Origin: Alphaproteobacteria bacterium | GTDB lineage: Bacteria; Pseudomonadota; Alphaproteobacteria; SHVV01 | Direction of reading: 5' to 3' | DNA: 64,000 nt | Assembly: GCA_965261735.1 (NCBI GenBank) | Contig: OZ253470.1 | Coordinates: forward strand, 3,424,001-3,488,000 | Shown: piece after piece, positions 1 to 64,000 of the stretch | Layout of the letters: every line of letters starts with the position of its first letter | How positions within the stretch are numbered: position 1 is the first letter of the stretch | The notes under the pieces: generated by a model | Databases searched by the model: none | Told to the model about the DNA's origin: nothing | Seen by the model: the letters and a program-made list of their open reading frames with translations, nothing else | Made by a program: the position numbers and the translations under genes

Positions 1-229
1 CAGCCTTCGCCTCGAACTGCCGTTGGCGCTGGCCCGCGTGCGCGATCTCCCGCTCGCCCTCGACGGCAAGCTAGCCGGCAGGACGCACCGCCTCTTTGCC
101 ATCGACCTCTACGGCGCCTGCCTGGTCTTGTGGAGCTCTATCGGTGGTTCGCAGTCGTATCTCCCGCTATCGGGCGGATGCGATCATCGGCTTTGTGCGT
201 TTGGGTGTAAATTGCCCAGCCCGCCGCCT

Positions 230-922
230 TCACATGCGCCTCAAGGTCCAGAGGACCTTTCCGACGATGTGGGCGTCCTGGGCGAGGCATGTGTAGGGTT
301 CGTACGTGGGGTTGGCGGAGATCAGCCTGAGCTGGGGCGGCTCGGCGTTGGGCAGGACCTCGACCCGCTTGACCACGAGGCCGGTGCCGTCCCACAGCAC
401 CGCCGTCTCGCCGGTGCCGGGGGCGCGGCGGGTCACGTCGACCAGCAGCCGGTCGCCGTCTGAGACCAGGGGCTCCATCGAATCGCCCCGCGCGCGCAGG
501 ACGCGGAGATTGCCGGGTTCGGCGTCGCCCTCGTGACGGATCATGCCCTCGGGCAGGTACCAGCGCGCTTTCTCGGCGGCGAACTCCTCGCCTGCAGCCC
601 CCGCCCCGGCGGCGGCCTCGACCGCCATTTCGGGGATGGCGGCAAGCGGCGCGCCGGGAAGAGCGGCCAGCGGGGTGCGCCGCCTGCGCTTCTGCGGCTT
701 TCGCCTCGGCGCCTCGGCAGGGCGCAGCTCGCCCGCATCGCAGCCTAGCAGCCCGGCAAGCTTTTCGCTGTCGCCATAGTTCAGCGTTGCCGGGGTGCCG
801 CGCTCCAGGAACTGGTGCATGTAGCTCGGACTGCGGCCGATGGCATCGGAGGCCTCCTTCATGGTGAGGCCGCGCTTCCAGAGCAGATCCTTGATTTTTT
901 GTCGTAGCGGGTCGCGTTCCAT
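230..922 (-). CDS. CI/LexA-like repressor (XRE HTH + S24 autopeptidase)
   Basis: N-terminal HTH (LTMKEASDAIGRSPSYMHQFLERG), AAAG/AG cleavage-type site, catalytic Ser in RGDSMEP and Lys in VVKRV, LISANPTY C-terminal motif. Confidence 0.9.
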   Translation of the reverse strand: MERDPLRQKIKDLLWKRGLTMKEASDAIGRSPSYMHQFLERGTPATLNYGDSEKLAGLLGCDAGELRPAEAPRRKPQKRRRRTPLAALPGAPLAAIPEMAVEAAAGAGAAGEEFAAEKARWYLPEGMIRHEGDAEPGNLRVLRARGDSMEPLVSDGDRLLVDVTRRAPGTGETAVLWDGTGLVVKRVEVLPNAEPPQLRLISANPTYEPYTCLAQDAHIVGKVLWTLRRM

Positions 923-1013
923 CGTAGCCCCTCGCGCGTTTGGCGTTGATATCTAGTGTAATCAATACTGAAACATATTGTCAAGCCCGGATGTTCCTCA
1001 TACGTTCCCGAGC
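923..1013. promoter_or_regulatory. Divergent promoter/operator region of the repressor/cro switch
   Basis: AT-rich spacer between divergent regulators. Minus-strand TTGACA (984-979)-N18-TACACT (960-955). Inverted repeats TTGAT-N10-ATCAA (946-965) and CAATA-N8-TATTG (963-980). Confidence 0.6.
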
Positions 1014-1685
1014 ATGACAGTTTTTCAAATATCGCTGCGGCAAGCCATCGAGGCCTTCATCCAACAGCGCGGCATGACCCGCACCCGCTTCGGAGAGGCG
1101 GCGCTGGGCGATCCGTCCTTCGTCACCGTCTTCCGCCGCGGCCGCTCGCCGCGCCTGGATACCGCCGACCGGCTGCTGGCCTTCATGGGGCTCGAGCCCA
1201 TCGGGCCCGGCTTCCGGCGTGAAGTCGACGCGTTTCTGGCGGTTACCGGGGCCAAGTCCTCGGAACTTGGCCGGGCAGCGAGCGGCAATCCGTCCTTCGT
1301 GAGCTGGCTGCGCCGGGGAGGCGCGCCGCGGCTCGCCACCGTGGACAAGGCACGCGCCTGGATGGAGGGCGCCGCGAGCGCGGAGGAAGTCCGGGCGATC
1401 CGGGCCATGGCGTCCGGGGACGAGGAGATCCCGCAAGACACCTTCAAGGGAGACTGCGACATGGGCGACGACGCCTGGCAGTACATGGGCACGCGCGAGC
1501 TGGCGTCCTTTCTGGGCCTGAGTCCGCGCACGCTGGACCGCTACCGGGTGAGCGGCGGGGGTCCGAAGTTTCACAAGTTCGGCAACCGGGTGCGCTACGC
1601 CCGCGCCGATGTCGAGGCGTGGGCGGCGGAACGCCGCTACAGCTCGACTTCCGACGAGGGCAGTCCCGTCCGGAAGACGGCGTGA
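1014..1685 (+). CDS. Fusion of two tandem Cro-like HTH domains and a C-terminal AlpA/excisionase-type HTH
   Basis: Internal repeat IEAFIQQRGMTRTRFGEAALGDPSFVTVFRRGRSPRLDTADR / VDAFLAVTGAKSSELGRAASGNPSFVSWLRRGGAPRLATVDK, then TRELASFLGLSPRTLDRYRVSGGGPKFHKFGNRVRYARADVEAW. ATG 1014 preferred over TTG 978. Confidence 0.8.
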   Translation: MTVFQISLRQAIEAFIQQRGMTRTRFGEAALGDPSFVTVFRRGRSPRLDTADRLLAFMGLEPIGPGFRREVDAFLAVTGAKSSELGRAASGNPSFVSWLRRGGAPRLATVDKARAWMEGAASAEEVRAIRAMASGDEEIPQDTFKGDCDMGDDAWQYMGTRELASFLGLSPRTLDRYRVSGGGPKFHKFGNRVRYARADVEAWAAERRYSSTSDEGSPVRKTA

Positions 1686-1788
1686 TGGGCGGCCTCGCCG
1701 TCCCGCGGCTCAAGGCACATCGGCAATCCATGTTCACCGGTTCGCCGGACGCGGCGATCACGAACCACCTGCACGGGACACCACGCGT

Positions 1789-3405
1789 ATGACCGGTGAA
1801 CGCCTGTTTACTTTCCAGCATCCTGGTTGGCGGATCCGTTTCGCGCGATCCGGTTGTTTCGCAATATTGCTCGCCACACTTGCGGGCTGCGGCCTGGCCG
1901 AGGTCGAACACGCGAGGATGGAGACAGGGGATGTCGCGCGGCAGGTCTCGGCCCTGCGGCCGCCGCAAGCCGGCCCGCGCCTTTCCACCGTGCGCCTGAT
2001 CGAGCGGCGGCCCTATGTCGGATTGACCCGCATCGAGCCCGATCCTCGCGCCGGTCTGCCGGCGCGCTTTCGCCGCGCGGACGCGGTGACGCTGCCGCTG
2101 GCCGGGATCGGCGCGGCGGCGGTACTGATGGCACGCATCGAGGCGGCGACCGGCATCGCGGTGCGGTTTACCGGCCCCCCGCGCCGGGCAGACGATACGA
2201 CGGGCGACGATACGCCCGTGCCTCTCCTCGGCGAGGCCGGACGCGATGGGTTGTCGCCGGACGGCGGCATCTGGACCGGCCCGCTCGACGCTCTGCTCGA
2301 TTCCTGGACCGGGCCCTCCGGTTACGAGTGGCGCTACGACGCGGACCGGCAAGCGATCGAGATCGTACGCCGCCGTTCCGCGGTCTTTCATATTCATGCG
2401 CTGGCCGGCACGCAGCGCTACACCGTGTCGGCTTCGACCCAGGACAGCGCAGCCGGAGACGGCGGCGGCAACCTCACCAGCCAGACGATCTCGACCGAGA
2501 CGGATTACGACCCGTGGCCCGAGATCGAGGGCCAATTGAAAGAGCTGCTCGATCCCGGAACGCGGCTGTCGGTGGCGCCGTCGAGCGCCTCGGTGACGGT
2601 GAGCGGCACGCCCCGCGATATCGCCCGGGCGCGCGCGTACCTCGGCTATCTCAACCGCGAGGTGCTGCGGCCTGTCACCCTGTCGGTGCACGTCTATTCG
2701 GTGCGCGTCGAGCGCGAGGCGGACTACGATCTCGGCCTCAGCTTCTCCATCGCCCGGCTGCTCGGCGAGGCGCTGCGCGTCAGCGTGGGATCCAACGCGG
2801 TAGCGCTGATCAAGCCCTCTCCCGGCAACGAAAGCGGCGATACGCTGTCGGCGACGGTGAAGGCATTGAACAACGCGGGCGCGGTCTCGCGGGTGCTGTC
2901 GGCCGATATTCCGTCGCTGAACGGCAAGCCGGCGCAGTTCTTCGAGCTCTTCCAGGAAGCCTATCTGCGCGAGCTGCGCACCACGGCGGGCGAGGGCATC
3001 GCCCAGACCGAGCTCGTGCCAGGCACGGTCTCCTCGGGTTTCGCGGTGAGCTACCTGCCCCGCATCACCGGTCCCGGCGAGGTGCTGGTGCGGCTGTTCG
3101 CGAGCCTGCGCGACCGCCCGTCTTTCACCGCTTTTGCCTCGAACAGCCAGACGATCCAGCTTCCGGCCTATGCCAGCCGCGCCATTCAGGTGACGCAGAA
3201 GATCGGCCGTGGCGAGACGCTGATGGTGACCGGATTTTCCGACCGCAGCGCAAGCGCCCAGCGTTCCGGCACCTTCGACGCCGATCTGCCGCTGCCCGAC
3301 GGCGGGCGCAAGGCGTCCACGGCGCGTATCGAACAGGTGCTTCTGATAACCGCGGACATCGGCGAGCCGCTGGGCATCGCGGAAGTCCGGGGGATGGCGT
3401 TTTGA
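1789..3405 (+). CDS. pilN: Type IVb pilus liposecretin (R64 PilN/BfpB family)
   Basis: Lipobox LATLAGC, secretin motifs (SVTVSGTP, SLNGKPAQF, ELVPGTVSSGF, GETLMVTGF). First gene of the pil cluster; start approximate. Confidence 0.85.
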   Translation: MTGERLFTFQHPGWRIRFARSGCFAILLATLAGCGLAEVEHARMETGDVARQVSALRPPQAGPRLSTVRLIERRPYVGLTRIEPDPRAGLPARFRRADAVTLPLAGIGAAAVLMARIEAATGIAVRFTGPPRRADDTTGDDTPVPLLGEAGRDGLSPDGGIWTGPLDALLDSWTGPSGYEWRYDADRQAIEIVRRRSAVFHIHALAGTQRYTVSASTQDSAAGDGGGNLTSQTISTETDYDPWPEIEGQLKELLDPGTRLSVAPSSASVTVSGTPRDIARARAYLGYLNREVLRPVTLSVHVYSVRVEREADYDLGLSFSIARLLGEALRVSVGSNAVALIKPSPGNESGDTLSATVKALNNAGAVSRVLSADIPSLNGKPAQFFELFQEAYLRELRTTAGEGIAQTELVPGTVSSGFAVSYLPRITGPGEVLVRLFASLRDRPSFTAFASNSQTIQLPAYASRAIQVTQKIGRGETLMVTGFSDRSASAQRSGTFDADLPLPDGGRKASTARIEQVLLITADIGEPLGIAEVRGMAF

Positions 3406-4730
3406 GCACCATTCTCATTAACGGACGTCCCTTCGCGGCCGGGCTCTACTGGTTGGAGCGGGCCGGTCCGGCCACCACGGCACGCGCCGCGCGCCGCTTC
3501 GCGCGTCCCTGGTGCGTCCACCGGGCGGGTCAGACCGGCTATGCCGGCGGTTCCGAAGGCGACACCCCCGAGGGATTGCCGGCGCTGGCGTTGGCGTTGG
3601 TCGATTCGATCGAGAGCGAGTTCTGGATGGCTCTGGTCGCGAGCGATGCGGCCATGGGCGATGCAACCGATACCGGGCATTACGCGCTGATCAAGGTGCG
3701 CGACGGCGCCGTGCTCGCCGATGGCGATGAGGTTTTTACCGGCCGGGATGCCGCCGTCGAAGCTTTCACCCGCGCGCGGACGCTGGGCTGGGACCTTTAC
3801 GCGACGCCCGGCCTGCTCGCCGGCGGCGCGGACCGCGATGTCACGGACCTCGATGCTTCCAGTCTCACCGCGGCACCGGATAATGTACTGCGCCGCGTGC
3901 CGTTTACGAGAATTGGGCGCGCTCACTTGGCGCTGGCCTTGCTGTTGCCAGCCGCCGTTGCCGGTGTGTGGATCGCCTGGCTCCAGCGCGATGCGGTCCT
4001 GGACTGGATCGCCGGACCGGAACCCGTGGCCGCCGCCGCGCCGCCAACCGACCCGGATCTAGCGGTAGCGGTCGATAGCACCGCGCTGATAGAAGCCTGC
4101 CGGCGGGCATTGATCGATTATCCGCCCTGGCTGCCGGCCTGGCGGATCGAGAGCCTTGCCTGCGCCGCCCGCTTTTCCGATCCCGAACTTGCCGCGCTGC
4201 GCCCCGAACTGGCGGGCCGCGCAGTCATGCTGGCGCGCTGGCGGCTTGGCCCCGGCCACGCCGAGCCCCTGCACCGGCAACTCGCCGAGCAACATCTGTC
4301 GCGCTGGTACGCCGCGTCCGTGGTCGATGCGCGCGCCTGGGCGGTGGTGCCGCTGGCCCCCATGCTCCGCATCTCTGACCGCGCGCCGCTTTCTTTTCTT
4401 GTGTTTCGCCGTGCTGTCGACCGTGAGCTTGGCCTTCGTGGGGCGCAGATCGACTACGCACAGAGCCCGCAGGGCGGCTGGACCGCCCGGATCTCCCATC
4501 CTGGCCCGTTGTCGTACCTCGCCGATCTATTCCGCGAGGCCGCCGGCCTCGCTGGTCTCGAGATCACCGGGCTGGATCTCGGTGCTGACGGGGGATGGCG
4601 CCTGCATGGCCGCCCCGTGGCCCCGGAGGCGATGACGCGTGCGGAATTCCGTGAGCTGACAGGCGCTCCGGCACCGGCCGCGGAGCGCAATTCCGAACAG
4701 TTTCCAAACGAGGAGGCAACCCATGAATAG
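3402..4730 (+). CDS. pilO: Type IVb pilus accessory protein PilO
   Basis: TTG start overlapping the pilN stop, INGRPFAAGLYW N-terminus, VRDGAVLADGDEVF, single TM segment; position after pilN. Confidence 0.8.
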   Translation: MSTILINGRPFAAGLYWLERAGPATTARAARRFARPWCVHRAGQTGYAGGSEGDTPEGLPALALALVDSIESEFWMALVASDAAMGDATDTGHYALIKVRDGAVLADGDEVFTGRDAAVEAFTRARTLGWDLYATPGLLAGGADRDVTDLDASSLTAAPDNVLRRVPFTRIGRAHLALALLLPAAVAGVWIAWLQRDAVLDWIAGPEPVAAAAPPTDPDLAVAVDSTALIEACRRALIDYPPWLPAWRIESLACAARFSDPELAALRPELAGRAVMLARWRLGPGHAEPLHRQLAEQHLSRWYAASVVDARAWAVVPLAPMLRISDRAPLSFLVFRRAVDRELGLRGAQIDYAQSPQGGWTARISHPGPLSYLADLFREAAGLAGLEITGLDLGADGGWRLHGRPVAPEAMTRAEFRELTGAPAPAAERNSEQFPNEEATHE

Positions 4731-6363
4731 GACATTCCGTGCAACCATGCTGGCCGGGGTCAGCCTGTGCGCGCTTCTCAGTGCCGCGCCGGCGGGCGCG
4801 CAACAATCCGCGAACGAACGTACGTACCGTCAGGAAGCGCTGGCGCATGCCCGGGCGGTGACCACGGCTTGGCGGCGCCTGGAGAGCTATGTTCTCGAGG
4901 GCTCCGCCGGCACTCCCGATCCGGATGGCGCAAGCGTCTCGGGCTGGAGCGGCGCGGTTCCGCCGGCCGGCAGCGGCTGGCTTGCCGATTGGACGCTGCG
5001 TGGCGTGCGGGCACGTTATTGCGAAGACACGCTGCTGGTCTATCTCGCGCCTGAGCGTCTCAAGGGCGTCGGCCGCGATCACCGCGCGGTCCAGACAGCG
5101 CCCCATGCCTACGCCGGCGGCGGAGCGAATGGCCAGGCGCCGGTGCTGCACTGGCTGGAAGCAGGCCGGGCCACGGGTGCTGCGGGCCGCCCTTCAGTGA
5201 CACTCCCCGCCTGCCTGTCGGATACCGCTTTCGGCGGGCCGCTGCCCTCGGGCCGCGCCGCGCTCGCCGGCACGGTGCGCGATCCCTACACCCACACCAA
5301 CGAACGTGTGAGCCGCGAACGCCGGCTCGAGGATTGTGCCGCCGGTGAGCACGGCCTGGGCCGCACAAGAATGCGCGAGGTCACCCAAACCGATGACGAA
5401 CGCGGCAACCCGGTGGGCGATCCGGTCCATGGTCCCTGGCAGCTTCTGATCGACGAATGCCGGGCCGATTACACGGCCTGGGAGAACTACACGCTGGTCT
5501 GCCACTGGGACGCCGGGCCGCCGCACAACCGGCGCATGGAAGGCCGTGAGATCTGGCGCCGCCTGAAGAGCGTGACGGCAGAGGGCGAGACGCTGGGTCC
5601 GCCCGAGTTCGTCTCGACGAGCTGCTGGACCGGCAAGGTTCCCGTGCCGCCCACGGCGGTGGTGACGGAGACCGCGCAAACCGAAGCCATGACCGATGGC
5701 TGCCCGTCCGGCTACACGGGAAGCCAGGACTACCGGCGCACCGCGACCCGGCGGGCGACCCAGTTCCCGTGGGACGCGGAGCCGGTGGTCCAGATCTCTT
5801 ACGGCCCCTGGATACTGGAAACGGACAGCTGCCAGGCCGTGATTCCGCCGGACTGGAACGATGACGGCGGCGTTGGCGATGCCGATGCCGGCGGAGACGG
5901 TGCCGGTGCGGTCGGCGAGGACTGCGATCCCTGCAGTCTGCTGGACATCGAAGCCGGTGCCGATGACTGTTTCCTCGACAGCAGCGGCGGCAATGGCGGG
6001 GACGGCGGCTGTTTCCTGACCATGGCGGTCGTCGAGCGGCGTGGTGTCGAGGCGGATGACGGGCCGACCCTGACCGCGCTGCGCCGCTTCCGCGACGGCT
6101 ACATGATGAAAACGCCCAAACGCCGGGCGCTGGTTGCCGAATATTACGAAATCGCGCCCCGTATCGCCGCCGCGATTCCCCAAGGACATTCGGACTGGGA
6201 CTGGATCGGCGGCCGCATCGACGCGGCCATCGCGGCTATCGCCGCAGGCGACGAAAACGGGGCGTTCGCGATCTATGCCGCCATGGTGCGCCGCCTCGCC
6301 ACGCGCTGGGCGGAACCGGCCAGCCGCATGGCCGTCGGCGCAAACACCACCAAAGGAACATGA
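4723..6363 (+). CDS. Secreted protein: possible PilM-like N-terminus, Cys-rich repeats, acidic linker, C-terminal CFI-box-CTERM domain
   Basis: Signal peptide (APAGA/QQ). Repeats C..GEHG..GPWQLLIDEC and CPSGYTG..GPWILETDSC. GGCFLTMAV...LTALRRFRDGYM...LVAEYYEIAPRIA. GAGGAGG RBS. Confidence 0.7.
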   Translation: MNRTFRATMLAGVSLCALLSAAPAGAQQSANERTYRQEALAHARAVTTAWRRLESYVLEGSAGTPDPDGASVSGWSGAVPPAGSGWLADWTLRGVRARYCEDTLLVYLAPERLKGVGRDHRAVQTAPHAYAGGGANGQAPVLHWLEAGRATGAAGRPSVTLPACLSDTAFGGPLPSGRAALAGTVRDPYTHTNERVSRERRLEDCAAGEHGLGRTRMREVTQTDDERGNPVGDPVHGPWQLLIDECRADYTAWENYTLVCHWDAGPPHNRRMEGREIWRRLKSVTAEGETLGPPEFVSTSCWTGKVPVPPTAVVTETAQTEAMTDGCPSGYTGSQDYRRTATRRATQFPWDAEPVVQISYGPWILETDSCQAVIPPDWNDDGGVGDADAGGDGAGAVGEDCDPCSLLDIEAGADDCFLDSSGGNGGDGGCFLTMAVVERRGVEADDGPTLTALRRFRDGYMMKTPKRRALVAEYYEIAPRIAAAIPQGHSDWDWIGGRIDAAIAAIAAGDENGAFAIYAAMVRRLATRWAEPASRMAVGANTTKGT

Positions 6364-7595
6364 CGATGACACGGCATTCAACCTTGTCGATCGCCGCTGC
6401 CGTCATGGCGGCGGGCGGTCTCGCGGCGGGCACTCTTGGAGTGGACGGCGCTTTGGCGCAAGCCGCTCCCGGATCTCCCAATTACAGCTCCCACGGCGCC
6501 GCCTTCTTCACCGGCTTGCTCGAGGGCCGCGTCTGGATCCTGGAGCGGCCGAACTCGCGCCGCGCCGAAGACCGCAATACCGTCTGGGCGCATTACCACG
6601 GCCCGGACGGCACGCTTCGCGCCTGCGCCCATCTCGGCGGCGCCTATGCGCCCGGAACCGCGCGCTGGCGGGTGGTGCCCTCGCGCGAGTTCCGCGCGCT
6701 CTACAATTTCACCGAGCCGGGCGTGGAGCCGGATCCCGGGCAGCGGCGCGGGCACACCCCGGTCTTTTACGATCCCGCCACCGGCGTGCTGCACAACGAG
6801 GCGTTGGGAGCCGCGGCCGGTGTCTGGGCTGTGGCTTCGCGCGGTTGGGTTCAGGAAAGCTGGCCGCGGGCGATGAAGGACGCCTGCCCGGACTTGCGTT
6901 TGCCGGCGGACCTGCCGGTCAACGAGAAGCAGACCTCGACCGCGTTCGACAAGGCGATCGCCCAGGACCTGGACGCGCCGCTGCGCGGCTTTCCGGGCTC
7001 CGAACTGCGCGGACCCGGAGCCACGGGCATTGCGGCCTCGGGGGGCCATGCAACCCTGCCGGCGGCGGCACTCAAGCGCTTCCTCGAAGATAACAACGGC
7101 CAAGTGCTGATCGACAATACCGGTGCGCGCCACGTTCTGGTACTCGGTCCGGATCGCGACGAGTTGTGGCTGCTCGACGGCAGCGGCGGTACCGGCGCAA
7201 TCGCTGATACCGGCCATCTCGTCCCGGCGGCGGGCGGCGCGGAGATCGCGCTCCACTACGAGCGACTGCCGTTGCGGCCGCGTTTCCGCATCGGCGCCGC
7301 GTTGCCGCTGCTGCCCACCGGAGAGCGCTATGCCGCGATGCGTCTGACCGATTGGCTGGCGGCGCGGGGCGACCCGGTCACGCTGCCCTTCATGGATCGC
7401 GATGATTCCGCGTTCAGCTTCGGGGCGGATGGAACTCTTACCGCGTTATTGGGAGACGGCAACGGCAGTCGTGAGACGGCCGGTGCGTGGCGCTGGTCGC
7501 GCGGCGAATTGATCGTAACCCTCGACGGCGCGGCGGCGGCCAACAGCTATCCCTGGCGCGCGCTCGCCGCCCATCTCGGGTGGACGCCCGAATGA
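6360..7595 (+). CDS. Secreted hypothetical protein in the pil operon
   Basis: Signal peptide (ALA/Q), ATGA coupling at both ends, no recognised family. Confidence 0.7.
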   Translation: MTMTRHSTLSIAAAVMAAGGLAAGTLGVDGALAQAAPGSPNYSSHGAAFFTGLLEGRVWILERPNSRRAEDRNTVWAHYHGPDGTLRACAHLGGAYAPGTARWRVVPSREFRALYNFTEPGVEPDPGQRRGHTPVFYDPATGVLHNEALGAAAGVWAVASRGWVQESWPRAMKDACPDLRLPADLPVNEKQTSTAFDKAIAQDLDAPLRGFPGSELRGPGATGIAASGGHATLPAAALKRFLEDNNGQVLIDNTGARHVLVLGPDRDELWLLDGSGGTGAIADTGHLVPAAGGAEIALHYERLPLRPRFRIGAALPLLPTGERYAAMRLTDWLAARGDPVTLPFMDRDDSAFSFGADGTLTALLGDGNGSRETAGAWRWSRGELIVTLDGAAAANSYPWRALAAHLGWTPE

Positions 7596-8470
7596 CCGCC
7601 GCGGGACGTCTTCGCACTCTTGGCGCTTGCCTCGTGGCGATGGTGGTGGCATCGGGTGCATCAGCGCTGGACGCGGTTTCACCGTCCGCGCCGGGGACGC
7701 AATCCGCCGAGGCGGTGGCGGCGGGCTCCGCCGGCGTGAATTCAAAGCCGGCTCTTTCGGTCCCGCCAATGGCGCCATCCACGGGCGCTGCGAATGCCGT
7801 GGGCCGCAGCCGTCTGCTTCGCGTGCTGGACGGCGGGGCGGCCGGGCAACCGCAACCGGCAGGTCCGGGCGAAAAAGCGCGGACGCCAAACGTGCCCATT
7901 CCGAAGTCCGGCATCCCGATACCGGCGATGGCTGCATCCGTCATCGCAGGCTGTCCGCGCGATCTGCTGACCCGGCTGCTCGCGGGTGTGGCGGAAAGGC
8001 AAGACGCGCTGTCCGCCCTGGCGATCGAGCACGAGACCCTGAAGCTATGCCATGAGCGGCAGCTGATCGTGACCGGGATATTCGAGACGGAGGCGCAGTT
8101 GCGGGCGCTCCGGGCGCAGGCGGAACCGGCCGCCGCAAATCGATCCCCGGCGGTGGCTGCCACCGTTCCTTCGGTCATACCGCAATTGAACACGGTCCCT
8201 GCAAAGCTGCCGGCGCCCTCCACGACTCCTCCGAATTCGGCGAAAGCCGCGCCGGCAGCGCCGCGCTATGGCTGGTTCTCGATCGTCGGGATGGCGGGCG
8301 ATCTGCGAGCCGGTGTCACCGATGGGCGGCGGGTCTGGTTCGTGCGCGAGGGCGATCCGCTCCCCGGCGGCGTCCGGGTCGACCGGATCGCCGCGCGCCC
8401 CCCCGGCGTGCAAATCGAGGGTGCGGACGACAGTGCATTGCCTTACAGGGCCAGGCCCGGAGACGGTTGA
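7592..8470 (+). CDS. pilP: Type IVb pilus biogenesis protein PilP
   Basis: Signal peptide, coiled coil, C-terminal SIVGMAGDLRA...VREGDPLPGGVRVDRI domain; immediately before pilQ. Confidence 0.7.
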   Translation: MTAAGRLRTLGACLVAMVVASGASALDAVSPSAPGTQSAEAVAAGSAGVNSKPALSVPPMAPSTGAANAVGRSRLLRVLDGGAAGQPQPAGPGEKARTPNVPIPKSGIPIPAMAASVIAGCPRDLLTRLLAGVAERQDALSALAIEHETLKLCHERQLIVTGIFETEAQLRALRAQAEPAAANRSPAVAATVPSVIPQLNTVPAKLPAPSTTPPNSAKAAPAAPRYGWFSIVGMAGDLRAGVTDGRRVWFVREGDPLPGGVRVDRIAARPPGVQIEGADDSALPYRARPGDG

Positions 8471-10146
8471 TGACCCGGCAACCGGCAAGCACCCGTCCCG
8501 ACACCACCGCCAAGACCATGGCCAAGGCCTTCGCGCGGTTTTTTGCCCGGCCCGGCAGGCGGAACGGCAACGCCGCGGCGGAGACCCCGGATACCAAGCG
8601 ATTGATCCGCGTCCCCGCGATGGACGTCCGGTTCCGGCGCATCTGCGCGGTGTTCGCCGGCGGGCGTTGCTTGATCGCGCCCGGCTACGAGGCCGACGCT
8701 CGGTTGCGCTCGGCGCTGCTGGCGCTGCGCCAAAGCGGCGCCATCCCGGTGGCGGTGGCCGAGGAAACCGCGACCCTCGAAGAGATCGCCGAATGCTGGC
8801 GGGCGGCAGGCGCCGCATCGTCGCCGGCAGCGGGCGAAGCGGCGGCTCGACGGGTCAAACGCCTGTTCGAGGATGCCGCCGCGGCTCGGGCGAGCGATGT
8901 GGTGTTCGAGACCGGCGGGGGCGCCTGTCATGTCTTCGCCATCGTCAACGACCGCAAGCTGCAGCTGGCGGAGCCGATGACGGCCGAGGAAGGCCGCGAG
9001 GCCGCGGGCTTCCTGTTCCATTGCAAGGACGAGGGGTCGTCCCAGACGAGCTACCGGCGGGGCTCGTTCCAGGGCTTCTCGATCCGCGCCGGCGGCCAGG
9101 TACCGCTGCCGGCGGGCATCTCGGCGCTGCGTTGCCAGCGTGGGCCGCACGAGCCCGACGGCGATCACCTGTTCGCGCGCATGTTCTATGCCGACCGGCT
9201 CGACGCCGGCATGACCCTGGAGCGCCTCGGCTTTTCGGCCACCGAAGCCGCGTTGTTCGCCGGGATCCGCATGGCGCCCCATGGCGGCGTCTTCATCGGC
9301 GGCACCGCGGGCGACGGCAAGTCAACCACACTGGCCGTCAATCTCGCCCTGCAGATGGCGGAGTTCGACGGCCAGCTCAATCTGGTGACCATCGAGGACC
9401 CGGTCGAATACCGCATTCCGGGCGCCGTCCAGATCGCGGTGCCGACCTCGGGCCTCGGCGATGAGCGGGCCGGGTATTTCAAGGAAGCGCTGATGCATTT
9501 CTGCCGGATCCACCCGGCCAGCGGCATGGTCTCCGAGATCCGTGACGCCGACGCGGCCCGCCAGGTGATGCAGTTCATCGATACCGGCCATCAGGTATGG
9601 ACCACGATCCACGTCCATTCGGCCAACGCCATCCTGTTCCGGCTGATCGACATGGGCGTCGGCGTGGCCGAGGTGACCAAGCCCGGCAATGTCGCGCTGC
9701 TGATGAAGCAGACCCTGTTGCCGTTGTTGTGCCCGGACTGCGCGCTCGAGCAGCACGCCGAGGGACGCGTTGCCCCGGAAAATCTGGCCGGACGCCTGCG
9801 CGGCAACGGGGCGGTGCGCTACCGCAACCCCAAGGGCTGTCCCCGGTGCCGGCGCGAGGACGGTGGTGCTGTCGCGGCCCGGGCCTGGAACGGTTACATC
9901 GAACAGACGGCGATCGCCGAGACCATCCGGCCCGATGCCGGTTATCTCGCCTTCGTACGCGACTGCGATCCACTCGGCGCCTGGGCCTACTGGCGCCAGG
10001 AGATGGGCGGCGGGCCGATCGGCGGCAAGATCTGGAAACTGGTGTCAGAGGGCGCCGTCGATCCGTTCGATGCGCTGCTCAAGGGTGCCGGTACCGAACA
10101 CGAGGCGTCGGCGAGCCTCACCGTGGTCGCGGAGGCGGTCCGATGA
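8470..10146 (+). CDS. pilQ: Pilus assembly ATPase (PilQ/GspE family)
   Basis: Walker A GTAGDGKSTT, Asp box TIEDPVEY, Walker B region SEIRD, His box TGHQVWTTIH, CPDC/CPRC zinc motif. Confidence 0.92.
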   Translation: MTRQPASTRPDTTAKTMAKAFARFFARPGRRNGNAAAETPDTKRLIRVPAMDVRFRRICAVFAGGRCLIAPGYEADARLRSALLALRQSGAIPVAVAEETATLEEIAECWRAAGAASSPAAGEAAARRVKRLFEDAAAARASDVVFETGGGACHVFAIVNDRKLQLAEPMTAEEGREAAGFLFHCKDEGSSQTSYRRGSFQGFSIRAGGQVPLPAGISALRCQRGPHEPDGDHLFARMFYADRLDAGMTLERLGFSATEAALFAGIRMAPHGGVFIGGTAGDGKSTTLAVNLALQMAEFDGQLNLVTIEDPVEYRIPGAVQIAVPTSGLGDERAGYFKEALMHFCRIHPASGMVSEIRDADAARQVMQFIDTGHQVWTTIHVHSANAILFRLIDMGVGVAEVTKPGNVALLMKQTLLPLLCPDCALEQHAEGRVAPENLAGRLRGNGAVRYRNPKGCPRCRREDGGAVAARAWNGYIEQTAIAETIRPDAGYLAFVRDCDPLGAWAYWRQEMGGGPIGGKIWKLVSEGAVDPFDALLKGAGTEHEASASLTVVAEAVR

Positions 10147-11210
10147 TGGACCCGTTCCGCTTGGGCGTGTTCTGGAGGCGGGCATTCGCCGCGTTGGTGC
10201 TCGGGCGCAAGGCGCGGGTGGATTGCTTCCGGACCGTCGCCGATCTGCTGGAATCGGGCTTCGAGTTGGAGCGCGCGCTCGACGTCACGGTGCGGGCGCA
10301 ACGTGGCCAGGGTCCGTCCTTACGCGCCGGCCTGCTGGAAGGTTGGCGCCGGGCGCTGATCGAGAACCGTTTCGCCGAAGCAATGGCGGCCTCCGCGCCG
10401 CCCGCCGAGGCGATGATCTTCCAGGCCTACGGGCGCATCGAGGCCGCCCTCCTGTTCGCCGCCGCGGCCCGGGTCGCCGACTTGCGCGACCGGCAGATCT
10501 CGGCGGTCCGCAAGGCGCTCGCCATGCCGCTGACGCTGGCGGGCGGGCTCGCCGTCATGCTGTGGGCGGCGGGCGGGTATTTCGTGCCGGTGCTGGAAAG
10601 CGTCGTGCCGCCCGAACGTTGGGGACCCGCCGCCGGCCTGTTCCGCGCCGCCTCGGCCTGGCTCCATGCAGAACCACTCGTATTTTTGGCCATCTGCGCC
10701 ACCGTCGTGGCCGCAATAGGCACGGCGATGGTCCATTGGACCGGTCCCGGCCGGACCGTACTCGACAGGATTGCACCCTTCTCGCTCTACCGCACGATTA
10801 CGGGCTCGGCCTTCCTGTTCGTGGCACTGGAGTTCCTCGGCGCCGGTCTCGATCTCAACGATCGCGCCTTCGAGGATCTGAAACGGCATGCCTCGCCCTA
10901 TGCGCGTCATCGCATCGGCGCGATCCAGCGCGGCATGGCCCGGGGCGCCGGTTTGGGCCGCGCCATGGCGCTGGCCGGGCACGGGTTTCCCGATCCGACC
11001 CTGGTTCCCGTCGCCGCCGCGCTCGATGGCGCGCCCGGTTGGGAAGACAAGCTCGCCCGCTTCGTCGAGCGCTGGGTGGGCCGCTCCGAAGATCTGCTCA
11101 AGTCCCGCGCGGCGGCGCTGAACGGCGCGCTCCTGATCGTCGTGACGCTGGCGATGGCGGCCGGCATCGACGCGATGTTCTCGGTGCTGCAGCAGGCTGG
11201 GCGGTCATGA
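10143..11210 (+). CDS. pilR: Inner-membrane platform protein (PilR/GspF family)
   Basis: ADLLESGFELERAL, three TM segments, PFSLYRTITGSAFL, GLGRAMALAGHGFPD. Confidence 0.85.
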   Translation: MMDPFRLGVFWRRAFAALVLGRKARVDCFRTVADLLESGFELERALDVTVRAQRGQGPSLRAGLLEGWRRALIENRFAEAMAASAPPAEAMIFQAYGRIEAALLFAAAARVADLRDRQISAVRKALAMPLTLAGGLAVMLWAAGGYFVPVLESVVPPERWGPAAGLFRAASAWLHAEPLVFLAICATVVAAIGTAMVHWTGPGRTVLDRIAPFSLYRTITGSAFLFVALEFLGAGLDLNDRAFEDLKRHASPYARHRIGAIQRGMARGAGLGRAMALAGHGFPDPTLVPVAAALDGAPGWEDKLARFVERWVGRSEDLLKSRAAALNGALLIVVTLAMAAGIDAMFSVLQQAGRS

Positions 11211-11354
11211 GCGATGACCAAGGGAAAACGAACCAGGGTGGGCAAGCGCGGCGCTCCCCACAAGCACAGCGAACCCGGCGGCTACGGAGATGGCCATGGG
11301 AATAGCCATCGGAACTGTAAGTGGATGAAAGAGAAAGCAATGAAAGGAAGAGAG

Positions 11355-11963
11355 ATGACGGCACAGATGAAAACGGGAATGGCGGGAATGGCGGCCGCCT
11401 TCAAACGCTACCGGGCGCGCCGTTTCCGGCGAGGTTTCAGCCTGTTCGGGGTTCTGCTCGGGCTCGGCCTTGCGGCGGTGGTCATCGTCGGCGCGGTCGG
11501 CACCTACAACGCCGCCCGCGAGGCGGCCAACCGGTCCGAGACGCTGGTGCTGCTGAACCGGATCCGGGCCAATATCGAAGCCTCCTTCGCCGGTGCGCCG
11601 AGTTACGGGAATAACGCCGATCTGGTCGCTGCGCTCGATCGCCGGGGCGGCATTCCCGATAGCGCCCGGACGATCGGGGCCGGCAACAGAGCCCAAATCC
11701 GCCATCCCTTCGGCGGGCTGGTGACGGTCATCGGCGGGCCAGGCGGCATTACCAACCGTTTCCGCATCCGGTTCGCCGATGTCGATAACGAGATCTGCGC
11801 GGCGCTGGGAGATGCCTATGCCGGGCGCAGCCGGGCGCGGGCCGGGGTGATCTCGATCACGATCAACGGCGCCGCTCTCACCTCACCCGTCACGGCAGCC
11901 CAGATCACCGCCGCTTGCGATGACGGCGACGGCGCCAACAATATCGGGTTCATCTTCGGATGA
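11355..11963 (+). CDS. pilS: Type IVb major prepilin PilS
   Basis: Long basic leader ending RRFRRG|FSLFGVLLGLGLAAVVIVGA, SYG and HPFGGLVTV motifs, C-terminal Cys pair; start chosen by RBS. Confidence 0.85.
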   Translation: MTAQMKTGMAGMAAAFKRYRARRFRRGFSLFGVLLGLGLAAVVIVGAVGTYNAAREAANRSETLVLLNRIRANIEASFAGAPSYGNNADLVAALDRRGGIPDSARTIGAGNRAQIRHPFGGLVTVIGGPGGITNRFRIRFADVDNEICAALGDAYAGRSRARAGVISITINGAALTSPVTAAQITAACDDGDGANNIGFIFG

Positions 11964-13099
11964 CGCGCGTGCGCAAACATACATGCGGCGCGGGCGCGCT
12001 GCTCGGCGTGCTGCTGCTGGCGGCATTCGCGGGAACCGCGCTGACATTGCATTACGAGGCGCGCGGACTGGCACGCGGCGAGGCGCTCGACCGGGCTGCC
12101 GGGCGGATATTCGCCACCTGGTTCCGGGCCGCCCACCGGGCAAGCCAGGAGCACGCGGCGGTTTTCGAAACAACCCTCGCGGGCGGGCACACGATTGTCC
12201 TGACGCCGGCGCGATTGCGCGCGCTCGGCACGGCGCCGCCGGGAATGCCCGATGCGCCGGGCCGGAACGCCTCGTTCGCGTTCGGCGTCATCTCCGACGG
12301 CACGACGCGTGGCATTCCAATGGCTTTCGGCGTCCTCGAACCCGCCCCGGACGGTGGAACCGCGCACGGGGTGTCGATACGCGAGGGTGCGCTTGCCGCC
12401 GGTCTCGCCGGCCTGGAATCGGTTGGCGGTGGCGCTCTGATGGCGCCGCATTTGCCGGCGATCGAGGCGGCGCTCGGCCGCCCGCTCGGGCGGGACGCAT
12501 TCTATTTAACCGCCGATCACGGGCTTCGATATCTGGAGCAGGCGCTCTACCAGCGTGCACAGCCCGGCCGGGCGTATCTGAACCGGCTGGAAACCGGCCT
12601 CGACATGAGTTCCGCCGACCCGGCCAATCCGGTGGGCCGGAATATCGTTGCGGCCGGCGCGGTGATGGCGCGCGCGGCAAACTTAAGCGGCACTGCGGAA
12701 ATCGGCGGCAATGCCATGGTGGATGATTCCGTCACGGCCGGGCGGCTCGCCACGGCGGACCTCTCCGCGCGGGAGCTCGACGGCGCGGCGCTGACCGTCT
12801 CCGCCGATCTGATTGTCGGCCATGCCGTGACGGGCGTGGTTTCTACCGCCTCCGTGAAAGTCGCCGAGAGGCTCGACGCGGGAGGCTTGAGCACGGCAGG
12901 CACACTGAGTGCGCGGACGCTCTCCGCCGCCACGGCGGTGTCGGTCGCCGGTGAGGCGGCGGTCACGGGGACGTTCGATGGCGAGGAAACGAGTGTGAGC
13001 GGTGCTCTCCAGGCGGGTGGTATCGCCGCCCGGGCCGCGCACGGTCCGCAAGCCCGCATCGACGGCCTGATGACTGTCGGGAGTTGCGGCGGATGTTGA
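11960..13099 (+). CDS. pilV: PilV-like minor pilin, copy 1
   Basis: Hydrophobic N-terminal helix, LTPARLRALG, LYQRAQPGRAYLNRLETGLDM (PilV constant-region motif), Gly/Ala/Thr-rich repeats, ends GSCGGC. Confidence 0.65.
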   Translation: MTRVRKHTCGAGALLGVLLLAAFAGTALTLHYEARGLARGEALDRAAGRIFATWFRAAHRASQEHAAVFETTLAGGHTIVLTPARLRALGTAPPGMPDAPGRNASFAFGVISDGTTRGIPMAFGVLEPAPDGGTAHGVSIREGALAAGLAGLESVGGGALMAPHLPAIEAALGRPLGRDAFYLTADHGLRYLEQALYQRAQPGRAYLNRLETGLDMSSADPANPVGRNIVAAGAVMARAANLSGTAEIGGNAMVDDSVTAGRLATADLSARELDGAALTVSADLIVGHAVTGVVSTASVKVAERLDAGGLSTAGTLSARTLSAATAVSVAGEAAVTGTFDGEETSVSGALQAGGIAARAAHGPQARIDGLMTVGSCGGC

Positions 13100-14235
13100 T
13101 GCACATGCCGGGACAACGACAAACCGTGTTCTGCCGCGGGTTGAGCCTGTTCGGCGCGCTTCTCGCGCTGGCGCTGCTGGGCATGATCGTCCTTGCCGCT
13201 GCCACCTTCTTCGAGACGCTCGCGGCCGAACGCCGCGCCCGTATCGCGGTGCAGCAATTGACCGTGCTGGCCGATGCAAGTGCAAGCCATGTGCATGGCC
13301 GGTTTCCGGAACTTTTGGCGGCCGCTCGAGGCGGCCCCGTGGAGATCACCCTCGCGCAACTCAAGGGAGCCGGATCGCTGCCGGTGGACTTTTCAGCGGT
13401 GGACGCGCTCGGGCGCGGCTATCGGGTGCTGATCCTCGCCGCGGGTGCGGACGCGATCGATGTCATGGCGGCTGAGAGGGTGGAGCCCGGCGATACGGTC
13501 GCCCCTTCAGCCGGCTTGTTGGAGGCGGCCGGCGAGGCACGCCTCGGCCTGGTCGCGCCCGATGCCCCGTCCAGGCTGGCCGGACCCACCATCGATCATG
13601 ACGTGAACGCCTTCCAGGCGGCTTTTGGCGGCGCCCCGGCTGTGGGTGCCCTGGCGGCGCTGCGCCGCTTCGATCACCAGGCCGTCTACGGCGGCAGGCT
13701 CCAGCGGATCGCTGTGCCGGGCTTCCCGGAAGCCAACCGGATGGAGACCGATCTCGACATGGGCGGCAACACCATTACCGGAGCCGGGCGAATCTCCGCT
13801 GAAAGCCTCTCGCTGGTCGGCGACCTGCAAGCGGGCGGCGATATTGCCGTTAGCGGCGATCTGACGGTCGGACAGGCCGTGCGGGTCGCCGGGACGGTCG
13901 AGGCCGAGGGCGCGATCAGTGCCGATACCGCTTCTCTCGTGGGCGTGGTGTCGAGCGGGTCGCTGAGGGTGAACAGCACGTTGCGGGCCGTAAATATCTC
14001 ATCGACAGGCACCGTCATGGCCGAATCGGTCGCGGCGACAGGGACGGTCACGGCTGGCGGCGCCAATTTCGAGCGTCTTACCGCCAACACGTTGTCGGCC
14101 CGCACGGTGTCAGCCGGTACGCTCTCCGCCGCTTCGGTCAGGGCCGCGGGCATTCGCGTAAACGGGCGCCTCGACGCATCCACGGCCGGGTTCAGCACTC
14201 TCATCGTCGGTCAATGCACGGGGTGCGGCCCATGA
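13099..14235 (+). CDS. pilV: PilV-like minor pilin, copy 2 (shufflon N-terminal constant domain)
   Basis: CRG|LSLFGALLALALLG, EITLAQLKGAGSLPVDFSAVDALGRGYRV, LQRIAVPGFPEANRMETDLDMGGNTI, ends GQCTGCGP. Confidence 0.8.
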   Translation: MHMPGQRQTVFCRGLSLFGALLALALLGMIVLAAATFFETLAAERRARIAVQQLTVLADASASHVHGRFPELLAAARGGPVEITLAQLKGAGSLPVDFSAVDALGRGYRVLILAAGADAIDVMAAERVEPGDTVAPSAGLLEAAGEARLGLVAPDAPSRLAGPTIDHDVNAFQAAFGGAPAVGALAALRRFDHQAVYGGRLQRIAVPGFPEANRMETDLDMGGNTITGAGRISAESLSLVGDLQAGGDIAVSGDLTVGQAVRVAGTVEAEGAISADTASLVGVVSSGSLRVNSTLRAVNISSTGTVMAESVAATGTVTAGGANFERLTANTLSARTVSAGTLSAASVRAAGIRVNGRLDASTAGFSTLIVGQCTGCGP

Positions 14236-14729
14236 AACCCTTATTCGCGCTCACTCTTCTTATAGGGGCGTCTCTCCTGTTGGCCCAATTACAGCCTGTT
14301 GACGCACAGGAACAGGAGGCCGGAAAGGAAGCGCAACCCCGCAGTGCCCTGTTCGAGGCGCTGGAAATCCGCGCAAGCGAAGAAGCGGCGTGGCGGACGG
14401 CGGGAGCCGGCAACGGCGCCCGATCCGTCGAGGCCTGGGACAGGGAACGCGCCTTTGCCGGGATGGAACGGCTGCGCGCCGAGATCGTGATGTTGAGCGG
14501 TCTGCACGGCGCACAACGGGAACTGCTTCAGTGGAACCGCGAGCGGATCAAGACCGGAAGGGCGCCTGCCCTCCTGCCGCCGCGCCTCTGCCGGGAGGCG
14601 GCGCTCAGCGCCTGGTGCCCATTGTTGCCGGCAACCTTCGGCGCGGCCGCCAGGTCGGCCAATACACCGGCCGAACACACCCCGCCGAACTTATCCGGAA
14701 ACGGACCAATAAAGGATGGACTGCAATGA
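14232..14729 (+). CDS. Secreted hypothetical protein
   Basis: Signal peptide (VDA/Q), coiled-coil core, LC..WC Cys pair, ATGA-coupled to both neighbours. Confidence 0.7.
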   Translation: MKPLFALTLLIGASLLLAQLQPVDAQEQEAGKEAQPRSALFEALEIRASEEAAWRTAGAGNGARSVEAWDRERAFAGMERLRAEIVMLSGLHGAQRELLQWNRERIKTGRAPALLPPRLCREAALSAWCPLLPATFGAAARSANTPAEHTPPNLSGNGPIKDGLQ

Positions 14730-15964
14730 CAGATTTGATGATTGGCGGCCTTAGCTCGGGCCTGGTGCTGGCCGCGATGGCGGCTTTGGCGGTGCTGGAC
14801 GCGCGCCGGGCGGTCGTCGATCCGCGCCTGGTGCTGGCGTTGTTCGCCGCCGCGGCCGTATGGCGTTATCTGAGCCCGGACGGTAATAGCCCGTGGACGC
14901 CCTGGACGGGGATGGCGCTCGGTATCGCCGCCGTCGCGCTGCCGATCATCGTTGCCCAATTGCGTGGCCGGCGTTGGCCGCTCTATCCGGGCGACGCGAT
15001 GATGCTGGGGGCTTTCGGTTTCCTGCTCGGCCCGATCGGTCTGGCATGGACGATGCTGCTCGGATCGGCGTTCTCGCTCGCCTACCGGGTTTGGGTTCAG
15101 CGGCGGCGCGGCCGGCGCATCCGCAAAGGCCTTGTGCCACTCGGCCCCGGCATGACCGCCGGGGCGGTCGTGGTGTTCCTGTGCGTCAATTTCGGTGTGG
15201 CGTTCGCTGCCGGCGAACCGCCGCCGCATGGCGTGCCCGGCGTCACGGGAGCGGCGGCCGAGGTAACGGTTTCCCCCTTGCCGGATATCGCGCCCGCAGC
15301 GGCGCCGCTCCCGGCGACGGAACTGGCCCCGGCCAGCACCGCGCTGCCCGAGGCAATTGCCACTCGGGATCTGGTGTTCGAACAACGTGACCCCGTTTCC
15401 TTTCCGGCTGCACTCCGTCGCCTGTCTTCCCTGTCGGGCATCGCGACGGCGATCGAGGAGCGCCCGGCCCGGATCGCCGGCGGGATGGCGATCCTGTCCG
15501 ATCCGCCACCGATCCGCCTGGTCTGGCGGGGCGCCCTTGCCGGCCTGCTCGACCGCCTCGCGGCGCTGAGCGGCTACGACTGGAGCTGGCGCGAAGGAAC
15601 GATCGTCTTCTACCGCTATTGGGATATCGAACAACGCACCGCGGCCGTTGGCTCTGCCGATCGGATCGATGAAGTCGCACTGGACGATTCGTGGATCGTC
15701 GAGGCGGTCGCGCACAAGACCCTGCGCGGCGTGCTTGAGAGTTGGGTGCGCCAGGCGGGTTGGACCCTGGTCTGGAACTCGGCCCGCGATTACGCCGTGG
15801 GATCGAGCCCGGAGCAGGCCGACAACGCTGTATTTCGCGGTGGGTTTCTGGAGGCGGTCGATCAGTTGCTGGCCGGCGATGCGACTCGCCGGGCCCTGTC
15901 GGCGCTCGCCTACAAGGCGAACCGCCATCTGGTGATCGAGGACGCCGGAGCCGCCGGACGATGA
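14726..15964 (+). CDS. pilU: A24 prepilin peptidase fused to a periplasmic secretin-N-like domain and a TcpQ/PilL-like domain
   Basis: LAVLD and YPGDAMML aspartates, VPLGPGM end motif. Continues in frame into WRGALAGLLDRLAALSGYDWSW and TLRGVLESWVRQAGWTLVWNSARDY...FRGGFLEAVDQL. Confidence 0.75.
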   Translation: MTDLMIGGLSSGLVLAAMAALAVLDARRAVVDPRLVLALFAAAAVWRYLSPDGNSPWTPWTGMALGIAAVALPIIVAQLRGRRWPLYPGDAMMLGAFGFLLGPIGLAWTMLLGSAFSLAYRVWVQRRRGRRIRKGLVPLGPGMTAGAVVVFLCVNFGVAFAAGEPPPHGVPGVTGAAAEVTVSPLPDIAPAAAPLPATELAPASTALPEAIATRDLVFEQRDPVSFPAALRRLSSLSGIATAIEERPARIAGGMAILSDPPPIRLVWRGALAGLLDRLAALSGYDWSWREGTIVFYRYWDIEQRTAAVGSADRIDEVALDDSWIVEAVAHKTLRGVLESWVRQAGWTLVWNSARDYAVGSSPEQADNAVFRGGFLEAVDQLLAGDATRRALSALAYKANRHLVIEDAGAAGR

Positions 15965-16491
15965 GAATCCTAACGGCTTTGGCAGTTATCCCAGCCTTGA
16001 TGGTCATGCTCCCGGCTTGCGCCACGTTCGCCCCGGATGCGGCGGTCGCCGTCAAGCAGATCGAGCCGGACCGGGCGGAGATGCTTCTGACCGAGGCCGC
16101 CCTGCGCGCCGAGCGAGCGCTCGTGGCGCTGGCCCGGGCACGCTCGGCGGAAGACCCGCTCGCCGATACGGCGCTGCCACGCATCGTCCCAGCGGCACTC
16201 CTGACCACGGTGACGCTCGATTGGACCGGACCGGTCGAGACCCTTGCCGAGGATCTCGCCCGGCGCGCCGGGTATCGCTTTTTCGCCGCCGGACCTGTCC
16301 CGGGCCGCCCGGCGATCGTCGCCGTCAAGACAACGGATGCGCCGCTGATCGCCGTCCTGCGCGATGCCGGTATCCAGGCCGGACAGGCGGCCGTGCTGAC
16401 AGTGGACGCGGACCGGCGGATCGTGCGCCTCGACTGGGCCACGGTGGATCGTTCACCCCGGACCGGGAAGACAAGGGAGGAGGGCTGGTGA
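15961..16491 (+). CDS. dotD: Dot/Icm lipoprotein DotD/TraH
   Basis: Lipobox MLPAC, VTLDWTGPVETLAEDLARRAGYRF, LRDAGIQAG. Confidence 0.85.
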   Translation: MRILTALAVIPALMVMLPACATFAPDAAVAVKQIEPDRAEMLLTEAALRAERALVALARARSAEDPLADTALPRIVPAALLTTVTLDWTGPVETLAEDLARRAGYRFFAAGPVPGRPAIVAVKTTDAPLIAVLRDAGIQAGQAAVLTVDADRRIVRLDWATVDRSPRTGKTREEGW

Positions 16492-17294
16492 TGCGAACGG
16501 GCGCCCTTGTTTTTCTCCTCCTTCTGATCGCCGGGCCTGTCCGTGCGGCCGCTTCGCCGCCCGACCTGGAGGCGCTTTACGAATTGGCGCCGGCGCCGGG
16601 CGTGGCGATCCCGTTCGCCGAGGAAAAACGCCATTCGGCGATGCGCCTGACGGCACTTGGGTTCGGGGCGCGCGCCGGTCTTGCACGCCGGAGTTGGGAA
16701 ATCGGCGTCATGCTGGAGCGGTTGTCGGCACCGCTCTCCGCCATCTATCGGTTCAGTGATCTGATGCTGACCGAGCAGGGTTTCACGGTGTTGCCGCCTG
16801 TGCTGGCCGAAACCCGCCAGGCCTTCCGGCTAGGGCGGGGACAGGCACGGGCCGCGAGCGCCCGGCGTGTGCTGCGCATCGTCGAGCCCGAGCGGATCGT
16901 GAGCGCCCCGCCGCATTGGCGCGACTACCTGGTCCGCTCGTGGCGGACGCCCGCCCCGCCCGCCGCGGTGCTGTTTCCGCGTACAAGTCCCGAGACCACG
17001 CTGTGGCGGCAATGGCTGGCCGAGGGCTGGGCGCACGGCACGGCGCTCGGCGACGATATCTTCGCCGCCGATCTCGACCGGCTCAACCGGACCTTCGAGG
17101 GCGTTGTGCGCTGGCACCGCCTGCATCTCGCGGACATGGTCTCGGCCCCCGGACTGACGACCGCCCACACCGCCGCTACGGGCCACGAACGTCTGCTGCG
17201 GATCGGCGAGACAAGCGTGCGGCTCGACAGGCGGGCTGCCTTCAATCTCGACACAAGGGCGTGGCGTGTCACCGATGGCGGAGACCTGCAATGA
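16491..17294 (+). CDS. dotC: Dot/Icm DotC/TraI
   Basis: GFGARAGLA, VLPPVLAE, IVSAPPHWRDYL, RLNRTFEGVVRW; between dotD and dotB. Confidence 0.85.
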   Translation: MRTGALVFLLLLIAGPVRAAASPPDLEALYELAPAPGVAIPFAEEKRHSAMRLTALGFGARAGLARRSWEIGVMLERLSAPLSAIYRFSDLMLTEQGFTVLPPVLAETRQAFRLGRGQARAASARRVLRIVEPERIVSAPPHWRDYLVRSWRTPAPPAAVLFPRTSPETTLWRQWLAEGWAHGTALGDDIFAADLDRLNRTFEGVVRWHRLHLADMVSAPGLTTAHTAATGHERLLRIGETSVRLDRRAAFNLDTRAWRVTDGGDLQ

Positions 17295-18550
17295 CCGTGC
17301 GCGCCAACCATTGCACAGGTGGGACAACGTCCTCTTTGCCGGACTCCTACTGGCCCGAAGCGGCGCATGTGTTTCCGGTGGAACGGCTCGACGCCTTCCT
17401 GCTGTGGGCTGCGAAACGCGGCGCTTCCGACATCTCCTTCCAGACCGGCGCGCCCGCCTTCATCGAGGTCGACGGCAAGCTGGCGCGGGCGACCGGCGCG
17501 GCGCTCGACGGTGTTGCGCTCGGCGGCTTGTGCGCACGCATCTTCGATGCCACGGGCGAAGGCATCCTGCGCGGCGGGCGGGCCATCGATTGTTCCCACG
17601 CCGTCGCCGAGGCGCGCGGCGTCTTCCGGCGCTTCCGTTGCAACCTCGCCCCGATGCAGGCCGCGGGCGGTTTTGCCGTCAACATCACGCTCCGGGTTTT
17701 GCCAGGCGCGCCGCCGAGCTTCGAGGAACTGGGCATCGAGGACGAGATCGTCGAGGCCTGGGATCTGCGGCGCGGCCTGACCCTGGTGACCGGCGTGCCG
17801 GGCTCGGGCAAGTCCACCCTGCTCGCCGCCGGCACCCGGCGGCTGCTGGAGCGCGGTGCCGGTCGCATCCAGTCCTATGAGGCGCCGATCGAGTTCGTGT
17901 TCGATCACATCGAGGGAAACGGCGCGCTGATGTCGTCCTCGGAGATCCCCCGCCATTTCCAGAGTTTTGCCGACGGTCTGCGTTCTTCCCTGCGCCGCCG
18001 GCCCGCTGCGGTGATCGTCGGCGAGGCGCGCGACCGCGAGACCGTCGAGGCCGTGGTTCGGGCCGCCGATTATGGCATCGCCGTCTATTCCACCGCCCAT
18101 ACCATTGGCGTCGCGGCCACCATCCGTCGCCTGCTGGCTGAGTTCCCGGCCGGCGAGCGGGCCGAGCGCGGCGCCGCGCTGATCGACGCCATGAACCTCG
18201 CGGTCACCCAGGTGCTGGCGCCTAACCCGGCGGGATCGGACCAGAGTACCTCGGAACGAAGCGGTCGCACGGCTTTGCGCGAATGGCTGGTCTTCGATGA
18301 CCGTCTCAAGGCCGACCTACTGGAGCTGCCGCAAACCGGCTGGCCGGCGCGGATCGAGGCCGCGCTCGCGGTGACCGGCAACAATCTTGCCGCCGCGGCC
18401 GGGCGCGCCTTTGCCGAGGGCCGGATCGGATCGGACGTGCACCGGCGCTACCGCGCATCTGCCGCGGGCGCCGCTGGCGGCGGTGGCGACGCCGACCGGT
18501 CTGGGGGTTACGAGCTCGAAGCCCGATCAGGGAGCCCCGGCACATGTTGA
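17291..18550 (+). CDS. dotB: DotB/TraJ (PilT-like) ATPase
   Basis: GASDISFQTG, Walker A GVPGSGKSTL, YEAPIEFVF, LRRRPAAVIVGEARD, RTALREWLVFD. Confidence 0.9.
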   Translation: MTVRANHCTGGTTSSLPDSYWPEAAHVFPVERLDAFLLWAAKRGASDISFQTGAPAFIEVDGKLARATGAALDGVALGGLCARIFDATGEGILRGGRAIDCSHAVAEARGVFRRFRCNLAPMQAAGGFAVNITLRVLPGAPPSFEELGIEDEIVEAWDLRRGLTLVTGVPGSGKSTLLAAGTRRLLERGAGRIQSYEAPIEFVFDHIEGNGALMSSSEIPRHFQSFADGLRSSLRRRPAAVIVGEARDRETVEAVVRAADYGIAVYSTAHTIGVAATIRRLLAEFPAGERAERGAALIDAMNLAVTQVLAPNPAGSDQSTSERSGRTALREWLVFDDRLKADLLELPQTGWPARIEAALAVTGNNLAAAAGRAFAEGRIGSDVHRRYRASAAGAAGGGGDADRSGGYELEARSGSPGTC

Positions 18551-18562
18551 GGAGACGATTCC

Positions 18563-18835
18563 ATGGACCCTTCCGAAGTGGCCTGGCGCGACACCATGCG
18601 CCCGGTGCGGTTCTACATGATCGATGCGCGCCTGCTGGTCCTGTTGACGATATGGCTGTTCGTGCCGGCCTGGTGGACGACGGCGGTCGTCTTGCTGGCG
18701 ATCGCGGCGTTCCGCATCGCCGAGGCGCGGGGCTACCGTTTCCGGGCCGGGCTCCGGGCGCTCCGCGCCGCAAGCGCTGGCCGGCGCCGCGCCCTTCACG
18801 CGGCGCGGTTGCGGCGCTTTGTGGATTTTGGCTGA
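18563..18835 (+). CDS. icmT: IcmT/TraK
   Basis: WRDTMRPVRFYMIDAR signature, two TM segments, GGAGA RBS. Confidence 0.85.
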   Translation: MDPSEVAWRDTMRPVRFYMIDARLLVLLTIWLFVPAWWTTAVVLLAIAAFRIAEARGYRFRAGLRALRAASAGRRRALHAARLRRFVDFG

Positions 18836-19458
18836 TGGCGGGATTGGTCCTCATGCCGTCCACCGCTTCGGCCGAGTTTCGCTATGTGGCGCCGTCCGCC
18901 GTGCGCACCGGGGTCACCGTGCCGGACGAGGCCGGCGACCGCGGCGAGCGCAATGGCGCAACGCTTGTGCAAACCCTGAAACGCTTGGCGCCGCCCTCGC
19001 TCCACCTGCGCTACGACCGCCGGGTCGATGCCGCCAGGGTGGTCGTGGATGAGTATCCGGACTGGCAGAGCCTGTTGTTCGGCGAAGGGCTCGCGGCGGT
19101 TCGTCATGGCAGCGAGCTCCATATCCGCCCGGCCGGTTTGCCGCCGGGCGCGGTCGAGCTCGCTGCCGCCGACCGCGGCCATGGCGTGTGGCGCGTCGAA
19201 GCCGGCGACACCCTGCGGGCCGTGCTGGAGCGCTGGGGTGCGCGGGCCGGAGTCGAAGTGCTGTTTCTCACCGACCGGCGCTACCGCCTGCACCGCGGCC
19301 AGGCGTTTGAAGGCGCCTTCATCGACGCCGTGCAGGCGCTGTTCTTCGCGCTTTCCCATCTGCCACACCCACCCGCCGGGGAATTCACCACCGACGGCAA
19401 GTCGCTCGCGGTGACCCATCGCGCGCCGCAAATACCCGCAAACGGAGGCAAACCATGA
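18835..19458 (+). CDS. TcpQ/PilL-like periplasmic protein
   Basis: WRVEAGDTLRAVLERWGARAGVEV...FEGAFIDAVQALF; start approximate. Confidence 0.7.
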   Translation: MAGLVLMPSTASAEFRYVAPSAVRTGVTVPDEAGDRGERNGATLVQTLKRLAPPSLHLRYDRRVDAARVVVDEYPDWQSLLFGEGLAAVRHGSELHIRPAGLPPGAVELAAADRGHGVWRVEAGDTLRAVLERWGARAGVEVLFLTDRRYRLHRGQAFEGAFIDAVQALFFALSHLPHPPAGEFTTDGKSLAVTHRAPQIPANGGKP

Positions 19459-20423
19459 ACTCGAGACCGATCGCGAAGTTCTTACCAAACATTACACTGA
19501 TAATAGCGGCCGTATCGGTTGCCGTGGTTGCGATCCCGGCGTCCCTTGCCGCCGAGCCCGACCTTGTGAGCACGCTCCGGGACAAGGGCGCACAAATCAT
19601 GCCGCTCGGTGCGCGCGGCGGGCTTGCGGGCTATCTCGTGACCCCGGTGGGCGGCGCCGGTTACAGCCTTTATATAACCAACGATGGCCATGGGGTCGCC
19701 GGTCTGCTCTACGGCCCGGACGGGGTGCTGATCACCGGCGGTCAACTCGCCGCCGTGCGTGGAGAAAACCGTCCGGCGGGAATCGCACCGAACCCGCTCC
19801 CGATGCTCGCGCCGAGCGGCGCTGCATCCGTTGCGCCGGTGAGCCGGGAGGCCGGGCCGCCAGGGTGCAGCGTTACCGGGACCGCGCCGCCGGAAGGCGC
19901 TTCCACGATGAACGCACATGGCGGTGGGGCTCGCGATCCCGCCGTCCCGCTCGAAGTGGCAACACGCGATACGGCCAACGGTGCCTCCCGGGCGGTCCTG
20001 TTCGAGCGTGCCGCGTCCGCATTCGGCTTTACCCTCGGCGAGCGCGGATCGCTGGTCGTCCTGTTCGGCGATCCCCACTGCCCGTGGTCGCGCTCGGCCG
20101 TCGCGCGGATCGGCCGCGAGGCGATGGCCGGCAAGCTGCGGCTGCATGTCGTGCCGGTGGCGCTGTTGGGCGCGGCTTCGGCCCACCGCGCGGCGGGGAT
20201 CGCGGCCAGTTCCGATCCGGCGCAAGCCTGGTTCGCCCGCAACGATGGTCCGGCCGACAGGCACGCCCGGGACCGCATCGCGCGTAATAACGCCCTATTC
20301 GATGCTTGGGGCGAGCGCTCCGTGCCGCTGATCGCACACCGCACTATGCAAGGCGGCATCGCGCACCGGGTCGGCGATATCGCCGATCTCAATGCCTGGC
20401 TGCGGGAGCTCGGCGATGAGTAG
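19455..20423 (+). CDS. DsbG-like thioredoxin-fold periplasmic protein with CxxS active site
   Basis: Signal peptide, DsbG-type N-terminus (GGLAGY..LYITNDG), FGDPHCPWS, VPVALLG, NNALF..SVP. Confidence 0.75.
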   Translation: MNSRPIAKFLPNITLIIAAVSVAVVAIPASLAAEPDLVSTLRDKGAQIMPLGARGGLAGYLVTPVGGAGYSLYITNDGHGVAGLLYGPDGVLITGGQLAAVRGENRPAGIAPNPLPMLAPSGAASVAPVSREAGPPGCSVTGTAPPEGASTMNAHGGGARDPAVPLEVATRDTANGASRAVLFERAASAFGFTLGERGSLVVLFGDPHCPWSRSAVARIGREAMAGKLRLHVVPVALLGAASAHRAAGIAASSDPAQAWFARNDGPADRHARDRIARNNALFDAWGERSVPLIAHRTMQGGIAHRVGDIADLNAWLRELGDE

Positions 20424-21057
20424 CCGGGTTCAGGCCATCGCGGAGGCCGCGCGGCAATTCGCCTTCCAGCGCGACCAGCATCATGGTTGGCGCCGCGCCG
20501 CATCGTGGCTGTTGGTGACGAACTTGCTCACGGCTGCAGCCTTCGCGGGGTACGTGTTTTTTCACTCCACGGTCTACATCACCGTGGCCGCGACCCCCGA
20601 TGGACGGCTGGTACCGCTGACGCCGCTCGACGAGCCGATCATGTCCGACGCGGCGCTGCGCAACTGGACCGTCGCGGCGGTCACCGAAGCCTTCACCCTG
20701 GGTCATCACGACTGGCGCCTGCGGCTCGCCGGCATCCGCGGCAAGTTCACCGATAGCGGCTACGAGTCGTTTCTGGCGGGGCTCGACGACAGCCTGTTCC
20801 TCGACCGGCTGCGCGACAACCTCCAGGTCGCCTCGGCGGTGGCCCGGGGCGCGCCGGTGATTACCGATACGCGGCATTTCGCCGGGCGGATCGGCTGGGC
20901 CATCGAGTTTCCCCTTCTGGTCACCTTCGAGGCCGGATCGCGGCGCGCCAGCCAAGATCTGCTGGCCCAGGTGCTGGTCATGCGCGTGCCGCTGGAGGAG
21001 CGCCCCGCCGGAATCGGCATCGAGCAATTGATCGCCAGCAAGGGAGGCGGCTCATGA
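20416..21057 (+). CDS. icmL: IcmL/DotI/TraM
   Basis: ATPDGRLVPLTPLDEP, WTVAAVTEAFT, FTDSGYESF, GIGIEQLI. Confidence 0.9.
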   Translation: MSSRVQAIAEAARQFAFQRDQHHGWRRAASWLLVTNLLTAAAFAGYVFFHSTVYITVAATPDGRLVPLTPLDEPIMSDAALRNWTVAAVTEAFTLGHHDWRLRLAGIRGKFTDSGYESFLAGLDDSLFLDRLRDNLQVASAVARGAPVITDTRHFAGRIGWAIEFPLLVTFEAGSRRASQDLLAQVLVMRVPLEERPAGIGIEQLIASKGGGS

Positions 21058-22034
21058 CCATAAGGACTCTTGCACTTCTATTGCTGGCCCTTTCGCTGCC
21101 TCCGTCGCTGGCGGCCGCGGCCGAATTAGCCAACCCAACCGCCGAGCCTGCCAGACCCGCCGAGTCCGCCGAGACCGACGTCTGGCCCGAACACGCCCTG
21201 CCGGATGCCGACGCTGCCCGGCAGGGCCGGTCCGCCTTGCCGTTCACGCAAGAGCAGATCGAGACCCTGGGCCGGCTGTTGCGCCAGACCCAGCGGGCGA
21301 GCGCGCGGGGCGCGGGCGCACCGCCACAAGGCCGTATCCGGCGGATCCGCCTCGACGCGCCGGGCGACGGGCAAATTCCGGTGATCGCGCTAAGGCGCGG
21401 CTACACCACGGTGCTCTCCTTCACTGGCATGACCGGCGCGCCCTGGCCGATCGCCGAGACTGTGCTCGACAGCCGCTTCCTGCCGCCGGGCCGGGAGGCC
21501 GCGCCGGAAGCGGCCAATGCCGGCGGCGGCCATTTGCTCTATCTGGCGCCCCGCCAGGCCTATCTCGACGGTAACGCGGTGGTGACGCTGGCTGGTCTCG
21601 CCGAGCCCCTGGTGGTCGCCCTGCGCGGCACCGGCGGCGCTGCCGACTTCCGGGTCGATATCCGCCTTGCCATGCCCGGGCCGAACGCCGATCCGGCCTT
21701 GCTGGCGCAACCCGAGGGGTTCCACGCCGGCGATCCGGTGCTGCTCGGCCTGCTCGGCGGCGCCGTGCCGCCGGACGCCGAACGGCTTGCCATCGAGGGC
21801 GGCGGCCACGAAGGCCGCGCCTGGAGGCAGGGCGGCGGTCTGCTGCTGGTCACCCGCGCATATCTGCTTTCGCCCGGCCCTTGGGCAGCCGAACGCGGCC
21901 CCGGCGGCCGCTGGGCCTACCGCTTGCCGGACACCCCGCAGGCGCTCGTAAGCGCCCGGGGCCGCGAGATCCGGCTTTCGTTCCGCTCAATGGAAATCAC
22001 AACGCAATTACAGGACATCGATGATGAACGATAG
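21054..22034 (+). CDS. icmK: IcmK/DotH/TraN
   Basis: GYTTVLSFTGMTGAPWPI, GNAVVTLAGLAEP, RVDIRLAMPGPNA, LLSPGPW. Confidence 0.85.
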   Translation: MTIRTLALLLLALSLPPSLAAAAELANPTAEPARPAESAETDVWPEHALPDADAARQGRSALPFTQEQIETLGRLLRQTQRASARGAGAPPQGRIRRIRLDAPGDGQIPVIALRRGYTTVLSFTGMTGAPWPIAETVLDSRFLPPGREAAPEAANAGGGHLLYLAPRQAYLDGNAVVTLAGLAEPLVVALRGTGGAADFRVDIRLAMPGPNADPALLAQPEGFHAGDPVLLGLLGGAVPPDAERLAIEGGGHEGRAWRQGGGLLLVTRAYLLSPGPWAAERGPGGRWAYRLPDTPQALVSARGREIRLSFRSMEITTQLQDIDDER

Positions 22035-23193
22035 ATCGATCGCTGAAACGCCGCGAAACCGGCGTATGGCGATACACCGTCTCCATGCGCCCGCGGTATG
22101 CAGTCTTCTTATATGCGCATCGCTCGCCGCGTCTTCGGGTTGGCCCGGTTCGGCCTGGGCTCAGATGCCGGACAACCGGGGTGTCAAACTCAACCCTGAA
22201 GACAGCGTTCCGCCGGCTTATCTCAACACGCTGGACGAGCGCGACCGGGTTCGGCTCGATGCGGCGCGGCAACAAGGCGAATCCTTCGTGCCGATCTTTC
22301 CTGGCCGTGGCCAGGCGCCCGGTTACACACAGCCGGCCGGTGGCGTGGGATCCACACGGTCCGTAACCGAATCACCGCCCTCCTTGCGGCACCGGCCCGG
22401 AGGCCGCGTGGCGCCGCGGCCCACCTACGAAGCCTACAGCCCGCCGCGGCAAGAGGGCCGCCCGCCCGCCCGGCCCGAAGACCGGATATCGGATCTGATC
22501 GGCGTGCTGCTGCAAACCTGGAGTGAACCGCCGCAGATCGTCCGTATCCGCTATCCGGCCGCCAAGGTCAAGAACGCCGCGCCCGCCACTTCCGGCATAC
22601 TTCCCGAACCGTCCATCCCCCTGCCGCCGGCGGGCGACGGCATCTACGCCCGCACGATTTATGCGGTGAATTCCGACTATCCGGGCCCGGTGCTGATCGA
22701 ACTGCTGGGACCGCCGCTCGCCGGCGCCGTGGCAACGGGCGCCTTCACCCTGGTGGGCGAGCGCATGGTGCTGCGGCTCACCGGCCTGGAATACCGCGGC
22801 CGGCGTATGGCAACCGACGGCTGGGCGGTCGGTCTCGATTGCGCCTGTTACGGCATCGCCGGCGAGGTCGACAGCCACTTCTTCCAGCGCGTCCTGCTGC
22901 CCGCCGCGGTGCGTTTCGCGGAGGGCTTCCTGATGGCGATGGGCCGGCCCGCCGAGAACGTCACGCTAGGGAGCGGCGACGTGCGCTATGAGCGGCGCCA
23001 GGGCTCGACGCGCGAGGCCGTTCATAGCGGCCTTGGGACGGCAGCGCGCTCGGCCGGCGATATCCTGCTGGAAAACGCACCGGCGCGCCCGACGGTGCGC
23101 ATTCCCCGCGATACCGAACTCATCGTCATGTTCGCACGCCTTCCGGGGACAACGCCGGAGAACGGGCCGGCCGGAGGCGCCGGCGGTGGCTGA
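22021..23193 (+). CDS. icmE: IcmE/DotG/TraO (VirB10-like), short form
   Basis: AVNSDYPGPV, GEVDSHFFQR, RPTVRIPRDTELIVMF. Confidence 0.8.
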   Translation: MMNDRSIAETPRNRRMAIHRLHAPAVCSLLICASLAASSGWPGSAWAQMPDNRGVKLNPEDSVPPAYLNTLDERDRVRLDAARQQGESFVPIFPGRGQAPGYTQPAGGVGSTRSVTESPPSLRHRPGGRVAPRPTYEAYSPPRQEGRPPARPEDRISDLIGVLLQTWSEPPQIVRIRYPAAKVKNAAPATSGILPEPSIPLPPAGDGIYARTIYAVNSDYPGPVLIELLGPPLAGAVATGAFTLVGERMVLRLTGLEYRGRRMATDGWAVGLDCACYGIAGEVDSHFFQRVLLPAAVRFAEGFLMAMGRPAENVTLGSGDVRYERRQGSTREAVHSGLGTAARSAGDILLENAPARPTVRIPRDTELIVMFARLPGTTPENGPAGGAGGG

Positions 23194-23725
23194 ACGCAAC
23201 GATCTTGGCCAGGCAATGATCTCGCTGGTCCGGGATCTCGAACCGGGCCTGCTGCTGTTGGTCTCGGCGCTTTGCTACGTGCTGGCGCTGTTCGCCTTCG
23301 CGCAAGGCCTGCTGCGGTTGCTGAAGACCTCGGAGGACAAGTTTCATGCGCCCTCCGGCGGCGGCACGGCATTGAGCTTTCTGATCTGCATCGTCATGGC
23401 GGCCTTGCCGTCGTGGCTCGTGGCGGCGGGCGAAAGCCTGTTCGGGTCCGGAGCACGGCCTGCTGCGGCGAGCCTCGGTTATGGCGTGCAGGGCGCCGAC
23501 TACGACGCGCTGCTGGCGGCCGTCTTCACCCTTGTCAGCCTGGTCGGGCTGTTCGCCTTCATCCGGGGCGCCTTCACGCTGCGCGCCGCCGCCGACGGCA
23601 AGCCCGGCGCCAGCGGACCCAAGGCCTTCGCCCACATGGCCGGCGGCATTGCCGCCTGGCACATCGTCGCGGTGATCGAGGCGGTGCAAACCAGCCTCGG
23701 CATCGCTGTCTTGAACATCCGATGA
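23186..23725 (+). CDS. icmC: IcmC/DotE-like inner-membrane protein
   Basis: Four TM segments, LVGLFAFIRG, KAFAHMAGG; GTG start overlapping the icmE end. Confidence 0.65.
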   Translation: MAERNDLGQAMISLVRDLEPGLLLLVSALCYVLALFAFAQGLLRLLKTSEDKFHAPSGGGTALSFLICIVMAALPSWLVAAGESLFGSGARPAAASLGYGVQGADYDALLAAVFTLVSLVGLFAFIRGAFTLRAAADGKPGASGPKAFAHMAGGIAAWHIVAVIEAVQTSLGIAVLNIR

Positions 23726-23736
23726 AAGGACAACCG

Positions 23737-24129
23737 ATGACTATTGCAACCCCCTTGAAACGGCATTCCCTCGAATGGGCCGCGGGCCTGTTTGCCGCGG
23801 TTTTCTCCGCCGTCTCGTGGGCGGGAGCGGCGGGACCGGCGTTGGCGGTTTCGCTCGGCGACATGGCGAAGGAGGCGGCGGACGACCTGGAGTCGGTGCC
23901 GGCCCTGCTGGCGGTGGCCTTCTACATCATCGGCGCCGCCATCGTCGGCTTCGGCCTGCTTAAACTGAAACGCCATGTCGATCACCCGCAGCAGACCACC
24001 ATCGGCAGCGGCCTGATCGCCATCCTGATCGGGGTCTCGCTGATCGCGGCCCCGGCGGTGATCAACGCGCTGGGCGACACCTTAGGGCTGAGCGGCGGCA
24101 GCCACACCGTGATCAAGCCCCGGCTTTAG
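23737..24129 (+). CDS. icmD: IcmD/DotP/TraR-like small membrane protein
   Basis: YIIGAAIVGFGLLKLKRHVDHPQQTTIG motif. Confidence 0.75.
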   Translation: MTIATPLKRHSLEWAAGLFAAVFSAVSWAGAAGPALAVSLGDMAKEAADDLESVPALLAVAFYIIGAAIVGFGLLKLKRHVDHPQQTTIGSGLIAILIGVSLIAAPAVINALGDTLGLSGGSHTVIKPRL

Positions 24130-24142
24130 GAAGGCGTAAGCA

Positions 24143-27100
24143 ATGCCCGTTTCGATGCCTTTCCCGCTGCCATTTTCAATGTATGGCGCGATCGAGGATG
24201 CGCTGCGGCTGAGCTGGGCGGTCCGCAAAAAGCCGTTGGAGAGTTTTCTGCTGCCCGCGGCGGCGTTTTCCCTGCCCGGCGGGGCCGGCGTGATGGCGTG
24301 CCGCGACGGCTCGCTGGTCTCGCTGTTCCGGCTTGACGGGGCCCGTTCGATGATGGGCGCCCGGGAACTCGACGGCTTCATCGAACTCGGCGCGCGCCGC
24401 CTCAACAGCGTCTTTACCGGTCCCGGCCACGCGCTGCACGCGGTGTTCGAGCGCGCCCCGGACGAGGCGGCACGGCTGGTCGCGGCGGCGGGCGGGGAGA
24501 CGCTGCGGCAATGCGAGCGGATCGGGCTCGCGCTGGGCGACGTGATCGCCGAGCGCGGCCGCCGCCTGGCGCCTCTGATGGCAGCCGAGAGTTTCGTTAT
24601 CGCCGCCTGGACCCGCCCGGCCGTGTTGCCGCCCGACCAGTTGAAACGCGACAGCAAGCAGCTCAGGCGACGGCTGCGCCAATGGCTGCCGGACGCCGAC
24701 TCCTCACAATGCCCGTATCTGGCCCCCGATGGCCTCCCGCCCCGGCACGAGGCCTTCCTCGATACCCTCGCGGCGCTGTTCGCCGAGGCTGGGATCATGG
24801 CCGAGGTGCTTGGCAGCGACGCCGCATGCGCCACCCTGCGCCGGTCGCTGAACGGCTCGGACTCGACCGCACCGGATTGGCGTCCGGTGACGGTCGCCAA
24901 CGACGCGCCCGCGCGCCTGACCGAGCCGCCCGAGGATGGCGCGTTCCCGCCGCCGCTGGGGCCGCAACTACTGATCCGCGATCCCGAGCGGACAGCGGGC
25001 GGGATCCGCATCGGCGAGCGGCTCTACGGCGCCCTCGACATGGCGCTCGGACCGCGCCGGGCACGTCCGTTCTCCGAACTGATGGAGCGCCTGGCCGATG
25101 CCGGATTGCCCTGTCGCTTCTCGGTGCGGATCGAGGGCGGCGGCCTTACCGGCCTCGATGCCGCCATGACAAACGTCGCGGCGGCGTTTCTGGCGTTCTC
25201 GTCGGACGATAGTTTTCTGGTGCGAAATGCCATGCGGGACCTCACCGCGCTCGGCGCTGACGCCCATGCCATCGTCAGGCTGCGCCTTGGTCTGTTGACC
25301 TGGGTGACGCCGGAAGACGGGGAAGACGCACTGCGCCGCCGCATAAGCCGCCTGCAGCAGCTTGCCGAGGGCTGGGGCGAGACGGTGTTCACACCGTTGG
25401 TCGGCGACCCCCTGGAAAGCCTCGCCGCGTCTGTGCCGGGGTTCTGTTGCGGCGCCACCGCCGAGCCCGCGCTCGCACCGCTTACGGAAGCGCTACGTTT
25501 GTTGCCAGCGGGTAGGCCCGCGCCATTGTCGAATAGTGGCGCGGGGCATCTGTTCCGCTCAATCGACGGCAAGCCCATGCCGTTCGCCTGGGAGGACGGT
25601 GAGGATTACGGCTTCGAGCTGATCTACGGCGTCCCCGGGCGCGGCAAGTCGGTGCTGATGAACAGCCTCGGCCTCGCCTTCTGCCTGCAAGGCGGCCAGG
25701 CCCGCCTGCCACTCAGTGCGACCATCGATATCGGGCCGTCATCGGCCGGATTGATCTCACTGATCCGCGAAGCCTTGCCGCCGGAGCGCCGCCATGAAGC
25801 CGGCTGGTTCGCGCTGCGGATGACCCGCGAACACGCGATCAACCCGTGCGACACTCAGCTCGGTTGCCGCGCGCCACTACCTGCCGAGCGCGCTTTCCTG
25901 GTCAATCTGCTGGGTCTGATGATGACCCCGGCCGGCGCGGACGGCGTCCCCGACGGCATGCGCGAGCTGCTCGGCCCAGCGATCATCGCGGTCTATGCGA
26001 TGCGTTCGGACAAGATCGCCGGCGCCGAGCCACATGCTTATACGGCAGGACGCGACGGGGCGGTCGATGCGGCGCTGGCCGCCGCCGGGATCGATCCGCC
26101 GGAGGCCCCGTTGTGGTGGGAGATCGTCGACCTGTTGTTCGAGGCCGGCGCCCACGCAGCGGCCGCGCGGGCGCAGCTCTACGCCGTGCCGGTGCTGGGC
26201 GATCTGCTGGCGGCGGTGCGCGAGCCCGCCGTGCAGGGGTTGGTCGGCGATACCGCCTACGGCGCCGGCGGCGAAACGGTGACCCAGGCCTTCATCCGCA
26301 TCCTGACCGCGCTCTCGGGCGACTGGCCGATCATGTTCGCGCCTACCGCCTTCGATATCGGGCATGTGCGTATCGCCGCCATCGATCTCGCCGATGTGGC
26401 GCCCCAGGGTTCGCTCGAGGCGGGGCGCCAGACCGCTGCCTTCTACCTGCTGGCCCGCCATGCGCTCACCCGGCACTGGTGGATCGGCGAGGACTCACTC
26501 CGCGATATCTCCGAGCCCTACCGGGCCTGGCACGCGCACCGCCTGCGCGATATTCGCGAGGCGCCCAAGCGGCTTGCGTTTGACGAGTTCCACCGCACTG
26601 CGGGCGCCCCCGCCGTGCGCGCCCAGGTCGAGCGCGATGTGCGCGAGGCCCGCAAGCTCAGGGTGCGTCTTTGCCTGGCCTCGCAGCGGCTGGAGGATTT
26701 CGGCGGCGCGTTGACCGAGCTTGCCAACCGCTACTGGATCCTCGGTGCAGGCGGCAAGGCCCGCGAGATCGAGGCGCTGTCCGGGATATTCGCACTAAGT
26801 GAGACTCTCCAGGACGCCATCCGCAACCGGCTGCCGGGTCCCGGCAAGGACGGCGCGCCGGTGCTTCTGATCGCCAACGACGCGCGCGGGCGTTTCGAAC
26901 AACTGGTCGTCAATACGCCGGGACCGGCCGAACTGTGGGCGCTGACCACCAGTCCCGCAGATGTGGCGCTGCGGTCGCGTCTTCAGGCGCGGCTGGCGCC
27001 GGCCGTCGCGCGGGCCGTCCTGGCCCGGGCCTTCCCCACGGGGACCGCGCGTGCCCGCATCGACGCCGAGCTTGGCCGCCTCGCGGCGGCGGGCATCCGT

Positions 27101-27265
27101 GCCGGCGCCACCGAGGAAGACGTGCTCGACCGCCTCGCGGAGGAGCTCGTGCTGGCAGCTGAAACCACCCAATCCGCCTTCGGGACGGCCGGCGATGATC
27201 CGGCGGCGGCGGGTTCCACCGGCCGGTCCGTACCGGCCAGCCAACCAACCGAAACGGAGGAATAA
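24143..27265 (+). CDS. icmB: IcmB/DotO/TraU VirB4-like ATPase
   Basis: Walker A GVPGRGKSVLMN, IDIGPSS, INPCDTQLGCR, FDEFHRT, REARK, ASQ, ELWALTT. Confidence 0.92.
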   Translation: MPVSMPFPLPFSMYGAIEDALRLSWAVRKKPLESFLLPAAAFSLPGGAGVMACRDGSLVSLFRLDGARSMMGARELDGFIELGARRLNSVFTGPGHALHAVFERAPDEAARLVAAAGGETLRQCERIGLALGDVIAERGRRLAPLMAAESFVIAAWTRPAVLPPDQLKRDSKQLRRRLRQWLPDADSSQCPYLAPDGLPPRHEAFLDTLAALFAEAGIMAEVLGSDAACATLRRSLNGSDSTAPDWRPVTVANDAPARLTEPPEDGAFPPPLGPQLLIRDPERTAGGIRIGERLYGALDMALGPRRARPFSELMERLADAGLPCRFSVRIEGGGLTGLDAAMTNVAAAFLAFSSDDSFLVRNAMRDLTALGADAHAIVRLRLGLLTWVTPEDGEDALRRRISRLQQLAEGWGETVFTPLVGDPLESLAASVPGFCCGATAEPALAPLTEALRLLPAGRPAPLSNSGAGHLFRSIDGKPMPFAWEDGEDYGFELIYGVPGRGKSVLMNSLGLAFCLQGGQARLPLSATIDIGPSSAGLISLIREALPPERRHEAGWFALRMTREHAINPCDTQLGCRAPLPAERAFLVNLLGLMMTPAGADGVPDGMRELLGPAIIAVYAMRSDKIAGAEPHAYTAGRDGAVDAALAAAGIDPPEAPLWWEIVDLLFEAGAHAAAARAQLYAVPVLGDLLAAVREPAVQGLVGDTAYGAGGETVTQAFIRILTALSGDWPIMFAPTAFDIGHVRIAAIDLADVAPQGSLEAGRQTAAFYLLARHALTRHWWIGEDSLRDISEPYRAWHAHRLRDIREAPKRLAFDEFHRTAGAPAVRAQVERDVREARKLRVRLCLASQRLEDFGGALTELANRYWILGAGGKAREIEALSGIFALSETLQDAIRNRLPGPGKDGAPVLLIANDARGRFEQLVVNTPGPAELWALTTSPADVALRSRLQARLAPAVARAVLARAFPTGTARARIDAELGRLAAAGIRAGATEEDVLDRLAEELVLAAETTQSAFGTAGDDPAAAGSTGRSVPASQPTETEE

Positions 27266-27268
27266 ACG

Positions 27269-27748
27269 ATGTTGAACATGAACCGGGTGACGTTGCTGGG
27301 CCATGCGGGGCGCGACCCCGAGATCCGCACAATAAAGAGCGGCGAGAAGACCGCCACCTTCAGTCTGGCCACCACCGACAAATGGCGGCGCCAGGACGGC
27401 GGGACGGGTGAGGCCACCCAGTGGCACCGGATCGTTGTGTTCGGCGCCGCCGTCGCGGCAGTCGAAAAGCTGGTCCGCAAGGGCGCCGCGCTGCTGATCG
27501 AAGGGCGCATTACCAGCCACGAATATCAGGACAAGAAGGGCGACAACCGCCGGGTTACGGAAATCGTCGTCGCAGGGCCGCAAGGCCACGTCAATGTGCT
27601 ATCGCCGCGCCGGGACGACGGCCGCGCGGAAGAGGGCGGCGAGGCGGAGGGAACCGGCGATCCTGGCGGGACCATCGATGCGCGGACGCCAACCGGGGAG
27701 CCCGCTGGCGCGGCGCCGGACGGCCCCTCCCGGATCGGGGGGCAGTGA
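27269..27748 (+). CDS. ssb: Single-stranded DNA-binding protein inside the T4SS operon
   Basis: NRVTLLGHAGRDPEIR, FSLATT, WHRIVVF; lacks an acidic xDIPF tail. Confidence 0.9.
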   Translation: MLNMNRVTLLGHAGRDPEIRTIKSGEKTATFSLATTDKWRRQDGGTGEATQWHRIVVFGAAVAAVEKLVRKGAALLIEGRITSHEYQDKKGDNRRVTEIVVAGPQGHVNVLSPRRDDGRAEEGGEAEGTGDPGGTIDARTPTGEPAGAAPDGPSRIGGQ

Positions 27749-28287
27749 TGAACGGGCGCGCGGGTCTCGCGCTCGCGGCACTGGTGCTTCTGGCGCCGGC
27801 GCTCGCCTCCGTTCCCGGAGTCTCGCCGGCCCTGGCCCAGGCCCCGCCGCCCGCCGCACTTGAAGCGGGCTGCGATCCCGGGATCCGCGAGGCGCTGGCG
27901 GCGAGCGCCGCGCGGGGCGTCGAGCAGGATCTCGCCGTTATCCGCAATTCCGATCAGGGTATCCGCGATCCGGACTCGATCCTCGACTTCTCCTGCCTGG
28001 AGGACCTCTTCAACTACCGGGCCTTCAACGTGCTGTTCGATCCCGGCCGCGCGCTCGAGGAAATCCTCGGTCTCGCGCAGCGCCGGGTCTGCGAGATCGC
28101 GCGGAACACCTACCGCGGCTATGTCGGCCGCACGCTGGACGCCTCGGTCTATACGTCACGGTTGCCCCGGCTACCGGGACTGCACCGCCTGCCGGGGCTC
28201 GATACCGACGCCCGGAACGGCAACATCCTGCAAGACAGTGGGGTCAACGCCGAACGCTTCCGCGGCATCCTAGGAGGTGGGCAATGA
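27748..28287 (+). CDS. Secreted hypothetical T4SS-associated protein
   Basis: Signal peptide (ALA/Q), GCDP...PDSILDFSCL...VC; coupled to neighbours. Confidence 0.65.
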   Translation: MNGRAGLALAALVLLAPALASVPGVSPALAQAPPPAALEAGCDPGIREALAASAARGVEQDLAVIRNSDQGIRDPDSILDFSCLEDLFNYRAFNVLFDPGRALEEILGLAQRRVCEIARNTYRGYVGRTLDASVYTSRLPRLPGLHRLPGLDTDARNGNILQDSGVNAERFRGILGGGQ

Positions 28288-29435
28288 GTACCCCCGTTCG
28301 TTGCCGCACGGTCTTCCATGCCGTGATCCTTGCCACGGCGCTGACCGCAACGTGGGCGGTTCCGCCCGGCCGCGCCCATTCGCCGTGCGATCCGACCGAC
28401 AACGACCGGGCCGAAGCGAGCCGCGTGCTCGTGGGTCTCACCCGTGAAATCGACGTCATGGAAGCCACAATCGTCGAAGCACTCAGGCTTCAGACGGGCC
28501 AGCTCTCGGGTTATGCGGCGCAAAGCGCCAAGGCGGTGACCGGCGCGCTCGACGCCCAGACCAAGCTTCAGGCGCAGATCGCCCGCGAGGTCGAGGAAAC
28601 CAGGGCCATGCGCGCCCGCCGGCCGACGGACAGCGGCTGCGCCGCGATCACCGGCCTGGCCGGGCTTGCCGCGGCACGGCAAGCAGCCGAAAGCGCCTAT
28701 GGGCGAGCCGCGGACGCTGAGACGGGGCGTATCGCGGGCGACCGCGCCGCCGTGCCCGATGCAGGCGCTGCCGCCGGCAACGCGGCCCGCTTCGAGAGCC
28801 TGACGAGTACCTATTGCAACGGCGCGCGGGCCGGGGAGGATGCCGCGCTCTGCCGGGGCGGGGATGAACTCCACGCCGCCGATCTCAAAGCCGGAAACCT
28901 GTTCGACCGGCGCACCTTCGCGAACGAAGCGGAACTGCGCACGGCGGTCGAGTTGTCGCGCAATCTGACGGCGCCCGTGGTGCACGATCCGCCTGCGCTG
29001 GCCTCCGCCGAGACCGATCAGGAGCGCCGCCGCATCCTGCTCGCCCGTTCCGCCGACGCCCGCGCCGCGCTGGCCGGCGACTACTTCGCCCATGCCCGCG
29101 CATTGCGCGCACCGGGCGCCGCGCTCGGAGCCTGGGCCGCCCAGGCCGCGCCGGGACGCAATGCGGCAACCCCGGTCAGCCGCTATGAGCTTCTGGAGCT
29201 GCTCGCCAGCCGCCGGTTCGAGAACCCCGGCTGGTTCGTCGATCTGCAAGCGATGAGCCAGGAGAACCTGCTGCGCGAGCTGGTCACCCTGCAAGCGGTA
29301 TCGCTGATGCTCGACTGGCGCCGTTACCGGCTCGATGAACGGCGCGGCGCCATCGACGCCACTGGGCTGGCGTTGGCTGCCGAAGGCATGCGCCTTCTGC
29401 CCGGTCTCGCCAATCCCGCCGCCGGGGCGAATTGA
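28284..29435 (+). CDS. TraW/IcmX-like periplasmic protein
   Basis: Signal peptide, C-terminal SRYELLELLASRRFENPGWFVDLQAMSQENLLRE; precedes dotA as traW precedes traY. Confidence 0.6.
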   Translation: MSTPVRCRTVFHAVILATALTATWAVPPGRAHSPCDPTDNDRAEASRVLVGLTREIDVMEATIVEALRLQTGQLSGYAAQSAKAVTGALDAQTKLQAQIAREVEETRAMRARRPTDSGCAAITGLAGLAAARQAAESAYGRAADAETGRIAGDRAAVPDAGAAAGNAARFESLTSTYCNGARAGEDAALCRGGDELHAADLKAGNLFDRRTFANEAELRTAVELSRNLTAPVVHDPPALASAETDQERRRILLARSADARAALAGDYFAHARALRAPGAALGAWAAQAAPGRNAATPVSRYELLELLASRRFENPGWFVDLQAMSQENLLRELVTLQAVSLMLDWRRYRLDERRGAIDATGLALAAEGMRLLPGLANPAAGAN

Positions 29436-31723
29436 CCGTCATGGGCGCGCTCCGCTTCCTGTTCGCCCCGGAATTGACCCGCTCCCTCACGGATGCGGCG
29501 CGGTCTTCGGCCGGGTTGGTTCAGAGGATGCGGCCGTTTCGGCTCCCGGTGCCGGCCAATGCTCCACCGAACGCGACCCCCGGGACAAGGAAAGAGAACA
29601 GGCCGCGGTTGAGGAAGAAGCGTGCCCTTTCCTGTATCGGCATTCTGGTCCTGCTCGCCGGCGCCGTATTTATCGGCATAGGTATCGTGGGCCTGCTGCT
29701 GGCGGAGTCGGCGGCGGCGCAGACGATCGACCGGGGCCTGTTCGCCGATGCCGACCAAGCGACGCGGGACGTGCTGGCCTTCCTCGGCGATATCGGCGCG
29801 GGCCGCAGCTCCGTGCTGGGCGACATGCTGTTTGTGTTCAACGGCGGTGTGCTGGCGCTGGCGGGGTTCCTGCTGGTCTGGCACACGGTGGCCGGCACGC
29901 TCGATACCGCCCGCGAGGGCCGGTTCGGCTTCGGCGCCTGGGAGATCGTGCGCATCGTTGCCGCCGTCGCCCTGATGGCACCGTTGCCGGGCGGTATGAA
30001 CGGCGCCCAGCACGCTGTCGTGGGCCTCGCCCATCTCGGAGGGGATTTTGCCAATGCGGTGTGGGAGCCGTTCTCGGAAGAGGCGCTCGGCGAAGGTGAG
30101 CCCATCGCGCCCCGGCCCCGTGAAACGGTCTGGCGCGCCGCCATCGCCCGAACCCTGATCCTGGAAACCTGCCGGTATGCCGCCAACGCCAGCGCCGCCC
30201 GCGCAGGGGATGCACCCTATATAGAACTCCGCGAGTCCGACGAGGCCTACAAAAGCCCTGGAACCGTCCGGGTCCGGCGCATCGCGGCGAGGATCCTGCA
30301 TTACGACGGCGCCGGGCGCGGCATGCCGGGCGACCTGTGCGGCGCGATCCGCTTCGCCGGGCTCGCGGCCGAGGGCGCACGCGGCATCGCCGCCGAGGGG
30401 CATCGTGACGCGCTGGCCGGGCTGCTACCAGAGATCCGCGTCGTCGCCACCGATCTCGCCGACCATTATGTGACCGGATCGCCCGTCTACGGCCGGCCCT
30501 TGCCCGAACTCGATGTATTGCTTGAGGGCCGGGGCCTGGCCGAGCGTTATGCGGGGGTGCTGGATACGGCGCTTGCCCGCGCCGCTTCCGAGGATCGCGC
30601 GGAGCTCGCCCGTGTGGTCGCCGAGGATACCAAGGCGGCAAGCTGGATGTCCGCGGCGAGCTTCTTCAACACCATCGCCCACCGCACCGGCCTGTTCCAG
30701 GCCGCCGCCCACAACATTCCGGGCGTCGTCCTGCCGCCGCCGAGCCTGGGGCAATGGGCGCCCGCCGCCGATGCTGCCGTCAAGGGTCTGACAACTGCCT
30801 TGGTCCAGTCGCGTGGCTACCAGCCCATGCTGTTCTCCGCGGCTGCCAGTGGCGCCGCCGCGTTGCCCGCACAGGGCGCTGGCGGCGGCATGGCCGCGGG
30901 GGTGATGGAGTTCATCGACCTTGACAGCGTGATTGTCGCCGACAGCGGCAATCCCATTGCCGATCTGGCTTCCCTCGGCCACGGCCTGATGAACGCGGCA
31001 CTTGCCGCCACGGCCGCGCTGATGGGTGCGGCGGCAGGATCGGGGCTGCTCGAATCCGTGCCCTTCGTCGGCAAGGGCCTCGATATGTTCGAATCCGTCT
31101 GGCAGGTCGCCGACGGTTTTGTCTCCACCGTACTTGGGCTCCTGCTGATCGCCGGTGCGGTGCTGGCCTACCTGCTGCCGGCACTGCCCTTCATCCGCTT
31201 CCTGTTCGCCATCCTCGGCTGGATCGTGACCGTTGTCGTCGCGGTGCTGGCCGTGACTGTGTTCGCCGCCGCCCATGTGACGCGCGGCGACGGCAACCGG
31301 CTTGCCACACAGGCCACACGCCTGGGCTGGCTGTTCCTGCCCGGGCTGATCCTACGTCCGCCGCTGATGCTGTTCGGGTTGATCGTGGGCTACTTCGTGT
31401 TCCTGGCCGGGATCGGCCTGTTCAACGAGGTCTGGCTGCCGCAGATGCGCGACGCGGGTGCTTCCGGCGGGCTCGGCCCGATCGGCTTCCTCGCCATGCT
31501 CACCCTCTACGTGATGATCGCCTACGGGCTGATGAATGCCTCGTTCAAGCTCATCGACCTGCTGCCCTCGGCCGTCCTCGACTGGATCGGCGGGCGCGGC
31601 GGTGCGGGCGATGACGGCGGTGAGCGGGTCGGCGGTGCTGCCGCCGGCGCCATCTCGCGGGTGGGCGGTTTGCGGATCGGCGCGGGGCCGCGGCGCGGCG
31701 GCGGCATTGCCGGGAGCCGATGA
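29432..31723 (+). CDS. dotA: DotA/TraY polytopic membrane protein
   Basis: AGTLDTAREGRFG, CGAIRF, LAYLLPALPFIRF, LRPPLMLFGL, SFKLIDLLPSAVLDWIGG; start uncertain. Confidence 0.88.
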   Translation: MTVMGALRFLFAPELTRSLTDAARSSAGLVQRMRPFRLPVPANAPPNATPGTRKENRPRLRKKRALSCIGILVLLAGAVFIGIGIVGLLLAESAAAQTIDRGLFADADQATRDVLAFLGDIGAGRSSVLGDMLFVFNGGVLALAGFLLVWHTVAGTLDTAREGRFGFGAWEIVRIVAAVALMAPLPGGMNGAQHAVVGLAHLGGDFANAVWEPFSEEALGEGEPIAPRPRETVWRAAIARTLILETCRYAANASAARAGDAPYIELRESDEAYKSPGTVRVRRIAARILHYDGAGRGMPGDLCGAIRFAGLAAEGARGIAAEGHRDALAGLLPEIRVVATDLADHYVTGSPVYGRPLPELDVLLEGRGLAERYAGVLDTALARAASEDRAELARVVAEDTKAASWMSAASFFNTIAHRTGLFQAAAHNIPGVVLPPPSLGQWAPAADAAVKGLTTALVQSRGYQPMLFSAAASGAAALPAQGAGGGMAAGVMEFIDLDSVIVADSGNPIADLASLGHGLMNAALAATAALMGAAAGSGLLESVPFVGKGLDMFESVWQVADGFVSTVLGLLLIAGAVLAYLLPALPFIRFLFAILGWIVTVVVAVLAVTVFAAAHVTRGDGNRLATQATRLGWLFLPGLILRPPLMLFGLIVGYFVFLAGIGLFNEVWLPQMRDAGASGGLGPIGFLAMLTLYVMIAYGLMNASFKLIDLLPSAVLDWIGGRGGAGDDGGERVGGAAAGAISRVGGLRIGAGPRRGGGIAGSR

Positions 31724-31844
31724 TGATTCACACTGAATAAGCCGGTAATACGCGCGGCGAGCGGTGCTGGACCGGAAGCCTCAACGAACGCACTCCAGAC
31801 CGGTCTGGAATTTCGCCTGCAACCAATGAAGGAATTTGAAACTC

Positions 31845-33818
31845 ATGCGATTCGTACCCGTTTACATCTCTGTCCTGCTGCTCGCAGGCGGTGCGGGCTG
31901 GTCCGCGTTTCTGGTAGAGGACCTCCGCCGCGCCGATGTCTGCATCGCCGTACTCGGCATCGTTCTTGCCCTTGCGCTGCTGGCCTACTTTGCCACCGGC
32001 CGCAAGGAGAAGGGCGCCTGGGTCCGCTTCGGGCTGTACGGGGCCGCAATGATGATCTGCGCCGCGTCGATCTGGATGGAGATCCTCCGGCCCGTGCTCG
32101 CGGTAACTTCCTTCAGGGAATTCGCCGGATGGGTCACGCAGCTCGGCGGTTATGAGTTGGCATCGGTCGCCGTGGCGCCCGTGGGTTTCGCGATTACCTT
32201 CATGCTGTGGTTCGAAGTCCTGATCGACAGCCTCAAATACCTTCAGAGCGGCAACCGCCGCCAGCGCGCCGAGTCCGATCTCTACGGCAGGTCGAAGCTG
32301 CTCGGCAGAAGGTTTCTGCGCCGCCTCGCCAAACGCCGGGGCATCCTGCTCGGCCAGTGGGGCGCGGGCCGCAACGCCAAGTTGATCGGCTGGTCCCTGG
32401 AAGGCTCCGCCATCACCGTGGCCCCGCCCCGCGTCGGCAAGGGCGCTCTCATCGCCCTTAACCTGCTGTCGCCCGATTACCGGGGGTTTCAGGGCTCCAC
32501 GGTCACCATAGACCCGCGCGGCGAACTCTGGTGCATCGCTGCCCGGCGCAGGCGCGAACTGGGCCGCCGGGTTCTTCTGATCGATCCTTTCGGGGTAGTG
32601 GCCCAGCACAAGAAGGTCAAGGAAACCCATCTGCCGGATGTCGAAAGCGCGTCCTATAACCCGCTCGACTTTATTCGAGACGACGAAAACCTCGCCGTGC
32701 GGGACATCAACGTTTTGCTCGATGCCCTGCTCACGCCGCCGCGCCCGGACGCGCATAACAGCGGCCGGCATTTCTACGAATCCGCCCGCGCCATCGTCGC
32801 CGGTTACATGGCCTGGGTGCGGTTTGAGGAACCACGGGAGAGCTGCACCCTCGCCAAAGTCTACGAAATGCTGTCGATGCCGCCGAAGCAAAGGGAAATC
32901 TTCGCGGACAAGGTCAGGCCCATGAAGCGCTTCGCCGGTGGGCTCACCCATATCGCGATCGAGCGTCAGGCCCAGGTCGGCAAGGAGGAGGGCGGGAGCA
33001 ATTTTACGACGGTCGCCAACCAGCTCTCATTCCTGAATTTCACGGAACTGCTCGCCCATACGCAAAGTTCCAGTTTCGATCCCTTGGATCTGGCCGGCGG
33101 CGATACCGACCTCTTCGTTGTCGCGCCGGAAGAGACCATCGAGCACGTCAAGGGCTGGCTGCGCCTGTGGGTCGCCATCCCCAACGCCGTCGCCGGTATA
33201 AAACCGCTTGAGCGCGACCTGCTGATCGTCATCGACGAGATGCCGCGGCTTGGTTACCTCAAGCCGGTCATGGACGGCTACACCATGGCCGCCGGCAAGG
33301 GCGTCCACTTCTGGTGCTTCGCCCAGTCAATCTCGGCGCTCGATTCGACCTGGGGCAAGGAACACCGCAAGACCCTCCTGCATCTGGCCGAACTGGTGCA
33401 GATCCTGGGCTTCCCGCGCACCGACGCGGAGGGTGCGGAGGAACTCTCCAAGGCCATCGGCACCGCCACCTACGAGGCCCGGACCGAGAACCGCTCCGGC
33501 ACTATCGCCGAGAACCGCATCGTCACCGCCAACACGCAATGGCAGGCCGGCGATTCCCGCGCCCTGGTGCGCGAGCGCCTGATCACCCCCGATGAACTCA
33601 TGACGCTTGGCCCCGACCACCAATACGTCATCGCCTCGCCCAAGGACATGCCGCGCGACGCGCTCCACCTCCATCATGCCCGTTACTGGCGACGTTGGGA
33701 CTCCCGCAACCTCGCCGATCCCAACCCGTTCGTCGTCCGCAAAGAACGCGCCGCGGAAGGCTACAAAAAGCGGGGGTGGCCGGGGTCGTGGTTATTCAAA
33801 CGAAAGGAGATGTCATGA
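31845..33818 (+). CDS. virD4: VirD4/TraG-type type IV coupling protein
   Basis: N-terminal TM segments, LYGRSK, APPRVGKG, IDPRGEL, YNPLDFI, IDEMPRLG, FAQSISAL, RLITPDEL. TTG 31836 is an alternative start. Confidence 0.9.
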   Translation: MRFVPVYISVLLLAGGAGWSAFLVEDLRRADVCIAVLGIVLALALLAYFATGRKEKGAWVRFGLYGAAMMICAASIWMEILRPVLAVTSFREFAGWVTQLGGYELASVAVAPVGFAITFMLWFEVLIDSLKYLQSGNRRQRAESDLYGRSKLLGRRFLRRLAKRRGILLGQWGAGRNAKLIGWSLEGSAITVAPPRVGKGALIALNLLSPDYRGFQGSTVTIDPRGELWCIAARRRRELGRRVLLIDPFGVVAQHKKVKETHLPDVESASYNPLDFIRDDENLAVRDINVLLDALLTPPRPDAHNSGRHFYESARAIVAGYMAWVRFEEPRESCTLAKVYEMLSMPPKQREIFADKVRPMKRFAGGLTHIAIERQAQVGKEEGGSNFTTVANQLSFLNFTELLAHTQSSSFDPLDLAGGDTDLFVVAPEETIEHVKGWLRLWVAIPNAVAGIKPLERDLLIVIDEMPRLGYLKPVMDGYTMAAGKGVHFWCFAQSISALDSTWGKEHRKTLLHLAELVQILGFPRTDAEGAEELSKAIGTATYEARTENRSGTIAENRIVTANTQWQAGDSRALVRERLITPDELMTLGPDHQYVIASPKDMPRDALHLHHARYWRRWDSRNLADPNPFVVRKERAAEGYKKRGWPGSWLFKRKEMS

Positions 33819-34561
33819 CGGACAGGACAGCCATGGAACTGGACGGGTGCGAAGCAACAGGGAGCTCGTTGGAACCGGGACACGGCGCGATCGCCGAGCC
33901 CCACTGGTTATGGGACGCCATCGCGGCGGAAGAGCCTCCAACATCCGTTGAGAAGGAAGACGCGAGAAACGATCCCAATGCCGGCCCAGATACCGGTAGT
34001 GAGCAGAAAAGCGGTGGGCCGGAGGCGCTATCCGGGGATGATCAACGGGATGATTCGGGTCTGGCGGGCCCTGACGGCGAGTTTGCGAAACTCCGTCACA
34101 TGATCCAGGAATCCGCCGAGCGCGTGGAAAACGAAGCCTTCGGCAAACTGGTTCTGATGGAAGCGCAAACGAAAACGCTGGCCGATGCCGTTGCAGCGAA
34201 TGCAGTCGCGCTGCGGGAGTTCGCCGGTGCCGAAGGGCGGCAACCCGAAACAGGCGGAACAGCGGAACCGCACAAGGACGAGAACCGAACTTTCATGGCC
34301 GACTTCCATCGCTGGGCCGACGCGCAGCGAGGGTATCGCCTTTGGTGGTCGGCGCTTGCGCTGGCCGTCGTTGTTCCGGCCTTTTTCCTGCTCGGCGTAT
34401 TGGTCGAGTTGCAGTTCCAGATTGTTCCTCTGCACGATCCGAGTGGCGGCTGGAGCCGCCACATCTGGGACAACTACGGCCCTGCCATCGCCGAGTGCGC
34501 GATGGAAGCAAAGCGGACGGACCGGGCGGTGAAGTGTTCGTTCGACGTTCGTAAACCCTAA
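33815..34561 (+). CDS. Hypothetical membrane protein coupled to virD4
   Basis: AAGGAG RBS, ATGA overlap, one TM segment and a C-terminal Cys pair. Confidence 0.65.
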   Translation: MTDRTAMELDGCEATGSSLEPGHGAIAEPHWLWDAIAAEEPPTSVEKEDARNDPNAGPDTGSEQKSGGPEALSGDDQRDDSGLAGPDGEFAKLRHMIQESAERVENEAFGKLVLMEAQTKTLADAVAANAVALREFAGAEGRQPETGGTAEPHKDENRTFMADFHRWADAQRGYRLWWSALALAVVVPAFFLLGVLVELQFQIVPLHDPSGGWSRHIWDNYGPAIAECAMEAKRTDRAVKCSFDVRKP

Positions 34562-34630
34562 TTTGGGGTGATATGGTCGCGCAAGATCGCTCTGCACCAA
34601 GTGGCCGTTGAATTGACCCACCGTTGGTAA

Positions 34631-35032
34631 TGTTACGAGCGCACACTGCTGGCGCCGAGTGAAGCGCTTAACGCCCTGACGGTCGGTGCGGCATCCCTGG
34701 ACCTGACCCCATTCCTCATGGACCCTGCTCCGGGCACCGTCGAGGTTCACGCGGAAGGTGAAACTCTACCTGCAATATCCAGTGGATTGGGCCTCGGTCC
34801 GTTCCGCGCCATCAAACCCGATCTCATCAGCATTGGAGGACATCACGAAATCCGAGCTCTGCCGGCTGGCGACGATCTGAGGCTGCGTACCGTTCCTCAA
34901 AGCGTGCGCACCGGATTGACGGTCGCGACGGCTGGCCTTGGTGTTTCCGCCCAATCGCGATCTCAGGGAACAAGTTGCGCCACTGCTCTTGTCACGAGAT
35001 CCCTGCTCAATGCGGCCGTACGCTCACTATAG
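34631..35032 (+). pseudogene. Internal fragment of an S8 subtilase (Y4bN/IteS-like)
   Basis: In-frame RTLLAPSEALNALTVGA, GLGPFRAIKPDLISIGG and catalytic-Ser motif GTSCATALV. Stops on both sides; Asp/His part missing. Confidence 0.7.
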
Positions 35033-35184
35033 AGGGAGGTCCCTATGAGGGTTAACTTTTCCGCAACGACCAGGCGTTACTGAGCCGCGCGTTTGTAATC
35101 AATGCTGGCAGGTGGCCCGACGCTTGATGACTCTACTCGGAAGCGTATCCTGCGTTGCTGAAGTAGTTTGCGCATTCGGACAAG

Positions 35185-35400
35185 GCGCACGCAGAATGAT
35201 CGTCTTGAATATCATCACCGCGTCCCACGGCTTGCGCCCCGCCCGTGACTTGCGCGCCCTGTCCGGACGCCGCCACACTGCTTCCAAGCACCTACGGAAG
35301 TCTTTCCACGGAACCACCCCGTCGATTTTCGCCAGTGGCTCGTTCCTGGCGCCAAGCCCCGCATACCGGTTCGAAAGATCAAAAACCCCATCTGACCCAT
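35185..35400 (-). mobile_element. IS5-family transposase 5' remnant (frameshifted)
   Basis: MGQMGF / DLSNRYAG..PLAKIDGVVPWKDFRRCLEAVWR..SRAGRKPWDAVMIFK. Confidence 0.75.
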
Positions 35401-35518
35401 GAACACCCCACCTGATGTCAATAAACCCGAATTTCCCAGGTGAACTTCTGCGTTGGATCTTTTGAATGCTGATTCTATGTTGGGTGTCATAGGGTTAGAT
35501 GACGTAGAGGCAACTCGG

Positions 35519-35858
35519 ATGTGGAACCCGGAGGGTGAAGCGGATCGCAGACCACTTACGGCCCTGTTTCGACCGCCGACTGAAGCTCGAGTTCCACGGC
35601 TCGAGGGTCACCACCGACGCCGGACTACTCGCTTATCGTGAACTCGACGATGCCCGGGGGCTGACCGCATTGGCGGGCCATGTCCTGGCCGACAGCCGGA
35701 CGGGCAAGAACGGCTGGCATGGCGTCGTCGGTCTGCTTCGCCAGTCTGTCTATGGACGCTTCGCCGGATACGAGGATGTGAACGACGCCGACCGTCTCGG
35801 ACGCGATCCCGCGATGCGGTGGATCGTCGGTGGCAAGGCGGTCGAACGCGGCGGCGCA
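35519..35858 (+). mobile_element. IS1380-family transposase 5' remnant
   Basis: FDRRLKLEFHGSRVTTDAGLLAYRELDD, LLRQSVYGRFAGYEDVNDADRLGRDPAMRW; truncated. Confidence 0.85.
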
Positions 35859-35945
35859 CAGGGCGGCACTGGCTCGGAGCTGGCGGTGACAATCCCTACC
35901 TTCGGCGGCTGCCCGGCGCCAAGGACAACGCAGTCGGATCTCGCC

Positions 35946-36304
35946 TTAGCCGCCCGACCGGGCCCTGGCATGAGTTCCTTCAGGCGGACGCCGTCGACGG
36001 CGCCCGGAACCAAGGTGTCACCGATCACGAAGGCCGGCGTTCCACGGATGCCGAGCGTTTGGGCTAGGCGGATCGTTTCGTCGAGGTAGTTCTCGATGGC
36101 GGGATCCTCCATGTCGCGGCGACGGCGTCGGACGTCGAGGCCGACGTTGCCAGCAATGGCCATGACCCTGTCTTCCGTCAGTTTCCCGCGCGAGCCCATG
36201 ACGGCGACATGGGATTCGAGGTACCGGCCCTGCTTCTCGGAGGCCATCGCCGCGCGGGCTGCGAACCGCGAGACCGGACCGAGGATGGGAAACTCCTTCT
36301 TGAT
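35946..36304 (-). pseudogene. DsbA-family protein C-terminal remnant
   Basis: KEFPILGPVS..AARAAMA, LGIRGTPAFVIGD..PGAV. CxxC half missing; frameshift near the end. Confidence 0.75.
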
Positions 36305-36307
36305 TCT

Positions 36308-36335
36308 GGGGGTCAGGTTTCCGCGCGGAATAACA
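36308..36335 (-). mobile_element. Isolated IS21-like terminal repeat
   Basis: Minus strand reads TGTTATTCCGCGCGGAAACCTGACCCCC, directly abutting the DsbA truncation point. Confidence 0.45.
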
Positions 36336-36578
36336 CATGGGGCTGAGCCGGCGGAGGTTCGAGAAACCGGTGGTCTGTCGAAAGCGTAGCCCGACTCCGT
36401 CCATCCTCGCGACCGGTGCAACGGTTCTCGCCGGGTCTGCGCCCAGCGACGCCGGAACGTAACCGAGTCGCGAGTCGGTGTGCTTCCCACAAATTGGAAA
36501 GATTTGGGGAAAGGCAGACGAGCTCAGCGCCGGCCTGCCACTTCTTTGCTCAGTGTCCGCCTGCCGCCACTTCCTCGT

Positions 36579-37730
36579 TCAGCGCCGCGGCTTCGGAGCG
36601 CCGGCCAGCGACAGCACCAGCCGCACCAGGTCCGCCTGCCGTGACAGGCCATGCTTGGCGAACATGTGCTTCACATGCGAGCGGATCGTGCTTTCCCCGC
36701 GGCCGGTCGCCGCGGCGACCTCGCGGACGCTCATGCCCTCGGCCAACAGCACCGCCACCCTGCTCTCCATCCCTGTGAGGCCAAGAGCCACCGCAGCCAC
36801 GGCTGGATCGATGCGAGTATGGCTTGCCGGGTCGACGACCAGCACGAGCGCCGCGATCGGCGAGACCCGCAAGTCCGTCTCCTGTTGGCCCACCGGGTTG
36901 ACGTGCAGCACCAGCGGCGGCAGGGCCGATGAGCGTCTCAGCATCGCCGAGCCGCCGGCGCCTTGAGCCCCGAACGGCGGCAACGCCCGCGTCAACAGCC
37001 CCTGGAGGTTGGCGTTGTCCTCCGGCATGCGGGCGTACAGGAAACCGCCTTCGTCGAACAGACCGTTGCCGGTCCGCAGCAAATCCCGGGCACGGTCGTT
37101 CGCCACCACGATACGCCCGCGCCCGTCGAGCTGGACGATGCCCAACCCGGTGGTGTCGAGCAGCTTCGCGAAGGACGCGCCCAGAGCCCCGGCCCCGGCC
37201 AGCGCCTGCTGGACGCTCACGGACTGACGGATATGGGGTAGGAGACGCCGGATCGAGTCGAGCTGGGCTGACGACCAGCCGTCGCCGTCAACCGGGTCGT
37301 TGACGACCCAGACGATGCGCGAGCCATTGGGCCCATCCAGGCGCACATTGATGCTGTTCCGAGCGTGCCCGCGGGCCAGCAGCTCATTGTATGACGCGGA
37401 GGTTTTCAGTTCCTCCTCGGTGTAGAGGTCGGTGATGTGGAACAGCTGGCTGTCAGGCAGATGCCGCAGGCGCGGGACCCGTTCGTCCAGGGCGTAGTAG
37501 TTCTCGAAGTAGTCACGCTCCAATTCCCGGTACCGTTGTCCACGGAAGAAGTACCACGCAAAGTAGATCTGGATGTCCTCTTCGGAGCGCCCGTCGCCGA
37601 ACACCATGCTGCTACCATTCGCGCGGAGGGTGTCATCGATCAGCGCGGTGGCGGTCGACCAGTGGGCACGGTCGAGCGCCGCCTCGTGCAACGAGGCCAG
37701 AATGCGGTCAAACGCCTCCCGTTCGCTCAT
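36579..37730 (-). CDS. LuxR-type HTH regulator with GAF-like/PAS sensor region (intact copy)
   Basis: PAS-like GIVQLDGRGRIVVANDRA, C-terminal LTGMESRVAVLLAEGMSVREVA..TIRSHVKHMFAKHGLSRQADLV. Confidence 0.88.
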   Translation of the reverse strand: MSEREAFDRILASLHEAALDRAHWSTATALIDDTLRANGSSMVFGDGRSEEDIQIYFAWYFFRGQRYRELERDYFENYYALDERVPRLRHLPDSQLFHITDLYTEEELKTSASYNELLARGHARNSINVRLDGPNGSRIVWVVNDPVDGDGWSSAQLDSIRRLLPHIRQSVSVQQALAGAGALGASFAKLLDTTGLGIVQLDGRGRIVVANDRARDLLRTGNGLFDEGGFLYARMPEDNANLQGLLTRALPPFGAQGAGGSAMLRRSSALPPLVLHVNPVGQQETDLRVSPIAALVLVVDPASHTRIDPAVAAVALGLTGMESRVAVLLAEGMSVREVAAATGRGESTIRSHVKHMFAKHGLSRQADLVRLVLSLAGAPKPRR

Positions 37731-37909
37731 CGCCGCGCCTTCGCTCGCGGGCGTTCGGTCGGCTCGAACCCCATCGGCGCGGCCAGCAAGAGCCCTCCCT
37801 TGTTCCGCATAGGATCCGTTGCAACCTTGGACACAGCTGTCGCGGGGGCGCCACTACCTGCGGCGCTGACGCGGGCTTGGAGGATAAGGTGTCCGCGCGT
37901 TTCCGCACA

Positions 37910-37925
37910 TCCCCAACATTGGGGA
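37910..37925. promoter_or_regulatory. Palindromic operator-like box TCCCCAA-CA-TTGGGGA
   Basis: 7-bp perfect arms; near-identical to the box at 41784-41801; upstream of the intact luxR-PAS gene. Confidence 0.55.
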
Positions 37926-38005
37926 GATTTAGCGGTTTTTGGAGTGCCTCAGGAGCTTAAGGTAGGCCAGACGAAGTCAGAACCGGCCCGCTGCCCCTTC
38001 CGCCC

Positions 38006-38089
38006 TCAGCGCCGGGACCCCGGAGCGCCGTCCCGCGACAGGCCGTGCCTAGCGAACATGTGCTCCACATGCGAGCGGATCGTGCTTTC
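38006..38089 (-). pseudogene. 3' remnant of a LuxR-PAS paralog
   Basis: ESTIRSHVEHMFARHGLSR..GAPGSRR* matches the end of the 36579 gene with an internal deletion. Confidence 0.75.
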
Positions 38090-38113
38090 ACAGTCGGCCA
38101 TGGCAGCAATGCC

Positions 38114-39382
38114 TCAGGCCCTGACACACCGCACCGCCAGCGATTGAAGGCCCCGGAGCACGATGCCTTTGCGGAACCAAGGGCGCTCCCCCAGCAAGCC
38201 CATCTGCGGGAACTGTTCGAGCAGCATCTCGAGAACGATCCGGCCTTCCAGGCGTGCGAGCGGTGCACCGAGACAATGGTGGATACCGCGTCCGAACGAC
38301 AGATGAGAACCTTGGCTGCGTCCGACATCGAGGCGGTCGGGATCCTCAAAGACGTCCGGATCCCGGTTCGCCGCGCCGAGAAGCAGGACGACGTTGTCGC
38401 GTTTGCGCAGTGCAAACCCGTTCACCTCGCAATCCACGAGCACGCGCCGGAAATCCGCCTGCACCGGAGAGTCGAAACGCAACAACTCCTCCACCGCCGC
38501 CGGGATCAGGCTTGGGTCGTTCCGCAGCCGCTGAAGCTGTTCGGGATGACGAAGCAAAGCCAGCATGCCGTTGCCGATGAGGTTGGCGGTAGTCTCGTTG
38601 CCGGCGGTCAGGAGCAGGCGCAGCATGTTCAGTGTCTCGCGTTCGGTCAGGCGTCCGCCGTCGTCCTCCGCCCGCGCCAGCGCGCTGACGATATCGTCCC
38701 TCGGCTCGGCCCGCCGTGCCTCGATGATCGGCCGGAAATAGGCGTCGAACGCCCGGGAGGCCGTCTCGCCTGCGTTGCGCTCGCGCGGGCCGATCATCGG
38801 TTCGAGCAAACGCGCGCGCTGGGCCGACCAGATCCTAAACCGCTCCCTGTCCTCCGGCGGTACGCCCAGCATCTCGGCCATCACGATCACCGGCAAGGGC
38901 CGGGCCACCGCCTGCATGAGATCGAAGCCGGCCGGGTCCTCAATGTCATCCAGCAGCGATCCGAGAATGCCACGGATGCGCGGTTCCAGGTCGTTGACCG
39001 CCTTGGGCGTAAACGCCTTGTTCACGAGTGCCCTGAGCCGCGTGTGGTCGGGCGGGTCGAGAAACAGCAGGGTGAACTCGTCCGGCGGGGGCAACATGGT
39101 ATGCTGCCGGGACGACAGCGTACCCTTGCGCGGGTCGCTGGCGAAGTGCCGGTGGTCGCGCAGGATGGCATCGACATCGCTGTGGCGCGTGAACAGCCAG
39201 GACTTCAGCAATCGGCTGCGATGCGCCGGATCCCCGGTGCGAAGGGCCGCATAGACGGGATAGGGATCCTGGGCCGTGCGGGACGACAGCGGGTTGTAAC
39301 TCACCCCGCTCTGCAACCGCTCGCGCAATAGCTCTGCGCCCGCGACCGCAAAGCGCATCGCTTCGCCAACGAACAACATCAT
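38114..39382 (-). CDS. Cytochrome P450
   Basis: LDPPDHTRLR, I-helix AGNETT, EELLR (ExxR), heme loop FGRGIHHCLG. Confidence 0.95.
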   Translation of the reverse strand: MMLFVGEAMRFAVAGAELLRERLQSGVSYNPLSSRTAQDPYPVYAALRTGDPAHRSRLLKSWLFTRHSDVDAILRDHRHFASDPRKGTLSSRQHTMLPPPDEFTLLFLDPPDHTRLRALVNKAFTPKAVNDLEPRIRGILGSLLDDIEDPAGFDLMQAVARPLPVIVMAEMLGVPPEDRERFRIWSAQRARLLEPMIGPRERNAGETASRAFDAYFRPIIEARRAEPRDDIVSALARAEDDGGRLTERETLNMLRLLLTAGNETTANLIGNGMLALLRHPEQLQRLRNDPSLIPAAVEELLRFDSPVQADFRRVLVDCEVNGFALRKRDNVVLLLGAANRDPDVFEDPDRLDVGRSQGSHLSFGRGIHHCLGAPLARLEGRIVLEMLLEQFPQMGLLGERPWFRKGIVLRGLQSLAVRCVRA

Positions 39383-39670
39383 CTCCTCTCCGCAGCGGGC
39401 GTCTCAACCCCCTCCGCCAGCCGACGTAAATGCAGCATTGCCGATCCTGCCATTCTACCGACACTAGGATCAACGCTGGTTTGGACGCGGACTGACCGTT
39501 CGCCGTATTCGGGGCGAAGTGCTTCGAGGTTATTCGGATTCGATCATGAGACTAAAGGCCAGGTCGGAGGTCCGCCGGCGCGTGGGTGCCGCATTCTCCA
39601 ACATCGTCGAGAGGCCGTACCATTTTTCGGGAGGTCGACGAGATGGCGGATTTCGCCAGCCGCGAGGCTG

Positions 39671-39899
39671 TTACATGCCCATGCTTCGTCCCCGGGATCT
39701 ATTGTAGGTCTGGCGCTCTTCTTCCCCGCCCGTATCGCGCTTTTTGGAGTGGCGCTCAACATAGTCGTCGAATTCCTTTTGCGCCGCCTTGCGTTCTTTC
39801 CCCGTTGCGTTGTACGCGGCTGACTGAAGCCGGCTGAACTCGCGGGCCTCCCTTTGCGCCCGGCGCTGACGTTCCTCGTGTGTCTCCTGCGCTGCGGAT
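39671..39899 (-). repeat. Diverged direct copy of the relaxase 3' end (45698-45926)
   Basis: 229-bp colinear match encoding ETHEERQRRAQREAREFSRLQSAAYNATG...RSRGRSMGM*. Confidence 0.92.
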
Positions 39900-41097
39900 G
39901 ATGAGCGCCCCGCTCGTCGCCGTGTAGTCCGATCCCGCCGTCGCCGTGCCGTCCGACGTCGCATAGTCCACCTTGACCCGGTAGGGCGCTGCCGATACCC
40001 GGTAGTCGCGGGTCTCGCCCGCCATCAGCCCCGAACCGTGCGCGTAGGCGATGCTGGTCCCGTTCGTATTGTCTTCTACCTCGGCCCAGACCGTGCCGCC
40101 GTCGTAGGACGCCTCGATCCGGTAGCCGAGGATCGTGCCGAACGGTGCCGTCCAGGTCAGTGTGACCTTGTTCACCGTCGCCGTGGCTATCAACTCCGTC
40201 ACTTGGCCCGACAGAATTGACGCCGCCTGGTCATCGTCCGTGATGGTTCCCGCCGCCGCCGCTTGAGCGATGGACGCGTTCACCGCGTTGCTGAGCATTA
40301 CCAAAAGGTCTCGCCATCCTCTTCGACAGTGTCGTCGGCGATCGTGATGCTGATGGGCTTGGTCGTTTCTCCCGGCGCAAAGGTGAGGGTGCCGTTCGCC
40401 GCTGTGTAATCCGCCCCCGCCGTCGCAGTGCCGTCCCCGGTCGCGTAGTCGACTCTGCGCTCGGGCCGCTTAGCGTCAACGTGAAGGTGGCCGTGCCGTC
40501 GCTTTCGTCCACCGTCACCGGTTCGATCGACAGCGACGGCTCGGGGCTGTCGGTGCGCACCGACCGCCCGGCAATCTGAGCCGCCTCATTGCCCCACCGG
40601 TCTCGGATCTTGGTCGTTCCTGGCGTGTAGCCCGCCGTGACCGTATGGGCATGGCCCACGGGCGAAGCGAGCGTGAGGGTCACGGTGGAGCCGTTCACAT
40701 TCACGCTCGACACGGTCCGCGCCGATCCCGCGACCGTGACGGCAAAGTCCGCCGGCGCCGAGGCCTCGTCTAGGTGGTCCGCCGAATTGCCCTCATCCGG
40801 GTCCTGGAATGTGAGCATAAGCGCCGTGCCGTCGACCGTCGCACCGTCGGCCCCGGCCGTAAGAACCGGCTCCGTCGTATCCACCCGCGAATCCGTATCG
40901 TACTGCCCGTGGCGGATGTTCACCGCGACCCCGCCGGTGCTCTTGATCGTGCCGCCATCCAGCACCAGGCCGCGGGTTGTGTCGAGCCCGTGGTGCTGGA
41001 AATTGGTCGGAACGACGAGGCCGGCACCGTCATCAGGGATGTTGGCCGGCACGGTCCAGCCGAACACCAGATCTTTCGTGCCAGTACCGCTTTCATA
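39900..41097 (-). pseudogene. Fragmented surface protein (SwmB-like, Calx-beta, fibronectin III modules)
   Basis: ATVDGTALMLTF..DFAVTVAG..VTLTLASPV, DYATSDGTATAGSDYTATSG, VTLTWTAP..GYRIEAS; frameshifted, no start or anchor. Confidence 0.75.
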
Positions 41098-41702
41098 GGA
41101 GCCGGCGCTGTGGGCGCGTCCCTTGCGAAGCTGCTTGACACCACCGGGTTGGGCATCGTTCAGCTCGACGGGCGCGGGCGGATCGTGGCGGCGAATGACC
41201 GCGCCCGGGATTTGCTGCGGACCGGTGACGGTCTGTACGACGAGGACGGTTTTCTGTACGCCCGCACGCCGGAGGACGATGGCGAACTCCAAGGGCTGTT
41301 GACGCGCGCCCTACCAGCGTTCGGGGCTCAGGGCGCCGGCGGCTCGGCCACGGTGAGGCGCCCTTCTGCCCAGCCGCCGCTGGTGCTGCACGTCAACCCG
41401 GTGGGCCGGAAGGAGACGGGTTTGCGGGTCTGGCCGGTCGCGGCGCTGGTGCTGGTCGCCGACCCGGCAAGCCAAACCCGCATCGATCCGGCCGTGGCTG
41501 CGGCCACTCTCGGCCTCACGGGGATGGAGAGCCGCGTGGCGGTGCTGTTGGCCGAAGGCATGAACGTCGGCGAGATCGCCGCGGCGAAAGCACGATCCGC
41601 TCGCATGTGAAGCACATGTTTGCGAAACACGGTCTGTCGCGGCTGGCGGATCTGGTGCGGCTTATGCTGTCGCTGGCCGGCGCTCCGGAGCCCCGGCGCT
41701 GA
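41098..41702 (+). pseudogene. 5'-truncated, frameshifted LuxR-PAS paralog
   Basis: Near-identical to the C-terminal half of 36579-37730 but inverted; deletion within the HTH at ~41585. Confidence 0.85.
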
Positions 41703-41783
41703 AGGCGGAAGCAGCCGCGGGTCGGCGCTGACCGCGTCCGGTTTGCCTTAAATTTCTGATATTCCAATAAAAAACCGCCAATT

Positions 41784-41801
41784 CTCCCCAATATTGGGGA
41801 G
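41784..41801. promoter_or_regulatory. Perfect 18-bp palindrome CTCCCCAATATTGGGGAG
   Basis: Between the luxR-PAS remnant and the autotransporter gene; second copy at 37910. Confidence 0.6.
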
Positions 41802-41991
41802 GCGCGCCAGCGCTCACCTCGCTTATTCTTTGCATCCATCGCACCAACAGCGCCGCCGGGGGCAGAGCCTCCTGCGGCGCTGTTGTGCGAACTGCGAGGG
41901 AGGGTGCCTACCGATGCGCTTGGGTCATGACTGAGGAAGCGACAGGGAAACGGCTCCGTGCGATGCGCCGCATAGGAGCGAGGTCGCGAGG

Positions 41992-44900
41992 ATGGCCGGC
42001 GTCTATTCCGCACCAAACAAGACAATGGCAACGACAACTATGGGGGTAGCGGTAATGGGGCTGGAGCGACAAGTGATCGCGGCGTGTGGTTCGGCCGTGT
42101 GCGGTGATGACCTCGCCATGGAAGTGCCGGTTCGTGGTCCGGCGGCGGCGTCGGTTGAGGCGAGTGAGGTAGCCATAAATAGTGAGAGCCGAGAACCGAG
42201 AGCTTCGGCGTGGTCTTGGTCGCCGTGGCGCGTCATGTCCTGGCTGAGCGGATACCCGTCCAGACAAGCGCATGAATCCCCGCACACACACGGCTCGTCC
42301 CTTTCTTCCCGTGACGACTGTCCCGCCGGCCCTCGGGCGGCAACCAACAATTCTGCCGGTCCGTCCAGACGTCCTCTAGCGTCGCAACAGTGCGAAGGCC
42401 GTGCTCATGGACGGCAAGTCCGGGCGTCGGCGTCAGAGCGTCGGCGCGGCCGGTGCCTCGCGGCGCGCGGCCTGGCGGCCGGGCTCCTCGTGACCGTCGC
42501 CGCGCTCCTAGCCCTGCCGCTGCCGGCGCAGGCGCAGAAGACCACCTTCGTCTCCAACACCGGTCAGAGCACCGATCCCGATGTCCGGGAAGTCGGTCCC
42601 CACGGACATCTCTGGCAACTTCAAGCACAGCAGTTCAGGACCGGCGACAATGAAGGCGGCTATACGCTCTCGGCAATTCAAGTCCGGGTAGATGATTTCG
42701 GGTCGAATTCTCGGCCAAAGGTGAGCATCTACACGACCTCATCCGGCAATCCCGGCACCAGCCTGTACGTGCTGACCAATCCGGCGACGCTTAACGACGA
42801 CGCGATCAACACCTTCAGGGCGCCGGCCAATGCGACCCTCGAAAAGGACACCAATTACTTCGTGGTGTTCGAGGAGCTGGGATCAGGCAGTAACCTTCGA
42901 TACGACTTGGAGGTCACGACCAGTAATGCCGAAGATTCGGGGAAGGCGAGCGGATGGAACATCGCCAACAGTTCGCGGCAGCGGGCTACGACTACTACAA
43001 CCTGGAGTGACCTTGCCGGCAAGCTCAAGATCGCCGTCAGGGGAACTCTCCCGCCTGCCCTCTCGATCGCGGACGCAAGCGCCGCCGAGAACGCCGGCCA
43101 CCTCCTGTTCGAGGTCACGCTCTCGCGAGCCTTCCAGAACACGGTGAAGGTCGGCTTCGAGACGATTTCGGGAGGCACCGCCACCGAAGGCGTCGACTAC
43201 CATGCTCGTCGCACCTACACCCACGTCATTCTGGCGGGAGATAAGACCGCGCAGATGGGCTTCGCGCTCATTGAGGACACAGTCGCCGCCGCCGGGGAGA
43301 CGGTGAAGGTAAAGCTCAGCAACGCGCGCGTGGTCGATGCGTACGGCGACAAAATAAAGGACCTCGACATCACGAGGGCCGAGGCGACGGGAACGATCAC
43401 CGCGCCGCCGACCACCACGACCAACGTGCCGGGTCTGACCATTGAGATCCGAGACGCGACCGGGGACGAGGACAACGGGTACCTCGATTTCAGAGTCAGG
43501 CTCTCGCGGAAGCATGACGACTATGTGTGTTACGACTTCGAGACCATCTCGGGCGGCACCGCCACGGAAGGAACGGACTACCTCAAGTTCCCGAAAGCCA
43601 CGTACTGGATGCAGATCGGAAAACGGGTGGACAAGCCCTTCGTCCGCATCATCGACGACTCGATGAACGATAACGGCGAGACCGTGAAGGTCAAGATCAG
43701 CAATGCACGCGTGTGCGGTGACACATCGGAGACGGTCTCGATCACGAGAGCCGAGGCGACCGGAACAATCAGGAACAGCGACCCGCTGCCGCGGGCTTTG
43801 ATGGCGCGCTTTGGCCGCACCGCGGCCGAGCATGTGTTAGACGGCGTGCAAGCGCGGCTGGCCGCGCCGCGCAACCCCGGGATGCAAGCCAACGTCGCGG
43901 GGTTGTGGAACCTCGGCACGGCGGCGGATACGAGGTCGGATACACTGGCGGATACACCGGCGGATACGGCCCTGGCCGGGTCCGGTGAGACGGCGCCGAA
44001 GGACGGCCTGCGGGCACACTCGGACTGGATAGCGGGCGGTTTGGCCGGGACGGATCCCGGCACGTCGGCGGCGCTCAGCCTGACCGCGCGCGATTTGATC
44101 ACCGGGAGCGCGTTCGCGGTCACCGGCGAGACCGGCGGCGGCGGGTTCGCAGCCGTGTGGGGCCGGGGCGCGTATTCGAGCTTCTCGGGGCAGGACAGTG
44201 GCGTCACCCTCGACGGCGAGTTGACCACGGCGATGCTCGGGGCCGACTACGCCTCCGGGCGCTGGATCGCGGGGGGTTCGCTGAGCGTCAGTGAAGGCGA
44301 AGGGACCTACGGGCTGGACGGCACGGAAGGCGAACTCGATTCCTCGCTGACCGGCGTCTACCCCTATGTCGGCTACGATATTAACGAACGGCTGTCGGCC
44401 TGGGGCGTGGCCGGTTACGGGGAGGGCAACATCAAGCTGACCCAGCCGGACACCACCGAGACCATCCGCACCGGTATCGATCTGGCGATGGTGGCGGTGG
44501 GGGCGCGGGGCGACCTCATGCCCCGGACGGAGGCGGCGGGCTTCGATCTCGCGCTGACCACGGATGCGCTGATGGTGCGCACCACCTCGGCGGCGGCGGA
44601 CGGTCTGGCGGCGTCGGCGGCGGACGTGAGCCGGCTGCGGCTCGGGCTTGACGGCTCGTGGCTGGTGGCACTCGACAGCGGCGCATCGCTTGCGCCGTCC
44701 ATCGGGATCGGCATGCGCCATGACGGCGGCGACGCGGAGACCGGCTTCGGCATCGATCTCGGCGGCGGCCTCGCCTACGCCGATGAGCAAAGCGGGCTCG
44801 GTTTGGAATTGAACGCGCGCGCGTTGCTGGCCCACGAGGATGAGAACTTCCGCGAATGGGGTGTGTCGGGTGCGTTGATCTTCGATCCGGACCCATCCTC

Positions 44901-45264
44901 GGACCGTGGCCTGTCGCTCAGTGTCGGTCCGTCCTGGGGCGCGTCGTCAACGGGCGGCGCGGAGGCGTTGCTGGGACCCGAGACGATGTCGGGCCTGGCG
45001 CTTGACAATACCCCGCCGCCGGGCGGGCGGCTCGGCGTGGAGGCGGCCTGGGGCTTCCCGGCGCTCGCCGGGCGCTACACCGGAACGCCCTATCTCGGTC
45101 TCGGGCTGCGGGAGGGCGGACGCGATCTCCGTCTCGGCTGGCGGCTGGGCGCGGTGCGCCGCGAAGGCCTCGAACTTGCGCTTGGCCTGGAAGGAACGCG
45201 CCTTGAGAGCAATGGCAGGTCGCCCGAGCACGGGGCCACGGTGCGCCTGATGCTGCGCTGGTGA
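41992..45264 (+). CDS. Autotransporter-like surface protein with two Calx-beta domains
   Basis: Signal-like LLALPLPAQA/Q, N-terminal beta domain (FVSNTGQ..AQQFRTG..GYTLS), two Calx-beta (GGTATEGVDY), beta-barrel (ARFGRT, MLGADY, RHDGGDAETGFG) ending RLMLRW. True start probably downstream of 41992. Confidence 0.8.
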   Translation: MAGVYSAPNKTMATTTMGVAVMGLERQVIAACGSAVCGDDLAMEVPVRGPAAASVEASEVAINSESREPRASAWSWSPWRVMSWLSGYPSRQAHESPHTHGSSLSSRDDCPAGPRAATNNSAGPSRRPLASQQCEGRAHGRQVRASASERRRGRCLAARGLAAGLLVTVAALLALPLPAQAQKTTFVSNTGQSTDPDVREVGPHGHLWQLQAQQFRTGDNEGGYTLSAIQVRVDDFGSNSRPKVSIYTTSSGNPGTSLYVLTNPATLNDDAINTFRAPANATLEKDTNYFVVFEELGSGSNLRYDLEVTTSNAEDSGKASGWNIANSSRQRATTTTTWSDLAGKLKIAVRGTLPPALSIADASAAENAGHLLFEVTLSRAFQNTVKVGFETISGGTATEGVDYHARRTYTHVILAGDKTAQMGFALIEDTVAAAGETVKVKLSNARVVDAYGDKIKDLDITRAEATGTITAPPTTTTNVPGLTIEIRDATGDEDNGYLDFRVRLSRKHDDYVCYDFETISGGTATEGTDYLKFPKATYWMQIGKRVDKPFVRIIDDSMNDNGETVKVKISNARVCGDTSETVSITRAEATGTIRNSDPLPRALMARFGRTAAEHVLDGVQARLAAPRNPGMQANVAGLWNLGTAADTRSDTLADTPADTALAGSGETAPKDGLRAHSDWIAGGLAGTDPGTSAALSLTARDLITGSAFAVTGETGGGGFAAVWGRGAYSSFSGQDSGVTLDGELTTAMLGADYASGRWIAGGSLSVSEGEGTYGLDGTEGELDSSLTGVYPYVGYDINERLSAWGVAGYGEGNIKLTQPDTTETIRTGIDLAMVAVGARGDLMPRTEAAGFDLALTTDALMVRTTSAAADGLAASAADVSRLRLGLDGSWLVALDSGASLAPSIGIGMRHDGGDAETGFGIDLGGGLAYADEQSGLGLELNARALLAHEDENFREWGVSGALIFDPDPSSDRGLSLSVGPSWGASSTGGAEALLGPETMSGLALDNTPPPGGRLGVEAAWGFPALAGRYTGTPYLGLGLREGGRDLRLGWRLGAVRREGLELALGLEGTRLESNGRSPEHGATVRLMLRW
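43924..43971 (+). repeat. 4 x 12-bp imperfect tandem repeat (ADTR-SDTL-ADTP-ADTA)
   Basis: gcggatacgagg tcggatacactg gcggatacaccg gcggatacggcc. Confidence 0.7.
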
Positions 45265-45340
45265 AATTTAGATTAGCTCTCTGAGCTGGAGTGGCCAACG
45301 AGGTTTGACGGAAGGTTAACGGTAAGCGGGAGAGTTAACG

Positions 45341-45572
45341 ATGTCGGAGACTGGAGCGGCTAGGGCGTGGCAGTTTCTTAAACGCAACCCGGATTATCTT
45401 GCGAAGTGGCGCAACACGGCGGACGGGGCGCCGGCCATCAAGGCGGCGCCCTTTCCGCTGCGATCACAACCGCCGGCCGACCTCAAGGCCGCTGCGTGGG
45501 GAGTGCTCGCCTGGGAGGTCCCCTCGCTGCCAACGGCCCGGTCTCGCCGTTCTGGGCCGAGGCGCCGATGCT
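45341..45572 (+). pseudogene. DUF6499/DUF2285 (FseA-like) ICE activator, 5' remnant
   Basis: AWQFLKRNPDY, AWGVLAWE, then PLAANGPVSPFWAEAPML in a shifted frame; cut by an IS end. Confidence 0.7.
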
Positions 45573-45676
45573 TGTTAATCGGCGTGGAATATTGACCCCC
45601 TATCGGGGGTAATCGGCGTCCACTTCATCAATATTGCACGCCGATAGGGGGTCAAACTTCAAGGCTGAATGATACG
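45573..45676. mobile_element. Internally deleted IS21-like element (two ends only, ~100 bp)
   Basis: Starts TGTTAATCGGCGTGGAATATTGACCCCCTATCGG. Perfect 15-bp IR 45592-45606/45641-45655 and 18-bp IR with 1 mismatch 45578-45595/45628-45645. Confidence 0.65.
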
Positions 45677-45697
45677 TAGCGACGAGCGCGATGCATG

Positions 45698-48600
45698 CTA
45701 CATGCCCATGCTGCGTCCCCGGGATCTTTTGTGGGTCTGGCGCTCTTCTTCCTCGGCCGTTTCGCGTTTATTGGAGTGGCGCTCAACATAGTCGTCCAAT
45801 TCCTTTTGCGCCGCCTTGCGTTCTTCCCCCGTTGCGTTATACGCGGCTGACTGCAGCCGGCTGAACTCTTGGGCCTCCCTTTCCGCCCGGCGCTGGCGGT
45901 CCTCGTGCGTCTCCCGCGGTGCGGATTGTTCGCTTTGACGCTCTCTTTCAGCGGTCTCCGATATCTGCCTGTCGTCCCTGCCGATCAATCTACCGATATC
46001 GGTGAGCGCCCAGCGCATGTGCTCCAGGCCGAGCGGGATGCCGTTGAGATGGGAGGCGTAGGTATCATGATCGTCCATGATACGTTGGCCGGTCTCGGCC
46101 AGCCTGTCGATGTCCGCCCGCCACCTGTCATAGCCGGTGAGACCGGTAACTGGTTTGTTTAAATCGATCGCGACGGTTTCCAGCACCTGGGTGCGATATT
46201 CCTGCCGGTCCTTGACCGCCGCGAGGTAATCCTCGATTTCACGGCGGGTTTGGGTCCCTTCGTCGAGTTGGGCCAGCACGTTTCCGAGCGACCGGCGCGG
46301 ACGATCTTCAAGGGCCGGGTTTTCGGCCAACGCTTCCATGCGCGCGCGGAGTTGTTTATAGCCGTCAATATATATGGCATGGACACCAGCCCGTTCCGCG
46401 GTCGCGAGGTGACGGCTCCAGTCCTGTCGCAATGCCGAATAGGTGTCCCAGGCGATCTGTTCTTCCGTGGGTACGGACGGTTTGTCCACTGCCGGAGGAT
46501 CTCCGGCAAAGTTCCGTTCGGTTGGCATGACAACAGTTTCAATCGGGGGTGAAGCCTGCTCCGGGGTATGCCGTCTGCCATCGTCCGGTCCGGCCGGTTG
46601 AATGTGCCCGGCTGGCACGCTGCCCGCTGTCTCGGCGACTTCGCCCCTGATCGGCGACACTCCCTGGCGTATCTCCGGTTCGAGCCCCTGTTGTTCCGCT
46701 TCCTTCTTCATCCGATGTACGTGGCGCATCGTGGCCGCGCGCCGGTGGCGTCGCGCCCGTGTAAGGAGATCCTCGAAGGCGTCGAGATCCTTGCGCCCGA
46801 TACCACCGCGTTCTTCCAGCAGGGAGGCGAAGTCGTCCGGCCGGGCGCGGAAGGTCTCGGCCTGTTTCAGCAACACCGCATGGCGGGTGAGCGTCTCCTG
46901 GAAAGCAGGCCCAAGCGCCACGGCATCGCCTTGCGTGCGAGTGCGCTCGCGCAGATCGTCGTATGCCGCCAGAATTTCCTCACGGCCAGCGGCGAAGGTG
47001 GAGACAGCCTGGGCATGACGCCAGCCGAAGGCGGTGCGCCGGACATCCCGCGCGATACGGGCCAGGGCGTTGTCGTTCGCCGCTGCCAGGGCTTCCGGCG
47101 GTCCTCCCTGAGTTTCTTGGATTGACCGGGAATTGATTCTTCGGACATGCTCTCGCCGGTCTTCCCATATGCCATCGGCCATGTAGTCGAGCGCCGCTTC
47201 TTTGGGTTGCGAGCGCGACCAGCGCTCGGCCAGATAGGCACGGATCTCGGTGTCCGTCACCGCAACTTCCCGGTCGTTGTCCGCTCGCCTGTCGGCAATA
47301 TCGAGAGCAAGCGGTGCCCGGTTAACGTAAATGTCGAGCCCTTCGCGATGGCGCGTAGCCGCCGGATAGATGGTTTCACGCGCCGGCCTTGCATCGGCCA
47401 GCAGGAATGTCCGGTCAACGGTCAAGCCCTGGGCCGAGGTAATAGTGAGCGCATAACCGTGATCGAGGCGGATATTGCCGTACCAATCGCGGATCTCATC
47501 GTGGTGAAAGCTGACTTTTCGTCCGTCCTCTGTATGGCCAGAAATCAAGACACTCGGCTCCGTACCGGCCTCACCCCTCTCAACCTTGAAGTCCTCCACC
47601 GTGACCACGGTGCCGTTGAACAACTGCTTCTCCCAGTGGGTGGCGCCGATGCGCAACCGGTCGCCGCGCACGATCTCCAGCGGAGAGGTTGTTCGCTCGT
47701 CTTCCGTACCCCTGCTTACAATAACCGTCACCCGGTCCGTATCAGCGCGCTCTCCATCCGTCAGCACGGCGAAACGGCGTTCCCGCATCAGATGCGACAG
47801 CGCCCGCACCTCGGCCCGCGTGCGCGCCAGCACCACGGTGGACTTGCCGGGGTTCGCCCGCTGGTAGCGGTCCCAGTCATCAACCAGACCGGTCAGCGTC
47901 TTTTCTTCGTCGTACCCGATATGGAACCGGCCTCTTGCATGGTGACCCGCGATGGCCGATGCCGCGTCGCCGTCGCGCAGCGCCTCCGACGCGGCAACCT
48001 GCCACGGCGTGAACTCGGGTTTCTCCTCTATTGATTCGTAATCCGAGAGAATGCGGGCGCGTCCCTGCTCACCCATAAGCCCTGCCTGGAACCGCGCAGC
48101 CTCCGGTGTTTCGCCGTGGACATGAACCAGGATATCCTCAAGGTCTGACTTTTGCCGCCGTATGCGGTCCACCCGCACGCTGCCAACGGCGTCACGGATC
48201 AACCTCAACCCCGGTCCCGCTTCCACCGGTTGTTGCTGGTGCGTGTCGCCCGCGAAGACGATTTTCGCTCCATGGCGTTCTGAGAGCCTGAGAATATGAT
48301 GGGCCTGGCGGGTCGACAGCATCCCCGCTTCGTCGACAATAATAGTGGTATTTCCATCGATCTCGATGCCGCCCCGCGCGGCGAGGCGCAGCAGCTTGTC
48401 GACGCAGAACGGCCGCGCATCGACGTCATTGCCCAACGCCACTGCCGTCCGCCAGGCCACGGCGGTGGCGATAATGCTCTGTCCATGTTCACGGTAGAGA
48501 TCGGCGATTGGCCGGAGCGTAGTGGTCTTGCCCGAGCCCGCTGCCCCCTCGATGATGGCAACCCTCCCACCGGATGAGCTGACCGTCCGTATTGCCGTGA

Positions 48601-49948
48601 TCTGTTCTTCGCTCAACGGATAACCCGCCTTCAGCAGTCCCGTCACCTTTGTCTCGATTGCCTGGGCGGATAGGGAATGTCCCGTACCGACGGCCATTCC
48701 TGCCGCCATGTCACGGACTTCAAGCTCCATTTGGAGATTGTGACGGGTTGAATAGAGCCTGGTATGCGCCATGTCGGCCCGGCCTTCGGCCGACCGTGGC
48801 GGGCGGGTCAGGCGCACGATCTCTGGGCTCAGAAGCACACGTTCGATGCTTGTCGCAACCGCATCACGGTTCAGGAGACCGGCGGTGGCATTGCCCACCC
48901 GCTCGACGATATCCGGCAGGCGGAACACCGCCTCCTCGCGCGTGAGGCGTTCCGGCAGTTCTTCCAGCACTTCCGTCAGGTCTCGGATTTGTTGCTGCGT
49001 TATCTCTTCGGCCTTGCCCAAAAGCGAGACGATCAGCACTTCGCGCTCGACATACCCCTCCGCTTCGCCTCGCCAGCGCCGGTGGCGAATTTCAGGATCA
49101 TTGTCGGGCGACTTTCCGGCCCGTGTGATCTTGTTCGCCGCCGCTGCCCGCGGCGCGTTGCCCTCGACCGTAAAGCCCATCTCCCGGGCCGCTTCGATAA
49201 TCGCCGCCCGGCGCTTCGACCAGTGACCGATCAGGTCCCCGGGCATGCCTGCAATGCGCGTGAACTCTCCATCCTTCCCATATTGTTCGATGCGGATGCC
49301 GAGACGTTCTTGGAGGCTCCATGCCATGGCATTGCGGTAGACCGCTCCCGCCGCCTTCATCCAGGTGTAGACCGGGTGCTGGTGCAGTGCCCGGTACTTG
49401 CCGTCCCGGTGTGTGCGGGCGGCATTGAAGATCACGCAGTGGGTATGCAGTTGCGGGTCGTTGTCCCGGCTGGTTCCATGTTGGAACATCGCGGCCGATA
49501 TATCGGCGGGCAGCACCTCGATCTCGCCGTCCCGGTTACGGATGCGGGTATAGGCGCAATGCCTCAGCACTGTTTCCTCCAGCGCTACCCGAGCCGCATC
49601 TTTATGCGCCTGCTCGATATCGGAACGCAGATCAGGATCGGCGACAGCCCATAACGCTGAGACGCTCTTGTCGGCGCTGAAGGTCATGTCGAGACCCGCC
49701 GAGCGCCGCTCGCTGCCAGCGTTTTGTGTGAGCTTGCCTCCGGTGTTCGGTGCGAAGCCGTTGTACAGCCGGTGGAAGTCGCTGCTGTCGACCTTGCCGT
49801 GGTCGGCAAGGCCGAACAGGCCCTTCGGATTGAACCAGACGCCATCCGGTTCTTCTCCCGCTGTGTAGTACTCATTGGGATGACGAAAGGAGCGCTGGCT
49901 CTCCAGGTAATAGGCGGCCGATGCCGCTTGGGCCAGAGTGGCTACCAT
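45698..49948 (-). CDS. mobF: MOBF (TrwC-like) relaxase fused to a RecD-like helicase with a long C-terminal tail
   Basis: AAYYL/NEYYT tyrosines, DMTFSADKSVS, HGTSRDNDPQLHTH, WSKRR, GAAGSGKTT, VDEAGM, HGYALTITSAQGLTVD, basic tail RSRGRSMGM. Confidence 0.95.
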   Translation of the reverse strand: MVATLAQAASAAYYLESQRSFRHPNEYYTAGEEPDGVWFNPKGLFGLADHGKVDSSDFHRLYNGFAPNTGGKLTQNAGSERRSAGLDMTFSADKSVSALWAVADPDLRSDIEQAHKDAARVALEETVLRHCAYTRIRNRDGEIEVLPADISAAMFQHGTSRDNDPQLHTHCVIFNAARTHRDGKYRALHQHPVYTWMKAAGAVYRNAMAWSLQERLGIRIEQYGKDGEFTRIAGMPGDLIGHWSKRRAAIIEAAREMGFTVEGNAPRAAAANKITRAGKSPDNDPEIRHRRWRGEAEGYVEREVLIVSLLGKAEEITQQQIRDLTEVLEELPERLTREEAVFRLPDIVERVGNATAGLLNRDAVATSIERVLLSPEIVRLTRPPRSAEGRADMAHTRLYSTRHNLQMELEVRDMAAGMAVGTGHSLSAQAIETKVTGLLKAGYPLSEEQITAIRTVSSSGGRVAIIEGAAGSGKTTTLRPIADLYREHGQSIIATAVAWRTAVALGNDVDARPFCVDKLLRLAARGGIEIDGNTTIIVDEAGMLSTRQAHHILRLSERHGAKIVFAGDTHQQQPVEAGPGLRLIRDAVGSVRVDRIRRQKSDLEDILVHVHGETPEAARFQAGLMGEQGRARILSDYESIEEKPEFTPWQVAASEALRDGDAASAIAGHHARGRFHIGYDEEKTLTGLVDDWDRYQRANPGKSTVVLARTRAEVRALSHLMRERRFAVLTDGERADTDRVTVIVSRGTEDERTTSPLEIVRGDRLRIGATHWEKQLFNGTVVTVEDFKVERGEAGTEPSVLISGHTEDGRKVSFHHDEIRDWYGNIRLDHGYALTITSAQGLTVDRTFLLADARPARETIYPAATRHREGLDIYVNRAPLALDIADRRADNDREVAVTDTEIRAYLAERWSRSQPKEAALDYMADGIWEDRREHVRRINSRSIQETQGGPPEALAAANDNALARIARDVRRTAFGWRHAQAVSTFAAGREEILAAYDDLRERTRTQGDAVALGPAFQETLTRHAVLLKQAETFRARPDDFASLLEERGGIGRKDLDAFEDLLTRARRHRRAATMRHVHRMKKEAEQQGLEPEIRQGVSPIRGEVAETAGSVPAGHIQPAGPDDGRRHTPEQASPPIETVVMPTERNFAGDPPAVDKPSVPTEEQIAWDTYSALRQDWSRHLATAERAGVHAIYIDGYKQLRARMEALAENPALEDRPRRSLGNVLAQLDEGTQTRREIEDYLAAVKDRQEYRTQVLETVAIDLNKPVTGLTGYDRWRADIDRLAETGQRIMDDHDTYASHLNGIPLGLEHMRWALTDIGRLIGRDDRQISETAERERQSEQSAPRETHEDRQRRAEREAQEFSRLQSAAYNATGEERKAAQKELDDYVERHSNKRETAEEEERQTHKRSRGRSMGM

Positions 49949-50132
49949 GACGCCAACTCGGTAACGACATTGCCGGATAGGGATGCAACCTGGCCGGAGT
50001 ACAGCTGGAATATGATTGTCGTAGCTCTCATGATTCCAGCCTTGGGAATTCCTGTATTTTACAGAGGCTCAACGAAATGGCCGCGCGGTCTTTACAAATC
50101 CGGGCAAAGTTCATTACATTTATCGAGATCAA

Positions 50133-50175
50133 TGCACCTTGGTGCAGAGGTGTGCCTGCGTTAGAACTACTCGAC
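50133..50175 (+). other. Candidate oriT (MOBF-type nic region)
   Basis: Hairpin TGCACC-TT-GGTGCA (50133-50146) followed by CTGCGTTAGAACT, resembling IncN/IncW TGCGT-containing nic sites; lower-GC gap upstream of the relaxase. Confidence 0.5.
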
Positions 50176-50352
50176 ATGTTTCGCGAGAGGATATAGACTG
50201 CGAAAAAGGGAATCAAGGGGAAGATTGGCCCTGCCTTGGAACGGGGCGGGACATTTGAATTGGCCAGTCGAAGGGTGGAATTGACCGGCTGTCGGGCCAA
50301 TCGCAGAATCCGGGCATGATCGCGGATTCCGGAAACAACGGGGAGATGGACG

Positions 50353-50655
50353 ATGCCGGCGAAACGCTTCAACGAAGCGGATATCGACTTCGATGCTATA
50401 GACGGTGAATTGGCTAAACTTGTGCCGCCGAAGCTGAGCCTGGCGGATGTGCTGGACCGTCTGCGGAAGCGATTGGTCGAGCAACAGGCCAAGGGCGTTA
50501 CGGTGGCTCAAATGCATGAGGTGTTGAAATCGGGCGGCATCGAAATCACGGAGCGCAGTCTGCGAACGTTTCTGGATAAGGGCGTGTTGCCGGGAAGGAA
50601 GGTTGCCGAGGCTGCCAGGGCCATGGTGTCCGAAGAAGGCAAAGATCCGTTCTAA
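50353..50655 (+). CDS. Small oriT-proximal DNA-binding protein (StbA/TraK-like)
   Basis: GGGGAG RBS, KGVTVAQMHEVLKSGGIEITERSLRTFL HTH-like motif, divergent from the relaxase. Confidence 0.6.
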   Translation: MPAKRFNEADIDFDAIDGELAKLVPPKLSLADVLDRLRKRLVEQQAKGVTVAQMHEVLKSGGIEITERSLRTFLDKGVLPGRKVAEAARAMVSEEGKDPF

Positions 50656-50729
50656 GACGAATGACGGCGCACATGGGTTCGTCGTGGCGATTTTCCGGAT
50701 GTGGATAGTGAAGTTGCAATGGGGGATGG

Positions 50730-50876
50730 CCGGGCGCTAGCGTGGCGCTTCAGCGCCCGCGTACGGCGATGGCGCGAAGCGCCGAGCCGATCGGCGGCGA
50801 TGCATCGTTCGAAGAACGGCGAGCCGCCAGCGAGCGTAAGCTCGCACGGTTGGCGGTGGCGCGAAGCGTCCCGCCA
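50730..50876 (+). other. Cluster of GNA/GNRA-loop hairpins (ssi/Frpo-like ssDNA signal)
   Basis: GGCGC-GAA-GCGCC 50771, CGTTC-GAA-GAACG 50806, GCGAGC-GTAA-GCTCGC 50830, CGC-GAA-GCG 50860. Confidence 0.55.
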
Positions 50877-50903
50877 TGGGTTTCTACTCTAACCAACCGG
50901 CAC

Positions 50904-50946
50904 AAAAAAAGGCCGATCCCGCGCCGAGTGGTGGCTGGGACCGGCC
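50904..50946 (-). terminator. Rho-independent terminator after the DUF2493 gene
   Basis: GGCCGGTCCC...GGGATCGGCC stem followed by T7 on the minus strand. Confidence 0.75.
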
Positions 50947-50959
50947 CTTAAGGGTATCG

Positions 50960-51874
50960 TCAGGCGGCGGCGAGAAGAACGGGGATTCCGATCTTGCGTG
51001 CCTTGTCGATCATGTTGTTGGTGATGCCAGAGCCGGGGAGGGCGACGAGGCCCTTCGGCAGGAAGTTCAGCAGGACGTCGTTGCGTCGGAAGGGCGCGGC
51101 CTTGCCATCTCGATCCCAATTCGGTTTGCATACGACCTGGTGGACGCCGTTCTTCTCGGCCCAGCTTGCCGCGATCTTCTCCGCACCGGGTCCGCCGCCG
51201 TGCAGCAGGACCATATCTTCGTACTTGATCTTGATGCTGTCCAGCGAGCGCCAGATGGCGTTGACGTCGTCGAAGTCCTTGCCGCCGGTGAAGGCGACCA
51301 AGGTGCCCTCGGGCAGATGCGCGGAGGTTTCACGATCCTTGCGGGCGCGCAGGTAGTCACGGGCGTCGATGGCGGCTGAGGTGAGTTTACCGGTCTGGCT
51401 GCTGTGCGATCCGTTGCGCGGACGCCAGGTGTCGCCGGTCTCGGCGCGGTATCCCTCGGCGGCGAGGTCGCGCATGGCCTCGAAGGCGTCGCGGCGATCA
51501 CCAAGGTTCTGGACCCGGTCGGTGAGGAGTTCCAGTTCGCGCGACTTGATCTCGGAGCCGTCCTGTTCCTGGCCGAGGTCTTTCATCTCGGGCGCGATCT
51601 TGTCGACGCCGCGGTCGAGGCGCTGGACCTGGGCGTGCAGTGCATTGACGAAGCCCCAGAGGAGGCTCTCGCGTTCGTCGGCGAGTTGCGTGCCGTCCGG
51701 TGCGACCACACCGGCCAGGATGTGGATGGCTTCCTCGATCCCGGCAAGCGCCTCGTCCCCGTTCCAAATCTCGCGGTTGTCTAACTCATCTCGACCGGGG
51801 GTCGCGCCGAACAGGGCGGCCTGTTCGCATGCCATTGCGGTCTGTGACGTTTCGGTGCTGATGAAGTTCTGCAT
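50960..51874 (-). CDS. DUF2493 (SLOG-like) domain protein
   Basis: LLWGFVNALH, TSAAIDARDYL, VAFTGGKD, LLHGG, AAPFRRND, PGSGIT; GGAGAG RBS before MQNF. Confidence 0.85.
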   Translation of the reverse strand: MQNFISTETSQTAMACEQAALFGATPGRDELDNREIWNGDEALAGIEEAIHILAGVVAPDGTQLADERESLLWGFVNALHAQVQRLDRGVDKIAPEMKDLGQEQDGSEIKSRELELLTDRVQNLGDRRDAFEAMRDLAAEGYRAETGDTWRPRNGSHSSQTGKLTSAAIDARDYLRARKDRETSAHLPEGTLVAFTGGKDFDDVNAIWRSLDSIKIKYEDMVLLHGGGPGAEKIAASWAEKNGVHQVVCKPNWDRDGKAAPFRRNDVLLNFLPKGLVALPGSGITNNMIDKARKIGIPVLLAAA

Positions 51875-52161
51875 GAGTCTCTCCAATGCAATGTTTCTAT
51901 CCTCCGAGGCGTTCTGCCCCGTCGTGATGACTCTTTGTTTCACGCGCTCGCAGCGGAGCCACGATTGCCGGAATGCCTGCGCTGGGGGGATGGGCGAGTG
52001 GTGCGGGCGCAGGGAGCGGAGCGACTGAGCCACGGTCGCGCATTCCACCGGCGCTAGCCGCGGAGCGGCGTGGCATTGCGCGCTATCGCCGTAACGGAGC
52101 GAAGCGAAGTGGAGGACCCCACAGGGGTTGGCACAGTGAGACCGTGTGACACAATGAGGCA

Positions 52162-53199
52162 TCATGACGGGGTAATTATTCTCCCACTCCCCCGCCTCTC
52201 TTCCACCGTTGCAGCAGGCTTGGCGCTTGCAATAAGGGGCGCGATCCGGACCGCGAGTGTTTCTTTTCCGAAGGCAATAAGGTCGTCATTAAAATCGAAG
52301 TGTTCGGGAACGATCACGATTGAGGGAATGTTGCGTTCCACACAGCGGCGTTGAAGACGGTTTGCGGCGTGCCCGCCTTCCACGTCTTTATCGCGGGCGA
52401 TGACCAACAGGGAGAGGTCTTGGGGTGGTTCGAAGGCGCCAAGGCTTCCTGCCGATAGAGCGGCTGCGGCATGAATGCCGGGAACGGCGGTGACCACAGA
52501 TAGAACGGTCTCGATGCCCTCGCCGGCAAGCAGGGTCGCGCCGGAGGCGGACCCGCCGAAGCGCACGGCGCGGCCGTGGACCCGCCCAAGCGCTTTGCGC
52601 GGGTTCACAAGGTTGGCTTTCTCGGGTAGCTTGGGATCGAGCCAGGTGCGTTGCACGCCCTCGATGGCGCCATCATCGCCGGTGACGGCGGCGACCAGTG
52701 CCGGCATGCGGTGGATGCCGTCATCTGCACGATGGATGAGATCGGGATGAAACCGCAGGGCCGGGAAGCGGCAATGGCCGATGGCGCGGGCGTGCAGATA
52801 GGCTTCCGCATGGGTGCCATCGATGGGCCGGCAACGCCGCCAGAGGCGGCGTGCCGCTTCTTCACGGTCGTAGCCGCCGGCATGATCTCCGCCATTGGCG
52901 GGAGCGGACGGCGGCAGTGAGAGGAAGGCGCGGGCCTCCTCCATGGCGTGCCGCAGCGATGCTCCGCCGGTGCGCAGACGGATGAGATCGAGCAGATCGC
53001 CATGCTGGTTCGTCGCGCCGTCGGTCCATTTACCGGGTATGCCTGGAGGCGCCAGGCGCACGAAGAGCGAGCGTCCCTTGGCGCCGCTTGTGTCGCCGAT
53101 TGTCCAGTATCTGCCCTGCTTGCGTCCGCGGGGAAGGTAGCGGCGGCAGACGTCTTCGGCCCGTGCGCTTAACGCGGCGGCAATTTCAGTGGCGTTCAT
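52162..53199 (-). CDS. Toprim-domain primase-like protein (DUF7146 type)
   Basis: AEDVCRRYL, GDLLDLIR, GTHAEAYL, LRFHP, GEGIETVLS, IARDKD, DFNDDL. Confidence 0.85.
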   Translation of the reverse strand: MNATEIAAALSARAEDVCRRYLPRGRKQGRYWTIGDTSGAKGRSLFVRLAPPGIPGKWTDGATNQHGDLLDLIRLRTGGASLRHAMEEARAFLSLPPSAPANGGDHAGGYDREEAARRLWRRCRPIDGTHAEAYLHARAIGHCRFPALRFHPDLIHRADDGIHRMPALVAAVTGDDGAIEGVQRTWLDPKLPEKANLVNPRKALGRVHGRAVRFGGSASGATLLAGEGIETVLSVVTAVPGIHAAAALSAGSLGAFEPPQDLSLLVIARDKDVEGGHAANRLQRRCVERNIPSIVIVPEHFDFNDDLIAFGKETLAVRIAPLIASAKPAATVEERRGSGRIITPS

Positions 53200-53390
53200 G
53201 GGCGTGATCCCTTAGGGGAGTGATGGTGCGAAACGGTTGCATGGGGAACCTCTCCTTCCTGTTGTGGGACGTCCCCTTCAGGCCCTCCTCGAACTTTTCG
53301 CGGTGAGGGCAGCGGGAGCGGAGCGCGCAGCGCTGCCGCTTCGCGTGCACGCTTTTGGAACTCAGTTGGGGCAGGCTCGGATACGCCGGC

Positions 53391-53433
53391 AAAAAAGTAG
53401 GCCAGCCCCATGCCAACTTGGCGGGGACTGGCC
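53391..53433 (-). terminator. Rho-independent terminator after ssb
   Basis: GGCCAGTCCCCGCC...GGCATGGGGCTGGCC stem then ACTTTTTT on the minus strand. Confidence 0.65.
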
Positions 53434-53462
53434 CTGAGTTATGCGGGAGGGAGGAAGGCCCG

Positions 53463-53900
53463 CTAGAACGGAATTTCGCTATCAACCACCGTCGCGGCGG
53501 TTTCGCCGGAAGGCACGGTGTCGCCGTTCATCGCCGGTGCGCCGTTGCCGTTCGGCTTGTCGAGGAACTGGACCCGTCCGCCGGGGACCAGCAGGATCTC
53601 GGTCGAGAACCGGTCGCTGTCCTCGCCGTCCTTGCGCCACTTGCGGGTCTGCAGCTTGCCCGAGACGTAGATCAGACGGCCCTTCTTCGCGTGCTTCTCC
53701 ATCATCTCCACCAGGCCGTCCTGGAAGGTGACGATGCGGTGCCACTCGGTGCGGTCCACCTTGTCACCGGAATTTTTGTCGAGGAAGCTTTCATCGGTCG
53801 CGATCGAGACATTGGCGACACGGCCGCCGTTGGTGAGGTGGCTGATGGTGGCGTCGGCGCCGAGGCGTCCGATCAACTGCGCGTTATTCAATCCGAACAT
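53463..53900 (-). CDS. ssb: Single-stranded DNA-binding protein (leading region)
   Basis: LIGRLGADA, TEWHRIV, GKLQTRKW, canonical DSEIPF tail. Confidence 0.92.
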   Translation of the reverse strand: MFGLNNAQLIGRLGADATISHLTNGGRVANVSIATDESFLDKNSGDKVDRTEWHRIVTFQDGLVEMMEKHAKKGRLIYVSGKLQTRKWRKDGEDSDRFSTEILLVPGGRVQFLDKPNGNGAPAMNGDTVPSGETAATVVDSEIPF

Positions 53901-54006
53901 GATCAATCTCCTATGATCCGGGTTATGACATCGGGTTAGCGAACGGGGTCAGGCCTCTCTCGACCCTTCCCCCTTCACACTTCTCTAAGCCCCCCTCTTC
54001 CTCTAT

Positions 54007-54198
54007 TCAGCCGTCCGCACCGGTATATGTCCGGGAGCCGAGAACCTCGCGGATCGCGTGGGCCGGCATTCCGACCGCGGCCAGCAGCGCGCCGGCATCG
54101 GGAAGAGGTGCGGCGAAGCCGGGATCGGCATCGCTTGTGCTGCCGGGATTGAAAAGGGTGTCGTTGGACTCGGTCGAGCTATGAATGCGATCGAACAT
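54007..54198 (-). CDS. Small hypothetical protein (63 aa)
   Basis: GGAGG RBS before MFDRIH; co-oriented with the leading region. Confidence 0.5.
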   Translation of the reverse strand: MFDRIHSSTESNDTLFNPGSTSDADPGFAAPLPDAGALLAAVGMPAHAIREVLGSRTYTGADG

Positions 54199-54387
54199 CT
54201 GGCACCTCCGGTTGATGGGGTTGAGACACCGCCCGGTGGGAACTCTCTTTTCCCTTGGGCGCGTCGCCCTTCTCTTTGCCTTCCTCAACCTCTCATGCAC
54301 GGTGGTCGAGGCAGGCCGGAGAGTCCGGTGGCATCGCACGGCGGCAACCGCGGGCACGACTTTGCCCGGCAACCGCCGCGCGGGTTG

Positions 54388-54702
54388 TCAAAGGACCGCG
54401 TCGTTGGCGTCCATGATGGCGATGATGACGTCGTCGAGGCTGCCCCTTGCGCCCATTAGGGTGTTCTCGAGATGGAGAAGCTGGTGGCGAAGCCCGGCGC
54501 GGTCGCCGCCGGACGGGTTGTTGAGCAGACGCATGATGGCGTTCCGCAGCTCGGCGAAACGTTCCGCCAGATCCTTCATGTGAGCTGCAGCTTCGCGTGT
54601 GCCGGTCCGGGTTTCCGACAGGAACCCGCCGGGATCGGGCCGGGCGCAGGGCATGGTTTCGAACTCGCCGGTCGTGGAGCGTGGTGTGAGGGTGTCGAAC
54701 AT
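54388..54702 (-). CDS. Small hypothetical helical protein (104 aa)
   Basis: GGAGGA RBS before MFDTLT; amphipathic helices. Confidence 0.55.
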   Translation of the reverse strand: MFDTLTPRSTTGEFETMPCARPDPGGFLSETRTGTREAAAHMKDLAERFAELRNAIMRLLNNPSGGDRAGLRHQLLHLENTLMGARGSLDDVIIAIMDANDAVL

Positions 54703-54916
54703 AGGGTTCCTCCGTGGATTGCATGACAGAATGTCGGCGATGCCGGGAGAATTGTCCTCCCCCGTCCACCGCCCGTACCGCCTCTGCCGTGCTGCCCTCG
54801 GCCTCCATGTGCCGCAACGTGCGGGCGGGAGGGTCTCACTCAAAACGTTGCCGCGACCTGCTCCTGGCCCATCATGCCGGCTGGCAAGTTACCGGGTGTA
54901 AGCCGGCCTGCTCGGT

Positions 54917-55174
54917 TCAATGGGTGGTTTCATCGCGGGCGGCAGTCATGGACCGGCCGGCGATGGCGGACCAGGCATGCCGGTCGAGTCCGAGCCGAGC
55001 ATTGAGTCGATCACAAATCCGCTCCGCATCGTCGAGTGTGAGTCCAACCAACGCCGTGGGGACGTAGCCCGGGATATCGGCGAAAACGATTCGTATTTGC
55101 TGCGGCATGTTGTCGAAGTCATAAGCGGGACAAAACGCGTAGACGGGATCGTCGGGCAGCGTATGAGATGTCAT
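54917..55174 (-). CDS. Small hypothetical protein (85 aa)
   Basis: MTSHTLPDDPVYAFCP...PGYVP...AERICDRLNARLGL...IAGRSM; globular composition. Confidence 0.6.
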   Translation of the reverse strand: MTSHTLPDDPVYAFCPAYDFDNMPQQIRIVFADIPGYVPTALVGLTLDDAERICDRLNARLGLDRHAWSAIAGRSMTAARDETTH

Positions 55175-55314
55175 GACGATATCTTCCATATGAAGGGTTG
55201 GACCGTTCGTGCCTGCGGGCGGCGCAGAGGCGCAAATCTCCGGAAGCGCGCGTAGCGGGCGGAGCCAAGGGTTGGCACGCCCCCGTGCCGGATGCCGGGC
55301 GGGAGAGTGCGGGT

Positions 55315-58300
55315 TTACGCCGGGTTCGCATCCGCGAGCGGCCAGCGATCGAGGATGCGGCCGAGGTCGATGTATTGGGGCACGAACACACGGGTCCGCC
55401 ACGAGACGATCTCGGTGGCGCAGCCCATGCGCTTGAGCGCCGCGAGGTCGCCGTCGTCCGGCCCCTCGATCTCGACGCGCGCGGCGCCCATCAGGCGCCG
55501 CCTTGCGAGTCGCCAGCCATTGGCGAGATCGAAGGACGCACCGCGGGTCAGGATCGCCTCGTGCATCTCGGCCGAACTCATGACCGGTCCGCCGGCCAGT
55601 CCGAAAGCGTCGCGGAATGCGTGCGCCTGCTCGGGCGTCAGAACCCGGCCGAGCAGGCTTTCCCCGGCGTCGGTTGCAAGCCGGCGCACCCGCATGTTCT
55701 CGCCCGGCAGCCGGTCCCAGATGGGGAGCAGCAGGCCGGTGACCAGCCACAGGCGGGATTCGGTGTGGCTGGGCAGCCCCTCGATTTCCGCATCCCACAA
55801 CACGCGCCAGCGATCTTCGCCGGAATCCTCCCAGTTCGAGGCGGTAAGTTCCTCCGCGGCCATGGGCTCGCGGGCGGCGGGACGGACCAGGCGGACCCGG
55901 GCCTCGACCCCGCCGTCCTCGAACATCCGCGACGGCGCTGGCAGAACGACGGCGGCGCGCTTCGAGCGGGTGTTGATGACGGGACGCCCGTCGCGCAAGG
56001 CGAGGGCATCGCCGGCCGTCAGTGGCACGAGCCGGTCGCGGCGGACGATCTCGACAAGCTCGGTGGCGGCGCCCGAGGTTTCATGAACGTGAACCGTCTC
56101 GCGCGAGGCCACATCAAGCGAGTCGGCGCGGATGGTCTCGACGCCCTGCTCGTGGGTCCCGGCCTCGATGGCCTGTTCGATGTTGGCCTCGATGCGGGTT
56201 TCCAGCTCGGCGAACAACTCGTTCTGCTCGGCGATGGGCAGGGCCAGCAGCCGGTTGAGGAACCGGGGCATCGGCGGCAGGTCTTCCTTGAGCGAGCCTT
56301 CCCAGATCAGCTTCAGCCCGGTGGCGTCCTCGAAGCGGTCCATGGACCAGCCCGCAATGTTGCCGCGCCACAGCGCGATGTAGAACTGGCGCAGCGCCAC
56401 CTTGGCGTAGGGGCTTTCCAGATTGTCGCTGGCCCGGAACAGGGTGGCGTCGCCGCCGCCCATGGCGGTCTGGCTGTCCCGCTGTCCCCGGGTGATGGCG
56501 CCGAGGCTGTCGAGACGCCGGGCAATGGTGGCGATAAACCGCCGCTCGCCCTTCACATCCGTGGTGACGGGGCGGAACAGGGGGGCCGAGGCCTGGTGCG
56601 TTCGATGGGTGCGGCCCAGCCCCTGGATTGCCTGGTCGGCCCGCCAACCTGGTTCCAGCAAGTAATGGATACGACGCGCGGTATTTCCGCAGCCGAGATC
56701 GGCGTGATAGCTGCGCCCGGTGCCGCCGGCCATGGAAAAGACGAGGATGCGTTTATCGCCCGCCATGAAGGCGGCGGTCTCGGCGAGGTTGGCCGAGGCC
56801 GGGCGGTTGCGCAGCGCCAGGCGCTCGCCGGATGAATCGGCGATCCGCAAGACCCGGCGCGAGCGGCCGGTGACTTCGGCGACGGCCTCGTCGCCGAAGC
56901 GGTGCAGGATCTGGTCGAGCGCCGCCTGCACCGGCGGCAATGCCGCGAGTTTCTCGATCAGAGAGTCGCGGGCAGCGACTGCTTCCTGGCACAAGACCGG
57001 GTTGCCCTCGGCGTCGGTCACGGGCCGGCTCATGAGATTGCCCTCGTCGTCGGTGAAGGGTTCCTGCAATTGCACCGGGAAGGCGTGGGCCAGATATTCG
57101 AGGCACGCCTCCCTCGGCGTCAGGTCGACGGAGATGTCGTCCCATTCCGAGACGGGGATATCGGCGATGCGCCGGTCGAGCAGGGCCTCGCCGGTGGAGA
57201 CCAGCTGGATGACGCAGGCATGACCTGCCTCAAGATCGCTCTCCACGGACCGGATCAGCGAGGGGCATTTCATGGCGGTCAGGAGATGGCCGAAGAAGCG
57301 TTGCTTGGCCCCCTCGAAAGCCGACAGAGCGGCGGCTTTGGCGTTCTTGTTGAGGATCGCATCGCCCTCCATGATGCCGGTGGCTTTCAGGGCGTCTTCT
57401 ATATTGCGGTGGATCACCTTGAAGGCCCCGGCATAGGCGTCGTAGATGCGCCGCTGCTCGGGCGTGAGCGGATGTTCGAGGAGCTCGACCTCGACCCCGT
57501 CATAGCTGAGCGCACGGGCCTGGTAGAGGCCGAGGGCCTTCAGATCGCGGGCCACCACCTCCATCGCCGCGACCCCGCCGGCCTCCATGGCGGTGACGAA
57601 ATCGGTGCGTTGCTCGAACGGCGTCTCGCCGCCTGAATCAGCGCCGCCCCAGAGCCCGAGGCGCCGCGCATAGGCCAGGCCGGGCACGGTAGTAGCGCCG
57701 GTGGCGGAGACATAGAGGATACGGGCATCGGGCAAGGCGTTCTGCAAACGCAATCCGGCGCGTCCCTGCTGCGAGGGGGCCGTATCGCCGCGCGATCCCT
57801 TGGCCCCGGCGGCGTTGGCCATGGCGTGGGCCTCATCGAAGACGATGACGCCGTCAAAGGCGTGGCGGGAGTCCTCGTGCATGCCATCGGCGAGCCAGCC
57901 GACGATCTGTTCGAGGCGCGAGGACTTTCCCTGGCGGGCGGGCGAGCGCAAGGTTGCATAGGTGGCGAACAGGATTCCGGCCTCTTGAGGAATATCGACC
58001 CCTTGGCGGAACTTGCCCAACGGGATGATGTCGGCTTCGCTGCCGCCGACCGCGGCCCAGTCGCGGCGGGCGTCCTCAAGAAGCTTGTCGGAGGCGGACA
58101 GCCACAGCGCCCGGCGGCGGCCGCGCAGCCAGTGGTCGAGAATGATGGCGGCGACCTGGCGGCCCTTGCCGCAGCCGGTGCCGTCGCCCAGCATCCAGCC
58201 GCGCCGGAAACGCACTGGCGCGGACAGGGCTTCGCCATCGCCGGCGGCATCGCCATCAGTGTCGTGATCCGAGTGCATTGTCTCGTCGTTATTGCCGTCA

Positions 58301-59901
58301 TCGCTGTTGTCATCTTCATTGTCGGCGACCCGCGCGACGGTCTCCCAGCCCTCGCCGATGCGGTAGAGCGCGGAAAGATGGCGATCATGGGCCTGACCGG
58401 CGAGGATGACGCTTTCGAGCTGGGCGTCGGACAGCAGCCTGTCCGTCACGACACGCAGGGGCAGCATCGGGCGGTAGGCCGGCACGGGATGGGGCACCGC
58501 CGCCATGGCGGCGGATTGCACCAGGGGTGTTGGATGTTCGCACGCGCCGGGAATGCGCGCGGTCCGGGGACACCAGGGCTCGTAGACGCCGGCATGGGTG
58601 GCCTCCGGTTCGCTTACCTTGCCCTCAGGGTTGGCGGGTGAAGTTTCGTAGTCGAGTTCGGCCACCGGCCCCCAATCGCGGACTTTCGGGTCTGCGGGTC
58701 TGGTGTTGGGCGCGGTGGCCGCTGCCCGCTTACGCGGGGCCGGCCGTGCGGCGGCATGGCCGAACAGATCGCCGGCCGGAACAAGTGCAGCGGATATTGG
58801 CACGACCGCCTGTCGCTGCGGCACATTGGCGGCGATAGCTGCAAGCAACCCGGCGGCGGTGGGGACGGATTCCCGCGCGTCGACCGGAACGCCCTGGGCA
58901 TTGGCGGGATCGCGGTCGATTACGGTCAGCCGGGTATCGAAGGTCGTGCCGCGCCGTGCGTAGGCGCGCCCGTCGATGGCGATGGAAAAGACGGTGCGCG
59001 GCGGTGGATCGAGGCGCTCGAAGGCGCGGCTCCAGGCGGCATCGCCCGGGATGCAGCCGGCCGACGTGATCGCCACCAGCCGCCCGCCCGCCGGGAGCAT
59101 GGAGAAGGCGGAACGGATGTGGCGCAAATCCGCGTCATGACGGGTGCGCTGAACCCCGGGGCTTGCCGAGAACGGCGGGTTCATCAACACGACGGTGGGA
59201 TGCAGGCCGGGCAGATAGTCGCCGATGGCCTCGGCGTTGTGGCGGGTGACCGGCGCGTGCGCGAACAGGCCTGAGAGTAACCCGGCGCGAACGGCGGCAA
59301 TCTCGTTCAGGTGCAGGGGATCCCCCGATCGCGCGTCATCGGTGCGCTTGCCGAGGGCGCATTCGGCCATGACGGCGAGCATGCCGGTGCCGGCCGAGGG
59401 CTCCAGCACGATGTCGCCGGGCCGGATGGCGGCGGCTTGCAGCGCGGCGTAGGCGAGCGGCAAGGGAGTGGAGAACTGCTGCAGTGCAAGCTGTTCCTCC
59501 GACCGCCTTGTTTGGGACGGCTCCAGCGCCGCCAGGGTCTCCAGCATGGCGAGCATGGCGGCGGCCGATCCCGGTCCGGCGCCGGCCTCGCGGCGCATGA
59601 GGCGGCCGTAACGCTGGACGAACAGCACCATTGCGGCCTCGGCCGCTTCGTAGGCGTCCTTCCAGAACCAGGCGCCTTGCGTGTCGCTGGCGCCGAAGGC
59701 CGCGCTCATGGTCTCGCGCAGGGTCTTTGCATCGAGCGCCCGGCCCGCCTCCAGGCTGGGAAGCAGAGCGGTTGCGGCGGCCAGCAACGCGGCAGGCTTC
59801 GGGCGGACGCCCGGGGTATCGGCAATAGCTGGGGATGCGGGAAGGGGCTGGACGGTGGGCGGACGCGCGGGCGCGTTCGCCGCCGGTTGGGCGTCGAGCA
59901 T
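55315..59901 (-). CDS. Adenine methyltransferase-like domain fused to a strawberry-notch (SF2) helicase
   Basis: QQFSTP, LEPSAGTG, MNPPF; LSDAQLE, GDGTGCGKGR, FDEAH, SATG, GGTGRSYHAD, QGLGRTHR, FLNRLLAL. Confidence 0.92.
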   Translation of the reverse strand: MLDAQPAANAPARPPTVQPLPASPAIADTPGVRPKPAALLAAATALLPSLEAGRALDAKTLRETMSAAFGASDTQGAWFWKDAYEAAEAAMVLFVQRYGRLMRREAGAGPGSAAAMLAMLETLAALEPSQTRRSEEQLALQQFSTPLPLAYAALQAAAIRPGDIVLEPSAGTGMLAVMAECALGKRTDDARSGDPLHLNEIAAVRAGLLSGLFAHAPVTRHNAEAIGDYLPGLHPTVVLMNPPFSASPGVQRTRHDADLRHIRSAFSMLPAGGRLVAITSAGCIPGDAAWSRAFERLDPPPRTVFSIAIDGRAYARRGTTFDTRLTVIDRDPANAQGVPVDARESVPTAAGLLAAIAANVPQRQAVVPISAALVPAGDLFGHAAARPAPRKRAAATAPNTRPADPKVRDWGPVAELDYETSPANPEGKVSEPEATHAGVYEPWCPRTARIPGACEHPTPLVQSAAMAAVPHPVPAYRPMLPLRVVTDRLLSDAQLESVILAGQAHDRHLSALYRIGEGWETVARVADNEDDNSDDGNNDETMHSDHDTDGDAAGDGEALSAPVRFRRGWMLGDGTGCGKGRQVAAIILDHWLRGRRRALWLSASDKLLEDARRDWAAVGGSEADIIPLGKFRQGVDIPQEAGILFATYATLRSPARQGKSSRLEQIVGWLADGMHEDSRHAFDGVIVFDEAHAMANAAGAKGSRGDTAPSQQGRAGLRLQNALPDARILYVSATGATTVPGLAYARRLGLWGGADSGGETPFEQRTDFVTAMEAGGVAAMEVVARDLKALGLYQARALSYDGVEVELLEHPLTPEQRRIYDAYAGAFKVIHRNIEDALKATGIMEGDAILNKNAKAAALSAFEGAKQRFFGHLLTAMKCPSLIRSVESDLEAGHACVIQLVSTGEALLDRRIADIPVSEWDDISVDLTPREACLEYLAHAFPVQLQEPFTDDEGNLMSRPVTDAEGNPVLCQEAVAARDSLIEKLAALPPVQAALDQILHRFGDEAVAEVTGRSRRVLRIADSSGERLALRNRPASANLAETAAFMAGDKRILVFSMAGGTGRSYHADLGCGNTARRIHYLLEPGWRADQAIQGLGRTHRTHQASAPLFRPVTTDVKGERRFIATIARRLDSLGAITRGQRDSQTAMGGGDATLFRASDNLESPYAKVALRQFYIALWRGNIAGWSMDRFEDATGLKLIWEGSLKEDLPPMPRFLNRLLALPIAEQNELFAELETRIEANIEQAIEAGTHEQGVETIRADSLDVASRETVHVHETSGAATELVEIVRRDRLVPLTAGDALALRDGRPVINTRSKRAAVVLPAPSRMFEDGGVEARVRLVRPAAREPMAAEELTASNWEDSGEDRWRVLWDAEIEGLPSHTESRLWLVTGLLLPIWDRLPGENMRVRRLATDAGESLLGRVLTPEQAHAFRDAFGLAGGPVMSSAEMHEAILTRGASFDLANGWRLARRRLMGAARVEIEGPDDGDLAALKRMGCATEIVSWRTRVFVPQYIDLGRILDRWPLADANPA

Positions 59902-60094
59902 GAATGATCTCCCAATTGGAAAGAGCGGGCCGGAGCCGGAGCCCCGGGGCCTTACGGCTCCGGCGAAGGGCGGGGTGGTGCCGGAAGCCGGTGTCCTCGC
60001 TCTCCCGACCCCGGTTCACCCGGCCTCAGCACAACCCGCCTCCTTGCGGGCGGGGGCACGGAGATGGAGGATTATGCAGGCGCGGCCCGCGGTA

Positions 60095-61435
60095 TCAGGC
60101 TGGTCCGATGTCGATGCGCTCGCCCCAGGGCTCGCGGTATCGATCGTCGTGTGGGGATCCCCAGACGCACCAGGCCACAGGATATAGGGGCGCGGACTCG
60201 GGGAAGCTGTCGCATTCCATGTCGGTCAGGTAGAGGCAGCAGTTTGGATGCACCCCATGCTCATGGAGCCACGCGAAGCCAGGCCGAAAATCGGTTCCGC
60301 CGCGGCCCTTGATCGTGATGCTGTCCGGTAGTTCCCCGGCAGGATACCGGGCCGCGTCCTGCAGCACCGCGTCGACCTGAAGGACGAAGATGCTGTCCGG
60401 TTGCAGTTCGGCGGCGATCTCGCGGACCTCGGCCCAGAACAGGGCCAGCGTCTCGCCCGGCAGCGAGCCGGAGGTGTCGATGATGATGGCGATGGTATCG
60501 ATGCCCTCCGAGTGCATCGAGGGCAGATAGAGGCCGCTGTCGATGAAACGCCGGTTGGGAACGCTCCAGCTATAATCGCGGCGCGCGGCATCGGTCATGT
60601 AGCGGCGCAATAGCGACCGCCAGTCGAGGATGCTCCGGTGCGCTTGGCGGATCGTCTCCTCGACGGCGCCCGGCGCGTTGCCTTGCGCCCGGGCGAGGCT
60701 CGCAGCCTGGTGCATGGCTTCGTCCCACGCCTGCTCCTCAGCGGGCGTGTCCACCGCAGATTCGCCGGACTCGCTGGTGTCGTCGCGGCGTTCGTCCGCG
60801 TCCATGACCTCACCGGTGCCGCAGGGGTCGTGGCTGCCGGACATTTGCCCAGATGGTTCCGAGCCCGCGCTGCCCGGTCCCGGCTTGTCCTGCTCTTGCG
60901 GACTGCCGTCATCGGTTGGATCGGACGGATCGCTTTGGTCTTCGTCGCCGTCACCGCATTGGGGGCCGGCAGCGTTGCCACTGTCATCCACATCGCTGGA
61001 TGAACACGCGCTGCCCGGATCCTCTGCGTCGGTGGACGGTTCCGGGAGCCGGTCGTAGGCCTGCTCGGCGCTGATGCCGTCCCAGGCCTCGGCCTCTGGC
61101 GGCAGTGCGAAGCCCGCGTCCCGCAGCAGTCCGTGGGTGACCAGCTGCGAGGCCCGTTGCCAGCGCTCCGGGTCGCGGCCGCCCCGCCGGGTGTGATGCT
61201 TCAACGCACAGGCCAGGACCACACGCGCCAGCGCGGTCTTGATCTGGTCGGCATCGGTGTCCGCCACCCATTGAGGCGCGTAGCGAATGTCCTTGCCGTC
61301 GCTGGCCAGGGTCTGGCGGGTTGCGTCGGCGCGGATCGGAAGGCGCAATGCCAAGCTGCCGAAGAAGGGCTGGTCGCGCAGCAGCGCGGTCACGCAGTCG
61401 CTGACGCGCCGGGCGGATTCGGAGCGGGCGGCCAT
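60095..61435 (-). CDS. DUF2201 metallopeptidase-like + VWA domain protein
   Basis: PFFGSL, TLASDG, acidic linker, DYSWSVPNRRF, MIDAS IDTSGS, GRGGTDFRP, YLTD; HExxH replaced by RVVLA. Confidence 0.85.
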   Translation of the reverse strand: MAARSESARRVSDCVTALLRDQPFFGSLALRLPIRADATRQTLASDGKDIRYAPQWVADTDADQIKTALARVVLACALKHHTRRGGRDPERWQRASQLVTHGLLRDAGFALPPEAEAWDGISAEQAYDRLPEPSTDAEDPGSACSSSDVDDSGNAAGPQCGDGDEDQSDPSDPTDDGSPQEQDKPGPGSAGSEPSGQMSGSHDPCGTGEVMDADERRDDTSESGESAVDTPAEEQAWDEAMHQAASLARAQGNAPGAVEETIRQAHRSILDWRSLLRRYMTDAARRDYSWSVPNRRFIDSGLYLPSMHSEGIDTIAIIIDTSGSLPGETLALFWAEVREIAAELQPDSIFVLQVDAVLQDAARYPAGELPDSITIKGRGGTDFRPGFAWLHEHGVHPNCCLYLTDMECDSFPESAPLYPVAWCVWGSPHDDRYREPWGERIDIGPA

Positions 61436-62331
61436 CAAGCTGCCTCCCTGTCCGCGGCGACGGGCGCGAAGTAGCCCGAGAATTGCGCCGTGAGCGCATC
61501 GGCGTCGCGCTTGACCTGGCGGCGGAGGTTGGGATCGAAGCGGCCAGACGGGCGCAGGGCATCGGGCTCGATGCCGGCGAACTTGTCCTTCACCTCGCGG
61601 CACAGCATGGCGAGATCGTCGTCGGCGAAGATGTTGAGCCGGGGCACGACGTCCACCAGCTCCCTGATGTTCTCTATCAGGCTGTCGCGGAACACCAGGG
61701 GCTTGCCGTTCTCGTCTTCGCGCAAGCGTTCGCCGACACGCTCGACCGCCTCGCCCAGGCGCCGGTAGAGATCGCGCTGGGCATCGTTGAGACGGGTCCG
61801 GACCTGTTGCTCGATGTCGCGCTTGACCCGCTCAGTCTCGCCCTGGGCCAGGTCGGCCATGAAGTGGCGCGCGTCGGGGACCGGGACGATACGGTAGCAA
61901 ATGGCGAACTTGCCCTGAAGCGCCTCTGTGCCGGGATAGTCCTCCAGGCGGAACAGACGGCCGAGGTCGAGGCGGGCCTGGTCGACGTAATCGTCATAGT
62001 CCTCGATGAAACGGGCGCGCTCGCGCACCACGCGCTCGACCAATGTGTCCAGAGCGGCGGTGTAGCGGTCGTAATTGGCGACGGTGAGCAGGCGGCCGCC
62101 CTGGTCGTCCCAGGGCAAGGTGTTGGCATAGTGACTGGTCCTCGCATTGCTCATGGTCGCGGCCAGCGCGGCGAAGGCCTGCTTGGGCAGGAGCCGTTTG
62201 TTGTAGCGCCCGGCGTTGGTGTCGGCGTCGTTATGGACAGCGACCTGTTGGCTCGCCTGGCGGTCGTAGAGCCTGCCGGACCAGGAGTTGATCCGCAGGC
62301 TGACGAGCATGGCGTCATGGGTGAGATTCAT
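61435..62331 (-). CDS. Conserved hypothetical protein between the AAA and VWA genes (DUF3150-like)
   Basis: MLVSLRINSWSG, GRYNKRLLP, TLPWDDQGGRLL, FRDSL, LNIFADDDL; TGATG coupling. Confidence 0.75.
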   Translation of the reverse strand: MNLTHDAMLVSLRINSWSGRLYDRQASQQVAVHNDADTNAGRYNKRLLPKQAFAALAATMSNARTSHYANTLPWDDQGGRLLTVANYDRYTAALDTLVERVVRERARFIEDYDDYVDQARLDLGRLFRLEDYPGTEALQGKFAICYRIVPVPDARHFMADLAQGETERVKRDIEQQVRTRLNDAQRDLYRRLGEAVERVGERLREDENGKPLVFRDSLIENIRELVDVVPRLNIFADDDLAMLCREVKDKFAGIEPDALRPSGRFDPNLRRQVKRDADALTAQFSGYFAPVAADREAA

Positions 62332-62353
62332 GGGTTGGTCTCCCGGGGAGGTG

Positions 62354-63379
62354 TCAGCGGGTTTTGGCGGCGGCCCACTGGATGAAGGCCTGGGTGTGCT
62401 GGAGCGCGGGCTCGCGGCGGATGCAGGAGCCGACGAGGAACTCGCCGACCTCGCGCCGGAGCCTTGTGGCGTAGGTGACGATGGCGCCGAGATTGATGTC
62501 GTCGGCCATCCTGTAGAGCGAGCCGCAGAGCGCGATCAGCGCGCTGGCGTTGTCGGGGACCACGGCGCCCTCGGGATCGTCGATGACGGTGCGGGGATGG
62601 GGCAGTTCGTGCCAGACTTGCAAGAAAGCCGAGAACTCGACCGCCGCGGCCTCACCGACGGTGCCCCGGTACAGAGCGCGCTCGGAAACCGGATCGAGGC
62701 CACCCCGGCGGTGCACGATGTTCGAGACCATTTCCCAGGTCCTCGGACACGGGAAAGCTTTCTCCGTCGATTGGGGGTTGAAGGCGTGCAACAGCTCGGG
62801 GCGCATCGACACGAAGAAAAGCACCTCCGGAGCGATTCCATTCCCCGCACCCCAGGCGCACCAGTCCGCCGCATCGACCCGGATTTCCAGATGGACGAAG
62901 CGCGAGGCGAGCGGCGTCGGCATGCGGTGGACGACGCCGCGGTCGCCCTCGCGGTTGCCGCAGGCGATCAGCGCGGCGCCCTCGGGGAGTTCGTACTCGC
63001 CGCATTTGCGGTCGAGCACGAGCTGATACAGGGCGGCTTGCACCATCGGCAGGGCCGAGGGCAGTTCCTCCAGATTGATCAGCCAGCTTCCGTCCGCGTC
63101 CGAGGGCGGCAGGAAAGCGGGCGGCGCCCAGCGCGTGCGGTCGGCGCCGTCGCGCCACGGGATGCCGCGCAGATCGACCGGATCCAACAGCAGGGCGCGG
63201 ACGTCGACATACTCACGGCCGGCTTGCGCCGCGACCTGTTGGGCGATCTGACTCTTGGCGCACCCTGGCGCTCCCCAAACAACCACCGGTTGCCGAGCCT
63301 CGACCAGCAGCGCCAATGTGCTGGCGAGTTCGCTCGGTCGCAGTGAGTAGTCGGCGGAGATGGTATCGGGCTCGGTCAT
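62354..63379 (-). CDS. MoxR-like AAA+ ATPase
   Basis: Walker A WGAPGCAKS, DPVDLRGIP, LEEL, YQLVLDR, ACGNR, PLASRF, FPCPRTWE. Confidence 0.88.
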   Translation of the reverse strand: MTEPDTISADYSLRPSELASTLALLVEARQPVVVWGAPGCAKSQIAQQVAAQAGREYVDVRALLLDPVDLRGIPWRDGADRTRWAPPAFLPPSDADGSWLINLEELPSALPMVQAALYQLVLDRKCGEYELPEGAALIACGNREGDRGVVHRMPTPLASRFVHLEIRVDAADWCAWGAGNGIAPEVLFFVSMRPELLHAFNPQSTEKAFPCPRTWEMVSNIVHRRGGLDPVSERALYRGTVGEAAAVEFSAFLQVWHELPHPRTVIDDPEGAVVPDNASALIALCGSLYRMADDINLGAIVTYATRLRREVGEFLVGSCIRREPALQHTQAFIQWAAAKTR

Positions 63380-63556
63380 GGCATGCTCCAGGCTGTCACG
63401 TGGAATGGATGAGTTGCGGCGCGGGCGGCCCCTCGGGCGCCCCCGTCCCTTTGCCCCGCCTCCGGCTTCGACACCGGCTCTCGCCGGCCCGTGGCTTGGC
63501 ACATGTCCGGGCAGGGTTCGTGGAGCGCGGCCGGGAAGCGATCGCGGTGCCGCCGT

Positions 63557-64000
63557 TCAGGGTAGCCGGCGGTGGAACGCCGTTCTGCCGCTTACGGTTC
63601 CCGTCCGTCGCGGCCGGTTCGCCGGCTTTGCCGAACCTGCGGCGTCCGCGGGCTTGCCGGCGAGGACGCGGGCAGCGGCTTCAAGTTCGGGTCCCGATTC
63701 GACGATACGTCCGGCGGCACGCGCGGCCTCGGCGTAAATGGACAGGGGAAAAGCGGCGGTAAAATGAATATCGCGCTCGATGCCGAGCCCGAAGGGCCCC
63801 CGGTATTCGGTTAATTCGAGTAGACCTATTGACCCCAATTCGGGTGTGCCGAAGCCCAAATCAGCCAGGCCGAATCCACACTCGTCAGGGTATTCGGGAT
63901 CGAGCTCCGACAGCAGCCAGGTGCCCGCGCCGCATGGGTTGAACAGTTTGACCACGGGCTTATGGTCGGCCCCCCTTCGGGTCCCATTTGCTAGCAGCTT
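63557..64000 (-). CDS. DUF2958 protein (5' end beyond the window)
   Basis: PVVKLFNPCGAGTWLLSELDP, FGLADLGFGTPELG, GIERDIHF. Confidence 0.85.
   Translation of the reverse strand, partial: KLLANGTRRGADHKPVVKLFNPCGAGTWLLSELDPEYPDECGFGLADLGFGTPELGSIGLLELTEYRGPFGLGIERDIHFTAAFPLSIYAEAARAAGRIVESGPELEAAARVLAGKPADAAGSAKPANRPRRTGTVSGRTAFHRRLP

Follow-up and report, generated by a model that had tools for sequence, protein, structure and literature searches.

Pilins lacking the +5 glutamate in an R64-like type IVb pilus operon of an alphaproteobacterial conjugative element

The window analysed here is a stretch of 64,000 nucleotides (contig OZ253470.1, positions 3,424,001 to 3,488,000) from an alphaproteobacterial genome of 5.03 Mb and 69% G+C. 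On its forward strand lies a pil operon that includes a weakly matched PilN-like secretin (1609..3405; Pfam Secretin, Secretin_N and Secretin_N_2 with E values between 5e-4 and 1.3e-3, none reaching its cut-off), a PilO-like protein (3400..4730, start approximate) encoded towards the 3' end of open frame 1827-4730 (PAP_PilO, E 3.2e-4 at residues 536-780, below cut-off), a PilQ-like assembly ATPase (8467..10146; T2SSE, 9.5e-38) placed as pilQ is in R64, and a PilR-like platform protein (10146..11210; T2SSF, 6e-4, below cut-off, and a weak NCBIfam ComGB match) in an R64-like position. Next come three genes that fit the span 11355-14235, which a sequence-only reading had assigned to pilins: pilS, for a type IVb major prepilin (11355..11963; Pfam PilS, 1.9e-11; Bundlin, 1.9e-6); pilV1, for a PilV paralogue with a pilin-like N terminus (11960..13099), recognised by its similarity to PilV2 and its modelled helix; and pilV2, for a PilV-type minor (adhesin) prepilin (13084..14235; Shufflon_N, 3.4e-12). 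The position of R64 pilT is occupied by an open frame for a 171-aa protein (14214..14729), probably exported given its signal-peptide-like N terminus; Pfam and NCBIfam scans matched it to no family in place of the PilT lytic transglycosylase. The operon continues with a short PilU-like prepilin peptidase fused to a C-terminal TcpQ-like domain (14726..15964; TcpQ, 7.4e-13; Peptidase_A24, 1.3e-3, below cut-off).

Also on the forward strand are a DotD/TraH-like lipoprotein (15742..16491; DotD, 1.9e-24), a TraI/DotC-like lipoprotein (16017..17294; T4SS_TraI, 1.2e-59), a DotB/TraJ-like ATPase (16916..18550; T2SSE, 2.8e-24), DotI/IcmL-like and DotH/IcmK-like T4BSS components (20392..22034; Pfam 7.7e-39 and 2.3e-42) and a type IV coupling protein (31836..33818; T4SS-DNA_transf, 1.9e-37; TraG-D_C, 2.4e-21). 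An MPF_I set of DotD, TraI/DotC, DotB, DotI, DotH and coupling protein is thus present, all above Pfam cut-offs. Judging from this gene content, the pil operon is part of a conjugative element that is integrated in the chromosome and has a Dot/Icm-like (MPF_I) transfer system. The gene set compared with that of the R64/IncI thin pilus (secretin, PilO, ATPase, platform, pilin, peptidase, PilV) is found, in the same order, beside the traH/I/J homologues, with several of the Pfam scores below cut-off. With the R64 (IncI1) thin pilus the window shares Pfam families and the gene order pilQ-R-S-(T)-U-V beside traH/I/J, as well as a long basic leader and a short peptidase without a methylase domain; it differs in its TcpQ-like fusion on the peptidase, in being a chromosomal element, and in having two tandem PilV genes without shufflon repeats. 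The paralogues are present instead of a shufflon. At the pilV 3' end we found no sfx repeats, just weak inverted repeats of 14-27 nt with 70-88% complementarity, and no recombinase (such as Rci) was matched by Pfam among the scanned open frames of the window.

Translation of pilS gives a 27-aa leader, MTAQMKTGMAGMAAAFKRYRARRFRRG, followed by FSLFGVLLGLGLAAVVIVGAVGTYNAARE, with predicted cleavage at RRG/FSLFG (here and below the slash marks the predicted site). The basic leader, its terminal Gly-1 and the ~20 hydrophobic residues beyond it make up a predicted class III signal peptide. Mature PilS would carry Gly at +5, its first acidic residue being E29. Both family matches exceed their thresholds (PilS, 44.6 bits with cut-off 22; Bundlin, 28.6 bits with cut-off 22.3), and the AlphaFold (AF2) model (pLDDT 91.2, helix 30-77) has the type IVb fold of a long alpha-1 helix and an alpha-beta globular domain. 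Searched against the PDB with Foldseek, the model matched S. Typhi PilS best (3fhu_A, 2.1e-7) and then TcpA/CofA filaments, all at probability 1.00 and E 2.1e-7 to 2.4e-4 (top entries 3fhu_A, 8uhf and 9iuf). An alignment of 44 family members (A1) retains the C-terminal cysteine pair, C148 being invariant and C188 showing at least 90% conservation. Tip minor pilins of the GspK/PilX type also lack Glu5 (PMC10191384). These are single-copy caps in systems whose other subunits keep Glu5, whereas here it is the PilS-family major subunit itself that lacks it; assignment of PilS to that type is ruled out by its PilS/Bundlin family matches and the major-pilin folds that it resembles.

The two PilV proteins also lack the residue. 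PilV1 begins MTRVRKHTCG/AGALLGVLLLAAFAGTALTLHYE, with no acidic residue before +23 after CG/AGALLG, and PilV2 reads ...QTVFCRG/LSLFGALLALALLGMIVLAAATFFE, with Gly at +5 in CRG/LSLFG. Translation and alignment therefore bear out the earlier observation that none of the three pilins has Glu5. PilV1 and PilV2 are 32% identical over their C-terminal 200 aa. A long N-terminal helix (residues 3-64) is predicted for PilV1, with block-mean pLDDT of 75-93 over residues 11-190; a Pfam scan of the protein gave no match, and Foldseek found nothing in the PDB at E <= 0.001 for a model that is confident only over residues 11-190. Its N terminus is conserved across related loci. PilV2 matches annotated plasmid PilV by tblastn and aligns with R64 PilV. 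A tblastn search with PilS gave no match in the plasmid collection.

Gly27, the -1 residue before FSLFG, is an invariant column both in A1 and in a second alignment (A5) of 12 sequences that includes R64 PilS (DKG/WAILE) and R64 PilV (DRG/WASLE). In A5 the Gly5 of PilS and PilV2 shares a column with the Glu5 of R64 PilS and PilV. Prepilin peptidases require Gly at -1, and the +5 residue of the clade is itself an invariant Gly, so that this 'Gly5' might instead be the true -1, with FSLFG in the leader and a mature start at VLLGL; such a pilin would still be without Glu5. We consider this shift very improbable: the first Gly, which comes directly after the basic leader, is invariant family-wide and shares its column with Gly-1 in R64 PilS and PilV. 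The Gln, Ser, Leu or Pro found at +5 in sister lineages could not act as -1, and some PilV2 homologues have Glu there.

Cleavage after the invariant Gly would most likely be carried out by the element's own short peptidase, as the alignment suggests. The operon peptidase is the sole A24-like match in the genome, scoring 19.5 and 23.6 bits in two scans against a Peptidase_A24 cut-off of 26.5. Its motifs AVLDARR and YPGDAMM correspond to AVTDALT and GTGDLWL in the alignment with R64 PilU, and the two Asp residues so aligned would be the catalytic pair. The PGD motif is retained in most related loci, and the fusion with TcpQ is a single open frame in most of them. The peptidase comprises a short A24-like core without the N-terminal methylase domain, an absence that the sequence-only reading had noted correctly and offered in support of an unusual pilus. 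As an argument this does not hold, because R64 PilU (218 aa) likewise has no methylase domain while R64 PilS and PilV retain Glu5; the missing domain is not diagnostic. The same facts bear on a different explanation, in which the mature pilin has a chemically blocked or otherwise neutral N-terminal amine, a counter-charge becomes unnecessary and selection acts against Glu5, which would sit unpaired in the filament core; the pilus would then be the same and differ in modification, not packing. A peptidase without a methylase domain would fit this, as would the N terminus of R64 PilS, which is reportedly modified. However, R64 has the same kind of peptidase and keeps Glu5, and the unassigned proteins of the operon all start in a signal-peptide-like manner and were matched to no modifying enzyme in the Pfam scan. 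We regard a blocked amine as unlikely.

Related loci, all from metagenome assemblies, indicate that Gly5 is not an error. RRG/FSLFG occurs in PilS at 36 of 36 related loci (24 assemblies), a count biased by the search pattern (alignment A2, narrower than A1), which itself contained GFSLFGVLL. Among 34 full-length pilS genes the Gly5 codon is GGG in 16, GGC in 16 and GGA in two, and a second clade, found with other patterns and having the same synteny, has G/LTLFG or G/LSLFG, the former in both PilS and PilV2. These three lines agree with the earlier view that sequencing error does not account for the missing residue. For the second clade a metagenome scan found only three loci, and tblastn of an LTLFG-type query against the plasmid collection returned only 10 distant records of <30% identity. 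A D5-type relative (P0059) had no tblastn match in the same collection. On the evidence of these sequences, non-acidic +5 is a property of the lineage, shared by the major pilin and its PilV-type partners, and 'pilus subtype' was a fair description of it. Close homologues of PilS have Gly5 and only distant ones Glu5, in keeping with the earlier claim; at four of the 36 related loci the PilV2 homologue does have Glu5, and Gly is therefore not obligatory in the minor pilin.

For the family-wide view, counts, tree and pairs test were drawn from the best 150 of 434 family hits, after removal of 17 named rows by hand and of rows scoring <22, since fragments, and frames preceded by a long open sequence, had the site misplaced. 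Among 117 representatives with a clear site, +5 is Glu in 48, Asp in 16 and non-acidic in 53 (G 35, Q 8, S 5, L 3, T 1, P 1). Non-acidic residues cluster in one half of the tree, where +5 varies widely (G, D, E, Q, S, L, P). The window PilS sits in a 20-row clade without acidic +5 (G 14, Q 3, S 2, L 1; SH-aLRT 83, not starred). In raw counts an aromatic F/W at +4 accompanies 45 of the 53 non-acidic residues against three of the 48 Glu5, a strong association that loses its support when kinship is taken into account; only five independent pairs on supported branches are available (p 0.5), of which 1.7 go in the same direction, 0.0 in the opposite direction and 3.3 show no difference. A small residue at +9 showed no trend with acid loss in the independent-pairs test, which had too few pairs.

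Such variability at +5, together with the failure of experimental Glu5 mutants to homopolymerise in the mutagenesis summary of PMC4471445, which lists R64 PilS among them, could mean that the pilins are made but form no extended homopolymer, in a short pseudopilus-like or decaying system where Glu5 was lost under relaxed constraint. Against this stands purifying selection on PilS (median pairwise dN/dS 0.28 over the mature protein in the 34 full-length genes), which is strongest in the N-terminal helix (0.135 over the first 30 codons). The 34 genes are intact, and within the clade Gly5 is fixed and shows no drift. Most related loci have undamaged neighbouring open frames, and several assemblies have more than one copy of the locus. 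We consider such a pseudopilus-like or decaying system improbable.

TP114 (IncI2) and the pKLC102/PAPI-1 types are R64-class type IVb conjugative pili with PilS as major and PilV as minor pilin, as in the window. TP114 PilS has Glu5 (PMC9045228), and pKLC102 has Glu5 in both PilS (QGG/FVSIE) and PilV (SSG/FISIE), unlike the window; in R64, too, both pilins have Glu5 where PilS and PilV2 of the window have Gly5. S. Typhi PilS, V. cholerae TcpA and ETEC CofA share their fold with the window PilS model, which lacks their Glu5. Archaeal type IV pilins and archaellins, with a class III signal and often without Glu5 according to passages in PMC4471445 and PMC10710030, show that filaments lacking the salt bridge have a precedent. 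They have no homology with the window pilins past the N-terminal helix, whereas the globular domain and machinery here are bacterial type IVb.

We therefore read the replacement of Glu5 as the mark of a working pilus that assembles without the salt bridge between Glu5 and the N-terminal amine, since Gly5 appears to be kept by selection. In full, our preferred reading is that the three genes encode the subunits of a type IVb conjugative thin pilus, R64/IncI in type, in which Gly has replaced Glu5 and been kept by selection and which assembles without that bridge, and we put its probability at roughly 60%. PilS would be the major subunit, with PilV1 and PilV2 as tandem PilV-type adhesin pilins; Glu at +5 would have given way to Gly in PilS and, at most loci, in PilV2, the replacement being retained by selection. 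A compensating change would be needed, because Glu5 mutants are unable to homopolymerise, and here we can offer candidates only. Hydrophobic and aromatic packing, with helices in close contact, may let subunits dock in place of the salt bridge, the candidate residues being the conserved F/W at +4, the small-residue (GxxxG-type) motif G5-xxx-G/A/S9 and Ser/Thr2. As in archaeal type IV pili, the unmethylated N-terminal amine might have no partner or form a hydrogen bond. The 'different assembly chemistry' proposed in the sequence-only reading may take this form.

No residue of bacterial type IV pilins is more conserved than Glu5, and assembly models give it the roles of charge neutralisation and subunit docking. 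Reviews describe it as invariant in bacterial pilins and as required for assembly of R64 PilS. Our search of the open-access literature for major pilins without Glu5 found none, returning only minor pilins, archaea and unrelated papers. We hold it an even bet that IncI-like integrative conjugative elements of uncultured Alphaproteobacteria carry a natural type IVb pilus lineage whose filament is built from a major pilin with no acidic residue in its N-terminal helix, the salt bridge being dispensable given some packing solution, for which Phe4 and G5xxxG9 are candidates. Such systems would probably escape pilin finders whose motif makes Glu5 obligatory. A major subunit in which Glu has been exchanged for Gly, Gln, Ser and others under purifying selection amounts to a natural experiment on the role of Glu5, and the family could be used both in sequence-swap experiments and for cryo-EM. 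If the reading is true, the salt bridge between Glu5 and the N terminus, deemed universal and essential in bacteria, would be dispensable.

One 5.03-Mb contig (G+C about 69%) contains the window, which carries a conjugation module between 1.6 and 34 kb. Pfam places a secretin (weak match) and a PilO-like protein in its upstream part, along with a T2SSE ATPase (8467-10146), a T2SSF-like platform protein (10146-11210), PilS (11355-11963; PilS 1.9e-11, Bundlin 1.9e-6), PilV2 (380 aa, 13084-14235; Shufflon_N, the PilV constant region, 3.4e-12) and a fusion of a short A24-like peptidase with a TcpQ-like domain (14726-15964). PilV1 (380 aa) occupies 11960-13099, and an exported protein of 171 aa without a recognised family is encoded between PilV2 and the peptidase; all features with coordinates here are on the plus strand. 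DotD, TraI/DotC and DotB homologues follow the peptidase, and after them DotI, DotH, SSB and a coupling protein, also by Pfam. R64 has pilQ-R-S-(T)-U-V and then traH/I/J, and the window has the same gene order. By this content and R64-type order, the module is an integrated conjugative element of IncI-like (MPF_I) type that encodes a type IVb thin pilus of the R64 class; its R64-like gene set is complete and includes its own peptidase.

Several neighbouring features stand apart from the pilins. Within the pil operon lies a 546-aa exported protein (4723-6363; NCBIfam CFI-box-CTERM 1.5e-10, barely above cut-off) that has no recognised counterpart in R64, and downstream of the DotB-like ATPase comes another TcpQ-domain open frame (18544-19458, Pfam 6.7e-9). 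G+C drops to 0.61-0.67 across 32000-54000, where the genes, a P450, a LuxR-type regulator and a Calx-beta protein among them, look like cargo; ARAGORN's odd tRNA call at 44618-44705, whose anticodon has two bases, falls within the Calx-beta ORF and is probably spurious. A Strawberry-notch-like helicase of 1528 aa (55315-59901, minus strand; AAA_34 1.9e-108, Helicase_C_4 1.1e-88) adjoins DUF2201 metallopeptidase/VWA genes.

The sequence-only reading held that PilS, PilV1 and PilV2 lack Glu5, and the translations bear this out: PilS reads ...RRFRRG|FSLFGVLLGLGLAAVV (the bar marks the predicted cleavage site), PilV1 ...HTCG|AGALLGVLLL and PilV2 ...FCRG|LSLFGALLAL, the earliest acidic residue of mature PilS being E29. 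The sole invariant column of a 44-member family alignment is the Gly preceding FSLFG, and the same holds when R64 PilS and PilV are included. In that alignment the +5 sites are homologous, the Glu5 column holding Gly5 of PilS and PilV2, whereas R64 PilS (DKG|WAILE) and R64 PilV (DRG|WASLE) both have Glu5. Cleavage after the second Gly, rather than after the invariant one, is highly improbable. The predicted structure of PilS (pLDDT 91.2, alpha-1 helix at residues 30-77) finds its best PDB matches in S. Typhi PilS (3fhu_A, E 2.1e-7) and the TcpA and CofA filaments; because of the alignment, the confident model and these type IVb fold matches, PilS is, as judged from sequence and model, a type IVb major pilin in all tested respects bar Glu5.

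A full-library HMMER search returned 434 relatives (E <= 0.001), and in the best 150 of these the motif reads G|FSLFG, G|LTLFG or G|VSLFG in the nearest, to about 40% identity, G|LALFD or G|IALFE further out, and G|FSLLE or G|LTLIE in the remotest; the proposed alignment of homologous PilS thus finds Gly5 in the nearest relatives and Glu5 in more distant ones. A genome-collection scan gave 36 related loci in 24 assemblies, nearly all MAGs labelled Alphaproteobacteria or Rhodospirillales, several with two to four copies. RRG|FSLFG is present in 36/36 loci, partly by construction, the search pattern being GFSLFGVLL. The DNA nevertheless varies, with Gly5 codons of GGG (16), GGC (16) and GGA (2) in the 34 full-length genes and a median pairwise dS of 0.58, so the related pilS genes are independent sequences; dN/dS has a median of 0.28 overall, falling to 0.135 over the first 30 codons. 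A metagenome scan with other patterns recovered three loci of a second Gly5 clade (LTLFG), with gene order as in the window, PilS G|LTLFG or G|LSLFG, and PilV2 G|LTLFG in both loci that reach it. The missing Glu5 is neither error nor relic: three Gly5 codons, purifying selection and the independent LTLFG clade dispose of a sequencing error, which the sequence-only reading had likewise argued against. A non-polymerising or decaying system, to be set beside this conservation, is unlikely.

Several assemblies have three or four diverged locus copies each (L008, L010, L024, L034; L013, L014, L016; L006, L009, L029, L030), 71-78% identical to the query PilS, so related elements coexist within one genome or bin. 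A MAG labelled Dehalococcoidia has one further locus on a 442-kb contig (L036; G|FSLFG, PilS 50% identical), which could be transfer or mis-binning.

Across the family, a PilS match occurs in 66/401 sampled Alphaproteobacteria genomes. In 30 fetched loci, with site placement wrong at several, the FSLFG type appears only in the window's genome and two others, and canonical Glu5 in 19 sites read. Among 117 representatives with a clear site (17 rows taken out by hand, plus rows scoring under 22), +5 is Glu in 48, Asp in 16 and non-acidic in 53 (G 35, Q 8, S 5, L 3, T 1, P 1). Of 105 mature pilins on a quick ML tree, 39 rows form one side, 36 of them Glu, and 66 the opposite side (G 25, D 14, E 12, Q 6, S 5, L 3, P 1), a split weakly supported at SH-aLRT 76; the query PilS belongs to a clade of 20 rows, none with an acidic +5 (SH-aLRT 83), and the LTLFG clade has Gly in 7/7 rows (SH-aLRT 99). 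When the tree is built with the first ten residues left out, acid versus non-acid at +5 requires at least 10 changes. A cluster look-up covered ten non-Glu5 representatives (eight non-acidic, one Asp5) and one Glu5 relative, all from clusters of 1-3 assembly-derived sequences.

The peptidase was also taken as a sign of unusual chemistry. It does lack a methylase domain, but so does R64 PilU (218 aa), which serves Glu5 pilins, and the absence therefore does not separate the two systems; both Asp motifs align with PilU. Its core is about 170 aa, and most related loci keep the fusion to the C-terminal TcpQ-like domain (Pfam 7.4e-13) as a single open frame, whereas R64 and pKLC102 have a separate gene for their TcpQ-domain protein. 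The 5.03-Mb genome has no A24-like match besides this one, so the host seems to be without any further peptidase for type IV filaments.

PilV1 and PilV2 are paralogues (32% identity over 200 residues, both ending in VGxCxGC); the PilV1 model shows a long N-terminal helix, with confidence over residues 11-190, and matches no PDB structure. The two stand in tandem (11960-14235) where a shufflon would stand, and a search of 11900-14800 gave no inverted repeats of sfx type. At 36 sites examined, PilV2 homologues carry G (31), E (4) or S (1) at +5, so at the level of sequence major and main minor pilin share the Glu-to-Gly shift, which is not absolute in the minor. The Glu5 cases (L023, L024, L028, L029; G|LGLFE or G|LSLFE) accompany a Gly5 PilS, the Ser5 is in L005, and L025 and L030 have Ala, not Gly, at -1. 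PilV1 homologues read [R/C/L]G|AGAL[L/V] throughout, except in L005 (G|ASELLG) and the LTLFG-clade loci L071-L073 (G|SAELFG, G|AAELFG), which have Glu at +3, where window PilV1 has Ala.

According to PMC4471445, Glu5 almost invariably breaks the hydrophobic stretch, is often absent only in archaea, and its mutants, R64 PilS included, cannot homopolymerise. Its absence has been ascribed to a tip-capping minor pilin (PMC10191384), and other papers have it present in TP114 PilS (PMC9045228) and needed for retraction, not assembly, in the V. cholerae minor pilin TcpB (PMC5207764). PilS and PilV of pKLC102 both have Glu5, unlike window PilS and PilV2. In open-access full text, our searches turned up no bacterial major pilin family described as lacking Glu5.

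We infer that the pilins would be cleaved after Gly27 and polymerise, other contacts taking over from the Glu5 salt bridge; candidate replacements are an aromatic residue at +4, a G5-xxx-G/A/S9 motif and Ser/Thr2. In raw counts, +4 is F or W in 34/35 Gly5 pilins and F, W or Y in 45/53 non-acidic versus 3/48 Glu5 pilins, and +9 is small in 35/35 Gly5 versus about 18/48 Glu5 pilins. These associations are largely lineage effects; an independent-pairs test, without power at only five pairs on supported branches, gave no trend between small +9 and loss of the acid. That the mature pilin's N-terminus is instead blocked seems doubtful. Of the proposed subtype with different assembly chemistry, the lineage-wide Gly5 stands and the chemistry itself remains conjectural. 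The window pilus is an R64-class type IVb conjugative pilus in a variant without Glu5, the observation confirmed and its interpretation partly supported; a filament, if shown, would surprise specialists.
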